A DNA stretch of 64,000 bases. Source: Obrimoposthia wandeli. Taxonomy: Eukaryota. The stretch is taken from the NCBI GenBank assembly GCA_977020255.1, contig CDROCS010003167.1, positions 1 to 64,000 of the forward strand. The letters are read 5' to 3'. The notes under the pieces were generated by a model that was given only the letters and a program-made list of their open reading frames with translations, was not told where the DNA came from and did no database searches. Below, one piece after another: positions 1 to 64,000 of this stretch; positions within the stretch are counted from its first letter, which is position 1, and each line of letters starts with the position of its first letter. The position numbers and the translations under genes were made by a program.

Positions 1-986
1 CCACAGTTGCTACCTTTACTTGTTTTCCATTCAAGATGCAAGTTGATTTGACAGCACTGCCATTGCTAAGGCGATTATTTACAGAGCAGCAAGCTGTAGA
101 ATTAGTTAACCTTTCTCGAGATTGCTTATTTGGAGCTGAAATTATAAAAGTCTGCCCATCAGTTTTTGAATGATTGTGACTCTGCATGAAATAGTCGTGC
201 CATGAAGTAATTCAGCAGTTTTATTGAAGAATCGTGCATTAGTTTTAACCGTAAGACCATCTTTTAGTAAACCGAATAATTAATTTAACTAGCGAGGCAA
301 TTAACCTCGTTAAATCCGAGCATCAAAGTGATATCAATCAAAGATATTCAAACCTTGGATGGAGTGATTCAACTGCATGACGGAACCAAACAAGAAAGGT
401 AACCGTTATTCACGCTTAATCAAGCCAGTGGTGGGCGGCTGGTGAACGCGAGCAGGCTGGATTTATCAGTTCACATTGGCTTAATTGCACTGGAGTTTGC
501 AGTGTTCCTACGCCGACAGAGATGTTACCACATCAGTGCCAGTAGTGATGCGACTACCTACCTGCCAGTAGGATGCGACTACCTGCCAGTGTGTTACAAC
601 CACTGTCATATATTGGGCAATCCCACTTATTTCAGTCTAAACACAACAAAACCACTGTTGAACAAATACTTAAGTTGAAATAAAGTGATAGACAATCAAT
701 TGCAGCAAAGGTCGAAAGACATGTTTGGCTGCTGCATGGCGCTAGGCATGTCTGATGATGTACTTAATTTAGCTGAAAACCTTACTCAAGTTGAATCTGA
801 ATTTGAACGAAATTGATCACATTGGAAAAACAAGGCAAAGCCTCAAGCTTATAGACAACCATTGCCTATTAGAGAAGCAGTATTCCAACCTAGTTGATGC
901 CCAAATAGCCCATTCAGAATTCTGCCTTAAAATGCAATAGTGTAACTCCTGGATAATTTCACTCCCTCATGTTCAACATCAGGTAA

Positions 987-1505
987 ATGTCTCGATTGTT
1001 TCCTAGAAAAGCTCAACTTCCTCAATCTTCATCGACGCCTTGGTCAGAACTGATAACTGACTGCATGAAGCTAGGCTCGCCTATGGCTACAGGTGAAGCT
1101 ACAACTCGCTTTTCAGTTTTAGAGAATGTAATCATAGAGTCATCACTTCGATCAGCAATGGAGTACATGTCATCAAAGAAAGGCTTAATCGCCGTATTCT
1201 CAATAGAAAATCAAAGTCGAACCTTATCAAACCGATTCTCTAAGACCATCTATACAATTATTAATAACGGTGTCGGCATTTACTGCATACACAACCCAAA
1301 AGATAACAACCCTTACAGCCTTATCTCTAATCATTCTAGTGAATACAAGTCGGCCAGAGAACTTCCTTTATCAGGTTACGAAATAGGTGGCGTACTCAAA
1401 TTGATTTACAGCACTTTAATTCTCGCTAAAGGTGATTACCTAAAGCAAGCGAGTGTGGATGATGTGAGCTTCATCGAGTCATCAAAATCTATGTTACTGT
1501 CGTGA
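987..1505 (+). CDS. hypothetical protein
   Basis: 172-aa ORF from the track; no recognisable motif. Confidence 0.4.
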   Translation: MSRLFPRKAQLPQSSSTPWSELITDCMKLGSPMATGEATTRFSVLENVIIESSLRSAMEYMSSKKGLIAVFSIENQSRTLSNRFSKTIYTIINNGVGIYCIHNPKDNNPYSLISNHSSEYKSARELPLSGYEIGGVLKLIYSTLILAKGDYLKQASVDDVSFIESSKSMLLS

Positions 1506-1553
1506 TTGGACTTAAAGTCAATAATGACATGAACTTAAAAAGTATAAAAGATA

Positions 1554-1844
1554 TTGGTAGAAAGGCTCAATGCCTTATGTAAAGAATTTGATAAGACGAC
1601 CATGATCCCTGAATCTCTAAAATCTGAGGTACTTAATTTATCACTCGGCAACTCAACTGAGGAACGAGAAAATCCTCACATGTATCTAGAAGTAGGCAGC
1701 TGTGTCGATTTTTACATAAGCAAGAACAGCAAAGAGAAGATTTTCTCACGCCAACTACTTACGTTTGATGTAAACACGGTCGGAACTGAGGATTATATTA
1801 GATCAACAAAGCTAAAAGTAGCTAGGTTTAATAAGCGTCATTGA
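1554..1844 (+). CDS. hypothetical protein
   Basis: 96-aa ORF overlapping the start of the next ORF; no motif. Confidence 0.4.
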   Translation: MVERLNALCKEFDKTTMIPESLKSEVLNLSLGNSTEERENPHMYLEVGSCVDFYISKNSKEKIFSRQLLTFDVNTVGTEDYIRSTKLKVARFNKRH

Positions 1845-2321
1845 TGATGACAATGTCATTCACCCCAGATTCAATTGAAAGACCAGGCGCATTAATTAAG
1901 ACCTTAGGTACTGTAGAAATTTTTCGGATATTAAAAGAAAGCTGCCTAGAACAAGGCTGCGAACTCGGTGCACCTCAAGGATACAAGCTAAACGCCAGAG
2001 GCAATACTGATTTACTAGTCAATATGTACCAAGGTACTAGCCTTAAGAATGCGTGCGAAGATGCCAAACATTATCACACCGGCTCACCTCGCGGACAGGT
2101 AGCTGTAGATCTCAACGGTGTGAATATCAATAGCCATAGACTCAAAAGTCTGTGCTGCAATGATTATAACAGGAACAGGCAAGCCTGCACTTCAAAGTTT
2201 GGTACAACTCACCAACCCATCTCTTTACAAGTTACTGGCCGCTTACGAGGCTACAGGGCTACAGCTCGAACTTACTGAAAAAGAAAAAGTGGAAAAGCTT
2301 GAGGCCGCATTACACTTCTAG
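1841..2321 (+). pseudogene. probable frameshifted gene
   Basis: ORF 1841-2278 reads protein-like to ...VAVDLNGVNI. A +1 shift near 2130 continues as IAIDSKVCAAMIITGTGKPALQSLVQLTNPSLYKLLAAYEATGLQLELTEKEKVEKLEAALHF* ending at TAG 2319-2321. Confidence 0.4.
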
Positions 2322-2459
2322 GCAAGAATGGATAACCAACTGAAAGTGAATGCATTATCCAAAAGGCAATGTAGAGGACCATATTCGCTAATCCTGATGC
2401 CTACTTGTTATGGCAATTGGTTGCAACTAAAAGAGATAACATTCAATGGTAGAAGATAA

Positions 2460-2798
2460 ATGTTTGTAATCTTGGCGCTTAACCTAGCGTTAACCGCCAA
2501 GATCTTATTTGGTAATTACATCGGAGTTTTTGTGAGTAAAAGTATTTTAGGCAAAATTGTGAACTTGAAAAACGGCGAAAATCATTACCCCGGCCACCAC
2601 GGTATTGTGATCTCTGAAAATAGTGAAGATAATGAGTACATTGTTGCTGGTGGATCAATCTCAATACTCGAAGAAGATGGCTCGATTACAGGTCCAGCGC
2701 CGAGCTTTTGTAGAGGCGATTTCACAGTACCGAGAGTCCAAGCACCGAACGATGACTACCAGCGATGGTTAGCGTTACAAGATGAGATAACAAGATGA
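2460..2798 (+). CDS. hypothetical protein
   Basis: 112-aa ORF; true start may be downstream. Confidence 0.5.
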   Translation: MFVILALNLALTAKILFGNYIGVFVSKSILGKIVNLKNGENHYPGHHGIVISENSEDNEYIVAGGSISILEEDGSITGPAPSFCRGDFTVPRVQAPNDDYQRWLALQDEITR

Positions 2799-3440
2799 GA
2801 TTGCACGAAAGGTTAGCGCACCGATTTTTCATGTGGCTTAGATAAGTTCGAGACCGAAGAAACAAGCTTGAGGACTCTATCACAGATTTTTAACAGTAAG
2901 AGCCGCAAATAAGGCGATTACTGTTAATTAGATACCAAAAGCAACGGTGATGAACGGATGGCGACTTCGGTTAACCAGAGTCGCTCACCGTAGTATTATT
3001 CGGCTACTTCTTCTTTTCTTTTTGATAAGTCTTTTCGGAGTTCGCTGACTGGTCTTACATTTCCTTGCTTAACATCGTTCTAGTATGGTTTATTTTTGAT
3101 TAACCGGATAACCCCGCTTGCGGCGGAGAGAAGTTCGAACGACCCAACAACGTACTGCAGGAACCCACTTTGAGTAACTGCACAATTGGTGAGCCATTTG
3201 CAGGTAAGCAGCATTCTTTCAGGGAAGCCACGCTTCCGTTCTTAAGCCGTCTTTTTTAGTGTTTCTCGTACCATTTTTTGTATTCTCATTCATGCTTTTA
3301 TTTGACAAGAAAGCCTTGTATAAAGGCTTAACCTGCACTTCCTTTGGTTGATTGATTAGGACTTATTCGCCGCATAGCTTTAATGTTTGCGCGACTACCT
3401 GAGCGGCTTTGGTTAATCTCGCTTATAACCGCTTGGCGAT

Positions 3441-3510
3441 CAAGCTAAATATTGTAGTACCAACAGTTAGCGCAGACCATTAATTACAAAAAAACAAAAT
3501 AAAGATCATA
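3441..3510. repeat. 70-bp direct repeat, copy 1 (hairpin with degenerate left arm)
   Basis: caagctaaatattgtagtaccaacagttagcgcagaccattaattacaaaaaaacaaaataaagatcata; about 90% identical to 5271-5340. Confidence 0.9.
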
Positions 3511-3647
3511 CTTGAGCACAGATTGATTTCACCTTCTCCACCTCTTACACTTATAATAAAATGATCGAAACAAATTACCCCCTAAAAAGTAATAGCCTAA
3601 ATCAACTAAGAAAGTTGATATGTCTGTGATCTTATAGGAAAGCCTCA

Positions 3648-3836
3648 TTGTTGATAATCATAAAAAGTATTTCAGCAAAGATGTATCAGCTTTTCATCAA
3701 TAGCCCTGATGCATTCGATCTTGTAGCTGTGGAGATGGATGGCGTTCCGCTTAGTCACCAAATTGATTTCGAGGAAGACGTTAGAACTTACCTAAGTAAA
3801 ACCAAATCTATGATTAATGACCATTATGAACACTAG
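3648..3836 (+). CDS. small hypothetical protein
   Basis: 62-aa ORF overlapping the next ORF. Confidence 0.4.
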   Translation: MLIIIKSISAKMYQLFINSPDAFDLVAVEMDGVPLSHQIDFEEDVRTYLSKTKSMINDHYEH

Positions 3837-4002
3837 CCAAGACTTTGTAAGGAACGAGGATGTTCTGGATGATACAGACCCCCTTTTTAATGCTACTACT
3901 GAGTATTACGAGATACTTAACAGGCATCTATTTGATATGTTTAAAAGTAAAGAAAGTTTAGTCAAACATTATGTAAAGCTTATGTCCAACATCTTCAGGT
4001 GA
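3817..4002 (+). CDS. small hypothetical protein
   Basis: 61-aa ORF in a same-strand run of four ORFs. Confidence 0.4.
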   Translation: MTIMNTSQDFVRNEDVLDDTDPLFNATTEYYEILNRHLFDMFKSKESLVKHYVKLMSNIFR

Positions 4003-4085
4003 AAGCTGTGTTGTTTTGTGGCGGTCGCCTGTGAGACAGTGGCTGTTAAAAGCCTGACACTTTACTTCCAAGTACAGCCAAGACG

Positions 4086-4682
4086 ATGGCAAGTGCCAGC
4101 AACAAGGTGACTACGGATGCAATAATAAATCTTGCATCAGGTAAGGTTGGCGTCACTGGATTCGAAGCTGCAAAAACCCATGTTGTCACCCCTGATGTTG
4201 TTGACGGTATATCTGCTGTCGCTAATGAAGTCGTAAATGCAACTGCAACTGCCAGCGCAAACGGTGTTGACGCTCTATTCGCTAGTATCATGGATTCACC
4301 CGTCACGGCCACCGTAATCCCATTAATGGCCGTCTACGCAATAAGCAAGAACAAAGACAACTTCCTGCGCATGATCGGGCCGCTTAAACACAAGATTGCA
4401 AAAAGGCTGAGGAAGCACGCTGGATTTCTACAGCCTGAAATAGATAAAATATTAAGTGATTCAGGTATGAGAAGGGTTAAGCTACTAGCAAAAGAATTGG
4501 CTACAGTTCAATCTAAGGATCAGCGCCTAAAAATAATCAACAATACACTAAAGGAAGGTGATCATTACTCGGACGTCAAGCCTCATCTGGAAATCCTCAG
4601 CTCACTCAAGAGAACCAGAATCCTAAATGTTCATATTAGAGGGTTGTCAATAACAACTGATGTTAATACCAACAGAGGTTGA
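4086..4682 (+). CDS. hypothetical protein
   Basis: 198-aa ORF overlapping the next gene. Confidence 0.65.
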   Translation: MASASNKVTTDAIINLASGKVGVTGFEAAKTHVVTPDVVDGISAVANEVVNATATASANGVDALFASIMDSPVTATVIPLMAVYAISKNKDNFLRMIGPLKHKIAKRLRKHAGFLQPEIDKILSDSGMRRVKLLAKELATVQSKDQRLKIINNTLKEGDHYSDVKPHLEILSSLKRTRILNVHIRGLSITTDVNTNRG

Positions 4683-5211
4683 TGGCAGTGCCCTCACTCA
4701 ACTCCGAGATAGCGCATTCTATATCGCCGAAGCTATAGCTGCTATAAGCGACTCATTTAACGATGAACTTAACTCAAAACCCAATGCAGTAACGTTCAAT
4801 AAAAAAGACCGAGGAAAGTTCCCTTATAGTGACAGGCAGATGGAGATATCTAATCACATACTTAAAGCTTGCTCGGCGGCCGCAGCTTTCGATCCCGAAC
4901 AGTGCCTATTAATGCACCCTGAAGCTGGTGGTCTAAGGGAGTTCGCTGATTTGTGCGGCTTTATAGCCCAATTCAAGAAAGACTACCAGAGTGATCCTGA
5001 TTCACTACCATTACTAAGTAACGAAGTAAAAGATGAAATGCTGACGTTATCAGAGCTTGTATGCAAGGCCAGTGAAAACAAACTAAACACCCTTATTGCA
5101 GTCAAATTCGAAGATTTAACTTTAATCAAGCAGCAATCCATCGAACTGGAAAATCCACCAGCCCCACCTACACTTGAAGTGGAAACGAGAACAAGTCGAT
5201 TGTCGCTGTAG
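4660..5211 (+). CDS. hypothetical protein
   Basis: 183-aa helical ORF with a Pro-rich linker and C-terminal tail RTSRLSL. Confidence 0.7.
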   Translation: MLIPTEVDGSALTQLRDSAFYIAEAIAAISDSFNDELNSKPNAVTFNKKDRGKFPYSDRQMEISNHILKACSAAAAFDPEQCLLMHPEAGGLREFADLCGFIAQFKKDYQSDPDSLPLLSNEVKDEMLTLSELVCKASENKLNTLIAVKFEDLTLIKQQSIELENPPAPPTLEVETRTSRLSL

Positions 5212-5270
5212 ATACGCGGTGGTGACGGAATTCTCCGATCATAGCTTTTGAGCCAAAGTAAGATAGCGAG

Positions 5271-5340
5271 CAAGCTAACTGTTGGTAGTACCAACAGTTA
5301 GCGCAGACCATTAATTACAAAAAAATAAATAAAGAACATA
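5271..5340. repeat. 70-bp direct repeat, copy 2, with perfect 13-bp hairpin
   Basis: gctaactgttggt-agt-accaacagttagc at 5274-5302; the rest matches 3441-3510. Confidence 0.9.
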
Positions 5341-5432
5341 TACAACAAGTATTTAGGCCGTATAAATCCAGAGCCTAACTACATTTGGCGCAAGGTGTAA
5401 CGACCCGATAACGACAAGGTTACCAATGTTTG

Positions 5433-5789
5433 CTAATTACTTACCATCGCCAAATGAACATTTTTTGGCTTCTGAGTGGTGATCGGCGCGATGGCTTTGT
5501 AATAGCCTAATAAGTATGACTCCATTGCAGAACCAAAAATAACAGAGCTATCAGGCAGGCAGCAATAGACCGCGTCTAGCTTGCCATCATAGCCAAATTT
5601 AACATCCAGAGGACAGGCGAGCGAGTTAGTATCAAAGTAATACAGTTTTGTATTAATAGAGTCACCGTAAGAAAGCTTAAGTACAAGCTTAGTTGCATCT
5701 AGGAACTCTGATAGTTTTGCGTGTGTAATCGCTGTGTATCGAGCGCTGTTTCTTGCTGCTCTGCTTTGTCTGGCTGTTAACTGTGTCAT
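5433..5789 (-). CDS. hypothetical protein
   Basis: 118-aa ORF with RBS-like AAAGGG upstream. Confidence 0.65.
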   Translation of the reverse strand: MTQLTARQSRAARNSARYTAITHAKLSEFLDATKLVLKLSYGDSINTKLYYFDTNSLACPLDVKFGYDGKLDAVYCCLPDSSVIFGSAMESYLLGYYKAIAPITTQKPKNVHLAMVSN

Positions 5790-5941
5790 TTGAAAATTCC
5801 CTTTGGTTGCAAATGGGCGACCGCTTGGATCACTTCACTGGCGTTTGAAAACAACTTGGCTGAACCAACAGCCAAGTTATTTGAATTTGGTATTACGGAT
5901 TCAAATATATATCTGAATTACTTGATGGTGAGGTGTTGAGC

Positions 5942-6850
5942 CTACTCATCCTCACAATAACCGTCACTGAAGTTGTGAGGAATATTCTTCGATAGTTGCG
6001 TTGTGACTTTGATAATTTGAGCGCCGTCAACATCATCAGGCCACCAGCCAAAAGTTCCTGAAATGACGGCCTCAAGAGCCTCTTCTTCTGACTTGAACAT
6101 AAGTTCAGATAGATGAATCTCAAAATTTTTCCCGTCAATATCCAAGAACGTGGCAAAACCATTGTCGTCATTAGCTGGCTTTACCCACTTGTAGTAAACG
6201 CCTCTGTCAGTGCATGGCATTGTACGCTCTGAAAGTGGAGTAAATAAGTCTACACGGTCATACTCGCCATCACCTCCCTCTGCGTCACCGAAAGTTAAAG
6301 CGATTGAATCATAAGATTCAGGGCTGCCGTCCTTGTCTGTATCGAATACATCAACAATCAGTCCCTCACCAGTTCTTACAATACTTAAGAAAAACCCGCC
6401 GCCGACATTATAGCAACCACGGTTCTTACTGCCCGTGGAATCGATGTTATCTCCGTGTTCGATAAGATCGTAATTGGTTCCAGCCCCTTGGTACATACAT
6501 GCTTGTGATGAGTCGTTATTAATTAGCATGAAATCTTCTGAGTTAGCTAAAGATCGACCATGACAGCCCTTGCTATCTTTAGCTACCACAACGATGATGT
6601 TACCGGCTTTGATAGTTATCGCATTATCTTGAATCGGACAGCGTTCAATAAAGAAATGGTTGCGGATGCGATCTTCACGTTCAAGAGATGGCTGTAGAGC
6701 CTCATATGATGAATAGCCAAGCATTCTTGCTGCGACTTGGTTTTGTAAATTTTTGTTTTGGAGATTCGTGTCAAGAACAGATAATGCGTTAACAAGTTCG
6801 TTCTTTTTGAAGTTCTCGAAATTAGAGATAGATGTGTATTGACCTTGCAT
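5942..6850 (-). CDS. hypothetical protein with short N-terminal helical domain (VAARMLGYSSYEAL) shared in type with 54363-54959
   Basis: 302-aa ORF with AAGGA RBS; motif resemblance by eye only. Confidence 0.75.
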   Translation of the reverse strand: MQGQYTSISNFENFKKNELVNALSVLDTNLQNKNLQNQVAARMLGYSSYEALQPSLEREDRIRNHFFIERCPIQDNAITIKAGNIIVVVAKDSKGCHGRSLANSEDFMLINNDSSQACMYQGAGTNYDLIEHGDNIDSTGSKNRGCYNVGGGFFLSIVRTGEGLIVDVFDTDKDGSPESYDSIALTFGDAEGGDGEYDRVDLFTPLSERTMPCTDRGVYYKWVKPANDDNGFATFLDIDGKNFEIHLSELMFKSEEEALEAVISGTFGWWPDDVDGAQIIKVTTQLSKNIPHNFSDGYCEDE

Positions 6851-7217
6851 AATAATTATCCTTGTTTGCTGGAAAAAGTGTTTTTACCCATTACTACACC
6901 ACCAGCGAGATAAAGATTGCATGGTTAATGATAGATGATTATTAATAGTTTGTTTTGGCACCAAAAGGTCGGGTAAATGCCTTGGAGCTAACAACTCCAA
7001 CACGAACACCAGTAGGGTTGATTTCCTCCGTCATTCGATTTAGCTATATTACCACAATATAAATTACTGTCAATGTGATTATTCGTGGTTCCATTGTTTT
7101 TTGACAAAAAATTAATGACCGAAGGTTCTAGATATTGTGCTTATTGGATGAGTAGGTAATTGATGAGTAGGTAATTAGTGCGCTAGTTTGTAAGCTCTAA
7201 CGCATCAATTAAGGTGG

Positions 7218-8906
7218 TTACATCCTTGGTGATGATGGCGCACTTAGTTTTGCGACTTCCATTGTTGGTTCTTGTGATGGAACAGGTCCATTGTCAAATT
7301 CTATACTCGACATAACGGATTTAAACTCATCGCTTTGGACATGCTCTACCGTTGCACTCTCAGCAATACTGATGAAGTCATTGTATTTATCGACCTCGAG
7401 TTCACTCCAGTCATTTGTTATGCCCTCTAAGCTTACCATAACGTGAGATGATGTATCTATTACAGCTATGGCTAGTTTTAATGGGTCATTAGCGAGATCC
7501 AATAGTTCTGGGTTGATTCCGTTCCGCGCAAGTTCAAGCGCCTGCATCCACCCCAGAGATAAGTAGTTTGTGTCGTGGATCTGCATACTCTCCTCGCCAA
7601 GGCCAAGTTTGCTAAATTTGATGTCACCGCCCTCTCTGTTGTAGTTATTGATGTAGGATATTTTTCTTGTATTGATCTGAGCCTCCATCACATGTTCCCA
7701 TTCGGCCTCAGTTCCGTTGGCGGCAACGACTGTCAGCGCGAGAAGATCGGGAAAAGTCTCGTTAAATAACAGGCTACGAGATTCAACACGCTCTTCTCGC
7801 TCACCATTCTCGTAGCCCTCTTCGACTTGAACTGAATCGTTTGGAGATACACCACTAAGCCTGTCATGGACATTGTAAATCGTTGAGTTAGTGAACTTAT
7901 TAAGACTTCCGTTCGCTAGTGAGTGGCCCATTTCGTGAATAAGAGTTGTGACGTTATTCAGCTCGGTTTTTTCGTCGTTAGATAACTCTCCTTTGTACAA
8001 TGGGTTTTCATCCAATGCACTTGTCATGAATGGCAAGTTCTCATCAACAACCCTTCTTTGGTAGTCTGGGTTGGCTACAATAGCCTTAACCTCCTCAAGC
8101 GCGGCATCCATCTCACCACCAGCTATATGAATAACACCTACCCCAATCTTCGCATCGCCGGATTTAAGATACCAGTCAACACCACTATTTTTAGAGTAGT
8201 TAACCTTAGTTGTCCGATTTGCTTGAAAAACATCATTTAATGCGAGTGAGTTAGGTAATGAGTCATTTGGTGCCGGGTGTGGGCGGTCATTAAATTTTCG
8301 GAGTATTTCGAAATTGTTGATGTTATCAGTTATCAACCTTTGAACTTTATTGTTGCTATCAAGAAAGTCTTTCTGGTTATGATCTCCTTGTATATTTTCA
8401 TAACCACCTCGCACCTCTTTCCATGGCTTATGCTCGACATCACCAAAGGTAAATGCATCACTGAGGAATGTACTTTTCTTCTCGAGATTAGTCACAATTG
8501 ATACTGATGACAGAGAATCAAGAGAAAATGGATTTCGAATTAAAATGTTGGGGTTTGTGTTGCTGGTGGATGTAACTATATCCTTGTAATCATCTAGTGT
8601 TATAGGCGTTTTTACGAGGCCTCGCCTTTCCATGTCATCAAGGATCTCTTTTCCACCAGCGTTGGGTTTGTAGGTATCAACAAGTCCTTGAAGCAACTCC
8701 TCTTTGGTTTGGTTTATAATTGGTGCGGAGGTCGAGAATTCCTTTAGTTCGCTAGCGGAATAGCTATTATGTGCATGATCACCGTGAGCGGCTGCTGGAC
8801 TGGACATTCCAATCCCTGCGCTTGCCACCACAGCTAAGATGGACATTTTTAATATTGAGCCAGCTTTAGAGAAGTCAAAGGTACAATCTTTTAGCAAATC
8901 GTTCAT
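7218..8906 (-). CDS. secreted zinc metallopeptidase-like protein
   Basis: Hydrophobic signal-like segment ending SPAAA, a His-rich stretch, HEXXH (LIHEMGHSL) and a downstream NETFPD glutamate as in gluzincins. Confidence 0.65.
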   Translation of the reverse strand: MNDLLKDCTFDFSKAGSILKMSILAVVASAGIGMSSPAAAHGDHAHNSYSASELKEFSTSAPIINQTKEELLQGLVDTYKPNAGGKEILDDMERRGLVKTPITLDDYKDIVTSTSNTNPNILIRNPFSLDSLSSVSIVTNLEKKSTFLSDAFTFGDVEHKPWKEVRGGYENIQGDHNQKDFLDSNNKVQRLITDNINNFEILRKFNDRPHPAPNDSLPNSLALNDVFQANRTTKVNYSKNSGVDWYLKSGDAKIGVGVIHIAGGEMDAALEEVKAIVANPDYQRRVVDENLPFMTSALDENPLYKGELSNDEKTELNNVTTLIHEMGHSLANGSLNKFTNSTIYNVHDRLSGVSPNDSVQVEEGYENGEREERVESRSLLFNETFPDLLALTVVAANGTEAEWEHVMEAQINTRKISYINNYNREGGDIKFSKLGLGEESMQIHDTNYLSLGWMQALELARNGINPELLDLANDPLKLAIAVIDTSSHVMVSLEGITNDWSELEVDKYNDFISIAESATVEHVQSDEFKSVMSSIEFDNGPVPSQEPTMEVAKLSAPSSPRM

Positions 8907-8909
8907 GAG

Positions 8910-9191
8910 TTATATTGTTAAGTTTAATGGGCTAGCTAATAGCTCACCTGATATCATTTTTCCTATGTATATGACTTTGCGGCGTAGCTCGTCTGCTATC
9001 TCGTCACTAAGTCCTACAATTGAGTAATCCTGCATAAAGTGATGGAACACTAACGAGTAAGTGCCATTAGGGGCGCGCGTTAGCTCACCATCTAGTTGGT
9101 CGTGCTCAAGTAATACCAATTCATTGCTTTCGTGAATAAACACGGTGTGCTCACTGTTATTTGCTATTGCATATTCGGAGATTTCTGTCAT
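8910..9191 (-). CDS. hypothetical protein
   Basis: 93-aa ORF ending 3 bp before the start of the metallopeptidase gene. Confidence 0.65.
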   Translation of the reverse strand: MTEISEYAIANNSEHTVFIHESNELVLLEHDQLDGELTRAPNGTYSLVFHHFMQDYSIVGLSDEIADELRRKVIYIGKMISGELLASPLNLTI

Positions 9192-9358
9192 TTTTTGTGT
9201 CTCTTTATTGGTAGTTTAGTGTTTTATCACTTCACTGACAAAGCCATTTATAGATTTATAACCTTGGCTATATAAGTACATAATGCGCTCACGTTGACAT
9301 ACATCCATTTAGGTTCATACTTGTGGCATTATAGGTGTACACAGTTATGTTATAGAGG

Positions 9359-9967
9359 TTGATTTTGAACGCGAATCCATTGTTTACTGAAGATAAAAGT
9401 GATGTTGTTGCTTATTTTTGTTCTGAGTGTCGATATGTTAAGTCACGAGAGGAAGACGCTGAAAAGTGCTGTAGACCTCAAACCTGCAAATGCGGTTCTA
9501 GTGTAGAGCTACACACATCCCTCTGCCGTCCGTGTATAGCTAAGTTTGATGATGAGCGACTAAGACGTAAGCTATCTAAAGCGACAAGGGTTAAAGAACC
9601 TACGAATGACTTTGTTTTCACAGAGGAAGTGGACGAGAACGATGGTTATTTTAAGTTTGATGATATTGAGACTGTTTTCGGTGAATCTGATAAGCCCTTG
9701 TTCGTTTATGATTGCGATCAGGTAACTTGGGCTGGACTTGATACAGATGACCTTATTGAGTGCGCTCTAGAGGCTGGTGATTGGCATGAAGATGCTATCG
9801 AGGATGTTATAGCTAAAGATGAGTTAAAAGAGCTTATCGAAGCTTGGAATAAAAAGCAGAACCTAACCCAGTATGAAAGCGTTGGGACACGGATCATCGT
9901 TTTAGACCAAAAAGCTTTTGATGCGTGGATGGCAATGTCGCCAATCAAGCCAATTAACAAATCGTAG
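9359..9967 (+). CDS. Cys-rich (probable Zn-binding) hypothetical protein
   Basis: CSEC, CC, CKC and CRPC clusters in the N-terminus; acidic C-terminus; GAGG RBS. Confidence 0.75.
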   Translation: MILNANPLFTEDKSDVVAYFCSECRYVKSREEDAEKCCRPQTCKCGSSVELHTSLCRPCIAKFDDERLRRKLSKATRVKEPTNDFVFTEEVDENDGYFKFDDIETVFGESDKPLFVYDCDQVTWAGLDTDDLIECALEAGDWHEDAIEDVIAKDELKELIEAWNKKQNLTQYESVGTRIIVLDQKAFDAWMAMSPIKPINKS

Positions 9968-10252
9968 GTTACTTATGTTTGATGCCAACCTAAGATATCT
10001 TGAGCAGCATGATCAATGCATTGTCGATGTTTAGCGTGCAGCTAGATGAAAAAGTAAGAAGCAGGAATCGCGAGAAAAGGCGACCCATTTGCTCTGCTTA
10101 AAGTTGCGGAAAATGATGCACGATTTATAACAGCAGCAGAAATTCTACTTCCTACCGGAAAAAGAATTCTTGTCAGTAATCAAACGCCGCGCAATGTCGA
10201 GTGGTTAGTTTACCATGGCGGTTTACACGCGCAATAACCCGCCCAATAAGTT

Positions 10253-10295
10253 TGTTTTCAAAAACCATTGACAACCAGAGTGATTGTGGCATTAT
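10253..10295 (+). promoter_or_regulatory. shared promoter element (palindromic box + sigma70 promoter)
   Basis: TGTTTTCAAAAAC-ca-TTGACA-16bp-CATTAT. Confidence 0.7.
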
Positions 10296-10521
10296 TACTA
10301 TAAGTTTTGAGCGTGAGGTAGGAATTGAGGTTCTCCTCAGCAGTAGAGATTTGCATCTTCCTGCACTTTTAGTTTTAAAACAGAAGCTTGGGCTCAGCAC
10401 AATCGTTGACACCACTACCTTCCGTGGTAGTATAGGCCAATCTGTTTAGAGGCTGATTCTTGTGCAAAGAATAGCTCGCGCTCTTTAATTAACAGAAAGA
10501 TATGACATTAATTATAAAGGA

Positions 10522-12045
10522 ATGAAGATGATTTATACAATCAATAATAAGAAAGTGCTCGCACTTGCTGTTGCATCAGCATTAACTCTAACTGCCTGTG
10601 GTGGCGAGAGTGATTCTGGTGATGGCGGCTCTGATAGTGCTAAAGACGCAGCAGTATTGACATTCAATACTGAGGGTGCGACCGGATTTACCACAATGAC
10701 ACAGCCTATCCCATCATCAACTCAGAAGAACGGTTATGCAGCACAGCAATTCTCAGGTGAAGTAGTGGAAGCGCGAACACCTTTCCAGTGCGAATCGTTT
10801 ATGAAAAATGTTGGGACTGACGAAAATGGTATCGCTAGATTAGAACCTCTTTTTGAATTTGGAAGTGATGCAGATCTTGATAAGTTTGGTGCCGTTTGTG
10901 AAGTTCAGAGTGCTATTGCTACCGAGTCAAATTTATATCTTCAAGGGGAGTTTATGAACTTCAAAGTACCTGCCGTGGATGATATGGAAATAGGTTATAC
11001 ATTCCTAAACTGTAGCGTACTTAAGGTGCCAATGGCTGATGCTGGTGGCGATATCGAGTGTATCGCAAAAAGCAGGGAAACAGATGGCGAAATACTTGAG
11101 TATTCATATAGCGCCTTAACAGCAGATAGCAATGCCGATAGTATTTATTACTCTCGAAAAAGTATAGAAACGGAGAACTACTCACTCTTCAAATACAATG
11201 AAAATCAAAAGCTAACTGAATTGTTTAGTATTGCTACTAGTGACGCTCAGAAGGGTTTAAACGCTAGTGGCGACTATGAGGTTTACGTAACAAGCGGAGA
11301 TTACGTAGCTATTAACTATGGTGAAGGCATCGCTCTTGTGGATTCAGAAACCAAGGAAAGTAAGATAGTCTCTCTAGGGCACACTGGTTCGACTAATGCC
11401 AAGATGCTAGGGCTTAGTGGTAAGGTTGTTACAGAGCTAACTAGACCAAATTACGTAGGTAGCATGGTTATCGATCTTGAGAACGGTGAAATTGACTACC
11501 TAAGTTCTTCGGTTCGAATGGATAGATTTACGATGGGATCTGATGATAGTTCTGCTTGGACTGGTGCCCAGTATAACGATGAACTCATGTACCGCCTAGC
11601 CAGTTATGACGTAGAGGCAAACAAACTTAGAAAGGATTCATCTGACACTCTGCTAGCATTCGGTTTCGAGTTTGCGCGTGAAGCTAGTAAGCAGATGCCA
11701 AAAGACCAAGGTCTGTTCGTGAAGAGTAAGGTTGGTGACGAAAACTTCACATATGTACCTGTATCTGGTCAAAATAAATGGGGTGAGCTATTTGTATCCG
11801 CGGTTCACTACATTGATCTAGCTGATAATGAATATCACGATAAATCCAACCTATTAGATGCACTTGATTTAAGCGCATTTGAATACGTGGATCTACTAAG
11901 AGTTTATTCTGGTGGCCTAATCGTCAGTGGTAAGGGGCTAAATGGAGGCCGAGTTCGTGCGTACCTAGACCAACAAACACTGACTGAATACTTCCCTACT
12001 GGCCCAGTTGAGAGTATTCACACGCAGATTGATATCCTCCGTTAA
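10522..12045 (+). CDS. lipoprotein, paralogue of 36562-38136
   Basis: Lipobox LTAC followed by a Gly/Asp/Ser linker; shared blocks R.P.QCE.FM, LYL.G.F.NF.V and NCS.L.VPM...GDIECIA. Confidence 0.85.
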   Translation: MKMIYTINNKKVLALAVASALTLTACGGESDSGDGGSDSAKDAAVLTFNTEGATGFTTMTQPIPSSTQKNGYAAQQFSGEVVEARTPFQCESFMKNVGTDENGIARLEPLFEFGSDADLDKFGAVCEVQSAIATESNLYLQGEFMNFKVPAVDDMEIGYTFLNCSVLKVPMADAGGDIECIAKSRETDGEILEYSYSALTADSNADSIYYSRKSIETENYSLFKYNENQKLTELFSIATSDAQKGLNASGDYEVYVTSGDYVAINYGEGIALVDSETKESKIVSLGHTGSTNAKMLGLSGKVVTELTRPNYVGSMVIDLENGEIDYLSSSVRMDRFTMGSDDSSAWTGAQYNDELMYRLASYDVEANKLRKDSSDTLLAFGFEFAREASKQMPKDQGLFVKSKVGDENFTYVPVSGQNKWGELFVSAVHYIDLADNEYHDKSNLLDALDLSAFEYVDLLRVYSGGLIVSGKGLNGGRVRAYLDQQTLTEYFPTGPVESIHTQIDILR

Positions 12046-12066
12046 GCCTGCCTAAGTTATCAAACT

Positions 12067-12100
12067 AAAAGCCTATCAGTTTATTCTGATGGGCTTTTTT
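12067..12100 (+). terminator. intrinsic terminator
   Basis: aaaagcctatcag-tttatt-ctgatgggc followed by a T tract, downstream of the lipoprotein gene. Confidence 0.8.
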
Positions 12101-12244
12101 GATCTGCGACAAAAGAAAAATGTAATCATTTTACGTGTACTGCGGATTAGCTATTTCGCTTTCTTAAGGTCGTGATGAACTATCATCGTAGCCTTGGTTT
12201 ACGCTCTACCTGCAGGAGCTACTTGTGCGACAGGCCAGCAAAAC

Positions 12245-12278
12245 GCCTATAAAGTCTATATAGATGGACTTTATAGGC
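12245..12278. promoter_or_regulatory. probable HipB operator
   Basis: Perfect 12-bp inverted repeat GCCTATAAAGTC-N10-GACTTTATAGGC about 90 bp upstream of hipB. Confidence 0.65.
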
Positions 12279-12370
12279 ATCTATAGATAATATACCTGTA
12301 TGATCACGCTTATGAGTAGTCAGCCTAAACTAGGTTTCAGATTGATAGAAATACAGGGATACATAAAATC

Positions 12371-12679
12371 ATGGCTAAAACAGTTAAAGCGCTTGAAACA
12401 CCAGACCTCTCCCAGCGATTCACCACAACTCTTCTCGGTCAAGCAATCAGAGCAAAGCGAACTCAAAGCAAGTTAACACAAGCTGATGCAGCGGACTTAT
12501 GTGGTATATCCAAACAAACCTACGTGAACATTGAGCAAGGAAAGGGGGATGTTAGGTTGTCCTCAATCATCGAGGTCGTTGCCGGGCTTGGTATTAAGAT
12601 TAATATCGCCCCGTGGCAAGATTTGTCGGGTAAAACACCAGTAACAGAAATAGATGGAGTAGATGATGACTGGGTTTAA
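12371..12679 (+). CDS. hipB: HipB-like XRE HTH antitoxin
   Basis: LTQADAADLCGISKQTYVNIEQG HTH; overlaps hipA. Confidence 0.85.
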   Translation: MAKTVKALETPDLSQRFTTTLLGQAIRAKRTQSKLTQADAADLCGISKQTYVNIEQGKGDVRLSSIIEVVAGLGIKINIAPWQDLSGKTPVTEIDGVDDDWV

Positions 12680-13982
12680 TGGATATGAATTGGATGTTAT
12701 TTATAGTGGCGCGATCATAGCCAAGCTTCAGCTTAGCCGAGAAACCAGTGAGCTAGGCTTAATTTATAGTGACGCTTGGGTGGCCAATGGCTTCCCTATA
12801 TCTCCCCCACTCGGTTTATCTGATGATATACGGCCGTCATCGATCCGAAAATACTTAGAAAACCTACTACCTGAAAACCAAGGTCTTGATTACCTGATTG
12901 AGCACCTTGGGGTTTCGAGAAAAAATGTATTCTCCTTAATTAAGGGCATAGGTGTTGATACATCAGGCGCAGTAATGTTCGTCATGAACTACATCGAAAG
13001 TCAGGTGGAGACAACATTCAGACCTATTGATGATGCCGAATTGATTATGAGATTATCAGATCCAACGGTTTGGAAGATGGAAATTTGGGACGATAAACCG
13101 AGGCTATCTGTCGCCGGTGTACAGTCAAAAATAAACGTCCTGAAAATGAATGACCAATTAGGTTTTGGTGACGGTGATTTGTGCTCAACACACATCATTA
13201 AATTCGAGAAGAATGACCAGCAGCACCTCGTCCTTAATGAGTTCCTTACAATGAACCTCGCGAAATCAGTCGGCTTGGATGTTGCTAATGTTGAATTTAG
13301 ATACTTCGGACAGTATCCAGCCCTGCTAGTCGAGCGCTTTGACCGCAAGCTTGTCGGTAGCGTTGTTAAGCGTAGGCACGTAATTGACTCCTGCCAAGCG
13401 CTAGATGCCTCTGTCGATATGAAGTATGAACGTAATTTGGGAGGCCAGAGAGATGTTAAGCACATACGTGATGGAGTAAGCTTGTCTCGCTTGTTTGGTT
13501 TAGCTGAGCTTTGTGAAAACCCTATAGCTACAAAGCTAGCACTTCTAAATTGGACGTTGTTTAATCTTTGTGTTTTTAACTGTGATTCACACGGTAAGAA
13601 CTTTAGCTTTTTTGTTACCAAGAATGGACTTAAAGCGACTCCACTGTATGACTTGGTTAACGTGCGGATGTATCCAGAGTTTGAGCAAGATTTAGCGATG
13701 GCTTTAGGTGATGAGTTTGATTCAGATACTGTTAACGCATATCAGCTGGTGGACTTCGCAGAGGACTGCAATATAAACCGCAGGCTTCTACGCCGCAGTT
13801 TGGTCATGATGGCCGAGCAAGTGCTCTCAGGGCTTGGTATGTTTGATGCTGCAATGGATACAGTGGGCACCCCTGCTAGTGAGTCTCAAGAAGAGTATAT
13901 AGCTCGCTATAAAGATGTCGTCACACTTAGGTGTAGCCATCTTATCGAGCAATCACATATTATTGATGACATAGAACTTTAA
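12663..13982 (+). CDS. hipA: HipA toxin (Ser/Thr kinase, N-terminal couple domain plus C-terminal kinase)
   Basis: Motifs SVAGVQSK, HIIKF, NEFLTMNLA, LLVERFDR, NCDSHGKNFS, TPLYD. Confidence 0.95.
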   Translation: MMTGFNGYELDVIYSGAIIAKLQLSRETSELGLIYSDAWVANGFPISPPLGLSDDIRPSSIRKYLENLLPENQGLDYLIEHLGVSRKNVFSLIKGIGVDTSGAVMFVMNYIESQVETTFRPIDDAELIMRLSDPTVWKMEIWDDKPRLSVAGVQSKINVLKMNDQLGFGDGDLCSTHIIKFEKNDQQHLVLNEFLTMNLAKSVGLDVANVEFRYFGQYPALLVERFDRKLVGSVVKRRHVIDSCQALDASVDMKYERNLGGQRDVKHIRDGVSLSRLFGLAELCENPIATKLALLNWTLFNLCVFNCDSHGKNFSFFVTKNGLKATPLYDLVNVRMYPEFEQDLAMALGDEFDSDTVNAYQLVDFAEDCNINRRLLRRSLVMMAEQVLSGLGMFDAAMDTVGTPASESQEEYIARYKDVVTLRCSHLIEQSHIIDDIEL

Positions 13983-13990
13983 TCCCGCTC

Positions 13991-14029
13991 AAGCACCAAG
14001 TTAACCGTCTAAAGGTTAACTTGGTGCTT
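13991..14029. terminator. bidirectional terminator-like hairpin
   Basis: Perfect 16-bp stem aagcaccaagttaacc / ggttaacttggtgctt between convergent genes. Confidence 0.75.
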
Positions 14030-14042
14030 ATGATATGGAACG

Positions 14043-14330
14043 CTAAACCTCTACCTCATATGGTTCTATGACTAAGTTAGATTGCGTAAGCCTGTTTGAG
14101 TTTAGCTCAGCCAATACTGCCTCCGCCTTGCCTTTGCTTGCCAGTGACCAGAATGTTGTGCGGCCGCTAGATGCCGTGACCTCGAAGCCAGAAACCTGCT
14201 TATCTCTATTTTTCCTCAAGCGCGTGACGTAGTGGCTATTAGCTGAGTTTGCGCCGACTTTCAGTCTGTATCGAGTTTTAGTTGTAGGTTTTGGGTTGAG
14301 AGATTTCTCTGGTGATGCATTGCAATTCAT
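14043..14330 (-). CDS. hypothetical protein
   Basis: 95-aa ORF directly behind a shared promoter element. Confidence 0.7.
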   Translation of the reverse strand: MNCNASPEKSLNPKPTTKTRYRLKVGANSANSHYVTRLRKNRDKQVSGFEVTASSGRTTFWSLASKGKAEAVLAELNSNRLTQSNLVIEPYEVEV

Positions 14331-14353
14331 TTCTTGAGCGCCTTAACTTTTTA

Positions 14354-14429
14354 GAGGGAAACCACTTCCCCCTCGACCTGTAACCAATTATACAGGTCAC
14401 GAGAAAAAGAGCAACTGTTTTCGAAAACA
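14354..14429 (-). promoter_or_regulatory. shared promoter element with GTGGT-loop hairpin
   Basis: TGTTTTCGAAAACA-g-TTGCTC-16bp-TATAAT...ACAGGT..GGGAA-GTGGT-TTCCC. Confidence 0.85.
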
Positions 14430-14686
14430 ATGTTTTGTGCGTTATCCCACCAGCAGCTAATACTGCTGATTATTCGAATTTCTCACCTGTTGCTTTTATG
14501 CGATAGTGCACTAGCTATGTCCGGCCATATTATACGCGGTTATATTATACTCGGTCATTTTACGCCTCACACCGGCTTGTGGTATTATAGGTTTTCAACG
14601 AGGCGGTCCATGCTTAAACTCCAGATGAGCCATTACTTACCTCTAAATATTTTTATAACTCTATGAAATAGAAACATAAGGCTAAG

Positions 14687-15268
14687 ATGTTACAAAAAAT
14701 AAAAACAGAGAACCTATCTTCAGTTCCAAAAGAAGATGTGTTAGTAGCGGAGTGCAGTCAGCACGCGCCAAAGAAAGGTGGCTCAGTTACTCGCAGTCCG
14801 CGTAAGAAAAGAGTAAACCTCATAACCTTGGAAAAATGCAAAACAGTTGCACTGGAATTCCATACAAGAACATCATTCCAGCAAGCGGAACCACTCGTTT
14901 ACAAAACAGCAAAAGAAAACGGCTGGCTAGAGGAGTGTTATGCGCATATGCGAAAAAAGGGTGAATGGACGCTAGAAGAGTGCATCCTGAGCGCCGAAAA
15001 GTACAAAACACTTAGTCAGTGGGAAAGGGGCGCTGGTGGCAGCTTCCGTTTTGCGAAGAAAAAGGGGTGGACCAGTAAATGCACAGCCCACATGATTGTT
15101 AAGGTGTCTTGGACGAAAGAATTATGTATGGAAAGTTCTGCTGGTTTCCTTACGAAATCAGACTGGCGATGCGCAATACCCGGTGCATATCAACAAGCAT
15201 ATATCCAAGGTTGGATGAAAGAGTGCTGCAAACATATGCCAAAGCCAGCGGAAAGACGATTTAATTAG
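14687..15268 (+). CDS. protein of three ~47-aa tandem repeats (W/I-T-x-E-x-C...GW...C-x-HM)
   Basis: Repeats visible in the translation; resembles repeat domains seen in phage and homing-endonuclease-associated proteins. Confidence 0.75.
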   Translation: MLQKIKTENLSSVPKEDVLVAECSQHAPKKGGSVTRSPRKKRVNLITLEKCKTVALEFHTRTSFQQAEPLVYKTAKENGWLEECYAHMRKKGEWTLEECILSAEKYKTLSQWERGAGGSFRFAKKKGWTSKCTAHMIVKVSWTKELCMESSAGFLTKSDWRCAIPGAYQQAYIQGWMKECCKHMPKPAERRFN

Positions 15269-15369
15269 GATAGCCACTTGCGCCAACGCTATTACAGGCC
15301 ATGCCACAAGCTCTAGCAAAGTCCATAAACCATGTTGGAGCGGTTAGCTACAAGAATTAAGGTGACGAA

Positions 15370-15939
15370 ATGTCCAGAGGAAGAAAAACAAACCAGCAGA
15401 ATAGAGCTAAGCCTAACTACGAAACAGCAGTTATTGACACCAGTGCTATCTTGATTGGTTTTAAGCGTTTAGAGATTCTCTCAGGCGCAATGAGCGCCAC
15501 TAAAGATAACTATATCAAAGAGGTTCGCACTCAGATTATAACTTCTGAATTAGATAAGGAGATCTTGACGAATAAATACTTGGTCCTACATCAAGTCGCG
15601 CAAGAATGTGACTTTGCCTATTCCGGTTTCCGCCGCGGCATAAAGGTGATGGATATAGCCAGCACAAGAATTATCGCTTATTCCAGTCCAGCACTTATCG
15701 TAGCGGTAGAGTGCCTTAGAGGCCGAATGGATGCACACAAACAGCGCACTGATTACGCTAAGTTACGATTTGAGAAAAGTGTGGCAACAGGTAACGTTCG
15801 TTGCGATACTCTTTTTTCTCACTTGGAATACGGTAGATTCGAAGATACGCTTACAAGCCTTTACGACCAGATATCAGCTGGATTTGACCTGAGGCTAGCA
15901 AAGCGCTTTTATGCATCCGCAGTACGAGAAGACTTTTGA
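15370..15939 (+). CDS. hypothetical protein
   Basis: 189-aa ORF, basic N-terminus, AAGGTG RBS. Confidence 0.75.
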   Translation: MSRGRKTNQQNRAKPNYETAVIDTSAILIGFKRLEILSGAMSATKDNYIKEVRTQIITSELDKEILTNKYLVLHQVAQECDFAYSGFRRGIKVMDIASTRIIAYSSPALIVAVECLRGRMDAHKQRTDYAKLRFEKSVATGNVRCDTLFSHLEYGRFEDTLTSLYDQISAGFDLRLAKRFYASAVREDF

Positions 15940-15983
15940 CAATAATGTTATTCCTTGCTGTGAAATTGTAAACTAAAATCAAA

Positions 15984-16619
15984 ATGAAAGTGTTGGATTT
16001 GCACTCAAAGCTACAGATTGGTAAATACGCAGATGAGAATAATTTGGAAATTAAAGGTTACTTGGCCTCCGGACGGAACGGCCATGTTTACCAGACCGTC
16101 TGCGGCAAGGCATTGAAGTTGACAACTGATCTTGCTGAGGTCCATAATTCGCTTCGGTTAAGCTCGTTGTCACTGGATAATGTGGTGAATTTCTACAATT
16201 TTACTGAAGTTGGTGTTAGAGAATTCATTATAGAGATGGAACTCCTCGACACTAATGGCGTAGAGGCCACTTTTGATGAGCTAGAGTGCGCTTTGGATGA
16301 GGCGGATGGGGATTTGCTCGATTGCGAGCTTGATGGCTTTAATGTATCGCTTGAGGCCGAGAAAATGCTAGTAGATCTTAAAGCCGCCGTAGCTGACGCT
16401 GGTTCTTACAAAGTAGCACTTACGGATATCCATGAGGGAAATATCGGCCGAACTGCTTCAGGTGATTATAAGGTTTTTGATCAGCGGACGTTGAACATGA
16501 GTGATGTGAAATTAATGAACCAACTTAGCTCCATGCACGATGACTTTAAGCTATGCAAAAAAGAAGCAGTTCCAGCTGTTGAGCTGTCCAGTTCTCTGCC
16601 AGCTAAGAATGCGTTATAG
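15984..16619 (+). CDS. protein kinase-like fold protein
   Basis: Gly loop LASGRNGHVY, ALK lysine, catalytic TDIHEGNI and VFD metal-binding motif. Confidence 0.7.
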   Translation: MKVLDLHSKLQIGKYADENNLEIKGYLASGRNGHVYQTVCGKALKLTTDLAEVHNSLRLSSLSLDNVVNFYNFTEVGVREFIIEMELLDTNGVEATFDELECALDEADGDLLDCELDGFNVSLEAEKMLVDLKAAVADAGSYKVALTDIHEGNIGRTASGDYKVFDQRTLNMSDVKLMNQLSSMHDDFKLCKKEAVPAVELSSSLPAKNAL

Positions 16620-16694
16620 GTGACATAGCCAAAGAGACAAGCCGCTAACAAAGGTTGTGACGGCTTAGTCTCAGAGTCGCTAGCGGAGGTTAGC

Positions 16695-17624
16695 TTAGCT
16701 TACCTTGCGCAGAGCTTCACGCAGCATATCCATCTTGACGGTCATGCCGGTGTAGCATCGGTTAGCACTTGAATAATCGTTAATATTTACCAGCTCATCG
16801 CCCATGCTAAGCGATTCAGCCAATCTGTCGAGATAAGGGCTTCCTTGCTCTAGTAATCGAGGTTCTTGAAGTCCGATTTTGATCGCGCGTTCGATATCGG
16901 CGTGAAGCCCCGTCTTTAACAGCTCAGCCATAAACTCAGAGCCCTCTTCAAACATTCCGCACTCGGTCATTGACCATTCAAATGGAAGTTTGGCGGCTTC
17001 ACGGAATGAGGTGGTCGATACCGAATCAGAACTACTTTCAGCTAAGTAAGAGCCAGTAAGTGAGCAATACTCGAAATACGCACCAGTGTGGCGGCAAACG
17101 ATCACGTAATTGCAATCTGTATCTTTGTCATAATCACTGTCATGCATCGAGTCAAAAATATGGATCCAGCGAAAATCATCTGTCGATTCAACCCACTTAC
17201 CATTGTCATCCGTTTTCTTGATCATATCTAATTTTTCTAGATAAAACTCAAACAATAGATTGTTTGGTACGATGGATAGCTCATGTTTGCTGAGGTGCAG
17301 TGGTTTTTCTAGGTGGTTAAACTCAACCTCGTAAAGCATTCCGCCTTTAGCATTGTGACGATTAATAACCGTGCCTACAAGGCCATCGCGAGTGTAAACA
17401 CTTGAACTTGGCTGAATATCACTTTCGACTAGGCCTGATTCAGGTAATGATAAAGGGTTTGGTTTTAAATTTTGAATTTTCTCCACCAGCAAGCTCGTAA
17501 TTTCTTTTGTGGCAAACATGTAAGCTTTTTCGGTCGTTCCTGTCACGAAAACACCCGTGATGTCCATCTGCCCATCGTCCACAAGCTGCTCAATATTTTT
17601 AAATATATCTTTAATTTTTATCAT
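16695..17624 (-). CDS. hypothetical protein
   Basis: 309-aa ORF. Confidence 0.75.
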   Translation of the reverse strand: MIKIKDIFKNIEQLVDDGQMDITGVFVTGTTEKAYMFATKEITSLLVEKIQNLKPNPLSLPESGLVESDIQPSSSVYTRDGLVGTVINRHNAKGGMLYEVEFNHLEKPLHLSKHELSIVPNNLLFEFYLEKLDMIKKTDDNGKWVESTDDFRWIHIFDSMHDSDYDKDTDCNYVIVCRHTGAYFEYCSLTGSYLAESSSDSVSTTSFREAAKLPFEWSMTECGMFEEGSEFMAELLKTGLHADIERAIKIGLQEPRLLEQGSPYLDRLAESLSMGDELVNINDYSSANRCYTGMTVKMDMLREALRKVS

Positions 17625-17698
17625 TTTTTGCCCTTACAGCCTTACAGCTTCTTGTTGGTTGGTTTACTCAAAGTTCAACCTGATGGAGGTAATATTAC

Positions 17699-18226
17699 TT
17701 ATTCTAGGATGTTTTTTAGATTAGGTAATGATATATGGAATTTAGACAAATCTTTTGCTTTGATCTTGTCTTTTAAGTCCTGTGACGTTTTTTCGTCAAC
17801 TTCGATCAGAAAGTTAATCACTTGAGAGTCATCACTTTCAAACAGTTTGCTAAGTAATTCATCTTTAAGCTCACCCGTTGCGTTGCAGCTTTCGCAGTAC
17901 GCATAGCATGAAACCCCGTAGTCAGAGTGTTTTAATGCTAAGGATTTGAAAAGTTCGTAATTGATTTTATTTCTCATCAAAAGACTATCAAGCATATACC
18001 AGCCACAGTCATCGTGAGACTCTTCTTCTTCCATGATCTTGATAAGATTAACAAGAGTTGGTTCATCGTATCCACAAAGGTACGACGCGGCCTTTAATAC
18101 ACCACCGTATGACTCTTGAGCCTGCTGAGGGCTAAGCTTGAACATTGAGCTGAATAATGCTCCGGCTTCTTGTGCAACGATGCCGCTTAACTCACTAGAG
18201 CCATCATTATCTTGGTTTAATAACAT
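17699..18226 (-). CDS. hypothetical protein
   Basis: 175-aa ORF in a same-strand operon. Confidence 0.7.
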   Translation of the reverse strand: MLLNQDNDGSSELSGIVAQEAGALFSSMFKLSPQQAQESYGGVLKAASYLCGYDEPTLVNLIKIMEEEESHDDCGWYMLDSLLMRNKINYELFKSLALKHSDYGVSCYAYCESCNATGELKDELLSKLFESDDSQVINFLIEVDEKTSQDLKDKIKAKDLSKFHISLPNLKNILE

Positions 18227-18244
18227 ATAAGTTTCCTGCGTTGG

Positions 18245-18667
18245 TTAAGTTAGTTTCGTTACAAGCTCAGATAAGCGCGTGAACTCGTTGTTGTCTTCTT
18301 TAATCTCGGCCGTATCGATAAGTAACGTGGCAATCGTGAATTCACGAATATTTCGTTGTTCAGACCTTGGAAGTTGCTCGAAAGTTTTACCACGAAAACT
18401 TTCAAGGTTACCGTCTTTTGGATACGCATATTCAGAGCGTACAAAGCAAAGGATACCCTGCAAGAAATGACTACCGTTATGTACGTGCCATACGCCTGTT
18501 TTATCCTCTGCTATAGTGATACTTGGGACGATGCGACCGCATAGCATATCTAAACTATCAACAATGTGCTGCTCTTTAAAAGCCTCGCTACGAGTAAACA
18601 CTAATTCATCATATTTAAGGCGTTCGCTAAATAGATTGACGATAGGGTTAAGGTTGCGCATTCTCAT
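18245..18667 (-). CDS. degenerate DUF262 (ParB/Srx-fold)-like protein
   Basis: IVDSL..GRIVPSITIAE..G.WHVHNGSHFL..I..FV...L..FRGKTFEQLP..EQRNI mirrors the DUF262 layout, but DGQQR is replaced by NGSHF. Confidence 0.55.
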   Translation of the reverse strand: MRMRNLNPIVNLFSERLKYDELVFTRSEAFKEQHIVDSLDMLCGRIVPSITIAEDKTGVWHVHNGSHFLQGILCFVRSEYAYPKDGNLESFRGKTFEQLPRSEQRNIREFTIATLLIDTAEIKEDNNEFTRLSELVTKLT

Positions 18668-18743
18668 ATTCAGTATCCTATTAAAACAGTATTAGATATT
18701 AATTTTAGCTAAAGAACCGCGCCGTGGCAGCTCTTTAGCTAGA

Positions 18744-19124
18744 TTAGCAACAAGGCATGTCGCCAACAGATTTGAATTCTTGTTCGTGGTACTCTTCGCT
18801 TGAACCGAAAATCAGGAAAGCAACGCCACTCCAAAGGACGTAAACAACCTTGTCATCGAGGTCTACGGCACGGTACACCTTGCCGATACCTCGGTTAGGT
18901 CGAGTGCTATTAAACAATTCTAGTTGATCATCTTTTGTAATCACATCACCATTATATTCGTGAGTCAAAACCCACTCATCGCCACCTGAAATTTGCTCCC
19001 AGCTATAGCCGTAATGAGCAACACCCGTATGCCCAGTGTGGTGAGCCTCTGGCCAAGGGAAGTATGCTTCGAGAGTGAACTCAAGGCAGACTTCTCTATT
19101 GCTGTCAGTCTTAGTAATGGTCAT
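18744..19124 (-). CDS. hypothetical protein
   Basis: 126-aa ORF with AAGGAG RBS behind a shared promoter element. Confidence 0.75.
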   Translation of the reverse strand: MTITKTDSNREVCLEFTLEAYFPWPEAHHTGHTGVAHYGYSWEQISGGDEWVLTHEYNGDVITKDDQLELFNSTRPNRGIGKVYRAVDLDDKVVYVLWSGVAFLIFGSSEEYHEQEFKSVGDMPCC

Positions 19125-19169
19125 GTGAACTCCTTAATTGCAAAGTGGGTAATCTCTAACTTGATACCT

Positions 19170-19212
19170 ATTATACAGAGCACCCTGATAATAGCAACTG
19201 TTTTTGAAAACA
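19170..19212 (-). promoter_or_regulatory. shared promoter element (no hairpin)
   Basis: TGTTTTCAAAAACA-g-TTGCTA-16bp-TATAAT. Confidence 0.8.
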
Positions 19213-19248
19213 AATGATAATTAACTTAGTAAGAAAGAATGTATTCCG

Positions 19249-19572
19249 CTAGTCGTTCAGCAAAGTATAGTGCCTGTCGATCAAGATGAATGACTCACCT
19301 GTAGCGTGACTAATAGCGCCACATTTCTTTTTAACTGGACCAGAAAGGACAAACTTGATTCCAATGCCAGTTTTCTTTAGTGATACACGCTCAACAACGA
19401 TAATTTTTCCGTTGTCAGTGCAAGAATTAACAACCATTTCATCACCAACTTTGACTGGACAATGCTGTTCGCAGATACGTTTGGCCTGCTCGGCCATTAA
19501 TGTTTCGATCTGTTTTTTTTGGTTTGCAAGGTCATTTAATTTTAATAATTCATTTCTCATAAAAATTGCCAA
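19249..19572 (-). CDS. hypothetical protein
   Basis: 107-aa ORF. Confidence 0.65.
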   Translation of the reverse strand: MAIFMRNELLKLNDLANQKKQIETLMAEQAKRICEQHCPVKVGDEMVVNSCTDNGKIIVVERVSLKKTGIGIKFVLSGPVKKKCGAISHATGESFILIDRHYTLLND

Positions 19573-19632
19573 TATAGTTCTAAGTAGTTGCTGGTGTCTT
19601 GGCGCGGATCAACCGCACCAAGTCAATATTAT

Positions 19633-20226
19633 CTAATCACGATAAACATCTTCTGACTCGTTGAACGGTTCACTCCGGTCAAATGTGATGCCACCAGAAA
19701 CAATGCCAACTCTAGCCGCCTCGGGAAGATCGCAGTGATTAGCTGAACTTTGCGACACGCAATCAATAACTGTATGTTTGAACATTTCCGCACAGCAATC
19801 TTCTAGTGATGAAGCCCAAGGTCTTGGATTTGGGTTCTCAGGAATAAGAATATCTCTTACAGACTGAACCATGTCATCAGTTAGGCTTTCGTTAAGGAAT
19901 AGGCGTAAGTTAGCTTTAATGCTTAGCTCTATGTCATCTCGAGTCAACCTGACACCTGTAGTGAAGCTTTGATCTGCGTCAGGCACGTAGAGATCAATGT
20001 TAAGGATAGCATCATCATTCGTTATAGTTTCTTTAACCACTTGCATTTCTATAGCTGGATCCGCTTCATGTCGTTTTAAGGCTAGATTTTTGATAGATTT
20101 GATAAGAAAGTCTAATTCGAATGGGTCATCATCGAGTAATGAATTATAAATCGAATTGATAACTTCGTTCGACATATAGCTTTTTACTGCTATGTGCAGT
20201 GTAACTGGAAGAGATATGATTAACAT
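19633..20226 (-). CDS. hypothetical protein
   Basis: 197-aa ORF behind a shared promoter element. Confidence 0.7.
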   Translation of the reverse strand: MLIISLPVTLHIAVKSYMSNEVINSIYNSLLDDDPFELDFLIKSIKNLALKRHEADPAIEMQVVKETITNDDAILNIDLYVPDADQSFTTGVRLTRDDIELSIKANLRLFLNESLTDDMVQSVRDILIPENPNPRPWASSLEDCCAEMFKHTVIDCVSQSSANHCDLPEAARVGIVSGGITFDRSEPFNESEDVYRD

Positions 20227-20250
20227 ATTGATACTTAACCTTTTACTTTA

Positions 20251-20323
20251 GAGAGGTACCACACCTCTCTACCTGTAGCTATAATAACACGGGGTTACTT
20301 TAATGCAAGTGTTTTTGAAAACA
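20251..20323 (-). promoter_or_regulatory. shared promoter element with GTGGT-loop hairpin
   Basis: TGTTTTCAAAAACA-c-TTGCAT-16bp-TATTAT-AGCTACAGGT-GAGAGGT-GTGGT-ACCTCTC. Confidence 0.85.
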
Positions 20324-20407
20324 CCAGTGGTTTAAGTGGAGGCTATAGCACTTGAGATCTGTAGCTCGGTACAAGTGTTGCCGCACCAAGCCTGTGCTTA
20401 ATATAGG

Positions 20408-20983
20408 TTAAGGCATTTCAGCCGTGAATGATCTCAGATCATCTGGTGAATGAGGATTCGCCTCGCCACTGAAGTAGTCAAGAATTGTTCCGTCACTCTC
20501 GAACTCAGCATCATACTCATTGCCGTCATCGGAGAATACTTTGATTACCACCATGCTATTAAGTGACACCTCATCATCAGCAAGCTCTCTGCTGGAATCA
20601 TTTACGATGGTACGACTGATAGCAGCTAGAATGTCTGCACTGTGCGTAACGCAGAGCACATCTCGCTTACTGGCAGATATTTCAAATAGTTCAGTCACTA
20701 TTTCGTGATGATGCTCGCCATGTAAACACGCGTCAGGATGAATTAATGTGATGGCATCACAGTCACCTGCGCGCTCGATCAATTGAGCTACATGACTTTT
20801 TGATTCAAGGGCGTTATGTTGAGCAAAAGCGCTGGCAGGTACAATAAAGTTACCTTGATTACTGAAACCTCTAAGAATGTGGTGTAGCGCACCGGAATTT
20901 TTGTACATCAAAATATAAAGCATTTCTGTGACCTTATTGACTAGTAACTTGTGAGTTTTGGTTCGGTTCGTTTGTTTTGCCAT
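20408..20983 (-). CDS. degenerate C-terminal half of an AAA_21/DUF3696-type ABC ATPase
   Basis: ITLIHPDACLHG resembles IEEPEAHLHP; VLCVTHSADILAAISR resembles the THS H-loop; no Walker A. Confidence 0.5.
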   Translation of the reverse strand: MAKQTNRTKTHKLLVNKVTEMLYILMYKNSGALHHILRGFSNQGNFIVPASAFAQHNALESKSHVAQLIERAGDCDAITLIHPDACLHGEHHHEIVTELFEISASKRDVLCVTHSADILAAISRTIVNDSSRELADDEVSLNSMVVIKVFSDDGNEYDAEFESDGTILDYFSGEANPHSPDDLRSFTAEMP

Positions 20984-21022
20984 TTGGTGCTGGTGGATGC
21001 CACCAGCACTCTTGCAACTTAG

Positions 21023-21346
21023 CTACAGAGAGCCTTTGATTAGCGGAGTCCAGTAATTAACTTCTAGTTGATTAACTTCTAGTTGATTATTCTTAATATC
21101 AACGACAAACGCAGGCTTGGCACTGAAGTGTACACCACCAAGTATATCGCCGTTAAAGTCGTTCACGATTGATATGGTTGAGAAAAGAACGGCAAAAATA
21201 GCCATTAAAATTGATAGCATAATAAAGCTAGATATAACCTCTTCTCTGGCATGTTCTTCTAGGCGTTCCAATTTTTTATCGTAATCAATGAGATACATCT
21301 GCCACCCCCTCTGCGTACGCTCGAACAACCTGCAGTGATTTCTCAA
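21023..21346 (-). CDS. small membrane protein
   Basis: One TM segment; tandem NQLEV duplication encoded by a 15-bp repeat. Confidence 0.6.
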   Translation of the reverse strand: MRNHCRLFERTQRGWQMYLIDYDKKLERLEEHAREEVISSFIMLSILMAIFAVLFSTISIVNDFNGDILGGVHFSAKPAFVVDIKNNQLEVNQLEVNYWTPLIKGSL

Positions 21347-21707
21347 TCAGGGACTTTTTCTGCTCAGGAGTTAAAAATAGCGTGAACTCATCATAGATAA
21401 ATTTAACGTTGTTGTATTTAAAGTCTTCTGGTATTACGTCATTTGTATCGAGTTCGTAGTGATGGAAATCAAGTAGCGCCTTTTGGAACTCGTCAAAATC
21501 AAAGTCTAGTTCGAGTTCATCTTGCTCTTTAGTTATTTCGATGCATTTGACGCTGGGTAATGCTTTTTTAAGGTGGGTGTAGATATCATCAACAAGCGCA
21601 GGGCAGCTGCCGTGGTCATAGCTTGCCAAAATCACTGTGCCATTAAGAAGAACCGCATTAAGTTCCTCATCCGTGCCTTTAAGTAGAACTTCAACTCTTG
21701 CAATCAT
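21285..21707 (-). CDS. acidic hypothetical protein
   Basis: 140-aa ORF with AGGG RBS. Confidence 0.7.
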   Translation of the reverse strand: MIARVEVLLKGTDEELNAVLLNGTVILASYDHGSCPALVDDIYTHLKKALPSVKCIEITKEQDELELDFDFDEFQKALLDFHHYELDTNDVIPEDFKYNNVKFIYDEFTLFLTPEQKKSLIEKSLQVVRAYAEGVADVSH

Positions 21708-21793
21708 GTTATTAATCCCTAGTATTTATTTCGCCTTGACCTCAAGGGCAAGGCGGTTTCGTGATGATGCTGGTGGATGTTTGCTTTGATGGA

Positions 21794-22105
21794 CTACAGC
21801 GAGAATACAATCCACTTGCAATTTTCGTCCATTTCCACGCCCAGCTGGCACGAGAGGTATTTCTTCGGGATAATTGACGGGAAGATATCAATAAGACCTT
21901 TAACACAACGTACATCCCACTGGTCAACGACCTTAATCATGGCCGCTCTGTTTTCTTGTACAGATTCGCTGAATGACACCTTACCCTGATTACCATTGAG
22001 CGCGCTATCAATGAGGGTTCTAAATAGAACTTCAGAGTGATCTTTTTGTAGGTTTAACTGCGCAACAGCAAGGTCTTTTAACTTATCAAATGGAACGTAT
22101 AGCAT
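21794..22105 (-). CDS. hypothetical protein
   Basis: 103-aa ORF. Confidence 0.6.
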   Translation of the reverse strand: MLYVPFDKLKDLAVAQLNLQKDHSEVLFRTLIDSALNGNQGKVSFSESVQENRAAMIKVVDQWDVRCVKGLIDIFPSIIPKKYLSCQLGVEMDENCKWIVFSL

Positions 22106-22213
22106 GATTGTATTTTCCCGTTAGGATTATCTTTGGAGACTGACGGGGTTTTAAGCATTAAACCCGTCAGCGTTAACTCGAATAGCTAGCCCCGTGAGGA
22201 GCCGCTTAATTAC

Positions 22214-22618
22214 TTAGGCGTCAAAGTCAGCCCAGTCTGTCATCGTTAGAACTTTTAGTGTCCCATCCACATTAATGACATCACCCATTGATGTACTAGA
22301 CAAAAATGCGTCTGCATTAATTTCCGTGATGCAATCTTGCTCAGCCCAGTGACAATCAGGGTCTTCAACGTTAATGTTTGTTTTTCTAAACAAATCGCTC
22401 TTACGTTCACATTCAATTTTGAATGCTTCACAGAAGTATTCTTTTGGAAGTTTAATCGCAAGCTTGGCTAGTTTGATTTGTGATTCATCATCAAAAGTGA
22501 ATCGCTTTGCGTTGAACACTTCTTCTAGTTGAGGTGTTGCTGAAATAGAGTAGTTATGAAAGTCTGCATACTTTTCCATAAAAATACGAGTGAAGCGGTA
22601 GTTAATTACTTTTTTCAT
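22214..22618 (-). CDS. YodL-like domain protein
   Basis: C-terminal SSTSMGDVINVDG resembles the YodL S.SVGDV..DG signature. Confidence 0.5.
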   Translation of the reverse strand: MKKVINYRFTRIFMEKYADFHNYSISATPQLEEVFNAKRFTFDDESQIKLAKLAIKLPKEYFCEAFKIECERKSDLFRKTNINVEDPDCHWAEQDCITEINADAFLSSTSMGDVINVDGTLKVLTMTDWADFDA

Positions 22619-22644
22619 TGTTTAAGCCTTTAGTCTTAACCTTG

Positions 22645-22719
22645 TCGGCGGTACCACACCCCCGAAACCTGTAGCTATATTACCACAGTAAGCTTCAATG
22701 TAAAGCGTTTTCGAAAACA
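22645..22719 (-). promoter_or_regulatory. shared promoter element with GTGGT-loop hairpin
   Basis: TGTTTTCGAAAAC-gc-TTTACA-16bp-TAATAT-AGCTACAGGT-TCGGGGGT-GTGGT-ACCGCCGA. Confidence 0.85.
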
Positions 22720-22841
22720 AATGTCATTATCTAAAACAGAGTAATAAGTGATCAGTTTCGTCTGCTCCAAAAGTAGGCTGGATTGATATTGGCCACTATA
22801 GTGGTAATATAGCTCGCACATATCCAAACTTGGTTTAATTT

Positions 22842-23357
22842 ATGTCAGATACTTTAAGTGGTCGCAACCAGATAGATCCGCGTGAGGACTGTGCTGGTGA
22901 GCAATTTAAATATGAGATAGTCCACCCGTCAGGGGGTAACGATGATATTTGTGATAATGTTGATAGTGACATGGTTCAGGAAGCAAAGGCGCTGGCAGAG
23001 CGAAGGGGTTTAAAGATAAAAGAAGATGAAGAGCTTCATTCTCTTGCCCTATCTGGAGGCACTGTTATTGGTGCAGCGTGGAACTTATTTGATGGTGAGA
23101 ACTATGAATTTACGGTTGTGGTCGATAAGGAGTATGAAAGTAAGGGCTTAGGTAAGCGGCTAGCGGCTCTGGTAGTAGAGGCTAGAAGTCATCACGTTGA
23201 TACACATGAAGATAGTTTGATGCTTGTTTATGTAGCCTCTAATCAGATGAATAACATCCTTAGGCAACAAGGCTTTGTTGTCACCAGAGTTTTAAATGCC
23301 ACCAGCGCTGTTATGGGGCTTAGAGGTGAGTGCACCTGCGTTTTTGATATTGATTAA
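22842..23357 (+). CDS. GNAT-family acetyltransferase
   Basis: Motif A FTVVVDKEYESKGLGKRLA. Confidence 0.7.
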   Translation: MSDTLSGRNQIDPREDCAGEQFKYEIVHPSGGNDDICDNVDSDMVQEAKALAERRGLKIKEDEELHSLALSGGTVIGAAWNLFDGENYEFTVVVDKEYESKGLGKRLAALVVEARSHHVDTHEDSLMLVYVASNQMNNILRQQGFVVTRVLNATSAVMGLRGECTCVFDID

Positions 23358-23444
23358 CCTAGTTAATTAAGCGAACCTCAACAAGATTTACCAATGCTAG
23401 AATAGAGAGCCAGCAAGCCTTACAACGTGGTATTATAGGTTGTA

Positions 23445-24038
23445 GTGAATGGTATGGTGTCATTTGCATGTAATAAGGTTATGTTGGTTATGCTCGCTCT
23501 CTCAGTTCCTGTCACGTTAAGTGTGTCCATTAAGAAGCACGTACCGCTTAATATTAGGTACGCAATTCTAGATTCACTAATTTGTTCTCGTCCGATCGTC
23601 TGCTCCACTAACTCCGAGTTCTTAACGGATGTTGTAAATAAATTAGTAGTTAGTAGATTGAGAGCCAGAGAGTCGCTTAGAGGCGCTGCGGTGTGCGTAG
23701 TCGATAAATTAGAGTGCATAGGTGCATCGATTGGTACAAATCTACTGGCAATGAGCGTAAAAAAAGTCAACTCAGACCGTCTGGTCGTAAGCTCAATGCT
23801 AAATATATCTCTTTGTAATAGCCTGACTGCTGAAGCGGTCACCTACATCCGCACACTGTTTATGGCTGGGGCGCTGGATCAAACGCCTTGGTGCGATTTA
23901 TTCACAAAGAAGTGTCAGTACCTGCTAATGCTGGCGATTATAGAGTGCAGTTCTGATGGCTACTCTGAGTGTTGCGACCTTGATGAAGTTGCCCCGTCAA
24001 TAATAGTATCAGCAAACCTCGAATTTAATAATGCCTAA
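23445..24038 (+). CDS. hypothetical protein, possibly a highly degenerate serine-recombinase catalytic domain
   Basis: VCVVDKLECIGASI resembles LVVWKLDRLGRSL; weak similarity. Confidence 0.4.
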   Translation: MNGMVSFACNKVMLVMLALSVPVTLSVSIKKHVPLNIRYAILDSLICSRPIVCSTNSEFLTDVVNKLVVSRLRARESLRGAAVCVVDKLECIGASIGTNLLAMSVKKVNSDRLVVSSMLNISLCNSLTAEAVTYIRTLFMAGALDQTPWCDLFTKKCQYLLMLAIIECSSDGYSECCDLDEVAPSIIVSANLEFNNA

Positions 24039-24110
24039 GTTATTTATTGATTTGACTACGATTTAACCTAAAACACCACAATATAGATTTCCTAATGGTA
24101 ATTACAAGAA

Positions 24111-24147
24111 AGTTCGATATAGGCATTGACCAAGCCTAAATCGAACT
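24111..24147. promoter_or_regulatory. 37-bp inverted-repeat operator overlapping a sigma70 promoter
   Basis: AGTTCGAT-N21-ATCGAACT spanning TTGACC (24126-24131); TACTAT at 24149-24154. Confidence 0.7.
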
Positions 24148-24202
24148 GTACTATGCAAACAAGTAAAGCGAACCAGCTTAATCGAACCAATAAGGGTAGA
24201 CA

Positions 24203-25408
24203 ATGAACGCAACAACAAGAACACTAACGCCAGTAATTACTAAACTAACTAACGCTGAATTATCTCCATTGGGTAAATCAGTATTACAGTTGGCAGTTTC
24301 ATTGTCTGCGCTATCTACGCTAGAACCAGATGACGACACTGGTACGGATGAGCGATACTGTGCACTTGTTGAGGCTCGTGATAACTCAAAAGCAATGAGC
24401 GATCAAGCTGGTTGTAAGCCAGCTACCCAAGCGCTAGTTAAAACATCATTAACTATCACAAATATAAAAGGCTTTATCGATATGGTCGTAATGGCTGTAA
24501 CAAATACTGCATCTCAAGCCAATATCAAAGCAGACAAGGCTACTGACGCCACTGCAACTCAATGCGGTAAGACTCTAAACGAACTACAGGCTATACAAGA
24601 CAAAGGTGGTAAGTTCCTTGTAGTGGCGAATTCTGTAGTGATTAAGTCATATAAGTTAGAGCGTGCCGCTACCGAGTACGCTGAGAAGAATGGCGCGGTA
24701 TTAGTATCTGTAAAGGATGTAATTGAACTGCTTGAGTCTACTCCAGTAAGTAACAAGGCTACCAAGAGCGCCGCACCTCAAGTGGCGCGTAAAACTGCTC
24801 ACCAAGCAGAAATGCAATTAGATTTAATCGGTTTTGATGCACCTGATGCCAACCACGATAAAGACAAAGACTCTGTCAATGAGCGCTTAAACGTGATCAG
24901 ACTTGATACGGAATGCGCAACCATTGCTAACCAGATTGATATTGCTATGTCGCTTAATAAAGGCCTTACCGAGCTAAGCGAAATGGCCGAAGAAATAGAG
25001 ATCGGTTACAAGGCTGAAATCACACATCGCGCCGAGGTAAAGCTAAAAGAATCGGAAGACCTGTTAGATGTTATTAGCGTTGATACCGAACTGGACGAAA
25101 TAAGCGACCTAATCGATTCCACTCGCAATATGACAGGCCAGACGAAGATTGATAGCCTAGAAAAAATAGAAGCTCTGTACGCCTCTGAGTTGGCCCAGCG
25201 ACAAGTCAGCAAGGCAAGCTCTCTCTGGAAAAAGGTTGTGCGACTCAACAATGTAACGACCAACTCGGATGTCAAGTCAGCAATAAGCGCGGCACACCAG
25301 TTTTGGAGCGGAGATAAGCTGTTAAATCCATCCCTCCTGATTGAGGCTTGCCTTTCGATCCTCGATTACTCCAAGGATGCCAACAAAGAGCTTCCGTTAG
25401 CGGCCTAA
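24203..25408 (+). CDS. helical/coiled-coil hypothetical protein
   Basis: 401-aa ORF, AAGGG RBS, heptad-like C-terminal half. Confidence 0.8.
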   Translation: MNATTRTLTPVITKLTNAELSPLGKSVLQLAVSLSALSTLEPDDDTGTDERYCALVEARDNSKAMSDQAGCKPATQALVKTSLTITNIKGFIDMVVMAVTNTASQANIKADKATDATATQCGKTLNELQAIQDKGGKFLVVANSVVIKSYKLERAATEYAEKNGAVLVSVKDVIELLESTPVSNKATKSAAPQVARKTAHQAEMQLDLIGFDAPDANHDKDKDSVNERLNVIRLDTECATIANQIDIAMSLNKGLTELSEMAEEIEIGYKAEITHRAEVKLKESEDLLDVISVDTELDEISDLIDSTRNMTGQTKIDSLEKIEALYASELAQRQVSKASSLWKKVVRLNNVTTNSDVKSAISAAHQFWSGDKLLNPSLLIEACLSILDYSKDANKELPLAA

Positions 25409-25444
25409 GCCTCGCTCGTAACACAATGTCTGTAATATTTGCAT

Positions 25445-25481
25445 AGTTCGATTTAATCCATATAATGCGGTTAATCGAACT
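25445..25481. promoter_or_regulatory. second 37-bp inverted-repeat operator overlapping the resolvase promoter
   Basis: AGTTCGAT-N21-ATCGAACT containing TATAAT (25461-25466); TTGCAT at 25439-25444. Confidence 0.7.
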
Positions 25482-25518
25482 AGCTGCGTAGAATCAAAAC
25501 GGTAAGGTAGAAGAAATA

Positions 25519-26142
25519 ATGCAAAAACAAATTAGAGCGTATGTGCGAGCAGCAACCCCTAGTGCAATCAAGACACCTATAAATGAGTTAGAGTGCTTTG
25601 CGGCTAATCATGGCTTGCCAATAGAGAGCCTTTACCGTGAGGTTGTATCAGGCTTACACCTTGAGCGACCAGAGCTAGTTATGCTGGTGGATGAATCGTC
25701 CAAAGGTGATGTGCTACTTGTAGACCTTATGAGAACGCTTACCGACTTACCTTATAATCAATGGATGTCATTGCTGCATCAAATAGAAGATAAAGACTTG
25801 ATTATCGTAGTGGCTGAAATGCCTATGACTTTAGATCAGTTATCTAACGACAGTAAGATTTCCAAGCTAACCGCAGCTCTCACCCCTTTTATTATTGAAA
25901 TGGTCACTATGACCGCTTACAAGGGATTGTGTGCAAGACAACTAACTCAGGCTGAGGGAATAAAGAGAGCTCAGGCCGCTGGTAAGTTTAAAGGTAAGCA
26001 AATCAATGCTGAGTTACACGCTGATATTAAGCGGTTGCTTGCGGGTGGCTCTACTTACTCTGCTATACAGGAAGAGCTAAAGTGTTCTCGCTCAACAATT
26101 GCAGTAGTTAAAAAAATAATAAATAGTCATGCTGGTGGCTGA
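25519..26142 (+). CDS. serine resolvase-family protein lacking the catalytic serine
   Basis: RAYVRAAT in place of RAY.RAST; SG...ERPEL, GDVLLV, GKFKGK and a C-terminal HTH (STYSAIQEELKCSRSTI). Confidence 0.85.
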   Translation: MQKQIRAYVRAATPSAIKTPINELECFAANHGLPIESLYREVVSGLHLERPELVMLVDESSKGDVLLVDLMRTLTDLPYNQWMSLLHQIEDKDLIIVVAEMPMTLDQLSNDSKISKLTAALTPFIIEMVTMTAYKGLCARQLTQAEGIKRAQAAGKFKGKQINAELHADIKRLLAGGSTYSAIQEELKCSRSTIAVVKKIINSHAGG

Positions 26143-26178
26143 GCACCTGACTTTAGATTGAACTGACTAACTCTCTAT

Positions 26179-26251
26179 TGTTTTTGAAAACACTTGCGCG
26201 GAAGCGCTATTGTGTTATTATAGCCACAGGTTGAAGAAACGTGGTGTTTCT
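26179..26251 (+). promoter_or_regulatory. shared promoter element with GTGGT-loop hairpin
   Basis: TGTTTTTGAAAACA-c-TTGCGC-16bp-TATTAT-AGCCACAGGT..AGAAAC-GTGGT-GTTTCT. Confidence 0.85.
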
Positions 26252-26279
26252 CAAAAGTATTATTAGGCAGGTCAATAAC

Positions 26280-26522
26280 ATGAAAGAATTAATCGCGTTT
26301 ACAATCAAACAAAACGTTCTGCAAGATCTGTTTGGTGAGCCGCAGTATCCAGTCGAGCCAACACTGCTAACGAAAAAACAAAAGCAAGATTTAGGTTGGG
26401 CAATCGAGGGGCAATTATCGCCTGAGAACCTTGGTTGCGATGGTGAAATTAGCGTGTTGAGTGCTCGAAGCAAGGAGCGCTTACTTAACACAGTAAAAGA
26501 CCAATTGGACGCTCTGCAGTAG
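26280..26522 (+). CDS. small hypothetical protein (LSPENLGCDGE motif)
   Basis: The track ORF starts at 26241, inside the hairpin; ATG at 26280 is the more likely start. Confidence 0.7.
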   Translation: MKELIAFTIKQNVLQDLFGEPQYPVEPTLLTKKQKQDLGWAIEGQLSPENLGCDGEISVLSARSKERLLNTVKDQLDALQ

Positions 26523-26535
26523 CTAAAAAGTAAAG

Positions 26536-26563
26536 CACCGGCTCTAAGCACTGAGAGCCGGTG
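26536..26563. terminator. terminator-like hairpin
   Basis: 10-bp stem caccggctct / agagccggtg after the stop codon. Confidence 0.55.
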
Positions 26564-26921
26564 TCAGTTAATTTCGAGGTATCAAGCTTTCGCTGAAATC
26601 TAGCCTCAACAGTCCTTTCCCGATGAAAAATATCTCTTTCTTACTACTCGCTTCCGTGCAAAAAAAATGGTGACCTGCATAAGCTAATGAGGTTCCTGCA
26701 ACTGCCAAGTAAAATATGGTCAGCCGTTTTTTTGATAAAGCCATCTTGCCTCTGATTGGATTGTTTCATCTTTTTGATGTTGGTAGTACCAACAACGTAT
26801 TGCTGTGGACTATGCTTTCTGGAAGTTAGTTGTGGTGATGTAGATTACTGCGAGGAATTCCATTGTAACGCAACCTGCTAAGCATCAACTTAGATGCCAC
26901 TTAGCAGGCCAAATTATATAA

Positions 26922-27695
26922 CTACTGAGCTTCTACTTCGTACACACTTCTGTTCCAGTCAGATAAACTAACAGGTATCAACTGTATGTCAATTCCAGCA
27001 ATGTTAAGTGGTTCGATGTTCGCCAAAATATATGAAACTTTACCTCTTACGAACTCAACCGGTACACTGCCTACGCTTTCAAACCTTGAATCGCGGCTTT
27101 CATCACGGTTATCACCCATAACAAAGATCTCTCCACCCGGTACAGTCCACTCACCAGATCTAAACTTAGTATCTGTACTATCTTGAGCCAATCCATCCTT
27201 ACTTACAGAATATCTCGTTAGGAACTCTTTACCGTTAAGAGTTTGCTTGTAGGTGCTGTAACCACCCTCAAGACCTACATGCTCAGACTTAACAACCTTA
27301 CCGTTAATGAACAAGTCATGGCCGTTGATTTTAATCTTGTCCCCTGCCAATCCGATAACTCTCTTCACGAATACAACACCGGAGTGACGCTCGTTGAATA
27401 TAACTACATCACCTTGCTCAGGCTCGCCCTTTCGGAAAAAGCTAACATCAGTCATAGGAACTCTGTAGCTATATGCATCCATATCAACAATGACCCGGTC
27501 GTTAATCCTCAGCGTTGGGATCATAGATCCACTTGGGATGTGGTACCAAGACATGAATGTGCCTCTAAGTACAATTATCGCCAATACAATTAACATCGTT
27601 GTCCAGTTACTATTCATCACTCTTTTAAAACCGCTTACTGAAAACATATTTACTCCTTTGGGATTTATTTTGTTGGAGCTTAGTAACTTGAGCAA
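26922..27695 (-). CDS. signal peptidase I (S26 family), possibly the conjugative-pilin maturase type
   Basis: IPSGSMIPTL (Ser), VKRVIGLAGD (Lys), MGDNRDESRDSR box; N-terminal TM. Confidence 0.9.
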   Translation of the reverse strand: MLKLLSSNKINPKGVNMFSVSGFKRVMNSNWTTMLIVLAIIVLRGTFMSWYHIPSGSMIPTLRINDRVIVDMDAYSYRVPMTDVSFFRKGEPEQGDVVIFNERHSGVVFVKRVIGLAGDKIKINGHDLFINGKVVKSEHVGLEGGYSTYKQTLNGKEFLTRYSVSKDGLAQDSTDTKFRSGEWTVPGGEIFVMGDNRDESRDSRFESVGSVPVEFVRGKVSYILANIEPLNIAGIDIQLIPVSLSDWNRSVYEVEAQ

Positions 27696-27786
27696 GGGAA
27701 ACCAAAATTAATTAATAATGCCTCTTCTGCTGGTGGATATGAAAATTTGTTTGCTCACTCACCAATGAGTAATATAAAGAAAAAGC

Positions 27787-28332
27787 ATGGACTTCGAGAA
27801 TAAGCTAAAAGCGGCTGTATCAAACACTACATCACCACTTGGAACAATCGTAAATAAATCATTAGACCTTACGCATCGCTGCTACACAGTAAAAGACGCT
27901 AAATCAATCCAAAAGAAAGGCTTTAACTTGAAGCGATGTGGTACAACGGCAAAATTATATGGCGCGCCAGACTTCCTCGTTAAATACGATCCAATTTGTG
28001 TGTTCGCCTGTGTTGATAAGGATGTATCTCAACCTGACAGTTACGCTGTGGTGAAATTCAGTATCCGTGACGCAAATGTATTGGAATACAGTGGAATGAC
28101 ACCTACAGCGTTTAAAAAGGCGATGTATGAGCACTTTGATGTAAGCAGCGTTCAGGAGCTGACCGGTAAGCTAAAAGAACTTGGAGTTGACGCGGTGATG
28201 TCGCCGGATAAAGATAATGCAGGTATGGAGGTCTTGGTTATAAATACAGATAAGATCGGAATTACTTACGCTGGTTATCAACTCGACGCACCAACAAAAA
28301 AAGTAGGTTTAAAACCAGTTGGAGTTAGTTAA
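27787..28332 (+). CDS. ADP-ribosyltransferase-like protein
   Basis: THRCY...SIQKKGF N-terminal strand and GVDAV...EVLVINTDKI C-terminal motif typical of ART folds. Confidence 0.5.
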   Translation: MDFENKLKAAVSNTTSPLGTIVNKSLDLTHRCYTVKDAKSIQKKGFNLKRCGTTAKLYGAPDFLVKYDPICVFACVDKDVSQPDSYAVVKFSIRDANVLEYSGMTPTAFKKAMYEHFDVSSVQELTGKLKELGVDAVMSPDKDNAGMEVLVINTDKIGITYAGYQLDAPTKKVGLKPVGVS

Positions 28333-28360
28333 GTGCGCCGTCGAAATGTAGGTGTTTGTG

Positions 28361-29785
28361 CTACTTGGTGAGTGCGTCGCCTAGGTCAATAATGCCATTA
28401 AAATAGTCTTCATCGTAAACGCTATCCGAAACAGCGTTTGCATGAATTAAAACAGGATGGAATGACACGCCTTTTAAATTTGGTAGTCTCTCTATTTTGT
28501 CTTCAACTTCCTTGATGATAGATCTACCAATAGCCTCCGCATAAAGCTTGCATTCGCAAACATAAATCCTATTTCTCGTTTGAATCAGTAGATCCACCTG
28601 AACACCTCTGCGAGCTGCAGTTGGTGTTTGCACGTAAGATCCAGCAAAAACAACATCTTTAGATTCAACTCTTAACTCAGCCAGTATGAATTCAATATTG
28701 TTGTGAGTAAGATTTTCAAATTGAAGTCCAAGTAACGACGATAAATTTTTTGGTGGTGCAGCTTTAATTAAGCTTTGTGATTTTGTTTTTATGATAGATC
28801 TAAAATAAAACGCGGTGTAATTGTCTGAAATACGTAATACGTATTTACCACCACTTTTTTTAGAACTGAGATCCCAAGCTAGGACTTTTCTTATAAAACC
28901 AACTTCTTCAAGTACCTTTAAAGCATGTGAATGACGGCCCGAATACGTTAGGCCCATCTTACTTGCGAGTTCCCCTGTTGTTAGGAGTTTGCTTGAATTG
29001 GCAATTGTTTCGAGTATGTTTCGGTAAAACTTATTTTCTTTAGAGAATAAGTCTTGGAACATTTTCTCAAACTCATCATGTAGAAAGCCAGACTCATTGA
29101 AGGCAATATTTGCTAGATTAACTTCTGCAGTTTTGTTTAGGTCAAACTCTTCGAGATATCGAGGTATGCTGCCGGTTGCACTTATAAATTTAATTATATC
29201 AGTGGTTGGGGCTTTGTTGATTTTTGCGCCAAAAAAATCTGGTAGATCTTTTAGTGGTAATTCTTTTAGCGATATAGAAATAGATACTCGCCCTACAAAG
29301 CCTTTGCTCATTAGGATATTCTCTTCTATCCACGATGATAGAGATCCGGATAAAATGATCATAAAGTTTTTTTTGAGTGTGAATTGATTTTCCCATAGCT
29401 CAAAGATAATAGACATAAATGAAGGTGACTTTGTCGCAATCCAGTTAACCTCATCAATTGCTAAAATTGTTTTTTTATCAGAACAAAGATCTCCAATAAA
29501 AGAAAAGAGCTCTCTCCAAGATGAATGCGGGGGAAAATAAGGGAGGTTAAATTCACTTTTTACCTGCTCTGCATATGCCGTGCGCTCATCGCTGTCGCTC
29601 ATGCCGGACACTGGTGGTGCTGAGGTTAGATATCGAAGTGTTATGCCTCTTCCATATTTTGGAAGCTCTTTTATTAGCCGAGTCTTGCCTATTCGTCTGC
29701 GGCCACGAATGACGTTTATCACGCCTCTATCTTTACTAAAGCTTCCAAGTAGTTGACTTATCTGTTCCTTTCTTCCTGCAAACAT
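28361..29785 (-). CDS. archaeal-type ATPase + wHTH + PD-(D/E)XK (DUF234-like) protein
   Basis: Walker A GRRRIGKT, Walker B AIDEVNW, GSIPRYL, GLQFEN, QVDLLI..VCECK. Confidence 0.85.
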   Translation of the reverse strand: MFAGRKEQISQLLGSFSKDRGVINVIRGRRRIGKTRLIKELPKYGRGITLRYLTSAPPVSGMSDSDERTAYAEQVKSEFNLPYFPPHSSWRELFSFIGDLCSDKKTILAIDEVNWIATKSPSFMSIIFELWENQFTLKKNFMIILSGSLSSWIEENILMSKGFVGRVSISISLKELPLKDLPDFFGAKINKAPTTDIIKFISATGSIPRYLEEFDLNKTAEVNLANIAFNESGFLHDEFEKMFQDLFSKENKFYRNILETIANSSKLLTTGELASKMGLTYSGRHSHALKVLEEVGFIRKVLAWDLSSKKSGGKYVLRISDNYTAFYFRSIIKTKSQSLIKAAPPKNLSSLLGLQFENLTHNNIEFILAELRVESKDVVFAGSYVQTPTAARRGVQVDLLIQTRNRIYVCECKLYAEAIGRSIIKEVEDKIERLPNLKGVSFHPVLIHANAVSDSVYDEDYFNGIIDLGDALTK

Positions 29786-29846
29786 CGGTATGACCCCAAC
29801 TAGTATCGTTATGTGCGGTTATATTAGCAGATATATATATACCTAT

Positions 29847-30134
29847 CTATACATGGAATTGTAAAATATGATTTTTATGTATAGCAAATAACAGGCATCA
29901 AGCTATACATAGAATTGTAAAATGTTATTTTTATGTATAGCAAATAACAGGCATCAAGCTATACATAGAATTGTAAAATGTGATTTTTATGTATAGCAAA
30001 TTACAGGTATCAAGCTATACATAGAATTGTGAAATGTGATTTTTATGTATAGCAAATAACAGGCATCAAGCTATACATAGAATTGTAAAATGTGATTTTT
30101 ATGTATAGCAAATAACAGGCATCAAGCTATACAT
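29847..30134. repeat. 56-bp tandem array (5 units plus 8 bp), each unit with the inverted repeat CTATACAT-N22-ATGTATAG
   Basis: Units start at 29847, 29903, 29959, 30015, 30071 and 30127; few substitutions; no unique spacers. Confidence 0.95.
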
Positions 30135-30310
30135 GTGAATACGTTTGTATTCGGTTTCATCAATGAAATTTCTAATCTCACAACTGGCCTTATTGGTTGC
30201 CTTAACTAATTAAGTCCAATACTACGATGTTTTGATTATCGAATTAATACAATCTTTCGAATATCGAAACATTAATTTAGCAAGGCAGTCATTCCGTGAT
30301 CAGTTTTTTG

Positions 30311-30703
30311 CTATTTATCTTCGATGAAACCGAACTCTTTATCTTGCACATAAACGATTTTGCAATAATCGATATAGGTAGCACTGTGAATACGGTTAGC
30401 CGCAATGTAACCCGTGTCACCTTGGTTAAGCGTTAGCTCTTCACCATCTTTAACAAGTTCGCCATTTTCACGGATGTAAAATACCAAGTGCATTTTACCT
30501 TCAACCATGACTGTCATATCATCATGTGGGTGGTGGTGAGGATCCTCTATTGTTCCTGCGGCCCACGTTTCCAGTAATACGGTTACACCTTTTTTGTTTT
30601 CTGGAAAAGTATCTCGGTATTTAAAGCCTGCAGGTGCCTCGTTGTCAGTTAAGAAGTTATCCCAAATAGCTGAGTTGTCGCCGTTGTGTAGTTTAGTTGA
30701 CAT
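30311..30703 (-). CDS. cupin-domain protein
   Basis: HHHPHDDMTVMVEG and GDTGYIAANRIHS cupin motifs. Confidence 0.8.
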   Translation of the reverse strand: MSTKLHNGDNSAIWDNFLTDNEAPAGFKYRDTFPENKKGVTVLLETWAAGTIEDPHHHPHDDMTVMVEGKMHLVFYIRENGELVKDGEELTLNQGDTGYIAANRIHSATYIDYCKIVYVQDKEFGFIEDK

Positions 30704-30869
30704 ATATTGTTTCTTTAATTTAATTGTAATTGGAATTCTAACCTATAAATTAGGTTTTATTAATTATTTTATATTCATTTTTATAATTAACATGAATTAT
30801 AACACTGAAAAGTTAGCCTCTATAAAGCGCACCGCTCCTAACCGGCATGATCACATGTGAGGTGTTTTG

Positions 30870-30940
30870 CTATATATAGAATCGTGAAATATGATTTTCA
30901 TGTATAGCAAAAGGTAGACCACCAGCTATACATAGAATCG
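30870..30940. repeat. diverged copy (about 1.3 units) of the 56-bp repeat
   Basis: ctatatat-N22-atgtatag...ctatacat with the same 56-bp period (30870, 30926). Confidence 0.8.
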
Positions 30941-31048
30941 TGAGGACGTCACCACTCGGAGCAATCGTAAATAATTTAGATAAAAAATGCCGCCACATGT
31001 AAGTGGCAGCACCGATATAAGCATATATCTAACAGCGGTCCGGTAAAT

Positions 31049-32803
31049 TTAGTCTTTTTTACAGAAATTTGCCGCGTATGTTCTTGATCTAAAGGTTATA
31101 GCTCGGGGCCTTGATGCTCCGCCGTTAGATGAGGTCCTTCCGGCTGTAGAAATAACCCTATCCCTATTCCCCCCCTTCCAGTGAGGGCTGGTACCAACGC
31201 TTGAAAAACTATGGCGATGCTTAGCCATATGTGACGATGATAAAGTAATGGCCCCTTGATCCCTAACGGACGTCATGACACCTGAATTAGTCCCGTGAAT
31301 GCGTGACCCGCTACTTAATGCTGTGAACTTAGACCAGCCATAAGGGCACCCGCCTGAGAACGGTAAAACCGCATTGCGAGGGTAGTTAGTTGCCAGCCAG
31401 CGTCCACCAACGCACTGAAAAAGTTCCCCTGATGAATCTGTTGCAAGCGATGCTCCTGAGCATGTTCTAGGCAGCCCTAGTGCGGTTTCTAATTGAGGAA
31501 ATACGCCATCAAGAGTTATTACAGCCACATTCCCGGCGAAGTTTGATGCAGATTCATCGGAACCGCTGGGATTTAAGGTATCGTTAATTACCACGTTTTT
31601 CGCCTCAGTCCCACCCTGTAACACTAAATCATTAAAAGCAAGAACTTCTCCAGCCACCTCCAAGTTGTACGCAATTGACATATCTCCGTCTCTACCTACC
31701 GATAAAACAGCTGACTTGGCATCTCCGGCTTTATTACTGCGGACTATTAGTTGCTCCTCCAAGTACAACACGTTTGTTAAAATTCGGCTGTATATCGAGT
31801 TTTTATCAGAGAGGTTAGATAAAGCTGTACTCATCCCGCAACTTGCATTAGCGCCATTTCTATCCACACACAAAGAGTCCGTTTTAATACCTTTGCCGTC
31901 AGTTCCTGCTGAGTCAGCTACAGCGATCAGTGAGCCAGTTATTAACGTGTTGATATTTGCATTCACCCTATCTTTAACGCTATCAACTTCAATCCCGCAA
32001 GATGCCTCCTCTCTTTTTGTACCAACCATTCGATAGCACTGGGCGCTATGTGCGCCTGTTTTAAATGAAAGGTTATCACTGACCAGAACGGACCCATCCA
32101 CACGAATACTATCGGAATTTAATGAATGCTGAGCATTAGGTTTGTACTCTGCAAGGATTGCGCACTGAGTGTTTAGCGTATAGCACTCATCTGGCGTAAT
32201 TGGGGTACTAGTCCCCGCCTGAACTAAGTGCACATTGAAATCTCCCGTGACGCGCATACCTTTTCTGCTGTTAGCAGTATTGATAACGCGATCATAATGT
32301 CTAAACCAGCGGTCAAAAAGCTTCTTTTTGCTATGCCTTAGCTCTATGGCCCAGCTACCTATTTTCGCTGGATTCTTATTGTCATTCGTTCTGTATCCAC
32401 TTACCTTGAACCCCATCGGAACCATTGCAGGGTTAAAGAAGTTACAAGGAAGTAAAGCTAGTGATTCATTCTCAGTTATATAGGGTACCCACCCACTAGG
32501 GTCCCCACAGGTTGGGTTTTTGAACGCAGTAAGTTCCTTACTGAACAACTCTGATTCAACAGCAAAAGAATCTGCGTACTCCTGAGTCCATGTGCCAGTA
32601 CTAAAATAACCATCCAAAAATATCCGCGTATCCATAGCCTTTAACACTTCGGAGACCTGAACACCTAGGTTGTTAGCTTCATTCTGTTCATGAACCCGCT
32701 GATCTAAACCCGCCTTTCCAGCAATCGTTATTCCAACAATAACTGAAGCAAGAATAGCCTCTATTATAAAAAACCCTTTTCTAAATCGATTTATCCTGTT
32801 CAT
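31049..32803 (-). CDS. PilV-like prepilin adhesin C with tail-fibre-like C-terminus
   Basis: RFRKG|FFIIE prepilin site; C..SLATDSSGELFQCVGGRW; LPFSGGCPYGW; SHMAKHRH; ends FCKKD. Confidence 0.75.
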   Translation of the reverse strand: MNRINRFRKGFFIIEAILASVIVGITIAGKAGLDQRVHEQNEANNLGVQVSEVLKAMDTRIFLDGYFSTGTWTQEYADSFAVESELFSKELTAFKNPTCGDPSGWVPYITENESLALLPCNFFNPAMVPMGFKVSGYRTNDNKNPAKIGSWAIELRHSKKKLFDRWFRHYDRVINTANSRKGMRVTGDFNVHLVQAGTSTPITPDECYTLNTQCAILAEYKPNAQHSLNSDSIRVDGSVLVSDNLSFKTGAHSAQCYRMVGTKREEASCGIEVDSVKDRVNANINTLITGSLIAVADSAGTDGKGIKTDSLCVDRNGANASCGMSTALSNLSDKNSIYSRILTNVLYLEEQLIVRSNKAGDAKSAVLSVGRDGDMSIAYNLEVAGEVLAFNDLVLQGGTEAKNVVINDTLNPSGSDESASNFAGNVAVITLDGVFPQLETALGLPRTCSGASLATDSSGELFQCVGGRWLATNYPRNAVLPFSGGCPYGWSKFTALSSGSRIHGTNSGVMTSVRDQGAITLSSSHMAKHRHSFSSVGTSPHWKGGNRDRVISTAGRTSSNGGASRPRAITFRSRTYAANFCKKD

Positions 32804-32807
32804 TTTA

Positions 32808-32836
32808 TTAGTTTAGTTTAGTTTAGTTTAGTTTAG
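32808..32836. repeat. (GTTTA)n microsatellite immediately upstream of the adhesin C start
   Basis: Five full GTTTA units at 32811-32835. Confidence 0.9.
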
Positions 32837-32870
32837 CTAATTACAAGAAATCCCTTGCGATTCCATATGA

Positions 32871-34550
32871 TTAAATTTTCTTACAAATAGTGAGTACGAT
32901 CCCACGAGCTGTAATATCTACCGCTGCGCCGCTACCAGCACTGCTAGTGGTGGCCGATACGCTCCCAGTCCAGCCCTTATTCCCCCCTTTGTGAGGGTAA
33001 CCACCTTGGTGACTATTATTGTAATACGTATAGTTATGACTATGGTTGGGTAAGTTCGCAGCCAAAAATCTAAAAGAATTACTTCCGACAGTTCTCCCCG
33101 TAGTGGCTGTAGAAGTGCTGCCACCAGTAGTGTTTGGTTGGTATAAAAACCCTTGCTGAGCAATACTAGTAATACTAGAACGAGGCATTGCATCGGTAAA
33201 TCCACTCGGACAGCTTCGGCTGCGCGTATAAATTAGGCCACCAACGGGGTGAACACCCTTAATTTGCCATACCTTGTTCTGACAGGCCATTATTATACCC
33301 TTGCTATTTGTTGATATGGCTCCATTAACTGTGCAAGAACTCATCTCACTTTTACTGCCAGTTTTTATAGTTCCCACTCTTACGGTTCCATCAGTTTTTA
33401 GCGAAGGAGTTTGGTAGGTATTAGCGGATAGCAAGCCGGTTAAGAGTAGATCACTTTCAGCCACAATTGATTTAGCTTTTAACTCACCTCGCAATGCTAT
33501 GTCCTCGGCAACAACCCCTAGCTCATCTGCCCGAAGGACCTCCTTTCCGTCAGAGTTAATCATCACCATGGCACCAAGTACACCAACATGATGTACCTGA
33601 AGAAAGCTGTCACTGACCTGCGTATCAAAAGGTGCAACCCCACAAAAACTGACGTCGCCAGCAGCGTTGACGCACTCAACGACGACCCCTACACTTTTAC
33701 TTGCTAACCGTATGTTTTGTGCATTAACACCGTTAATATTCATATCCAGATTCCCCCTTAAATCCCCTCCGTCAAGATTGAATCCGGGGTCAAAATCCAG
33801 ACCGCAAGGAGTTTCATTTCCTTTATCGTCGAAGCATTCCGATGGCATTGAATTGATAGCAAAGGTTAATCCGCCTATCATCCCGCTATCTCCATCCAGT
33901 CTATAAAATGCATCTAAACTTGTTGATAATTTAGGGAGTATCAATTCCGCTCGGATAGCACAAGTTAAGCCTCCAATTAAACACGATTGCACATCCGTCT
34001 GGTTACCGCTACGATCTACGATTGTATATTGGTAGCGCCCCGTCATTTGTAGGTTAGAGTGACTCTTTGCTGAGTTAAGGGTTTCATTTGCGAAACGCAA
34101 AAATTCATTTTGACGATCAGGCTGGGAGTGGTAAATATCCAAGGCCCACGAGTTTAACCCACCGACCGACTCAACCTTTAGATCCATGATCGCATTCATA
34201 GGGCTGTTATTCCAAAAATCACAACCAATCAATGCAACATCTTCATTTCCCGCTACGACGGGATCCCAAGATCCTGCGCATGTGTTATGCTTTTCACCTA
34301 TTAGGCTATCATGCAATTCATCAACAACAGAAACGCCTGAAATATCAACGTTCCAATTTATGTTTTTTCGTCCGTCTAACAAGACCCTACGGTCGACAGC
34401 GTGAAGCAGAGTGGCAAGTTCCTTGCCAGTCTGCCTTGCCACCACGCGAGCATCCTCTCTAATGTTTAAGTTGATTAGCATAAGCGTGCAGGCCGAAACA
34501 AGTAACGCCGCTAAAATCGCCTCAAACAATATAAATCCGATTCGTTTCAT
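32871..34550 (-). CDS. PilV-like prepilin adhesin B with tail-fibre-like C-terminus
   Basis: MKRIG|FILFE; SCTVNGAISTNSKGIIMACQNKVW; SCPSGF; NLPNHSH; ends ICKKI. Confidence 0.75.
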   Translation of the reverse strand: MKRIGFILFEAILAALLVSACTLMLINLNIREDARVVARQTGKELATLLHAVDRRVLLDGRKNINWNVDISGVSVVDELHDSLIGEKHNTCAGSWDPVVAGNEDVALIGCDFWNNSPMNAIMDLKVESVGGLNSWALDIYHSQPDRQNEFLRFANETLNSAKSHSNLQMTGRYQYTIVDRSGNQTDVQSCLIGGLTCAIRAELILPKLSTSLDAFYRLDGDSGMIGGLTFAINSMPSECFDDKGNETPCGLDFDPGFNLDGGDLRGNLDMNINGVNAQNIRLASKSVGVVVECVNAAGDVSFCGVAPFDTQVSDSFLQVHHVGVLGAMVMINSDGKEVLRADELGVVAEDIALRGELKAKSIVAESDLLLTGLLSANTYQTPSLKTDGTVRVGTIKTGSKSEMSSCTVNGAISTNSKGIIMACQNKVWQIKGVHPVGGLIYTRSRSCPSGFTDAMPRSSITSIAQQGFLYQPNTTGGSTSTATTGRTVGSNSFRFLAANLPNHSHNYTYYNNSHQGGYPHKGGNKGWTGSVSATTSSAGSGAAVDITARGIVLTICKKI

Positions 34551-34598
34551 TTTTAATTTTTAATTTTTAATTTTTAATTTTTAATTTTTAATTTTTAA
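34550..34598. repeat. (TTTTTAA)7 microsatellite spanning the adhesin A stop and adhesin B start
   Basis: Seven perfect 7-bp units. Confidence 0.95.
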
Positions 34599-36285
34599 CG
34601 CAATATAACAACTTTAAGTAACCCGGCTGAACATTTATCGGAGCTGACCCTCCAGCGTAGGCCGTATAAGAACCAACATAACTCGTCATTCCTTTCAGAG
34701 AGGCACCGCCGCCATATCTTATAAATGCATTTTGAAGAATCGGTTTTGTGTATTTATGTGAGTGCGCTGGCATCGTACTCTCGGTCATTCGTATAGAGGT
34801 GACACCTACAGCCTGCTCAACTCTTGAAGCAGGGCCAGAGACAACAGCAGTTCCGGCAGAATTTAACTTTGAATATGAACTCCATCCAGATGGGCAAGTA
34901 GTAGAAGCAAAAGCAGTTACAGTATTTGGCTCTATTGCTCCCATTTCAGTCCACCGATTATTAACGCAACTCATTACGCGGCCAGAAGCTCCTGCGGCAA
35001 TGGCGTTATCCGAGCAACTTTGGCCCACCACTTGATTCGCAGATAGATTGTACTGAGCCGCCTTAATTCTCTTATCGTCAATATACATTGTCTGAGCACT
35101 TAATTGTCCGCTAGATTTTAGCTTGCCATTCACGGTAAGGGTTTCACTCGCGATTGTCTTGCCAGTTACAGTTAAGCCTTGAGCGCTCAATTTATTCATT
35201 TTAACATCAGCCCCTTTAGTTACCTCAAAGATACGGTCAAAGCCGTTAGAGCTGACAACTTCCATTGTTCCATCAGCAACAACCCCTTTAAACGCGGAGC
35301 GCATCTTTAGAGGATTTGTAAGCAAGGAGAATCCGCAGTTAATTTCTTTATTTGCTTCATCCCTGCATAACGTCTCTGTAACTTGGCCGGAACTAATTAA
35401 TGATAATTCCGATATTCTGGTGTTATCATTGTAAACATTGACCTGCCCTGTACTGGCATCGAAGTCAATCCCACAAGGTGTCTTATCGCCTTTGTGATCT
35501 AAGCATTGAGAAGGCATTGTGCTGGAAAAGTGAAATTTGAGCCCAACCTCCATTTCGTTCCCTCCGTCGGAACGTAAGTATGTATAACGCCCACTAGCAG
35601 ATAGATATGGTTTGTAATCAAACAAAATCCCGCACTTAACATCACTTATACATAAGGCCATATTGACCTCACGCATAGTCGCTGTATCGACTAGTCTGGC
35701 CCTAATGTCGCCACTAACAGTGAAAACATTTTTCTTGGTGAACCCCTTGATGATATGGCTGTAAAACTTAGTATACTTCGCTCTATCACTTGAATCGTCA
35801 TGATAAAGCATGACAGTCCAGTCATTTACTACCTTATCATTATCGGCTGTTACATTACGTTCGGCGTACGCTGAGAAAGAGAATGGGAACGCCTGCTCTT
35901 CAGTTGGAAATGTACCGCAAGGCAATAGATCTGATGTTGAAAACTTATCATGGTCTGGGTATTTAGGATGCCACCCGTAAGCTTTCCCGCACGAAGGGTT
36001 CTTGTAGCCAACCAACTCCTCACCAAACAACCCGTCTAAAACTGATTGTGTGCTTGACCACCTCTGCAACAGAGAGCTGTCACTAAAATAGCCGTCCAAA
36101 GAATGCCTCCTGTCAATGGCTGCCATCGCAGAATGCATGTTAGCGCCGAGATTTTCAGCAGAAACCTGAACCCTCAAGTTCTCTTCACTCGTCAATCGCA
36201 AAACCTGTGAAGCTGTAAATATGGTCATAGCTAACATGAGTTCGATAATTGTGAATCCTTGACTATGTTTTTTAAACGTGATCAT
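34588..36285 (-). CDS. PilV-like prepilin adhesin A with tail-fibre-like C-terminus
   Basis: HSQG|FTIIE; SCSDNAIAAGASGRVMSCVNNRW; FASTTCPSGW; TMPAHSH; ends YCVKN. Confidence 0.75.
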   Translation of the reverse strand: MITFKKHSQGFTIIELMLAMTIFTASQVLRLTSEENLRVQVSAENLGANMHSAMAAIDRRHSLDGYFSDSSLLQRWSSTQSVLDGLFGEELVGYKNPSCGKAYGWHPKYPDHDKFSTSDLLPCGTFPTEEQAFPFSFSAYAERNVTADNDKVVNDWTVMLYHDDSSDRAKYTKFYSHIIKGFTKKNVFTVSGDIRARLVDTATMREVNMALCISDVKCGILFDYKPYLSASGRYTYLRSDGGNEMEVGLKFHFSSTMPSQCLDHKGDKTPCGIDFDASTGQVNVYNDNTRISELSLISSGQVTETLCRDEANKEINCGFSLLTNPLKMRSAFKGVVADGTMEVVSSNGFDRIFEVTKGADVKMNKLSAQGLTVTGKTIASETLTVNGKLKSSGQLSAQTMYIDDKRIKAAQYNLSANQVVGQSCSDNAIAAGASGRVMSCVNNRWTEMGAIEPNTVTAFASTTCPSGWSSYSKLNSAGTAVVSGPASRVEQAVGVTSIRMTESTMPAHSHKYTKPILQNAFIRYGGGASLKGMTSYVGSYTAYAGGSAPINVQPGYLKLLYCVKN

Positions 36286-36392
36286 TTTTATTAGATTTTA
36301 CAACTTTCAGATTGTTAAAAGAAGTTGTGGAAGGAGATTATTGAGTTACCGATAGTAAAAGATAAGCCTCGGTCATTATAAGTCGATGGAAA

Positions 36393-36442
36393 ATGAATGG
36401 AGGATGAATGGAGGATGGAGACGGTTTGGAGACGGTTTGGAG
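36393..36442. repeat. two adjacent 11-bp tandem duplications upstream of adhesin A
   Basis: (atgaatggagg)2 and (ggagacggttt)2. Confidence 0.8.
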
Positions 36443-36561
36443 TAAGTGACTTACCGCTAAAGCTAGTTTAAGCCATGTAATAATCAAGCGAAAATTCGTC
36501 CTAAAAATGTTCAAAGCGCCTGTGAACTTTGCCGATGTTCACAGGCTGTACAACTTATTTT

Positions 36562-38136
36562 TTACGGTTGAAGAATTTCTACAGTTGAATGAATATTTAC
36601 AACCTCATCATCTGCGTTGGGGAAGTATTCAATCATATTTTGCTGATCTAAGTATGCGTCAACTCGCTGGTTAGCAAGATTAAATCCACTTACAATGATT
36701 CCACCCGCATAGGTTTTAACCGAAACAATCTGCTTAAAAGTAGTGCTGAAATGTGACAAAATATTTGTATCGTGATATTGGTCAGTATTAAGATCAATAT
36801 AGGAAATCTTATCGATAACAGCCCACGAGTCACCGCCAATGTCCGCATCTTCATCACGGTTAAACACGTATGCATAGTTTGTGTCACCAACTTTTGACTC
36901 AAGGAATGTCGCGATGCTTGGCTCGGATAATGCAGTGCCAGTCAACGAAATGCAGCTACCCCCTGTCTTTTTATAGATAGGCTCGTCTTTTGAATATTCG
37001 CTCAAGCACATAACTGTGCCTCCATTGTAAATGATGCTAGCCCATGTTTTTTCTGCACCAGCTACCATGTAGGGAGTTTCTACCATTTCATTTAGGTAGC
37101 TGTCCTGACCCGTTTCCATATCAATCACCAAGCTGCCACTATTACCTTTAAGTAGTGTTGATACAATAAGTCCGTTAAGTAGGCGGGTTTGACTAACACC
37201 TGTGTGACCACGACTTAATTGAGTTTGTACCTTTGTTTTCATATCCACGCGCGCAAGAGCGCCTAAATAATCAACAATCACATAATCACCGCTAGTTACG
37301 AATATTTTCCACGGAGCAGAAGGTCTTTCTATTTCGGGGCGATCAACCGTTAAAATTTCTATTGCACCATCGTTTTTATTGTATTTAAACACGGAAGAAT
37401 CTGTGCCAGTGTCCATGCCACCAGCACGACCATAATAAACATTATCCAATGTGTCATCTATTTCTAGCGAACTGTAGCTGTAATTATACTCAGCGCCTTT
37501 TGTTGCATATGCATCTGCAATACACTCGATATCTCCAGACTCACCGTACATAGGGACACGAAGAATACTACAATTGGAGAACTCGGTTGGCTCTATAACA
37601 TCTTCATCACCAACAATTTCATCATATCCACCATCTGCATTCGCAACTCGGAAATTTAAAAACTTCCCTCGAAGGTATAAATCTGTCGTTGTTGCTACAG
37701 CATCGATAACTTCGCACTCCATTTCATCATCGGGGTGTAAATTGCTAACCTTAAAGACTGGAGCGAGCTTAGCCATGGCATTGACACCAGCCCCTACTTC
37801 TCGCATAAATAACTCGCACTGTAGAGGGGCGCGGGTTACCTCAGTGTCGGTGCTTTCTGTGGCAGCGACAGTACTAAAAGTCATTGACTTGGAATAACCT
37901 GCCTCATGGCTTGGTTTTTTTTGCGTGGCACTTGGGTCTTCAATAAAAACAAAGCGCGCAGCGTCTTGAGTTAGAATCTTTACCGAAGTCTTAGTTCGTG
38001 AACCATCGCTACCATCGCCCCCATTATTACCATTACTATCGTCATCACCACCACCGCCACATGCCGTCAGCATTAGGGCTGAGGAAATTAGTACTGCTAA
38101 CGTCTTCTTGTTCGTAATTCTTAACACCTTTCTCAT
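36562..38136 (-). CDS. lipoprotein, paralogue of 10522-12045
   Basis: Lipobox LTAC, Gly/Asp linker, and the same conserved Cys blocks. Confidence 0.85.
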   Translation of the reverse strand: MRKVLRITNKKTLAVLISSALMLTACGGGGDDDSNGNNGGDGSDGSRTKTSVKILTQDAARFVFIEDPSATQKKPSHEAGYSKSMTFSTVAATESTDTEVTRAPLQCELFMREVGAGVNAMAKLAPVFKVSNLHPDDEMECEVIDAVATTTDLYLRGKFLNFRVANADGGYDEIVGDEDVIEPTEFSNCSILRVPMYGESGDIECIADAYATKGAEYNYSYSSLEIDDTLDNVYYGRAGGMDTGTDSSVFKYNKNDGAIEILTVDRPEIERPSAPWKIFVTSGDYVIVDYLGALARVDMKTKVQTQLSRGHTGVSQTRLLNGLIVSTLLKGNSGSLVIDMETGQDSYLNEMVETPYMVAGAEKTWASIIYNGGTVMCLSEYSKDEPIYKKTGGSCISLTGTALSEPSIATFLESKVGDTNYAYVFNRDEDADIGGDSWAVIDKISYIDLNTDQYHDTNILSHFSTTFKQIVSVKTYAGGIIVSGFNLANQRVDAYLDQQNMIEYFPNADDEVVNIHSTVEILQP

Positions 38137-38387
38137 ACGTATCCTTTATAGTTTATGAACAACTAGTCCTTTATCTTTACAAGATAAACTAGCGGTTAAT
38201 TTATGGGTTATTCTTGAGTGTACCTAAGTGGCAGTAACCTATATTACCACCACCAGTATGAATATCAACACAAACAGAGTTTAATCAACAGCTTGAGTTA
38301 ACATTAACCCCTTTGCGATCTTTATCGATATAGGTTAACCGCTAGCTGAAAAATCAGTGAGCTTAGCTCCTAGATTCGAATGTATTA

Positions 38388-38458
38388 CTGGGGGCCACTT
38401 CCAGAACCTGTAACTATAATAACACAACATTCGACTTTTACAACTGTTTTTGAAAACA
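38388..38458 (-). promoter_or_regulatory. shared promoter element with decayed hairpin
   Basis: TGTTTTCAAAAACA-g-TTGTAA-16bp-TATTAT-AGTTACAGGT-CTGGAA-GTGGC-CCCCAG. Confidence 0.7.
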
Positions 38459-38530
38459 AGTTGATTTATATTCTTGTGTTGCTTTGAGATTTGCATATAT
38501 AACAGCAATACTGAGGTGTTTTGTTTCTAA

Positions 38531-39022
38531 CTATTCGCTTATCGTTGATATAGCGCACTCAATCGCACGTCTAATGACTATGTTTTTTTCGCTTACGCGG
38601 TTTGTTGCATCGGTAATCTTAAATTCCTCAACCGTGCTCCAGTTGCCATAAACAACCGCAATGTAAACAGTTCCTACTACCGAGTCTGAGTTTGTTGGAT
38701 CTACTCGAGATAGACTTCCTGTAATTCCAACTGAAACAGATGCTCTAACTGACTTCGCTATTCCAGCGTGCGCCATATCGAAGGCTGTTTGGATTGAGTA
38801 CACGCCAAACTCATCGATGGTTCCTTGCTTTACGCCAAGCGCAATCTTTGCATCATTCGAGTAGGTTACGAAGGCATCAAGCATGACTTCGCTCGCACCA
38901 GATACATTTGTTATGCAGTTGGCCATACCGCCACCAGTGCACGACTCGACAGTGGTAATGATTAATTCTTTTTCTTTTAGTAGTGCGACAAGTTTTTCAG
39001 ATAATGCAGTCAGTGTTGGCAT
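38531..39022 (-). CDS. pncC: NMN amidohydrolase (CinA C-terminal / PncC family)
   Basis: ESCTGG, GAS......VTYSNDAKI.LGV, SITG and GTVYIAV motifs. Confidence 0.85.
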   Translation of the reverse strand: MPTLTALSEKLVALLKEKELIITTVESCTGGGMANCITNVSGASEVMLDAFVTYSNDAKIALGVKQGTIDEFGVYSIQTAFDMAHAGIAKSVRASVSVGITGSLSRVDPTNSDSVVGTVYIAVVYGNWSTVEEFKITDATNRVSEKNIVIRRAIECAISTISE

Positions 39023-39126
39023 GTGGATTCCTGTTCTTGGTTGAACATTTTAGCTCGAGTAAATATTGGTTAACCGCTTATAGCGCGCAACCTTTGGTTA
39101 CGCACAGGTGTGGCATAGCTAGTTAG

Positions 39127-39702
39127 TTAACTAGCTTTTGGTTGGTTAATTCTTTTTTTAGCCTTGCTCACAAACTGAATGAATTCTCTTGAGTTGCGCG
39201 GAACGCGGAATTCAGCTTCAACGCTGTTAGCCCACCGATCAAAGTCATTATCGCCAAGCTCAATCACATCCAAGCCGGGTAAAATTCTAAATCGGCGACC
39301 AAACATCTCAAAGTACTCAACAAAGCGCTTATCGCTTTTATTTAATCTAACTTTAGCGTGCTCACCAAGCCAGTGAATAAACTTATGCTTATAGCTATTT
39401 GTTAGCATAATAGCCACGTTACTACGGTAAAGGCTTAGCCTAATATGTGGCAATTTATAGATTTTATTTAGCAAATCAAGCGTTGTATACGCGTACTCAT
39501 TGTCATACAGAGTGGCATAGTCGTATTCGCCGTAACTAATCTCGTACTGAGGAATCGTCTTGTTTTCTTCGCCATCAAAATAAGTCTTACTGCCAATGAT
39601 CAGCGTAAATTTTTTAGTGGATGGATCATCAATATTAACCACTTCAGTAGTAAGAGTAGTGTTGTGGAGCTCGTTACTATTGATTGAATTACTTTTGCTC
39701 AT
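39127..39702 (-). CDS. hypothetical protein
   Basis: 191-aa ORF. Confidence 0.7.
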   Translation of the reverse strand: MSKSNSINSNELHNTTLTTEVVNIDDPSTKKFTLIIGSKTYFDGEENKTIPQYEISYGEYDYATLYDNEYAYTTLDLLNKIYKLPHIRLSLYRSNVAIMLTNSYKHKFIHWLGEHAKVRLNKSDKRFVEYFEMFGRRFRILPGLDVIELGDNDFDRWANSVEAEFRVPRNSREFIQFVSKAKKRINQPKAS

Positions 39703-39724
39703 GTTGTTACCAATTTTCCAATTA

Positions 39725-39765
39725 AATAATGAATAATGAATAATGAATAATGAATAATGAATAAT
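39725..39765. repeat. (AATAATG) x ~6 microsatellite upstream of 39127-39702
   Basis: Five full units plus 6/7 of a unit. Confidence 0.9.
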
Positions 39766-39797
39766 TGAGCTAACTCAGTGAGGTTAGCTCGAAGCAC

Positions 39798-40553
39798 CTA
39801 ATCCTTCTCGAAGCCAATAAATGATTTATCGTTAATTAATTCGTAATAATAACCGTTTAAATCACCGATAGTCTCTTTTGAAAAAAAGCCATTAAGCTCC
39901 CCACTCTTTTCACATATCTTTATCTCAACACTACCTTCGTAACCTGAGAAAGGAAATCTGCTAGACGTATAATTCTTTTTCTCATTCAGTGCAGCAATCA
40001 TACATTCTGCATACCCCTCTCCAAAATGCTCTGCCATTGCCTTACGTACGCGCTCAACTGTAATTACCTCACCCTCGTTAGGTGAACCAGCTGAAATTCG
40101 ATTCTCCCAAGGTGATTTAAGCTTGTCGGCATTTAGGCACTTGCGGATATATGTATTGGAAAAAGATGACTTCTTGGCTAATCTTCTATATTTCTCAACC
40201 GTTGCAATTTGCTTTTTATTTCGTTGATTTACTTTTTCTTCATCTGTTAATTGGCTAACAATTGACACCGATGTGATTACTGGTGAGAAGTAACTTCCCG
40301 CTTTAAACTGATTTCCTGATTTTTTTGAGCCTTTATTGTACATGCATAGGCCTGAACGATCGTGTAAAAAGAACCCTCTGGTGCCCCCATCGACTGTAAC
40401 GGCAGTTACTTCTAAGTGATTTCGCTTTGCTTCAAGGATCATCTCTTCAGCTTCCTTTTGGTAAGAAAGACCAAGAGGGAAGGTTCTTGTGCGTGTTTTA
40501 TCTTTAATTTTAAATGCTTTTGCTGCGATGAATTGTTCTTCTGTTATAGCCAT
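39798..40553 (-). CDS. basic hypothetical protein
   Basis: 251-aa ORF with GAGG RBS; N-terminus MAITEEQFIAA is shared with the neighbouring gene. Confidence 0.8.
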   Translation of the reverse strand: MAITEEQFIAAKAFKIKDKTRTRTFPLGLSYQKEAEEMILEAKRNHLEVTAVTVDGGTRGFFLHDRSGLCMYNKGSKKSGNQFKAGSYFSPVITSVSIVSQLTDEEKVNQRNKKQIATVEKYRRLAKKSSFSNTYIRKCLNADKLKSPWENRISAGSPNEGEVITVERVRKAMAEHFGEGYAECMIAALNEKKNYTSSRFPFSGYEGSVEIKICEKSGELNGFFSKETIGDLNGYYYELINDKSFIGFEKD

Positions 40554-40573
40554 TAACCAAACCTCAACCTTAA

Positions 40574-40647
40574 TAAAGGTACCACACCTTTAATTTGTAA
40601 ACCCATAGTACCACAACCATCTAGAATGTAAAGTGTTTTCAAAAACA
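40574..40647 (-). promoter_or_regulatory. shared promoter element with GTGGT-loop hairpin
   Basis: TGTTTTTGAAAACA-c-TTTACA-16bp-TACTAT...TAAAGGT-GTGGT-ACCTTTA. Confidence 0.85.
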
Positions 40648-40761
40648 CTTGTCACCTTTATCTTGATGGCTGATATACAGCGTTTTGATTATAAATTAAC
40701 TCGCGTAGAGTGCTGTGACAACCGCTCTTGTTGAGCGGTAGATTTTAGGTAGGTAACTAGG

Positions 40762-41031
40762 TCATTTTACGTTGTGAGTCTTTGCGTAACTGTGGATCTC
40801 ACTCAAGGCATAGCTTGCTGAGTGGCCTGCAATTGACCAGATTGGTGAATTACTCGCGATGCCATAACCAAAGGATGCATTCGAAAATGTCTCTATTCGT
40901 CCGGTTCTGGCGTCGACACCTGTAAGATCAAAACGGGCAGTGAAATTTTCCTTAAGATCATCGCTCTCAATCAACCAAGGTGGCGCGCATTGCTTTACTA
41001 CTGCGATGAATTGCTTTTCTGTTATAACCAT
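40762..41031 (-). CDS. small hypothetical protein
   Basis: 89-aa ORF starting MVITEKQFIAV, GAGG RBS. Confidence 0.7.
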   Translation of the reverse strand: MVITEKQFIAVVKQCAPPWLIESDDLKENFTARFDLTGVDARTGRIETFSNASFGYGIASNSPIWSIAGHSASYALSEIHSYAKTHNVK

Positions 41032-41051
41032 TGACCAAACCTCAACCTGAA

Positions 41052-41129
41052 TAAAGGTACCACACCTTTAATTTGTAGGCGCACAATACCATAACAAAGT
41101 AAATAACAAAACAATTGTTTTCAAAAACA
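41052..41129 (-). promoter_or_regulatory. shared promoter element with GTGGT-loop hairpin (altered spacing)
   Basis: TGTTTTTGAAAACA...TAAAGGT-GTGGT-ACCTTTA; about 4 bp longer than the other copies. Confidence 0.8.
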
Positions 41130-41163
41130 GAAGTCTATTTCTTATAAGTTAGAATTGTCTACC

Positions 41164-41664
41164 TTAAGCCGTATCTGTAAGCTTTAGCAAGCCTTTACGT
41201 GGCGTTAATTCGTTTAGCAGATTTGTCGGAATGGAGTTCATCTGCGACCTCGTTATCTCTAACTCAGCCTCTCGCTTGTCCTCAGCTTCCAGCTCAAGTC
41301 GGATTGCTTCCTGCGCCTTCCTGTATTTTCTGGCGCTCCTTAATTTGATTCTTTTGTGTTGTAAATCAATAAGTCTGATCTCACGCTCGGTATTAAAGCA
41401 TAGAGACGCCAGTTTCTTCCAAGTCATTTGGAACTCTCTACCTTCATTTGTAATTTTCAGCACGAAGTGAACAGTTGTAATTGGTGTTACGAAAGAAAGT
41501 ATTCCAGATAGGCTATCGAATCCATAAATATCTAAAAAAGTTTTAGCTATGAAAATGGTCAAAAGAATGCCGCTAGACTTATATAAGTAACCAATCTTCC
41601 TATTAAAAGATTCTTTGGAGTCATAAGGGACGCCACTTTCGCTGTAATCGACTTCTTCTGACAT
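41164..41664 (-). CDS. membrane protein with coiled-coil tail
   Basis: Two hydrophobic segments followed by a charged helix. Confidence 0.7.
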   Translation of the reverse strand: MSEEVDYSESGVPYDSKESFNRKIGYLYKSSGILLTIFIAKTFLDIYGFDSLSGILSFVTPITTVHFVLKITNEGREFQMTWKKLASLCFNTEREIRLIDLQHKRIKLRSARKYRKAQEAIRLELEAEDKREAELEITRSQMNSIPTNLLNELTPRKGLLKLTDTA

Positions 41665-41788
41665 GCTATGTACCTCAGTTATATGCTTTATAATGCCTTT
41701 AGCTGGCCAATCGCCGCGGATTATTGCATCAAGCGAGTGTCATTTCAATAGCTTAAATACCACAACTTGAAATCCGCGGTGTACCAGC

Positions 41789-42682
41789 CTACCGTGGCGG
41801 TAAGAACTTATCTTTGATTGTTCTCACTATCCATCCAGCACTTTGGCTGTAAGTTAGTTTTACGTTCTTGTCGTCAATAGGCCATTTACCATTTAACTGG
41901 TACATATCAACCATCGTTTGGTAAAGATCACTCGCATTATCCTTGATAGGCTTTAAATACCGAAGGAACTTAACAGGAATGCCAAATCTAGCTTCAGCGA
42001 TGGCGCAAGCGATGCAAGCTATCGTGTCAGTATCGCCACCAATATATAGAGCCATTCCAATGGCCTCATCAAAGCTTCTACAAGTCAGGCCTATGAAAAT
42101 AGCTTGTGGTACAGTTTTATCAGCTAATGCAGTGAACCTGTAATTCCTATGCAGCTCGTTTATATCAAAGCTGAGGTTATAGTACTCACACTCTATTCGA
42201 TGCCTAACATCTTTTGGATCTCTACCTTGTAGACAAAGATATATAGCCAATGCAGTTGCCTCCGCAGACTTGAGCCCGCTAGGAGTATTGTGTGTCGCCA
42301 CAGCGCTGGAATGAGTAAGCATTAGCAACTCTGACTCAGTTCTGGCCATAAATGCAATAGGAGCAACTCGCATTGCAGCACCATTGCCTTCCGATTTATA
42401 CGGAATAGTACCATTGCTCATCGCCCACCGCGCAAACCGAGGTCCGTAACCTATGTTAATACCGTGACCATTGCTATAGAGGTCTTTATAACGATGAAAA
42501 TGGCTAAGATAGGACTCGCTAAAGGAGCGGTTAGTTAGCATTGCATGAGCTGTTGCGCAAGTTAGTACGGAATCATCAGTAAATGATGAGCTGTTATGAA
42601 TGTATCGTTTTAAGAAAAATCCTTTCTCGTCTCTGAATTCGTAATGTGAACCACAGATATCACCTATTATCGAGCCTAACAT
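41789..42682 (-). CDS. ADP-ribosylglycohydrolase (DraG/ARH family)
   Basis: IIGDICG, FTDDSVLT, GNGAAMRVAP, GGDTDTIACIA. Confidence 0.92.
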   Translation of the reverse strand: MLGSIIGDICGSHYEFRDEKGFFLKRYIHNSSSFTDDSVLTCATAHAMLTNRSFSESYLSHFHRYKDLYSNGHGINIGYGPRFARWAMSNGTIPYKSEGNGAAMRVAPIAFMARTESELLMLTHSSAVATHNTPSGLKSAEATALAIYLCLQGRDPKDVRHRIECEYYNLSFDINELHRNYRFTALADKTVPQAIFIGLTCRSFDEAIGMALYIGGDTDTIACIACAIAEARFGIPVKFLRYLKPIKDNASDLYQTMVDMYQLNGKWPIDDKNVKLTYSQSAGWIVRTIKDKFLPPR

Positions 42683-42743
42683 TGATCACCTTTTATTTTT
42701 TTGTTACACAAAGATTAAACATTTCAGCAATAAAACCAAAGGT

Positions 42744-42767
42744 AAAAAGGCACGCGAAGTGCCTTTT
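42744..42767 (-). terminator. intrinsic terminator
   Basis: aaaaggcac-gcgaa-gtgcctttt immediately after the 42770 stop. Confidence 0.6.
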
Positions 42768-42769
42768 CT

Positions 42770-43444
42770 TTAAAAAGTGAACACGTAATTAACACCGCCA
42801 AACACCTTGTTGAACGCTGATATGCGCCCATGGCGATTGCCTTTCTCGTCAACGCCGCCAATCTGAAAAGGTTGAACAATCTTATCAACTTCTGCGCGAG
42901 CGATTTCCGAGTCCCAAGAAATAATACTTGTGTTGTATCCATCTTTCTTAACAGAGAACTTCGCACCATTAAACGCCATCTTTAACGCCTTTCGGATATT
43001 CTTGTTGATCGATGCAGAATCGTGAGTATTACGCTTAAATTGCTCTAGATGTGCGTATTCTGCACTTACCTTGAGTGCTGCAACTTCTGCATCAAACGCT
43101 ATCGACTCAGCTGTTCTTTTTGCATCAAGACTTGCGCTATACTTCTCCGCGTTCTGGATTAATATTTCGATATCAGAGTCAGGTATTATGTCTTGCGCAT
43201 TAACCACTCCGTAACTAAGACCTGCACGCAACAAGCTTTCCGAGTACTCACCAGATGAACCATTCTCGAAAACGATATGAACATGACCACCAGAGGCTGA
43301 CACTTTCGCGTTACCTACTATCATGCTGTATCCGTTCTTGTTGCAGCGTTCGTCAACCGATGTGATAACGCCTGCGCCTGTGCCGTAAAGCGCTTGGTGG
43401 ACTTGTTGTCCGCGAATTAAAGTAGAAGAGAAATTCTTAATCAT
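42770..43444 (-). CDS. LPD29-like (polyvalent-protein-associated) domain protein
   Basis: KNIRKALKMAFNGAKFSVK...SIISW...FGGVNYVF. The track start is 43477, but ATG 43444 has the AAGGTG RBS. Confidence 0.65.
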   Translation of the reverse strand: MIKNFSSTLIRGQQVHQALYGTGAGVITSVDERCNKNGYSMIVGNAKVSASGGHVHIVFENGSSGEYSESLLRAGLSYGVVNAQDIIPDSDIEILIQNAEKYSASLDAKRTAESIAFDAEVAALKVSAEYAHLEQFKRNTHDSASINKNIRKALKMAFNGAKFSVKKDGYNTSIISWDSEIARAEVDKIVQPFQIGGVDEKGNRHGRISAFNKVFGGVNYVFTF

Positions 43445-43466
43445 CTGTAACACCTTGACCATTCTA

Positions 43467-43538
43467 GGAAACACCACGTTTCCAACCTGAGATCTATTAT
43501 AATGACTTCCAAGTGATAATCAAGGGTTTTCAAAAACA
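43467..43538 (-). promoter_or_regulatory. shared promoter element with GTGGT-loop hairpin
   Basis: TGTTTTTGAAAAC-cc-TTGATT-16bp-TATAAT..TCAGGTT-GGAAAC-GTGGT-GTTTCC. Confidence 0.85.
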
Positions 43539-43600
43539 AATGATAAATATATTGATTTTTTTATATTTGGTGCGATAATCAACCGCAACAACATAATCAG

Positions 43601-44506
43601 ATGAAATCTTGGCTGCTTCATACTCTCGGCCAGACTCAGGAAACTCTCAATATGCTAGTTTACAATACCGATAGAAAAGATCAGTCAAAAAGTAAAATCT
43701 CAGTGCTGAAGCATTTGAGCACTCTGCCAATGGCTAGCGCCGAACGTGTCGAAGGTATGTTTTCTCATCAGCAACGCTGTGCTATCAACTCAGACCTCAC
43801 TATTGATGTGCTGGATAACTATGGCCATACAGTTAAGACAATGACTCTGGATGAGCATATTGCTGGATTCTGTGACTACGCCAGAAACTTCTCTATCACA
43901 GAGTACGTAATTAAGACCGTCAATCCTCTTCGGCTGGTGGATTTATGGGGTGATGATCCAATTGGTAGCGCAGGTCCAATGGTTGTGGATTCGAGTTCGA
44001 TTACGCCTTTGGAGCTGAAAGAAATTCAAGCGCTATTCGCTCCGTACACGGATGTAATACATCCACCGATGGTGCATCAAGTTACGTCAGCCAAAGATAT
44101 TAAAGATATTAAACGCCGCTACTCAAGCAACGTCCTTTTTGCAAATGAGCTAAAAAAGAGAAAGGCACGCTCAAAGGCGATTGGTGAAGACTTTACTTCA
44201 GCTCAATTTCAGGAAATCGTTTGGCTAGATCTCACATTTAGACTGAAAAGCTGGGCCCAGTCGAAAGGTTATGACTCATTAGTTTACGCTAACCACAGCG
44301 AAGGTGGTGGAGAAGATTCATACATAACATTGCTGCCTAACCAGCTGGATAATACCGGTAATACGCTGGCTTTTTGTGAGCAAAAATATTTGGATGAAAT
44401 ACCGGATATTCTAAAAGAAATGATCCGTAACCAGAAGAAATCGAGTTTTAAAGAGCGGACCGGCACATTATGGGCAAAACAGGACCCGATGGATTACTGG
44501 TCGTAG
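43601..44506 (+). CDS. ADP-ribosyltransferase-like protein (ART-PolyVal-like)
   Basis: YVIKTVNPLRLVD and KGYDSLVYANHSEGGGEDSYITLLPNQL signatures. Confidence 0.65.
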   Translation: MKSWLLHTLGQTQETLNMLVYNTDRKDQSKSKISVLKHLSTLPMASAERVEGMFSHQQRCAINSDLTIDVLDNYGHTVKTMTLDEHIAGFCDYARNFSITEYVIKTVNPLRLVDLWGDDPIGSAGPMVVDSSSITPLELKEIQALFAPYTDVIHPPMVHQVTSAKDIKDIKRRYSSNVLFANELKKRKARSKAIGEDFTSAQFQEIVWLDLTFRLKSWAQSKGYDSLVYANHSEGGGEDSYITLLPNQLDNTGNTLAFCEQKYLDEIPDILKEMIRNQKKSSFKERTGTLWAKQDPMDYWS

Positions 44507-44670
44507 GAAATAGCAATCTAGAAGTTTTTGATTAATGATGGTTTGTCAGCAGCTCGGTAATATTGAGTTACTGACTGCAATCCTTGTGATGGCTAGAGCA
44601 GTAAACAGCTCTAGCCTTGTATGTCGGTAAACCTACAACAGCCTAACGCCAACAAATATTACCTTCTAGG

Positions 44671-45060
44671 TTAACCTCTAAACTCCAAGTCCAGAACATA
44701 GATACCATTTAGGCCAAAATACTTCTCGTTAGTAGCAAGAATGTCACCAGCTGTTGCATCTCGATCGTAAACGTACCGCTCACCGCTCTTAGTCCACCAG
44801 TCAGCAACATAATTGCCAATTGAGTTAGTTGTTGTTTTCGGGCCTCGCTTCCAGCTTTCTTCGCTCGCAACTTCAGTTCGCGGATAACGCTGGTCAAAAG
44901 CGGCTTTGAGTTCGCTTGTATCAGTTGACCTTAGATAGGTTTGTAACCGCAGCACAAGATCTCCTCTAGCCACAAGATTTGGCGTCGTGAGTACCTGCAG
45001 TGAATCAAACAGTAATTGGTCAACGCCGGGCGCGTTTAGTGAATTTTCAGAGTCAGTCAT
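44671..45060 (-). CDS. hypothetical protein
   Basis: 129-aa ORF with AGGA RBS. Confidence 0.65.
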   Translation of the reverse strand: MTDSENSLNAPGVDQLLFDSLQVLTTPNLVARGDLVLRLQTYLRSTDTSELKAAFDQRYPRTEVASEESWKRGPKTTTNSIGNYVADWWTKSGERYVYDRDATAGDILATNEKYFGLNGIYVLDLEFRG

Positions 45061-45173
45061 ATTTGAGTTCCTATTTTTTCTGATGTTACTTTGACAAGGA
45101 GGTGAGCTTGTAGATTACGATGAGGATATTACGCCTGCATAACAATACGAGTTATGCAGGCTTATGGTTAAGC

Positions 45174-45776
45174 CTAAACGAAAGCCATGCAGATAAGTGA
45201 CATAACAAAAACAAACGTCATAGAGATCACTGTAAAGAAGTTAAGCAGTGTAAAGGTTGTGATGCCTTGGTTTATAACCTCAACTGTGTCATCACCCTGC
45301 TCCAAGATCTCATCCAGTGCATCTTTTTTGCTTAACACTATTTTCACGATGTTCTTAATCTTAGCTATAGAGCTAAAGAAGTTGCCTGCAGACAGATTAA
45401 GTTCTTTTAACTCGTTTAAATCAGAAAGGCTTTTATGACTTTCGATAAGGCTCTTTATCTTAGCTAAACCTTCTGTAGGGTTAGATAAAAATCCGAAGAA
45501 AGAGAATGCATCCATAAGGTCACGTAACTTCATAACAACAAAGATAAGCGCGGGAATGCCTATAACCAGTACAACATATGATACATCGGCATCATTCACT
45601 ATTAAATCATGAAGATGTAAGCTCAGGGCTCCCACAAGGTTTGCACCTGTAATAAAAAAACCAAGAAATAGTGGTACCAAACAGAATTTCATAATACCCA
45701 TTAACTTGCTAATTACTTTTTTTGGAGAACCTTGAATTTTTGACATGGTTTTTGAGGGTGAAGTTATTGTCGTCAT
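45174..45776 (-). CDS. multi-pass membrane protein
   Basis: Three or four hydrophobic segments. Confidence 0.75.
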   Translation of the reverse strand: MTTITSPSKTMSKIQGSPKKVISKLMGIMKFCLVPLFLGFFITGANLVGALSLHLHDLIVNDADVSYVVLVIGIPALIFVVMKLRDLMDAFSFFGFLSNPTEGLAKIKSLIESHKSLSDLNELKELNLSAGNFFSSIAKIKNIVKIVLSKKDALDEILEQGDDTVEVINQGITTFTLLNFFTVISMTFVFVMSLICMAFV

Positions 45777-45863
45777 TGTTTATCGCCTTGAGTAAGTGGT
45801 TTTTAAATAAGTTAAGTACAGGCTGGTGGCATTTCCTCGTATGTGGAGCCACCAGCCTACGTG

Positions 45864-46805
45864 TTATCTAACGCCGGATAAGACAACCTGTTTGTTCGTC
45901 GCCTTGGTGATAATGTCGAGGCAAGTCTGCAATTGCTTGGTCCCTACCATCTGCTCCAAGTCATCAATAAAGCAGAAGCCACTGCCTGATTTAAGGGTTC
46001 GAACTGTGTTATACAGGTTGGCAACACTCATCGCCTTCCGTGATGCAATAGAGCTAAAATCTACTCTCGTCTTATTAACTGTTACACAGAGTTTTTTGCC
46101 GCTTCCAAAAGAGTTGTCCTCTACGCTAAAATCATAATTAATATCAAAAGCGCTCATAAATTTATGAAAGTCATCAAGCCCATCCGCTTTAGAGAGAACC
46201 ATGGCTAGGTTATGAATCTTGCATTCTGCTGTAATGATTCGATCATGATCAATATCAGAGCGGCCTTTGAATGAAATGCCCTTGATGAATCCCCAAAAAG
46301 AGTAGAAAGCCTTGGTCGTCTTGCAATCCCTTAGTACTGTGTTGAAGTAGACATATCGGAGGACACTGATGTCTTTATTTCTGGTTAAGTCTAACTTTAG
46401 CGTTTCAGCCCCCTCAAGGGAGCATAGAGCGACGCCGGAGACTCGACGGTCAATTGATATGACTTCATCACCATCTATAGTCATACGTTCGTACACGGTG
46501 CTTTCTTGTGATTCCTTGCCGAAGGAATAAGTGACACTTACCCCATCAAACTTACATTCGAAACTGAATTCAGCTAAGTCAGAGGTTGAGTGAAGGTTTC
46601 TATAGAGTGAGGGCTTGATGAACGGTATTACGTTGTGTAAATGGAATACCGGTTCTATCAACGCATACCCTAAGTTCGTCTTGCCAATTGATATACTGCT
46701 ATCTGAAACGACAATGACCTTGCGGACCTCTGTTCCGTCGATGAAATTAAAGTCTTTTTTTTCTTTGAAGTTTCGGAAGTTTTGGACCGATATTTTTGTC
46801 AGCAT
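45864..46805 (-). CDS. degenerate AAA_15/AAA_21 (AbiEii/OLD-type) ABC ATPase
   Basis: MLTKISVQNFRNFKE start; eroded Walker A (SDSSISIGKTN); Walker B-like FIDDLE. Confidence 0.65.
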   Translation of the reverse strand: MLTKISVQNFRNFKEKKDFNFIDGTEVRKVIVVSDSSISIGKTNLGYALIEPVFHLHNVIPFIKPSLYRNLHSTSDLAEFSFECKFDGVSVTYSFGKESQESTVYERMTIDGDEVISIDRRVSGVALCSLEGAETLKLDLTRNKDISVLRYVYFNTVLRDCKTTKAFYSFWGFIKGISFKGRSDIDHDRIITAECKIHNLAMVLSKADGLDDFHKFMSAFDINYDFSVEDNSFGSGKKLCVTVNKTRVDFSSIASRKAMSVANLYNTVRTLKSGSGFCFIDDLEQMVGTKQLQTCLDIITKATNKQVVLSGVR

Positions 46806-46883
46806 AATTACACCTTATTATCTTGTTTCTGTTTGTGCTGGTGGTTGTTGCCTAAGTAGCTATTTCACCAGAAAAAGAGGTTG

Positions 46884-47666
46884 TTAGTAAAAACAGGTCT
46901 TTGTCTTTTCGGTCCAGCTTTTACCAATTAAATCGATGGCCTTGGCCTCGTCTATATCTGACACTCGAGAGCCTCTTGTTAGCTGCCATTTAACACCGAT
47001 TCTAGCGTTCTCGCATTGAATCATGATGGACGAAGAGATTCCTCTGCAGTTTAGGATGCCTAGTTTTTTCGCGCTCTTCGAGGTTGATGATAGCTTGGCT
47101 TTTGTGATCATACTTTCGGTAATGCGCTTAACTCTTTGTGGATCTATTCTTTCGTGCGTCAGTTTGAATTCAGCAATCTTACGGTCTGCGCTTTGCTTAG
47201 CTTTTAACGCGCTCATCTCTTCTTCTCTGCGCTGATTTCTTTCAATCTCGATACTTGCTGTAATGAGTGCCTGCTCGTTACTCTGGATATTTAGTGCCAC
47301 CAATTTGGTCAGCTGGAGGAGCTTAAGCTCTTTTTCGAACCCGACTTCAAGATCCTCATGATGTAAAATGCCGATACTTTGTGCGTTTAAGCTAGCGTGA
47401 GTCTTCGCTGAACCAGTCCCATTCTCCGAATCGATAGAGATGACAGAGTTGATGTAATGGATCTTTCGTCCGTGCTCGTCCGTAAGGCAAGCTAATACGT
47501 GTTTGCTATCGTGAGATACAGTGACCGTATACGCGTAGTCAGTGAGTTCACTCGGCATAACAACTGAGAACTGGCTACCAGCTTGAAGTTGACTTGCATC
47601 TAAAGTTGGTAGTTGAGGTTTTGTTGCTGTTAACATTATTTGGCCCATTGTTTGTTGTTGTGTCAA
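46884..47666 (-). CDS. hypothetical protein with coiled-coil segment
   Basis: 260-aa ORF. Confidence 0.7.
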   Translation of the reverse strand: MTQQQTMGQIMLTATKPQLPTLDASQLQAGSQFSVVMPSELTDYAYTVTVSHDSKHVLACLTDEHGRKIHYINSVISIDSENGTGSAKTHASLNAQSIGILHHEDLEVGFEKELKLLQLTKLVALNIQSNEQALITASIEIERNQRREEEMSALKAKQSADRKIAEFKLTHERIDPQRVKRITESMITKAKLSSTSKSAKKLGILNCRGISSSIMIQCENARIGVKWQLTRGSRVSDIDEAKAIDLIGKSWTEKTKTCFY

Positions 47667-47678
47667 TTTAGTGAGGTT

Positions 47679-48140
47679 CTAGCGTTTGATGCCTAGCTGC
47701 TTTATTTTTCGCTTTAGCAAAAAACGCCCAACTCTCTCTGCTTGAGAGGGGCCAACTATGCCACCAGCAGTGCACTCACGACCTTGTAAGTCGATCATTA
47801 GCATCTGAATTGGCTCTAGTAATTGAAGCTTAAAGTGCTCAACAAACATCTCCTCCATCAGGCTAATCTTATGCTTTAATGAAGGTAAGGCGCACGCCTC
47901 GCCTTCTTCGCCTTCAAAGGTAAGGTAGGTGCAAACAGCGTCATTAACTTCCTTTAGTTTCCATCCTGAAAAAAACGCGCAAGGTAGTTGATCTGTAAAA
48001 TCCTCGATCGCAGAGGCTAAATCGTTATAACCAAGTTCTTGGTACGTTTCGTCAAAGCCTGAGCTTAGGCGGGAGTAGCATGACGCAATTAGCGATAAGC
48101 TATGATTGTTAGTTGATTCTAGATTTTTGAACATTGACAT
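47679..48140 (-). CDS. hypothetical protein
   Basis: The track start 48182 lies in the promoter hairpin region; ATG 48140 follows the GGTTAAGG RBS-like motif. Confidence 0.7.
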   Translation of the reverse strand: MSMFKNLESTNNHSLSLIASCYSRLSSGFDETYQELGYNDLASAIEDFTDQLPCAFFSGWKLKEVNDAVCTYLTFEGEEGEACALPSLKHKISLMEEMFVEHFKLQLLEPIQMLMIDLQGRECTAGGIVGPSQAERVGRFLLKRKIKQLGIKR

Positions 48141-48165
48141 ATTTTTGTGCCTTAACCATTTGTTA

Positions 48166-48235
48166 GAGGTACCACACCTCAAACCTGAATCTATAATACC
48201 ACAACGACCCGGCTACGCAATGGTTTTTGAAAACA
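48166..48235 (-). promoter_or_regulatory. shared promoter element with GTGGT-loop hairpin
   Basis: TGTTTTCAAAAAC-ca-TTGCGT-16bp-TATTAT..TCAGGTTT-GAGGT-GTGGT-ACCTC. Confidence 0.85.
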
Positions 48236-48259
48236 AATGCAAAAATAAATATGTGTCAC

Positions 48260-48775
48260 TTACTTAATGTAGAAAATACCAGCATCCTCCAGCATGTTCC
48301 TACGGCTATAATGCTCAAACGATTTAACCATTTTTATGGCAGCATGAAATTCATCTGTAGCGCAACCGCTTAAACCCATCATTCCAAGTTCAGGTCTTGG
48401 GACCTCACCGATGAATATAACCGGCTTACTTGGATCCCACATCATTAATGATTTGTAAGCATCCATTACGGTTACTGGCCAGCAATAAATCAGAATGTCT
48501 GAGGTATCGCCATACTCGGCAAGCGCCTCTGATGCAGTCATCTCTTCCACTTCTGTGAAAAGATTAATCTCATGACCGTCATGACTTGATAAAACAGTGG
48601 TAGGTCTTATATTTACGCCTTTCTCGATCAACTTGCTTGCGAGATAACCGTTTCCAGAGAAAACCTCTAGTACGCGCAAATTCCCGCAATACTCCGCAAG
48701 CTCGTTAATGAAGCTATCTGTAACGGTGACGAATGAGCCAAGAGGTCTTGGTATATCAGTTTTAATATTAATCAT
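48260..48775 (-). CDS. class I SAM-dependent methyltransferase-like protein
   Basis: VLEVFSGNGYLA motif I and ILIYCWP. Confidence 0.7.
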   Translation of the reverse strand: MINIKTDIPRPLGSFVTVTDSFINELAEYCGNLRVLEVFSGNGYLASKLIEKGVNIRPTTVLSSHDGHEINLFTEVEEMTASEALAEYGDTSDILIYCWPVTVMDAYKSLMMWDPSKPVIFIGEVPRPELGMMGLSGCATDEFHAAIKMVKSFEHYSRRNMLEDAGIFYIK

Positions 48776-49072
48776 ATCTTGGCAAGCCCTTGGGTATTAT
48801 AAATGTAATGGCAGTTAGACTACCATAATATCGAATTATGTCAACATTCTGGCGAGTTAGCGCTACCTGAATTAATAGAAGAATGGATAATAAGTGAGAT
48901 AAAGCAGAGAAAAAGTTAATCAACCAAGGAAATTAGATTTGAGACTCATAACACCACAAAGATTCATTGTTCTGAGATTATCTTAATAATTGTTTAGAAC
49001 ACTATTTTATTAGCGTCTTTTATCGCCTAAGAGCTGTTTTTATTCACTTTTAAATTGTAGTGTTTAGAAAAA

Positions 49073-50803
49073 ATGTTAATACATAATAAGCTACCGAGGA
49101 AGGGTTTTACTATGCTGGAGTTGATGCTAGCAATCTCTGTATTCGTTACATCGCAAACACTCCGCTTATCAAACGAAGTTCAGCTAAAGAAGCATGATGA
49201 TGCTGAGGCGTTCGGTGAGATGATGTACTCAGCTATGTCAGCAATAGATAAGCGGCATTCGTTAGATGGCTATATAGGGCTTTCAGATTGGAATGCATCA
49301 TGGAGTAATACACAATCAGTACTAGACTCACTCTTTAGTCAAGAGCTCGTTGGCAGTAAAAATAAGATATGCGGAGATCAAAATGGGTGGACGCCTAAAG
49401 ATCCAGATAGTAACGGGTTTTTAGCCTTGCTTCCTTGCCATACATTCCCAAACAACGCCGTAGACATCCCTATGTCGCTAAAGGCTTACGCATTACGAAA
49501 AGGGACAATTGATGATCCGACCATGATCGAGGGGTGGAGTGTGTCAATTTACAATGATGATGTTAAAGATGTTGCTAAGTACGCAAAATTTTACCAAGAC
49601 ATCATAAGGGGGTTTAACAAGAGGAACAATTTAGCGATGACAGGGGATATAACAGCCTCAATTGTAGACCAAGCAACCTCAGAGAAAAGAAACCCATCTC
49701 AGTGTATGGCCGGTGTAAGCTGTGTTATTAAATTTGACTACACCCCATTCCTAACCTCTACTGACCGCTACACCTACCTACGAGGTGATGGTGAGAATGA
49801 TATGGAGGCAAGTCTCCAGTTTCACGTCCAAAATAAACCAGCTCAATGCCTTGATGATGCTGGGGTAAAAGTGGCCTGCGGACTAGATTATGATGGTACG
49901 ACTGTAAACCTCTACGGTACAAGTATCTCTATCTCTGAGCTATCCCTTACTACATCAAAAGATGTGGTCGGTGTACTGTGTCGGGATGAGAGTAACAACC
50001 CTGTAAACTGTGGGTTTTCGTTTACATCAAATGCCGGTGTAAGAAGACTGCAGTCCGCGTTTAAAGGCGGGGTTGTTGATGGAACTCTAGAAGTTATAGA
50101 CCCAAGCCTTCCCACTGTTAGCAGCCGTATGCTAGAGGTCACAAAAACAGGTAATGTGAATGCGACTAAGCTGGAAGCTGAGCAAATCACAGCTGGTGGA
50201 AATGTTAATATAGCTGAAACCCTTGATATTCAAGGGAACCTAATAAATGATCCAAGCCATAGCGAATCAAATATTTTTGTTTCGGAGACAATGAATGTAG
50301 GTAGAATCAAATCAGGAGCTTATAAGTTTAAAGGTAAGGTTGCTATAGGTGATCGATGTACAGGTTCTGATATTACAGCTGAAGATCCTGCATACGGGGG
50401 TAAAATATTGAGTTGCGTAAATGGTCTTTGGCAAATACCTAACGCTGTGCCACAGGGGGCTATAGTAGGATTTCTTAGCAACAAATGCCCGTTAGGCTGG
50501 ACTCCGGATGTAGCGCTAAATAGCTCTGGAGAAGCCGTGGTATCTGGTCCAGTAGCAATGAATGAGCAGAAAGTTGGGGTTCCTAATGGCCAAGCAAGGA
50601 TGACTGTGGATACTATGCCTGCGCATAACCATACATACTTAAGAGGTGAACGTGGGAGAGGTATTAGCTCTGGTGGTGGTGCGCAATTATTTAATCCCGG
50701 AGCAGCCCAAGAGATTACCAGTGGTGTCGCTGGTCACGCAATCCCAGATTCTTTTAATATCGAACCGGGGTTTATGAGTTTAATGTACTGTACGAAACTA
50801 TAA
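49073..50803 (+). CDS. PilV-like prepilin adhesin A' (paralogue of 34588-36285)
   Basis: PRKG|FTMLE; RHSLDG; KILSCVNGLW; FLSNKCPLGW; TMPAHNH. Confidence 0.75.
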   Translation: MLIHNKLPRKGFTMLELMLAISVFVTSQTLRLSNEVQLKKHDDAEAFGEMMYSAMSAIDKRHSLDGYIGLSDWNASWSNTQSVLDSLFSQELVGSKNKICGDQNGWTPKDPDSNGFLALLPCHTFPNNAVDIPMSLKAYALRKGTIDDPTMIEGWSVSIYNDDVKDVAKYAKFYQDIIRGFNKRNNLAMTGDITASIVDQATSEKRNPSQCMAGVSCVIKFDYTPFLTSTDRYTYLRGDGENDMEASLQFHVQNKPAQCLDDAGVKVACGLDYDGTTVNLYGTSISISELSLTTSKDVVGVLCRDESNNPVNCGFSFTSNAGVRRLQSAFKGGVVDGTLEVIDPSLPTVSSRMLEVTKTGNVNATKLEAEQITAGGNVNIAETLDIQGNLINDPSHSESNIFVSETMNVGRIKSGAYKFKGKVAIGDRCTGSDITAEDPAYGGKILSCVNGLWQIPNAVPQGAIVGFLSNKCPLGWTPDVALNSSGEAVVSGPVAMNEQKVGVPNGQARMTVDTMPAHNHTYLRGERGRGISSGGGAQLFNPGAAQEITSGVAGHAIPDSFNIEPGFMSLMYCTKL

Positions 50804-50810
50804 AAAAATT

Positions 50811-52472
50811 ATGAAAAAGAGCGGATTTATATTGCTGGACGCAATAATGGCCTCGGCACTCATATCAATAAGTGTTTTGGCAATAGCGAACTTAAACAAA
50901 CAGGAAGACTTCAGTGAGGACTCGCTACTGGCTGGTAAAGAACTTGCTCAATTACTTCACGCCGTAGACAAAAGGGTCCTCCTAGATGGCAGGGCGAACG
51001 TGGATTGGAATTCAGCTGAAGCTGGTGTCTTGGTCGCCGAGGAACTTAGGGGGAACCTAATCGGTAACGGTAATGTACGCTGCCCCGGGACATGGGATCC
51101 AAAAGTTAAAGGGAATGATGATATGGCATTGGTTGATTGTGACTTTTGGTCTAACCCCCCTATGGGTTCATATTCTGAACTCGATGTTAAATCAAGAAAT
51201 GGATTGAAAGAGTGGCGATTGGATATATATGATCCAAGGCCAAACTATCAAGATGCACTTATGCTTTCAGCTTCAGATATTATTAAATCAGCAGAACTTC
51301 ATTCAGTCCTTCAAATGACAGGTTTATATCAATATAGTGTGGTGGATCGTGGGGCAGACTCAACAGTATCACCATCAGAGTGCCTTAAGGGGGGGCTTGA
51401 TTGCGCAATAAGAGCAGAGTTAGTATTTCCTGAATCCTCTGTGAATTTAGATTCACTTTACAGAGTCGATGGTACTAATGGGATGGTAAAAGGCTTATTT
51501 TTCAGTATTAACACGAAGAGTGCTGCAGTCTGCTTTAACTCTCAAAGTGACCCTGTTGATTGTGGTTTGGACTTCGACCCATTGACGGAAGATCTAAATG
51601 TTACAATGAATAGAGTTAATGTGAGCAATATTCGCTTAGCAAGTAAGGCTGAGGGTGTTGCAGTTAGCTGTATCGATGAGGCTGGTAAGGCAAGCTTTTG
51701 TGGTATATCACCAATAAATACAGCGCAAAGTGAAGGTTTTGTTCAGGTAAACCATGTCGGCGTTAGTGGGGCTCTTAGTATAGTGAATACATCGGGTGAA
51801 GAGGTGTTTAGGGTCGACGAAAATGGTGTGGATTCAAAGGTTATTGAACTGGAAGGTAGCGTCACTGCCAAAAATGCATCAGTTAAAGATCTTGAACTCG
51901 CAGGTGATTTAACCACAAAAATAATGACTGCCCGATCAATAACATCTGAAGGGGTATTTTCAACGGAGCATCTAAAGGTTGACTCTGTACGTATGGGAGG
52001 AACTTGTGAGAAGGCATTAGCAGGTTCTATTACTACAAGTAGTGCAGGGAAGCTTGTCTCTTGTAGGGGTGGTCTCTGGTTGGAGCCGCCGCACCCAGCG
52101 GGTGGTGTGTTTTATACAAGAAGTAAAACTTGCCCAGCAGGGTTTAAGAGTGCGACAAATAGAAACTCCGTGGCAAGCCTATCTAAGGTTGGGTTTAGTT
52201 ATACACCTTCAGGAGGGGTGAGTGACTCGTCACGCGGGTCTGGTGTTGGCGGGGTCTATTCGGGTAATCATTTCGCTATAAACAAAACCCTACTACCTTC
52301 TCATTCGCATTCCTACCAAAGGTATACGTCTGATCGCCACACAAGAAAAAGTGGGAGTCGTAATGCCTCGTGGGGCGGCGAGTCGACGCAGACAACGACC
52401 GATACTGGAGGGAGTAAACCTATTGATATAACAGCACCGGGGATCATATTGACAATGTGCGTCACTATCTAA
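50811..52472 (+). CDS. PilV-like prepilin adhesin B' (paralogue of 32871-34550)
   Basis: MKKSG|FILLD; RVLLDGR; GKLVSCRGGLW; TCPAGF; LLPSHSH. Confidence 0.75.
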   Translation: MKKSGFILLDAIMASALISISVLAIANLNKQEDFSEDSLLAGKELAQLLHAVDKRVLLDGRANVDWNSAEAGVLVAEELRGNLIGNGNVRCPGTWDPKVKGNDDMALVDCDFWSNPPMGSYSELDVKSRNGLKEWRLDIYDPRPNYQDALMLSASDIIKSAELHSVLQMTGLYQYSVVDRGADSTVSPSECLKGGLDCAIRAELVFPESSVNLDSLYRVDGTNGMVKGLFFSINTKSAAVCFNSQSDPVDCGLDFDPLTEDLNVTMNRVNVSNIRLASKAEGVAVSCIDEAGKASFCGISPINTAQSEGFVQVNHVGVSGALSIVNTSGEEVFRVDENGVDSKVIELEGSVTAKNASVKDLELAGDLTTKIMTARSITSEGVFSTEHLKVDSVRMGGTCEKALAGSITTSSAGKLVSCRGGLWLEPPHPAGGVFYTRSKTCPAGFKSATNRNSVASLSKVGFSYTPSGGVSDSSRGSGVGGVYSGNHFAINKTLLPSHSHSYQRYTSDRHTRKSGSRNASWGGESTQTTTDTGGSKPIDITAPGIILTMCVTI

Positions 52473-52583
52473 TTACATATCAGTTAAGTTATTTTTCTCG
52501 CTAAAACATGTCCTAATTGGATATGTTTTTTTTTAATACTTAAACAGTTGGTGCATATCATATATAGTTAAATAAAATTAAAA

Positions 52584-54278
52584 ATGATTAAACATAACAA
52601 GGGTTTCTTTATGGCCGAGGCTGTTTTTGTTGCAACTATTATCGCATCCACCGTAGTGGGTAAAGCGAAAATGGATGAATACATTGACCAACAAAATGAC
52701 GCAACAGCCCTAGGTGTGCAACTGACAAGTACATTATCCGCAATAGATAAGCGTATATTTTTGGATGGCTACTACAGCTCAACAGTGTGGGACAAGGTCT
52801 ACCCTGACGCTATATCACTAAGTAATGATTTGTTTAAAAAGGAATTAATAGCGAAGAACAACCCCACTTGCGGGGATGCTTTTGGTGGGTGGGCACCGAG
52901 CATTAGCGTAAACGATGAGCTAGCACTGCTACCTTGTGGTTTTTTTAACCCTACCCTAATCCCTCTAGGTTTTGAAATTAGTGGCTTCAGGAAAGGCGAT
53001 AATGCTGAAGTTACTAAAATCGGATCTTGGGGGCTTGAGTTACATCATAGTGACCCAGATAAGTTTAGTAAATATTTCAAAAGCTACTCCCGCATAATAA
53101 ATACTATCAAACAGAGAAAGGGTGTGCGGATTACAGGGGATTTTAGCGCGTACTTAGTTCAAGTGGGTACAGATAGTAAAATCGATTACCTGAAGTGTGA
53201 GGCTCTTTCTACAAATTGTGCAATTAGAGTTGAGTACACACCTCATGCCGATTCAGCTTTTAGCGCTGAGAATATACGGGTTGATGGTTCAGCATATCTA
53301 CGCAAAGACTTATCTTTTCGAACTGGTTCAACCAAGGCGGAATGCTTTAAAATGGATGGGTTAAATCAGGTTGTAACCAATTGTGGGATCGAAGTCGATG
53401 GGGCTAGTGTAAATGCTAATGTGATGACCTTGACAGTCGAATCACTGATAGCGGCAGCTGATGGAGGGGCTCCGACAGACAGCTTATGTCAGGGCAAGGA
53501 TGGTGCTTTAACATCTTGTGGGATCTCAGTGTTATCTACAAACTCTTCAGTGTACAGCCAGTTACTCACAGGCACACTCTACTTGGAGGATCAGTTAAAG
53601 GTGTATTCAGATAGAGACGGTGCGGACCCTAAAAAGGATGTGGTTCTATCTGTTGATAAAAAGGGAGATGTGTCTATAAAATATAACCTTGGAGTGGAAA
53701 GTGATATAACAACCTCCGGTTCGCTAAAGGCTACAAATGGCGTGAATACGACTAACTTAAATATTGGTAAGGACGCTTGGATTACTGGTGATGCAGTAGC
53801 AGAGGCTCTTGGTGGAGCCGTACCGCCTTTGGAAACGTTTGGTAAGCTGCCAAATAGTTGCGAGGGTAGCTCAATGACAACTAACTCATCAGGCACCATT
53901 TTTCAGTGCGTAAATTCTAACTGGTTGAAAGTTGACTACCCTTCTCAAGCAGTACTCCCTTTTAAGACAGCGTGCCCAGATGGATGGACCCCTTTGGTAA
54001 TTCCAGCGGGTTACAGAGTAAAAGCCACGGACGACCCGCGCAAGATTGGTCTGGTAACTAATAAGCCAATAACGACTAAGCTTACAGAGCGCAATATACC
54101 GGCTCATACGCATAAATGGGGGCGTTACAGTATGTCAAGTGCCAAGAGAAAGCACAAGAGTCCACGAAGAGTTAGACTTCGTGGTACTTTTAATACGACA
54201 CCAAATAACAATGTATCATCTTCAAGTGTTAATTTTAGATCTCAGACTATGGCTGTTAACTTCTGCAAGAAGGGATGA
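52584..54278 (+). CDS. PilV-like prepilin adhesin C' (paralogue of 31049-32803)
   Basis: HNKG|FFMAE; RIFLDGY; GTIFQCVNSNW; LPFKTACPDGW; NIPAHTH; ends FCKKG. Confidence 0.75.
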   Translation: MIKHNKGFFMAEAVFVATIIASTVVGKAKMDEYIDQQNDATALGVQLTSTLSAIDKRIFLDGYYSSTVWDKVYPDAISLSNDLFKKELIAKNNPTCGDAFGGWAPSISVNDELALLPCGFFNPTLIPLGFEISGFRKGDNAEVTKIGSWGLELHHSDPDKFSKYFKSYSRIINTIKQRKGVRITGDFSAYLVQVGTDSKIDYLKCEALSTNCAIRVEYTPHADSAFSAENIRVDGSAYLRKDLSFRTGSTKAECFKMDGLNQVVTNCGIEVDGASVNANVMTLTVESLIAAADGGAPTDSLCQGKDGALTSCGISVLSTNSSVYSQLLTGTLYLEDQLKVYSDRDGADPKKDVVLSVDKKGDVSIKYNLGVESDITTSGSLKATNGVNTTNLNIGKDAWITGDAVAEALGGAVPPLETFGKLPNSCEGSSMTTNSSGTIFQCVNSNWLKVDYPSQAVLPFKTACPDGWTPLVIPAGYRVKATDDPRKIGLVTNKPITTKLTERNIPAHTHKWGRYSMSSAKRKHKSPRRVRLRGTFNTTPNNNVSSSSVNFRSQTMAVNFCKKG

Positions 54279-54304
54279 TGCGGTAGTTGAGACCACTAAC
54301 AATG

Positions 54305-54336
54305 AATGGCCTGCAATCTAACGTATGCAGGCCATT
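54305..54336. terminator. bidirectional terminator-like hairpin
   Basis: 11-bp stem aatggcctgca / tgcaggccatt between convergent genes. Confidence 0.65.
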
Positions 54337-54362
54337 AATGCAATGGCTACCGACTGATCACC

Positions 54363-54959
54363 TTACTCGAAGATGCTGCCGTCTAAAACCGACCAGACAA
54401 GAGTGACCGATAGTTGACCTAAGATTAAAGATTTTAAAGGTCTGAAAAATTCTTCACTTTCGTAATACCCATCTTCTGATAGTGAGGCAATTGAGCTAAC
54501 AACGCGCTGACAGGCGACCTCAATAACGAACTCCCACACGAGCTGAGGTAAGTCCTCATTGCTACCACCGACATTTTCTTTAAGCTCATCCAGAAAGGCG
54601 GCAGGAGCCAAGGCAGTCAACTTATCACGGCTTAGCGACTCAGGAAGTGGAATTACACCGAACTCAAGATGCCCTTCAGAAGGGAAATTACATAATGGGT
54701 AAAAATCGAAGTAGCTATAAGCAATTTCAACAGCCTCTGAGAATGCTAAGTCAGTAAATTCACGCACAAAATTGGTGTCTAGCTTACCCGTTGCGCACGG
54801 TTGATCTAGCGAGTCCTTGAATGGACGAACGTCGGTGAAGTGCTCTGCTTTTGCGATTGCATGTCGCAGTTCGCTTAATTTGCATTTCTTGAGGTTTTTA
54901 GTAACAGCGATGGTGAACGTATCAAAATCTGACGAAGAAACAAAGTGAGTATTAGACAT
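54363..54959 (-). CDS. hypothetical protein
   Basis: 198-aa ORF with AGGA RBS; N-terminal LRHAIAKAEHF motif of the same type as in 5942-6850. Confidence 0.7.
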   Translation of the reverse strand: MSNTHFVSSSDFDTFTIAVTKNLKKCKLSELRHAIAKAEHFTDVRPFKDSLDQPCATGKLDTNFVREFTDLAFSEAVEIAYSYFDFYPLCNFPSEGHLEFGVIPLPESLSRDKLTALAPAAFLDELKENVGGSNEDLPQLVWEFVIEVACQRVVSSIASLSEDGYYESEEFFRPLKSLILGQLSVTLVWSVLDGSIFE

Positions 54960-55273
54960 ATTTTTATCCTAAAAGATTAAACAATATTGCATGGTTGCTC
55001 CGGTTACCTAGCCTGTTTAATCAAATAAAAGATAAAAACAAAAGAAAGGTTTATTCATCCCTGTTTGCCTTTTTGCGTTAGCAAATTGGAGCGGTGAGAA
55101 GGGTGCCTCATCTTTAGGCTTACGCGGTTTAACCGCTGCGTTGACAAGATGAACAATACCACAGTTAGGTTTCATGTCAATAAAATATTGCGCTAATTTG
55201 ATGAAAAACATAATTACTTTGAATATGACGACGCGAGGTGTCCGCGCCGAACTCACAGTGCTAGCTGAAAAGC

Positions 55274-55585
55274 CTAGCTGCTAGAAGTAAACTTCATAAT
55301 AAAGCAGTGCTGCTCGCAGTTATCCCACTCTTCCTCGTCAAAGTCATCCAGCCAAGCTTCCTTTGACCCATCAGGGATCGCCCCATTCATAGTCTTTATG
55401 ATGCTAAGGGTTGGAGCCTCAGAGTTTAAGAATAACTTTAGGTCTCGGTTAAAACTTGGCTCGATGGTCTGGATTGCAAATAGCTCCCCGTCGCGAGCGG
55501 TTTCAACGAATTTCATAACAGCCTGTCGTGCCAGACTCATAGCTGTTGGGCACCTGTGTGCCTGTAAATCTAATGCGTTCATCAC
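55274..55585 (-). CDS. TusA/SirA-like sulfur carrier protein
   Basis: LDLQAHRCPTAM matches the TusA LD..G..CP.P motif with the persulfide Cys; IEPSFNRDL resembles DDPATTRDI; GGAG RBS just after the upstream stop. Confidence 0.75.
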   Translation of the reverse strand: MMNALDLQAHRCPTAMSLARQAVMKFVETARDGELFAIQTIEPSFNRDLKLFLNSEAPTLSIIKTMNGAIPDGSKEAWLDDFDEEEWDNCEQHCFIMKFTSSS

Positions 55586-55592
55586 AAGCTCC

Positions 55593-56765
55593 TTAAGCCG
55601 TTAGTACTTTACAAGGCATAATGCGTAGCTTTCCACACAGGTATGAACCGATGCGCTTGTCTGATGCAGAAACGATGCCACCTTCCTCTTTCGTTATCTT
55701 TTCAATAACGAAGCTTTCATCTGACATATCAGTTAATGGAAGAGAACTTAATTTATCAAACGCGTCCATGTTAAACGCCCCAGTAACCAACGAGTCTTCA
55801 ATGGCTGAGCGAATTAGATAGCCGTAACCAGTCAGGAATAGCGCTTTTGTAAATAAAGCTTGTTTGTGTATCCCTTTTTTCTCTGTAAGCAATGAGTCTA
55901 GCGGTAACTTCTCAATCAGCATTGGGATTAAGTCCACCAGCAAACTATACGTTCTGTTGTAAACGCTATCATCAAGAAGGTCCTTCGTTAGCTCACCCTT
56001 TGTTGTGCCAAGCGAGCAGTGAATAAAACTTGCAAACTGAGAAAGCGTCCAAGCCTGATGACCTGTTACTTTACCCTTGGATGCAACCCATGAATGCATA
56101 GGTTTACCTTTGATCTCGATGTCCATAAGTTGGTTCATTAAACGACCGTAAGTCGTCGAGCTATCGAAGTACAAAGATATGGAAGCATTTGGTTTCATTA
56201 AAGAAATATGGTAATCACTAAAAGTTTGTCGAACAATTTTTTTCGCTTCATAAATCGTTTCTGTGTTTGTAATTACAAACTTAACTGAGATTGTATGGTT
56301 CGCGAAATCGTTTAGCTGGTCCAAGTCGATACCTTCAAGAGCCAGTACTCCACTTGCAGTTGTATGACGACCCTGCCCGTCAGTTATATGTCGGTCAGTA
56401 TCTTTACTTAGACATGCAACAACCATATCTCTGTTGCCCACCTTTACTGACTTTTCGATTGTTAATTTAGTTAAGAACACCGTAATGCTAGGGAAGATAC
56501 TCGCGCCCTTCTGAACATACTTAACCATCTTCTTCACACGGGGATCTTTTGGGCTGACGTCACGTTGAAGTTTTTCTGATTCATTGATGAAATCTGAATT
56601 TTTCTCACAACTGAAGTGATTAACAAACTCCTTCATAAGCATAATGCCTTCATAAGACTCGACACCTTCGTTAGCATAGTTAAAGCCTTCGTTACCAATA
56701 AACAAAGTAAGCATTAAGTCTTCGTTAAGTGGTGAAATCATTTTTCTGGTTTGTGCGCAAGTCAT
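55593..56765 (-). CDS. DndB/DGQHR-domain protein (variant DGQGR)
   Basis: LQRDVSP..RVKKMVKYV, IFPSITV, ITDGQGRHTT, RQTFSDYH. Confidence 0.75.
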   Translation of the reverse strand: MTCAQTRKMISPLNEDLMLTLFIGNEGFNYANEGVESYEGIMLMKEFVNHFSCEKNSDFINESEKLQRDVSPKDPRVKKMVKYVQKGASIFPSITVFLTKLTIEKSVKVGNRDMVVACLSKDTDRHITDGQGRHTTASGVLALEGIDLDQLNDFANHTISVKFVITNTETIYEAKKIVRQTFSDYHISLMKPNASISLYFDSSTTYGRLMNQLMDIEIKGKPMHSWVASKGKVTGHQAWTLSQFASFIHCSLGTTKGELTKDLLDDSVYNRTYSLLVDLIPMLIEKLPLDSLLTEKKGIHKQALFTKALFLTGYGYLIRSAIEDSLVTGAFNMDAFDKLSSLPLTDMSDESFVIEKITKEEGGIVSASDKRIGSYLCGKLRIMPCKVLTA

Positions 56766-56853
56766 ACGTCCGCCTTGTTATGAGTATTGTTAATTACGAT
56801 TAGTCGCTGTGAGCGTTTAGTTCGAGATCAATATACCCCAAATTAAAATAATG

Positions 56854-56991
56854 GCAATATGTATCACCAAAATAACAATAATAGATTTATTTAGGCCAAA
56901 TAGGACTCAGCGGAGGTCAGCATTTGAACAATAACGGCCATATGGACTACAAAGTCGGATTAAAACCGTTAATTTAAGCAATATGTATCAC
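56854..56991. promoter_or_regulatory. 14-bp direct repeat GCAATATGTATCAC in the divergent promoter region
   Basis: Exact copies at 56854-56867 and 56978-56991. Confidence 0.55.
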
Positions 56992-57004
56992 TTGTCGATT
57001 TTAT

Positions 57005-60000
57005 ATGTATAATGGCGGCATACAAACAAACAAGGTGAACGACATGGACTTACTTAATCAATTTGCAGCAGAACAACATATAGAAGTAAACAACATTCTG
57101 ATCAATGCTGTTGCAGATGATAACGCTCACCTTGTGGCTATACATGATGAGTTCCTTAATGTTGTCGCCGACGCTCAAGCGGTTATCGAACATCCAGCTG
57201 CAGCGGTGGTTCACGTAGGATTTAGTAGCGGCAAGGACAGTAATCTTGTTTTAATCGCGATTATGGAAGCTTACAGACGCTCTATTGCTAGTGGAGCTAT
57301 CGAACCTGAACGATTATTACTTGTCAGCACGATTGATACTCTAATTGAAGCTCTACCTATGCAATTCATGGTTGATTTTAGTAAGCACTACATTGCAAAA
57401 TTTGCAAAAAAACATAACATTAATCTTGTTCACACAATTACATCCCCGACGTTAAGTTCAGAGTACTTCGTCAAGTACGCCGGAGCAGATAAATTAGTAA
57501 ATAATCCAAGTAGAACAGGGGATTGCACGAATATCCTCAAGTTAGACCCGGCAATGAAAGTGCTTTCTATGCAGCGAAAAACAATCTTAGATGGCAAGCG
57601 AGTTATAAGCTGTACAGGTTCAAGAAATGAGGAAAGTCCTCGCCGTCTAATGAACATGAGAAAGCAAGGCGTAAGCAATAAAGCCGTTGACACAATTTTG
57701 ATGGAAATGAGCATGACAGAACTAAGCTCAACCATTAACTTCGCGCCGATACGAGACTGGCCGACCTCTGATGTGTTCGACTTCCTCCGTATCATCGGCA
57801 GTGATGCCTTATATAGCATTAGAGATCAGCGTGACCCTGTTGAATCATACTTCCCACACTTTGCCCTACTCCTTGAGATTTACGGCAAGGCTAGCAACGA
57901 AGCGTGCTCAATCACGGTTAATGTATCAGGTAAGACTGAGTCTAATGGTTGTGGTGGTAGCAGTGAGCGATACGGTTGTAATTTCTGCACCCGCATCATC
58001 ACAGATCGAAGCGCGATTAGTGTGTCACAAAAGCCATACTGGGATTTCCTCGGCACTACTGATGCCCTAAGAGTTCGCGACTGGCTTAGCCGCACAGCAT
58101 CAAATCCGGACGCAAGAACAATGCACCCAAAAGCTGTCGACCCAGTGTTTAACCGAATCATGTTCCAGAGTAATGTTTTGAAGCCCCGTTTTCTGGAGAA
58201 AATGGTAAAATATGCGAGTCAATTAACAGTTAACGCGATAGCTAAAGCGAGTGAATTTGACGACCTAATAAAGCAAGGTAGAGAGGCTGAGCATGAAGGT
58301 TATGCAGCGATTTTAAGTGATAACTCGATTCACCCGAAAGCTAAAGATCAGCTCCTTAAAATGTATAAATCTGGCGCTAGAAAGCCTTACATGCCCTACT
58401 TCAGCCTAAAACATGCAACTCTACTTTCTATGAAGTGGTCATTACTAGGTGTTAGCTCAGCACCGTATCGTCCTCTTAAGATCTGGGATGATGCAGTTAA
58501 AGGCAATGGCGTTATCCCATTCCCTAAATTAAACAGCGAGCTACCGAAGTCGGAATGGGAAATGAAGTCAACGCCAATGGTTGATCCAATTGTACTCCCT
58601 GTACACCCTGCTGAATTTGAAAAGACATTTTTTGAAGAAGGTAAACCTCTCCTGTCTTACTGGGAGAAGCCTTTTGATATTATGGATATGTACGATCATT
58701 CAAACTGCCGCAAAGCGAAGAAGCCGAAAGGAACGTACATGATCAAGGCTTTCTTCAGCGGAACGTTCAATGCTTGTGAAAATGGAATATCACTATCAGT
58801 CGATATAACGAAGGTCGCTGACGCAAAAACGGGTAAAGCTCTGGATTTTAACAATGAATGGGTTGCCAAGTCAGAAATTGAATCTCTACTTGAGAACAAG
58901 GTCTTTTCATACCTAATAGAAAACCATGGTGTGAACAGGTTTAGCGACCTAAGCTTCACAAACAAGCAGGACGCTGAAAAAGCCGCGAGAGAACTTACAT
59001 TATTAGTGAAAGATGTAGAAAGCGGTAACCTCTCAATCTGCTACCTAAATAAAAAGCCTTTATTTTCTGGGATAAAAAAAGAACCTGTAAAATCAATCCC
59101 GAAACGCAATGCGACAGAGCGCGTTAGATTGAGTGGTAAGTCAGGGAAAGTTGTGAAAACATCGACCAGATGTAAATTCTACACACCGAGCACTACACCT
59201 AACCTAGAATTAAAGGTCTGTAACTTCATCAATATGGCCGTAGTCGACTTCAACACAGAAGATGAAAGTACAATTTCAATTCGAGATTACTTTGATGAAA
59301 TACCGAGTGAAATCGAGCCTATTATGTTCAACGAATTAGAGCATCTAAACTGGCTAGACTACGGTGGCTACGAAAAAGCAATCCAACTCCACGATGAGTT
59401 TGTTGAAAGCAAAATTAAGTATCGCCATCTGCAAGACATGCCGCGTGTTCGCCGATACTCAGGTAGTGAGCCAATTTCCCGATTAATGAATGAATCAGGG
59501 CTTATGATTGAACCGAGTTACAAGAAACAGTTCGAAAAAACACTCAAGCGAACACATCTACTAAAAGAGTGCGGAGCATTTGATTTGCAAGCGTTGTCGT
59601 TTGATGATCTTACGGCATACAAAGGTACTATAAGCATGGAACAGCACCGCAGTGATAAGGCAGCTTACCTACTCAAGGTACGTGCAAAGAAAAACGAACA
59701 ACGCCGTGATATTAAAAATCTTGCAGCTAAAGCCAAGACAGACCTACCGTCTTTCGTAGTTGATGTGGCCACTAAAATTCAAAGCGATCTTTTTGCAAAC
59801 GCTATGAGTTACATTGATTACCTAGACGGCATGGCAATCGACTCTGATGGGTTTGTATCGGGCTCAGGTGTTGATTGTGAGGTACCAATGAAGACACAGA
59901 TAAAGGCGTTCAAAACTTGGTTCAACTTTTACGGCGCGGCACTATCAAGCTATGATGAATTTAAAAAGGTCTTCCTCGGCCAAGATTACAACAAGGCTCT

Positions 60001-60343
60001 GTCTTGTAATAGATTCTCTGACTTAGCAATTAGCCGAGCTCATAACAAACTACAGATTAAGCTAGAAAAAGCTGTAGCGACCTGCTCTCATGAGTTAACT
60101 GTTGATTTAAGCAATATGGACCAGAAATCTGTTGAGAAAAATATCGTCAGCAACATGAGCACAAATGATAAAGTAAGCGCTATGAGTGATATGATTCGGG
60201 CGGCTAAAAAAAATAATTCAAGCGGTATGGATAAAAAAGCAGCTAAGATAAACATTGATAGAAAAACTGTCACTAACATGAGTGCAAGTGATAAAGTAAG
60301 CGCTATGAGTAACGTTCTACAAAATTTAAAGAAGGCATCGTAA
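57005..60343 (+). CDS. giant DndC-like PAPS-reductase-family (PP-loop, Fe-S) protein with long C-terminal extension
   Basis: FSSGKDS, DTLIE, CTNILKLDP, GSRNEESPRR, APIRDWPTSDVFDFL, EAC, GCGGSSERYGCNFCT. The start may be ATG 57044. Confidence 0.8.
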   Translation: MYNGGIQTNKVNDMDLLNQFAAEQHIEVNNILINAVADDNAHLVAIHDEFLNVVADAQAVIEHPAAAVVHVGFSSGKDSNLVLIAIMEAYRRSIASGAIEPERLLLVSTIDTLIEALPMQFMVDFSKHYIAKFAKKHNINLVHTITSPTLSSEYFVKYAGADKLVNNPSRTGDCTNILKLDPAMKVLSMQRKTILDGKRVISCTGSRNEESPRRLMNMRKQGVSNKAVDTILMEMSMTELSSTINFAPIRDWPTSDVFDFLRIIGSDALYSIRDQRDPVESYFPHFALLLEIYGKASNEACSITVNVSGKTESNGCGGSSERYGCNFCTRIITDRSAISVSQKPYWDFLGTTDALRVRDWLSRTASNPDARTMHPKAVDPVFNRIMFQSNVLKPRFLEKMVKYASQLTVNAIAKASEFDDLIKQGREAEHEGYAAILSDNSIHPKAKDQLLKMYKSGARKPYMPYFSLKHATLLSMKWSLLGVSSAPYRPLKIWDDAVKGNGVIPFPKLNSELPKSEWEMKSTPMVDPIVLPVHPAEFEKTFFEEGKPLLSYWEKPFDIMDMYDHSNCRKAKKPKGTYMIKAFFSGTFNACENGISLSVDITKVADAKTGKALDFNNEWVAKSEIESLLENKVFSYLIENHGVNRFSDLSFTNKQDAEKAARELTLLVKDVESGNLSICYLNKKPLFSGIKKEPVKSIPKRNATERVRLSGKSGKVVKTSTRCKFYTPSTTPNLELKVCNFINMAVVDFNTEDESTISIRDYFDEIPSEIEPIMFNELEHLNWLDYGGYEKAIQLHDEFVESKIKYRHLQDMPRVRRYSGSEPISRLMNESGLMIEPSYKKQFEKTLKRTHLLKECGAFDLQALSFDDLTAYKGTISMEQHRSDKAAYLLKVRAKKNEQRRDIKNLAAKAKTDLPSFVVDVATKIQSDLFANAMSYIDYLDGMAIDSDGFVSGSGVDCEVPMKTQIKAFKTWFNFYGAALSSYDEFKKVFLGQDYNKALSCNRFSDLAISRAHNKLQIKLEKAVATCSHELTVDLSNMDQKSVEKNIVSNMSTNDKVSAMSDMIRAAKKNNSSGMDKKAAKINIDRKTVTNMSASDKVSAMSNVLQNLKKAS

Positions 60344-60346
60344 GTC

Positions 60347-60859
60347 ATGACAGAGCAAGCAGAGCAACACTACCAACCGTTTAAACTGGTTACAGCGGAC
60401 AAGGTCTCTGGAAAGACCAAGGTCGCAATGTCGACGTTGCGGAAGTGGACAAAATCAAGACCGGACAGGATCCGACTCTTAGAGTTCTCGGTGTTCTTCG
60501 GTTTATTTGACAGTGAGCTTACACCGGCTCTGTTTGATAAGGACCTAACTCTTTACAACGCAATCAAGATTTGCTGTGGAGATGATATAAAGGTTCAGGA
60601 CATCTCGCGGTTAATAGGTGTGCCAGCAAAAACATTTAATAGCTGGTGGGTAGGAGAAGACAGTAAGCGGACGCTTGCCGTCTCAATGGTATTGGCTTCT
60701 GCTGCCCTGCTATTTATAGGCTCTAAGGCGCGTACAGGCTCTTACTGGTCATCAACCGACATAGAGGTTGAACTATCTAATAAGGCGGAGGTAAACGCCC
60801 TGCTAACAAGTGAAGTTGCTACAATTACGTTCCATCATTGGATGGATTCAAAGAACTGA
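60347..60859 (+). CDS. probable DNA-binding protein with two HTH-like segments
   Basis: VAMSTLRKW and ISRLIGVPAKTFNSW; starts 3 bp after the DndC-like stop. Confidence 0.6.
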   Translation: MTEQAEQHYQPFKLVTADKVSGKTKVAMSTLRKWTKSRPDRIRLLEFSVFFGLFDSELTPALFDKDLTLYNAIKICCGDDIKVQDISRLIGVPAKTFNSWWVGEDSKRTLAVSMVLASAALLFIGSKARTGSYWSSTDIEVELSNKAEVNALLTSEVATITFHHWMDSKN

Positions 60860-61758
60860 TGACTTATCCAATTAGTTATCCGGTAGTAATCCAGTCTAGA
60901 GCAGCGTTTGTAGCCGAGTTAGCTGAGTGCGAAAGTGGTCGGCATGAGGATGCAGAGACCGCTCGAACCGATGGTGACTTGGAGCTTATTGCGGACTGCG
61001 GATATGAGTGTGTTGTTAATGACTTCCTATTCCGCCATAACGCAAAGATTGAGTTGCGAAGTCAGGCTGAGCTCGATGAGCTTCATTACGCGCTAACTTC
61101 CGGCACAATTGGAATGTACAAAGAGCGCGCAACAGATCTTATGATTGCTAAGCTAGATAACTTAATTCTAACTGGATGCCAGACAGCGCCAAAGACCACA
61201 AATAAGGTTGGCAAGGTTGATGATGTAACAGCCAAGCAAATTATTGGAATGTTTGGCCATGCAGTTAATGAGCAGCTAAGTCAGGCTGCTCATATCTTCG
61301 TTGTTAATCCTATACCAGATGCCGCGTTCAGTAAGATGGTTATCAAATACAGCAAGTCAAGAAGCGTAACCACCTCGACAGCCGAGATTGTGAATGGCAT
61401 ACCTTCTTTGAAATTTGCGATAGCAGATATTGTTGATGGTCATCACGCAGGTAAAACTAGTTTCCAATATGACGAATATGACTCCATCAAGAACCATCGC
61501 TTAATCGGCTCATGCACAGGCGATATAAACGTTTACATTTCCTGCCTTGTTAGTCATGAGTTGGCTCATATAATTCAGGACTCGATCTTCTTATCAGCGC
61601 AGAGAAGTAAGGATACTTGGAATGGAATAGAGGTATCAACGCTTGAGAAACCACATGGTCAAGGATGGCGAGAAATATACTCGCGCCTGAGGCTAAATCT
61701 AGCAAATAAGCTACCAACTTACCAATCCATAACGGCGACTAAATCAGGTAACCTGTAG
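60838..61758 (+). CDS. SprT-like zinc metalloprotease
   Basis: LVSHELAHIIQ plus PHGQGWREIY; TGATG overlap gives a likely start at 60859. Confidence 0.75.
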   Translation: MDGFKELMTYPISYPVVIQSRAAFVAELAECESGRHEDAETARTDGDLELIADCGYECVVNDFLFRHNAKIELRSQAELDELHYALTSGTIGMYKERATDLMIAKLDNLILTGCQTAPKTTNKVGKVDDVTAKQIIGMFGHAVNEQLSQAAHIFVVNPIPDAAFSKMVIKYSKSRSVTTSTAEIVNGIPSLKFAIADIVDGHHAGKTSFQYDEYDSIKNHRLIGSCTGDINVYISCLVSHELAHIIQDSIFLSAQRSKDTWNGIEVSTLEKPHGQGWREIYSRLRLNLANKLPTYQSITATKSGNL

Positions 61759-61778
61759 GCGATACAACAGCCTCAAAT

Positions 61779-61802
61779 AAAAAAGGCCTCTTTTGGAGGC
61801 CT
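61779..61802. terminator. terminator-like hairpin between convergent genes
   Basis: aggcctc-ttttg-gaggcct flanked by an A tract. Confidence 0.6.
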
Positions 61803-61829
61803 GAAAATATTCTAATTATTCACTAGTGC

Positions 61830-63059
61830 TCATGATGTGCAGGAAACTGGTCGGTCATCTAGCTCAACATTTACATAACCACCATCAATACCATCAATAC
61901 CGGATTCGGTATAAACTTTGAGAATGGTTAATTTAGTTCCATCACCACTAACTCCTCTGTACAGCGTAAACAGCTCAAAACGGTCAATGAGATTGAAACT
62001 TAAATGTGAAATTTGAGCTGAGCGATTACCTAAATCAAGTTGGAATGGTGTTTTTGTCCAAACAGACAAACAGTTGTAACTTCTTCCTGTTGTTAACTGG
62101 TGTGTATTAGCTTTTCGATCAGCCCACATGGCCGTTTCTTTTTTCTCTAAACTCTGCTTATGCAATTGGTTTTTCTTGAGTAAATCTCTTTGCTTTTTAT
62201 TTATTTCCGGTTGTCGCGCTTTGACTGTAGGCATCATTGTGTCGTACTTCATTTGAGCTGTACCATGAGGTAATTCACAGGCTTGCGTCTCTTTGACGAA
62301 ATTAGCGAAATGAGTGTTATATTGATCTCGTATCTGAAGGCATAACTGCTTTACTGTGCTATTGAATAGGCGAGCCTCTTTTTTCCACTTGGTCACGTTA
62401 CTAGCTATTTCTTGTTCAGCGATTTTTACGTCTTTTTCATGCACAACAGGCAGCATGATGTTAAGTTTAATCTCGCTAGGCGAGCCCTGCATACCCATTA
62501 TTTGATCATGAGTCTGGCAAGTTCTTTTTTCAGAATTGTAGCGTGAGTACTTAAATGCTCCACACAACTCCTCAATAGTATTATAGGTTTCAGCTTCTTT
62601 TATCCACGCTGTATTTTGGGATTTCTGTAAGACCTTTTCATTATTAATAAACTCGATTAGCCCTTCTTTATCGTTTGCAGCAAAGTTTGCTTTATTACCT
62701 CCATAACCAGATTTCACATAGCAGCGTCGTTCAAGTCCACGACCATCTAGGTAACCGCCTGTATCTTTACATACTCTGATAAAATCTAATCTTTCTTCTT
62801 CTTTTTTGATTTCTGCCTGCCTCAAAGATAGGGAATATTGGATGTGCGCATCTTTTATTACATTAAACATGTTGCATTCACCACTCTTTGTTAGCAACAA
62901 TCCGTTTTCTCGGCATACTTGATTTCTGTCGAGATTATGCGCCTGCATCTGATCTTTAACTTCATCGCTTGTGGTAGCGCAACCGGTAACAAGTAAAGCC
63001 GTAGAGCACAATATAGCAAATCCAGAACTTTTCATTTTCATTTTCATTTTCATTTTCAT
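61830..63059 (-). CDS. lipoprotein with MKMKMKMKMK N-terminus
   Basis: Lipobox VTGC; several Cys pairs and coiled-coil segments. Confidence 0.8.
   Translation of the reverse strand: MKMKMKMKMKSSGFAILCSTALLVTGCATTSDEVKDQMQAHNLDRNQVCRENGLLLTKSGECNMFNVIKDAHIQYSLSLRQAEIKKEEERLDFIRVCKDTGGYLDGRGLERRCYVKSGYGGNKANFAANDKEGLIEFINNEKVLQKSQNTAWIKEAETYNTIEELCGAFKYSRYNSEKRTCQTHDQIMGMQGSPSEIKLNIMLPVVHEKDVKIAEQEIASNVTKWKKEARLFNSTVKQLCLQIRDQYNTHFANFVKETQACELPHGTAQMKYDTMMPTVKARQPEINKKQRDLLKKNQLHKQSLEKKETAMWADRKANTHQLTTGRSYNCLSVWTKTPFQLDLGNRSAQISHLSFNLIDRFELFTLYRGVSGDGTKLTILKVYTESGIDGIDGGYVNVELDDRPVSCTS
63029..63058. repeat. (TTTTCA)5 microsatellite encoding five tandem Met-Lys
   Basis: Five perfect units at the start of the lipoprotein gene. 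Confidence 0.9.
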
Positions 63060-63294
63060 TTTACCAATCCTTAGTTAACTGTAATGATTTTCAGACGAGA
63101 TATTGATATTAATAGCTTAGTCTTAACATGCTAAATACAAATCTAAACTATCTAGCTATGGGTTATCACATAGTACCACGCACTACCTACAAGTGGATAT
63201 ACAAGTGTTTGTTATAAGTCATCTAAAGTGGTTGTAATAACATAGCCAAGAGAGGTTGCGTTCACATTAATATTGCCTTGTGTTAACACTGCTT

Positions 63295-63337
63295 TGTTTT
63301 CAAAAACCATTGACTACAACTCTAAACGTGGTAATAT
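63295..63337 (+). promoter_or_regulatory. shared promoter element (no hairpin)
   Basis: TGTTTTCAAAAAC-ca-TTGACT-16bp-TAATAT. Confidence 0.8.
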
Positions 63338-63388
63338 AGGCCATCTTGATAGTGCTTAGTCACTGAAATAACTAATTAAGGCCGCGTT

Positions 63389-63640
63389 ATGATCCCTTTG
63401 TGGACCGAAGATACGGAGTTTGTGCGCCAGATGAAGATTTGTCGATTCTACGCTTTAGAGAATTGCGCTTTCTGTGACAAAAAGACAAACCTGTTGCACG
63501 AAAACACAAACAGTTTCGTCTGTCTTGACTGTGCAAAAGTACGAAAGGTTTCAGAGTTACCAGAGGATTATGGCCAGAACATCCGAGCATCTAAACGAGC
63601 TGGCACATTTGACCGTGGTGATAGTGTTAGAGCTAATTAG
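63389..63640 (+). CDS. small Zn-finger-like protein
   Basis: CAFC...CLDC; lies behind a shared promoter element. Confidence 0.6.
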   Translation: MIPLWTEDTEFVRQMKICRFYALENCAFCDKKTNLLHENTNSFVCLDCAKVRKVSELPEDYGQNIRASKRAGTFDRGDSVRAN

Positions 63641-63737
63641 GCGGTCAACAATATCATTATGCTGGTGGGTGAATGCTTTTTCATTCCGAAATTTATAACT
63701 TTTTGATATCAGATATCAAAATTAAGGATCCTAGATT

Positions 63738-64000
63738 ATGTACTTAACCGTTATCTCAGGCTGTGGCGCTATTCATTATGACTTTTGCGAAAGTAATCCT
63801 GATTCACTTAATGCTGATATAGCTCTTGTTATGGCTGGTTACGCTAAGGGATCTGAGCAAGATGCGCATGACCACGGTTACTCAAAGGTTGTAATGATGG
63901 CTGTGCCTGAGACCAATGATAAGATCGAAGGCTTTATCTATCGACAAGGACTTCAGGTTCGGTTATATCAAAATAAGCCTTTATACGATAATAACGGAAA
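63738..64000 (+). CDS. hypothetical protein, truncated by the window end
   Basis: AAGGA RBS, ATG at 63738, frame open to 64000 (MYLTVISGCGAIHYDFCES...). Confidence 0.55.
   Translation, partial: MYLTVISGCGAIHYDFCESNPDSLNADIALVMAGYAKGSEQDAHDHGYSKVVMMAVPETNDKIEGFIYRQGLQVRLYQNKPLYDNNG

What the first reader, a model, noticed from the sequence alone, without database searches (positions are those of the whole stretch)
55274..61758. Non-canonical sulfur-modification module: TusA-like carrier and DndB-like regulator divergent from a giant DndC-like enzyme operon
Seen: on the minus strand, a DGQHR/DndB-type protein (DGQGR variant) ends 7 bp before a TusA-like protein with an intact CP motif. On the plus strand, a 1112-aa protein keeps the ordered DndC-type motifs (SGKDS PP-loop, DTLIE, CT..LK.DP, GSR.EES.RR, PI.DW...DV, and a Cys set ending in GCxxC), followed by tightly coupled HTH and SprT genes. 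Established: DndC and SspD are PAPS-reductase-family Fe-S ATP pyrophosphatases that install DNA phosphorothioate using sulfur from DndA/IscS. DndB is the DGQHR repressor of dnd operons. TusA takes persulfide from IscS for tRNA thiolation and is not a known Dnd/Ssp component. No dndD, dndE, sspB/C or cysteine desulfurase gene is in the window. Inference: a plasmid-borne, stripped-down sulfur-writing system fed by host IscS through its own TusA. It could phosphorothioate incoming plasmid DNA to escape Dnd/Ssp restriction, or thiolate a base as TtcA/TtuA-type enzymes do.
Basis: partly seen in the sequence, partly recalled or inferred. Interest (0 to 1): 0.9.

Follow-up and report, generated by a model that had tools for sequence, protein, structure and literature searches.

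The report
Plasmid sulfur-relay module around giant DndC-like enzyme
This DNA carries a conserved gene set of unknown function, found mainly on plasmids of marine bacteria, in which a small sulfur-carrier protein and a DndB-like protein sit beside a giant enzyme related to the one that puts sulfur into the DNA backbone; it probably marks DNA with sulfur without the usual helper genes, but that has not been tested.

Summary
On the minus strand, a 390-aa DGQHR/DndB-type gene (motif DGQGR) ends 7 bp before a 103-aa TusA-like gene. Both are divergent from a 1112-aa protein. Its residues ~54-341 match canonical DndC profile-to-sequence (99.65% probability), PP-loop and all five DndC cysteines aligned.

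The trio is a conserved module:
- Of 15 related loci with upstream sequence, 14 have the TusA-like gene adjacent or fused, and 12 have an intact DGQHR gene.
- In Alteromonas plasmids, and in four further clusters at 50% identity, a TusA domain that passes Pfam's cut-off is fused to the enzyme's N-terminus.

No dndD, dndE, ssp or cysteine desulfurase gene was detected in the window or annotated on a complete related conjugative plasmid.

The enzyme's C-terminal 570 residues are conserved but match no known fold. The downstream HTH-like gene is semi-conserved. The "SprT" gene is unique to this window.

Shorter relatives, without TusA or DGQHR partners, are backbone genes of IncC, IncHI1 and Pseudomonas megaplasmids.

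Best reading: a TusA-fed, DndC-type sulfur writer that acts alone, most likely making DNA phosphorothioate. Both the chemistry and the biological role are inferred. It is a new variant of a known kind, of moderately high interest.

The parts
55274..55585 (-). TusA-like sulfur-carrier gene (103 aa). It has invariant RCP (Cys12) and IEP motifs and an acidic tail, with pI 4.5.
   Evidence: The ORF is. NCBIfam TusA gives E 0.044. A profile of 10 orthologues finds only E. coli TusA structures in the PDB, with the active-site Cys aligned. The L009 orthologue hits Pfam TusA at E 1.5e-4. Fused orthologues pass Pfam TusA's gathering cut-off. The gene is present or fused at 14 of 15 related loci.
55593..56765 (-). 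DGQHR-domain (DndB-like, ParB/Srx-type) protein of 390 aa, with the motif variant DGQGR.
   Evidence: TIGR03187 scores 65.6 bits against a cut-off of 58.85, and Pfam DndB scores 48.7 against 29.1. Alignment with 10 orthologues and a canonical DndB shows invariant QR, DGQ.R and F.D. The gene is intact at 12 of 15 related loci.
56766..57004 (.). Divergent control region. An exact 14-nt direct repeat, GCAATATGTATCAC, lies at 56854-56867 and 56978-56991 and is a candidate operator.
   Evidence: These are the only two copies in the 64-kb window, even when 2 mismatches are allowed. Promoter-like hexamers overlap the first copy. A GCAATAT core recurs in the same intergenic region of L001 (as a 16-nt perfect palindrome) and of L009, but not of the closest relative L018. 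Its role as an operator is inferred.
57005..58639 (+). Giant enzyme, conserved core (residues about 1-545): DndC-type PP-loop ATP pyrophosphatase domain, Cys cluster (C174, C301, C316, C325, C328) and a helical domain.
   Evidence: Pfam PAPS_reduct is above its cut-off, and DndC and PRK06850 HMM hits have E 1e-18 to 1e-22. hhalign against a canonical DndC gives 99.65% probability over residues 54-341, with the PP-loop and all five Cys aligned. These residues are invariant in 15 homologues. The fold matches APS/PAPS reductase, NcsA and TtuA. The roughly 520-aa core is shared with the IncC 817-aa protein and with 450-545-aa AFDB clusters.
58640..60343 (+). Giant enzyme, clade-specific C-terminal extension (residues 546-1112). 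It is a beta-rich segment followed by long helices, is net basic, and ends in a duplicated tail motif NMS..DKVSAMS.
   Evidence: It is conserved in homologues, with invariant C568, R706, Y726, W783, H796, R849, T850, H881, R882, K885 and R900. The models have pLDDT 72-78. No significant fold match was found in the PDB, and AFDB clusters return only uncharacterised relatives. The tail has pI 10.1. Its function is unknown.
60347..60859 (+). 170-aa protein with a weak HTH signature, a semi-conserved fourth gene of the module.
   Evidence: It starts 3 nt after the giant gene's stop. Pfam HTH_26 and HTH_66 give E 0.02-0.03, below cut-off. Homologues lie directly downstream of the giant gene in L009, L011, L001, L010, L014 and L018, and weakly in L013. 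The language-model search gives HTH leads only.
60838..61758 (+). 306-aa protein with an HExxH motif, a possible SprT/WLM-like zincin. It is an accessory neighbour, not part of the conserved module.
   Evidence: The ORF and the HELAH motif are. There is no Pfam or NCBIfam family hit. The Atlas feature search scores 0.93 to phage clusters, one of them 77% SprT-like. No homologue was found at any of the related loci.

Best explanation
This is a self-contained sulfur-relay module of mobile elements, built on a DndC-type enzyme.

Proposed mechanism:
1. The small TusA-like protein takes a persulfide on its invariant Cys12, presumably from the host's housekeeping cysteine desulfurase IscS, since none is encoded nearby.
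2. It passes the sulfur to the Cys/Fe-S centre of the giant enzyme.
3. The enzyme's DndC-type PP-loop domain uses ATP to activate its nucleic-acid target and substitutes sulfur. The most likely product is a phosphorothioate in the DNA backbone.
4. The conserved 570-residue C-terminal extension is proposed to replace the target-handling roles that DndD/DndE, SspBC or BrxC play in known systems.
5. The DGQHR/DndB-like protein, transcribed divergently, is proposed to regulate the divergent promoter or restrain the enzyme. It is dispensable in some lineages.

The module has no conserved restriction partner and sits on conjugative or large plasmids. Its most likely role is therefore to mark or protect the element's own DNA, as an orphan modification or anti-restriction function.

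Shown here: the gene content, the homology, the conserved catalytic motifs, the co-occurrence and the gene fusions.
Inferred: the sulfur source, the substrate, the product and the biological role.
For: - **DndC-type core.** The PP-loop and all five DndC cysteines align with a canonical DndC (hhalign 99.65% probability, E 4e-25) and are invariant in 15 homologues. Only DndC models hit in PADLOC, with no SspD or BrxP hits. According to PMC10853773 and PMC12839542, a cysteine dyad in addition to the three Fe-S ligands is specific to DndC and is missing in BrxP and in the subset of SspD that shares its arrangement.
- **Sulfur carrier.** The TusA-like gene is adjacent at 13 related loci and fused to the enzyme at one more, 14 of 15 in all. 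Four independent clusters at 50% identity carry an N-terminal Pfam TusA domain above the gathering cut-off, as does L002. The RCP cysteine is invariant and aligns to the TusA active site in 1dcj and 3lvj.
- **DNA-linked partner.** The DGQHR protein passes the curated cut-offs, and jackhmmer links it to a canonical DndB.
- **No canonical partners.** None was found in 55 window ORFs or in the annotation of a complete related MOBH plasmid.
- **Precedent for a lone writer.** tdpC alone suffices for phosphorothioate synthesis (PMC12914056, citing An et al. 2025).
- **Neighbours.** The flanking genes vary and are typical of defence or anti-defence islands, with no shared restriction gene.
Against: - There is no chemical evidence of any modification.
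- The enzyme scores far below the DndC equivalog cut-off (67 against 290 bits), and similarity stops at about residue 341 of 1112.
- In Dnd, Ssp and BREX type 4, phosphorothioate synthesis needs an NTPase partner (PMC12914056). None is recognisable here, unless the ParB/Srx-type DGQHR protein serves that role.
- Canonical Dnd does not use TusA (PMC3519819). TusA's classical clients are tRNA thiolation and molybdenum cofactor synthesis, so the carrier fits base thiolation equally well.
- The closest solved folds include the tRNA thiolases NcsA and TtuA.
- The window's own small protein does not reach any TusA cut-off.
- The DGQHR histidine is replaced by Gly or Asn in this clade.
- The relatives on IncC and IncHI1 plasmids lack both partner genes.
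Confidence: 0.5

Rival explanations
1. The enzyme thiolates a base rather than the backbone. The target would be tRNA/rRNA or DNA, as in the [4Fe-4S] PP-loop thiolases TtcA, TtuA and NcsA, with the TusA-like protein as the persulfide donor.
For: TusA's established clients are thiolation pathways. Foldseek's top PDB hits for the N-terminal domain include NcsA (6scy) and TtuA (5mkq, 5b4f) alongside APS/PAPS reductases. All of these enzymes use a PP-loop plus an Fe-S centre, which is also present here.
Against: No TtcA, TtuA or MnmA HMM hit appeared at E<=0.1, whereas the DndC models hit at 1e-18 to 1e-22. The full DndC-specific cysteine pattern aligns. The conserved partner is a DndB-type protein, a family associated with DNA modification. 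The fold hits have weak E-values (about 3e-3) and cover only the generic PP-loop fold.
Confidence: 0.17
2. The module is the modification half, or the whole, of a defence system. It would mark self-DNA, while the C-terminal extension, the ParB/Srx-type DGQHR protein or a variable neighbour acts as the effector against unmarked invaders. On this reading it is not an anti-restriction device of the plasmid.
For: All characterised phosphorothioate writers (Dnd, Ssp, Tdp, BREX type 4) belong to restriction-type defence systems (PMC12914056). ParB/Srx domains can be NTP-regulated nickases (PMC5512222). The neighbourhoods include defence genes: CBASS-like genes in L011, AAA plus DUF4435 plus PLD in L014, and SNF2 in L016.
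Against: No restriction-type gene is shared between loci. No nuclease or NTPase domain is recognisable in the C-terminal extension. The DGQHR gene is missing or truncated in 3 of 15 loci that keep the TusA-like and giant genes.
Confidence: 0.15
3. The proteins do something other than sulfur insertion. One option is an IbrA/IbrB-like regulatory pair, a DndC-like protein with a ParB-like protein that co-activates gene expression. Another is a different adenylation-dependent DNA transaction, with the TusA-like domain serving as a binding module.
For: The best NCBIfam hit is PRK06850, a family of uncharacterised DndC-like proteins (80.5 bits). From my own knowledge, not verified here, IbrA is a DndC-like protein paired with a ParB-like IbrB. 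[quoted passage not shown] More than half of the giant protein has an unknown fold.
Against: The invariant PP-loop, the five invariant cysteines and an invariant carrier cysteine kept across separate and fused forms are hard to explain without sulfur chemistry. PRK06850 is matched far below its cut-off (80.5 against 536).
Confidence: 0.1
4. It is simply part of a canonical Dnd or Ssp system, and the missing genes (dndD, dndE or sspBC, and a desulfurase) lie elsewhere on the same replicon, outside the 64-kb window.
For: Only 64 kb of the replicon can be seen. dndA is often unlinked or replaced by iscS (PMC12914056).
Against: A complete related plasmid that carries the module has no annotated DndD, DndE, Ssp or desulfurase gene anywhere. 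The enzyme is 2-2.5 times the size of DndC, with a clade-specific extension, and fails the DndC equivalog cut-off. The dedicated TusA is foreign to Dnd. None of the 15 other giant-enzyme loci shows a dndD or dndE neighbour.
Confidence: 0.05

Closest known systems
DndBCDE(A) DNA phosphorothioation system
   Same: The enzyme has a DndC-type PP-loop (SSGKDS) and the full DndC cysteine set, three Fe-S ligands plus a dyad, all aligned to a canonical DndC. It is paired with a DGQHR/DndB-family protein. It probably relies on a host IscS-type desulfurase, as many dnd clusters do.
   Different: There is no DndD ATPase and no DndE. The enzyme has 1112 aa against about 450-500, with a 570-aa extension of unknown fold. 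It scores 67 bits against the 290-bit equivalog cut-off. The DndB-like gene is divergent rather than first in the operon and reads DGQGR. A dedicated TusA-like carrier is present, whereas tusA is dispensable for Dnd (PMC3519819).
TdpABC system (TdpC as a single-gene phosphorothioate writer)
   Same: It sets the precedent that one PAPS-reductase-family enzyme can make DNA phosphorothioate without DndD/E-type partners. The reaction goes through an adenylated intermediate according to the title of An et al. 2025, as cited in PMC12914056.
   Different: Tdp is described from extremophiles and comes with the restriction genes tdpAB. No TdpC sequence was available here, so homology was not tested. 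No TusA partner or giant C-terminal extension is known to me for TdpC.
TusA-IscS sulfur relay of E. coli (tRNA 2-thiouridine, molybdenum cofactor)
   Same: The small protein shares the TusA fold signature and the active-site Cys-Pro motif. The only PDB sequence hits are TusA (1dcj) and TusA in the IscS-TusA complex (3lvj). Fused orthologues pass Pfam TusA.
   Different: The downstream acceptor is a DndC-like enzyme, not TusBCD/TusE/MnmA. The protein carries an extra acidic C-terminal tail. The second Pro of CPxP is not conserved. The window's copy does not reach a TusA family cut-off on its own.
SspABCD and BREX type 4 (BrxP/BrxC) phosphorothioation
   Same: These are also PAPS-reductase-family sulfur writers in non-Dnd architectures. 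BrxP is likewise a large fusion protein, SspD-like plus DUF4007 (PMC12914056).
   Different: No SspD or BrxP model hit was found in PADLOC. BrxP, and the subset of SspD with the same arrangement, lack the DndC cysteine dyad (PMC12839542), which is present here. No SspB, SspC or BrxC-type partner was found.
Large 'PAPS reductase family' backbone proteins of IncC, IncHI1 and Pseudomonas megaplasmids
   Same: They share a core of about 520 aa with the PP-loop and cysteines (hhalign E 7e-23 over residues 42-559). They occur on 2339 plasmid records, 1834 of them predicted conjugative. The function of these proteins is equally uncharacterised.
   Different: They are shorter (604-817 aa) with unrelated C-terminal tails. 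No TusA-like or DGQHR gene lies next to them.

Membership tests
DndC (TIGR03183 equivalog) | PP-loop ATP pyrophosphatase motif SGGKDS | tested here: met
   SSGKDS at residues 74-79 is invariant in 15 homologues and aligns to the SGGKDS of a canonical DndC.
DndC (TIGR03183 equivalog) | Cysteine set: three [4Fe-4S] ligands plus the DndC-specific dyad | tested here: met
   C174, C301, C316, C325 and C328 are invariant, and each aligns to a cysteine of a canonical DndC. The meaning of the dyad is taken from PMC10853773.
DndC (TIGR03183 equivalog) | Score at or above the curated equivalog cut-off, with full-length similarity | tested here: not met
   The score is 67.1 bits against a cut-off of 290.4, and only model positions 18-259 of 447 are matched. 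hhalign covers DndC residues 15-268 of 493.
DndC (TIGR03183 equivalog) | Operon partners DndD (SMC-like ATPase) and DndE | tested here: not met
   No such family appeared among 55 window ORFs in NCBIfam or Pfam. None is annotated at the other giant-enzyme loci or on the complete plasmid NZ_CP033067.1. Caveat: window ORFs shorter than 120 aa outside 50-64 kb were not scanned.
DndC (TIGR03183 equivalog) | Produces Rp-phosphorothioate in DNA | not testable with these tools
   This needs LC-MS/MS of digested DNA or an iodine-cleavage assay.
DGQHR domain / DndB | Matches the curated DGQHR and DndB models above cut-off | tested here: met
   TIGR03187 scores 65.6 against 58.85, and PF14072 scores 48.7 against 29.1. 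jackhmmer reaches a canonical DndB.
DGQHR domain / DndB | Signature motif D-G-Q-H-R | tested here: not met
   The motif is DGQGR here and DGQ(G/N)R throughout the clade. The canonical DndB in the same alignment has DGQHR. D, G, Q and R are invariant, and only the His is replaced.
DGQHR domain / DndB | Represses the dnd operon by binding its promoter | not testable with these tools
   Only a candidate operator, an exact 14-nt direct repeat, was found in the divergent promoter region.
TusA (PF01206 / NF001423) | Family model matched above cut-off | tested here: inconclusive
   The window protein has no Pfam hit and NCBIfam TusA E 0.044 (13.6 bits against a cut-off of 78). The L009 orthologue scores 21.9 bits against 28.6. 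Fused orthologues score 30.3-37.7 bits, above the cut-off, and align with the window protein.
TusA (PF01206 / NF001423) | Conserved persulfide-accepting Cys in a Cys-Pro motif near the N-terminus | tested here: met
   R11-C12-P13 is invariant in 10 orthologues and aligns to the LRCPEP motif of E. coli TusA in 1dcj and 3lvj.
TusA (PF01206 / NF001423) | Accepts sulfur from IscS | not testable with these tools
   This needs an in vitro persulfide-transfer assay or iscS genetics.
SspD / BrxP (Ssp and BREX type 4 writers) | Match to SspD or BrxP models, with SspB/SspC or BrxC partners | tested here: not met
   The PADLOC scan returned only DndC models. No partner families were found in the window.
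IbrA-like (PRK06850) | Match to the family model above cut-off | tested here: not met
   The score is 80.5 bits against a cut-off of 536.
TtcA/TtuA/NcsA tRNA thiolases | Sequence-family match beyond the generic PP-loop fold | tested here: not met
   There are only weak structural hits to the PP-loop domain (E about 3e-3 to 3e-2) and no HMM hit at E<=0.1.
SprT-like zincin (the 306-aa neighbour) | HExxH motif plus a match to PF10263 | tested here: inconclusive
   HELAH is present. There is no Pfam hit at E<=0.1. The language-model search places it near phage clusters, one of them 77% SprT-like, at score 0.93, which is only a lead.

The most novel reading that the evidence does not exclude
The module is a fifth, minimal type of DNA phosphorothioation system. 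A single giant DndC-type enzyme, charged by its own TusA carrier, would write phosphorothioate without any DndD, SspC or BrxC-type NTPase. Conjugative plasmids would use it as an orphan, mobile modification that shields incoming plasmid DNA from host nucleases or phosphorothioate-dependent restriction. By extension, the uncharacterised 'PAPS reductase' backbone genes of IncC and IncHI resistance plasmids would have the same purpose.
Probability: 0.3. Interest if true: 0.85.

Novelty: new variant of a known kind. Interest (0 to 1): 0.66.

Why it matters
Four DNA phosphorothioation systems are established (Dnd, Ssp, Tdp, BREX type 4), and all are host defence systems. This module would be a different architecture. 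It has a dedicated TusA-type sulfur carrier, genetically fused to the enzyme in some lineages. It has a DndC-type catalytic core with a large unexplained extension. It lacks the usual ATPase and DNA-handling partners, and it travels on plasmids without a restriction partner.

If it writes phosphorothioate, it would show that mobile elements use backbone sulfur as an orphan, protective mark. It would link the TusA relay to DNA modification for the first time. It would also offer a compact two-gene system for study.

It gives a testable lead for a long-ignored backbone gene present on more than 2,300 sequenced plasmids, among them the IncC and IncHI1 plasmids and the Pseudomonas megaplasmid examined here. 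The function of that gene is unknown.

Tried and rejected
- **Finding the source replicon.** Near-identity DNA searches of the locus and of 50 kb of the window against 72,556 plasmids found no match, so the replicon could not be identified.
- **Single-sequence search with canonical Dnd proteins.** phmmer with DndA-E from a Rhizobium plasmid against all window ORFs found nothing, not even DndC against the giant protein. The test is too insensitive, so I relied on HMM libraries instead.
- **Fold of the C-terminal extension.** Foldseek against the PDB had a best E of 0.2. VIA-align wide gave only generic helical bundles at Z<=8. AFDB clusters returned only uncharacterised relatives, and the Atlas feature search peaked at 0.68. 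No assignment was possible.
- **Solved structures.** Sequence-profile searches of the PDB with the giant protein and the DGQHR protein gave no hits.
- **Other fusions.** The roughly 400-aa N-terminal extensions of two distant relatives (P0111, P0126) are not DGQHR domains. The N-terminus of P0072 is not detectably TusA.
- **TusA-like genes next to IncC and IncHI1 homologues.** None was found.
- **The 14-nt repeat as a conserved operator.** It is not conserved in the closest relative L018. Only a GCAATAT core recurs, in L001 and L009. I keep it as a low-confidence candidate.
- **Literature.** No paper in the searchable library links TusA with DndC-like enzymes or discusses the function of the plasmid PAPS-reductase genes. 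Maindola et al. 2014 and An et al. 2025 are not held.
- **Earlier scan notes.** Nothing was recorded near this window.
- **Genome-contig scan.** It returned only 4 loci. The plasmid collection and metagenome contigs supplied the rest.

Full report
**1. What is in the sequence**

- On the minus strand, a 390-aa ORF (55593-56765) ends 7 bp before a 103-aa ORF (55274-55585).
- On the plus strand, divergent across a 239-bp spacer, lies a 1112-aa ORF (57005-60343).
- A 170-aa ORF (60347-60859) follows 3 nt later, and a 306-aa ORF (60838-61758) overlaps it.
- Homologues of the giant protein start at its Met14 (MDLL...), so the true start may be 39 nt downstream.
- Base composition is even across the window, at 38-44% G+C.

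**2. Identities**

The 390-aa protein passes the curated cut-offs of the DGQHR domain model (TIGR03187, 65.6 against 58.85 bits) and of Pfam DndB (48.7 against 29.1). Its signature reads DGQGR. An alignment with ten orthologues and a canonical DndB shows that D, G, Q and R are invariant. The His is Gly or Asn throughout this clade.

The 1112-aa protein passes Pfam PAPS_reduct. It hits the DndC models (TIGR03183 E 1.4e-18; PADLOC DndC E 1e-21) and PRK06850 (E 1.1e-22), all far below the family cut-offs. No SspD, BrxP, TtcA or CysH model appears.

A profile of 15 homologues aligned to a canonical DndC, taken from an annotated dndBCDE-desulfurase cluster on a Rhizobium plasmid, gives 99.65% probability (E 4e-25) over residues 54-341. 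The following all fall on their DndC counterparts:
- the PP-loop SSGKDS;
- CT..LK..P;
- GSR.EES..R;
- API..W...DV;
- all five cysteines (C174, C301, C316, C325, C328).

These residues are invariant in the family. According to PMC10853773 and PMC12839542, DndC has three Fe-S cysteines plus a dyad. The dyad is absent from BrxP and from the subset of SspD that shares its arrangement. The core here is therefore of the DndC type.

The 103-aa protein is only marginally TusA-like by itself (NCBIfam E 0.044). A profile of ten orthologues finds only E. coli TusA in the PDB (1dcj, and the IscS-TusA complex 3lvj). The invariant Arg-Cys-Pro aligns on the active-site LRCPEP.

**3. The trio is a conserved module, and the TusA link is shown by gene fusion**

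Protein searches of plasmids, genomes and metagenomes recovered 15 further loci with a giant homologue. Most are on large plasmids of Vibrio, Aliivibrio, Shewanella, Pseudoalteromonas, Alteromonas, Psychromonas and Rheinheimera. Some of these plasmids are typed MOBH/MPF_F conjugative.

Iterative HMM searches over all ORFs of these loci gave the following.

| Feature | Result |
|---|---|
| TusA-like gene | Next to the enzyme, or fused to it, in 14 of the 15 loci whose upstream side is present. The exception, L011, keeps only a 102-aa remnant of the DGQHR gene. |
| DGQHR gene | Intact in 12 of 15. It is absent from L008 and L019, which keep the TusA-like and giant genes. |
| Homologue of the 170-aa gene | Directly downstream in 7 of the other loci (one weak, one cut by the contig end). 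|
| 306-aa HExxH gene and upstream 198-aa ORF | Found nowhere else. |

In Alteromonas plasmid MRG65-300 the enzyme carries an N-terminal domain that passes Pfam TusA (35.7 against 28.6 bits). That plasmid also has a DndB gene just upstream.

An exhaustive phmmer search of 1.84 billion representatives found 466 relatives, 85 of them at E<=1e-30. Among these, four separate clusters at 50% identity also carry an N-terminal TusA domain above the Pfam cut-off.

Recurrent fusion plus near-universal adjacency is strong comparative evidence that the carrier works with the enzyme.

**4. What is missing**

NCBIfam and Pfam scans of 55 window ORFs found no DndD, DndE, SspB, SspC, BrxC or class-V aminotransferase (cysteine desulfurase).

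The complete 121-kb Pseudoalteromonas plasmid that carries the module has IncA/C- and SXT-like features: MobH relaxase, MobI(A/C) and bet/exo. It has no such gene annotated anywhere.

Neighbours of the module differ from locus to locus. They include toxin-antitoxin pairs, CBASS-like genes, methyltransferases, exonucleases and IS elements. No restriction partner is shared.

**5. The enzyme beyond the DndC core**

AlphaFold models have mean pLDDT 78 (whole protein) and 72 (residues 545-1112).
- The N-terminal domain resembles APS/PAPS reductases and the Fe-S tRNA thiolases NcsA and TtuA.
- A core of about 520 residues is shared with 450-545-aa uncharacterised 'PAPS reductase' proteins and with the 817-aa IncC protein (residues 42-559).
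- Residues 546-1112 are conserved within the clade, with invariant Arg, His, Tyr and Trp positions.
- This region is net basic and ends in a duplicated NMS..DKVSAMS tail.
- It matches nothing significant in the PDB or elsewhere.

**6. Control region**

The divergent spacer holds two exact copies of GCAATATGTATCAC, 124 bp apart. These are the only copies in the window. One overlaps a promoter-like site for the DGQHR gene, and the other lies 14 nt upstream of the giant ORF.

A GCAATAT core recurs in the spacer of L001, inside a perfect 16-nt palindrome, and in that of L009. It does not recur in the closest relative L018. It is a low-confidence candidate operator.

**7. Interpretation**

The best-supported mechanism is a sulfur relay. 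A host desulfurase would charge the TusA-like Cys12. The carrier would then hand sulfur to the Cys/Fe-S centre of a DndC-type PP-loop enzyme, which activates its target with ATP and inserts sulfur.

Three points favour the DNA backbone as the target:
- the DndC-specific cysteine pattern;
- the exclusive DndC HMM hits;
- the DndB-family partner.

A lone writer has a precedent in tdpC (PMC12914056).

Several points weigh against certainty:
- Dnd, Ssp and BREX type 4 need an NTPase partner.
- Canonical Dnd does not need TusA (PMC3519819).
- TusA's known clients are thiolation pathways.
- The enzyme fails every family cut-off.

I put DNA phosphorothioation by this module at about 0.5, base thiolation at about 0.17, a defence-type reading at about 0.15, a non-sulfur role at about 0.1, and a split canonical system at about 0.05.

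The anti-restriction role is an inference. It rests on plasmid carriage and on the lack of a restriction partner.

**8. Relation to known systems and novelty**

The module works like a Dnd-type writer but is not a member of Dnd, Ssp, BREX type 4 or, as far as could be tested, Tdp. Defining features are not met: cut-offs, partners and motif details.

No paper in the searchable library links TusA to DndC-like enzymes or assigns a function to the plasmid PAPS-reductase genes. Public annotation already labels the parts 'DGQHR domain protein', 'PAPS reductase family protein' and, for the fusion, 'sulfurtransferase TusA family protein'. The parts are therefore known, but the system is not.

I class it as a new variant of a known kind.

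Distant, shorter relatives without the two partners occur on 2339 plasmid records, 1834 of them predicted conjugative. The ones examined were an IncC plasmid, IncHI1 pHCM1 and a Pseudomonas megaplasmid. This widens the relevance of any functional result.

**9. Limits**
- The window's replicon type is unknown.
- Small ORFs outside 50-64 kb were not scanned.
- PLSDB gene tables are incomplete.
- All functional statements are inferences from sequence.

Noticed in passing
window 31049-36285 (-) and 49073-54278 (+); also 25519-26142 (+): Six paralogous proteins of about 553-584 aa form two inverted triplets. The copies seen have a type IV pilin-like N-terminal methylation motif and a C-terminal H.H motif, and the paralogues are 23-45% identical to the first copy. 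A master DNA invertase (Mpi-family serine recombinase) gene lies between the triplets. This may be a variable pilus-tip adhesin set, loosely like a shufflon, but no inversion sites were looked for.
   Followed up: partly
window 38531-39022 (-), 41789-42682 (-), 42770-43477 (-): Three genes sit within 5 kb: a CinA/PncC-type nicotinamide-nucleotide amidase, an ADP-ribosylglycohydrolase (DraG/Tri1-like), and a protein with an LPD29 domain (a 'large polyvalent protein' domain of conjugative elements). This combination is suggestive of an anti-defence region (NAD or ADP-ribosylation counter-measures).
   Followed up: no
window 12663-13982 (+): A HipA-family toxin kinase, with HipA_C and Couple_hipA domains well above cut-off. 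Its antitoxin partner was not examined.
   Followed up: no
window 26922-27695 (-) and 28361-29785 (-): A signal peptidase I / TraF-like S26 peptidase (also a weak hit to conjugative TraF_Ti) and an ATPase_2-type AAA protein. These are the only hints of conjugation or secretion functions in the window. No relaxase, replication or partition gene was detected.
   Followed up: no
window 60127-60343 (residues 1041-1112 of the giant protein): The enzyme ends in two copies of a short motif (NMSTNDKVSAMSDMI and NMSASDKVSAMSNVL) in a very basic tail with pI 10.1. One copy of an S.M....K...L..L tail is conserved at the C-terminus of most homologues. The partner TusA-like protein has a conserved acidic tail (W..FDEDD). 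This may be a docking pair or a secretion signal, and it was not tested.
   Followed up: partly
L004 (IncC pSTY1-1896), L002 (Alteromonas MRG65-300): In both the IncC plasmid and the Alteromonas plasmid, the DndC-like gene lies in the same neighbourhood as a DNA cytosine methyltransferase gene and a yfbR 5'-deoxynucleotidase gene. This hints at an old, shared 'DNA-marking' backbone block in MOBH-type plasmids.
   Followed up: no
P0111 and P0126 (distant relatives, 1019 and 1030 aa): In these proteins the PAPS-reductase domain sits after an N-terminal extension of about 400 aa with no Pfam match, and the extension is not DGQHR-like. This is another uncharacterised architecture in the family.
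   Followed up: partly
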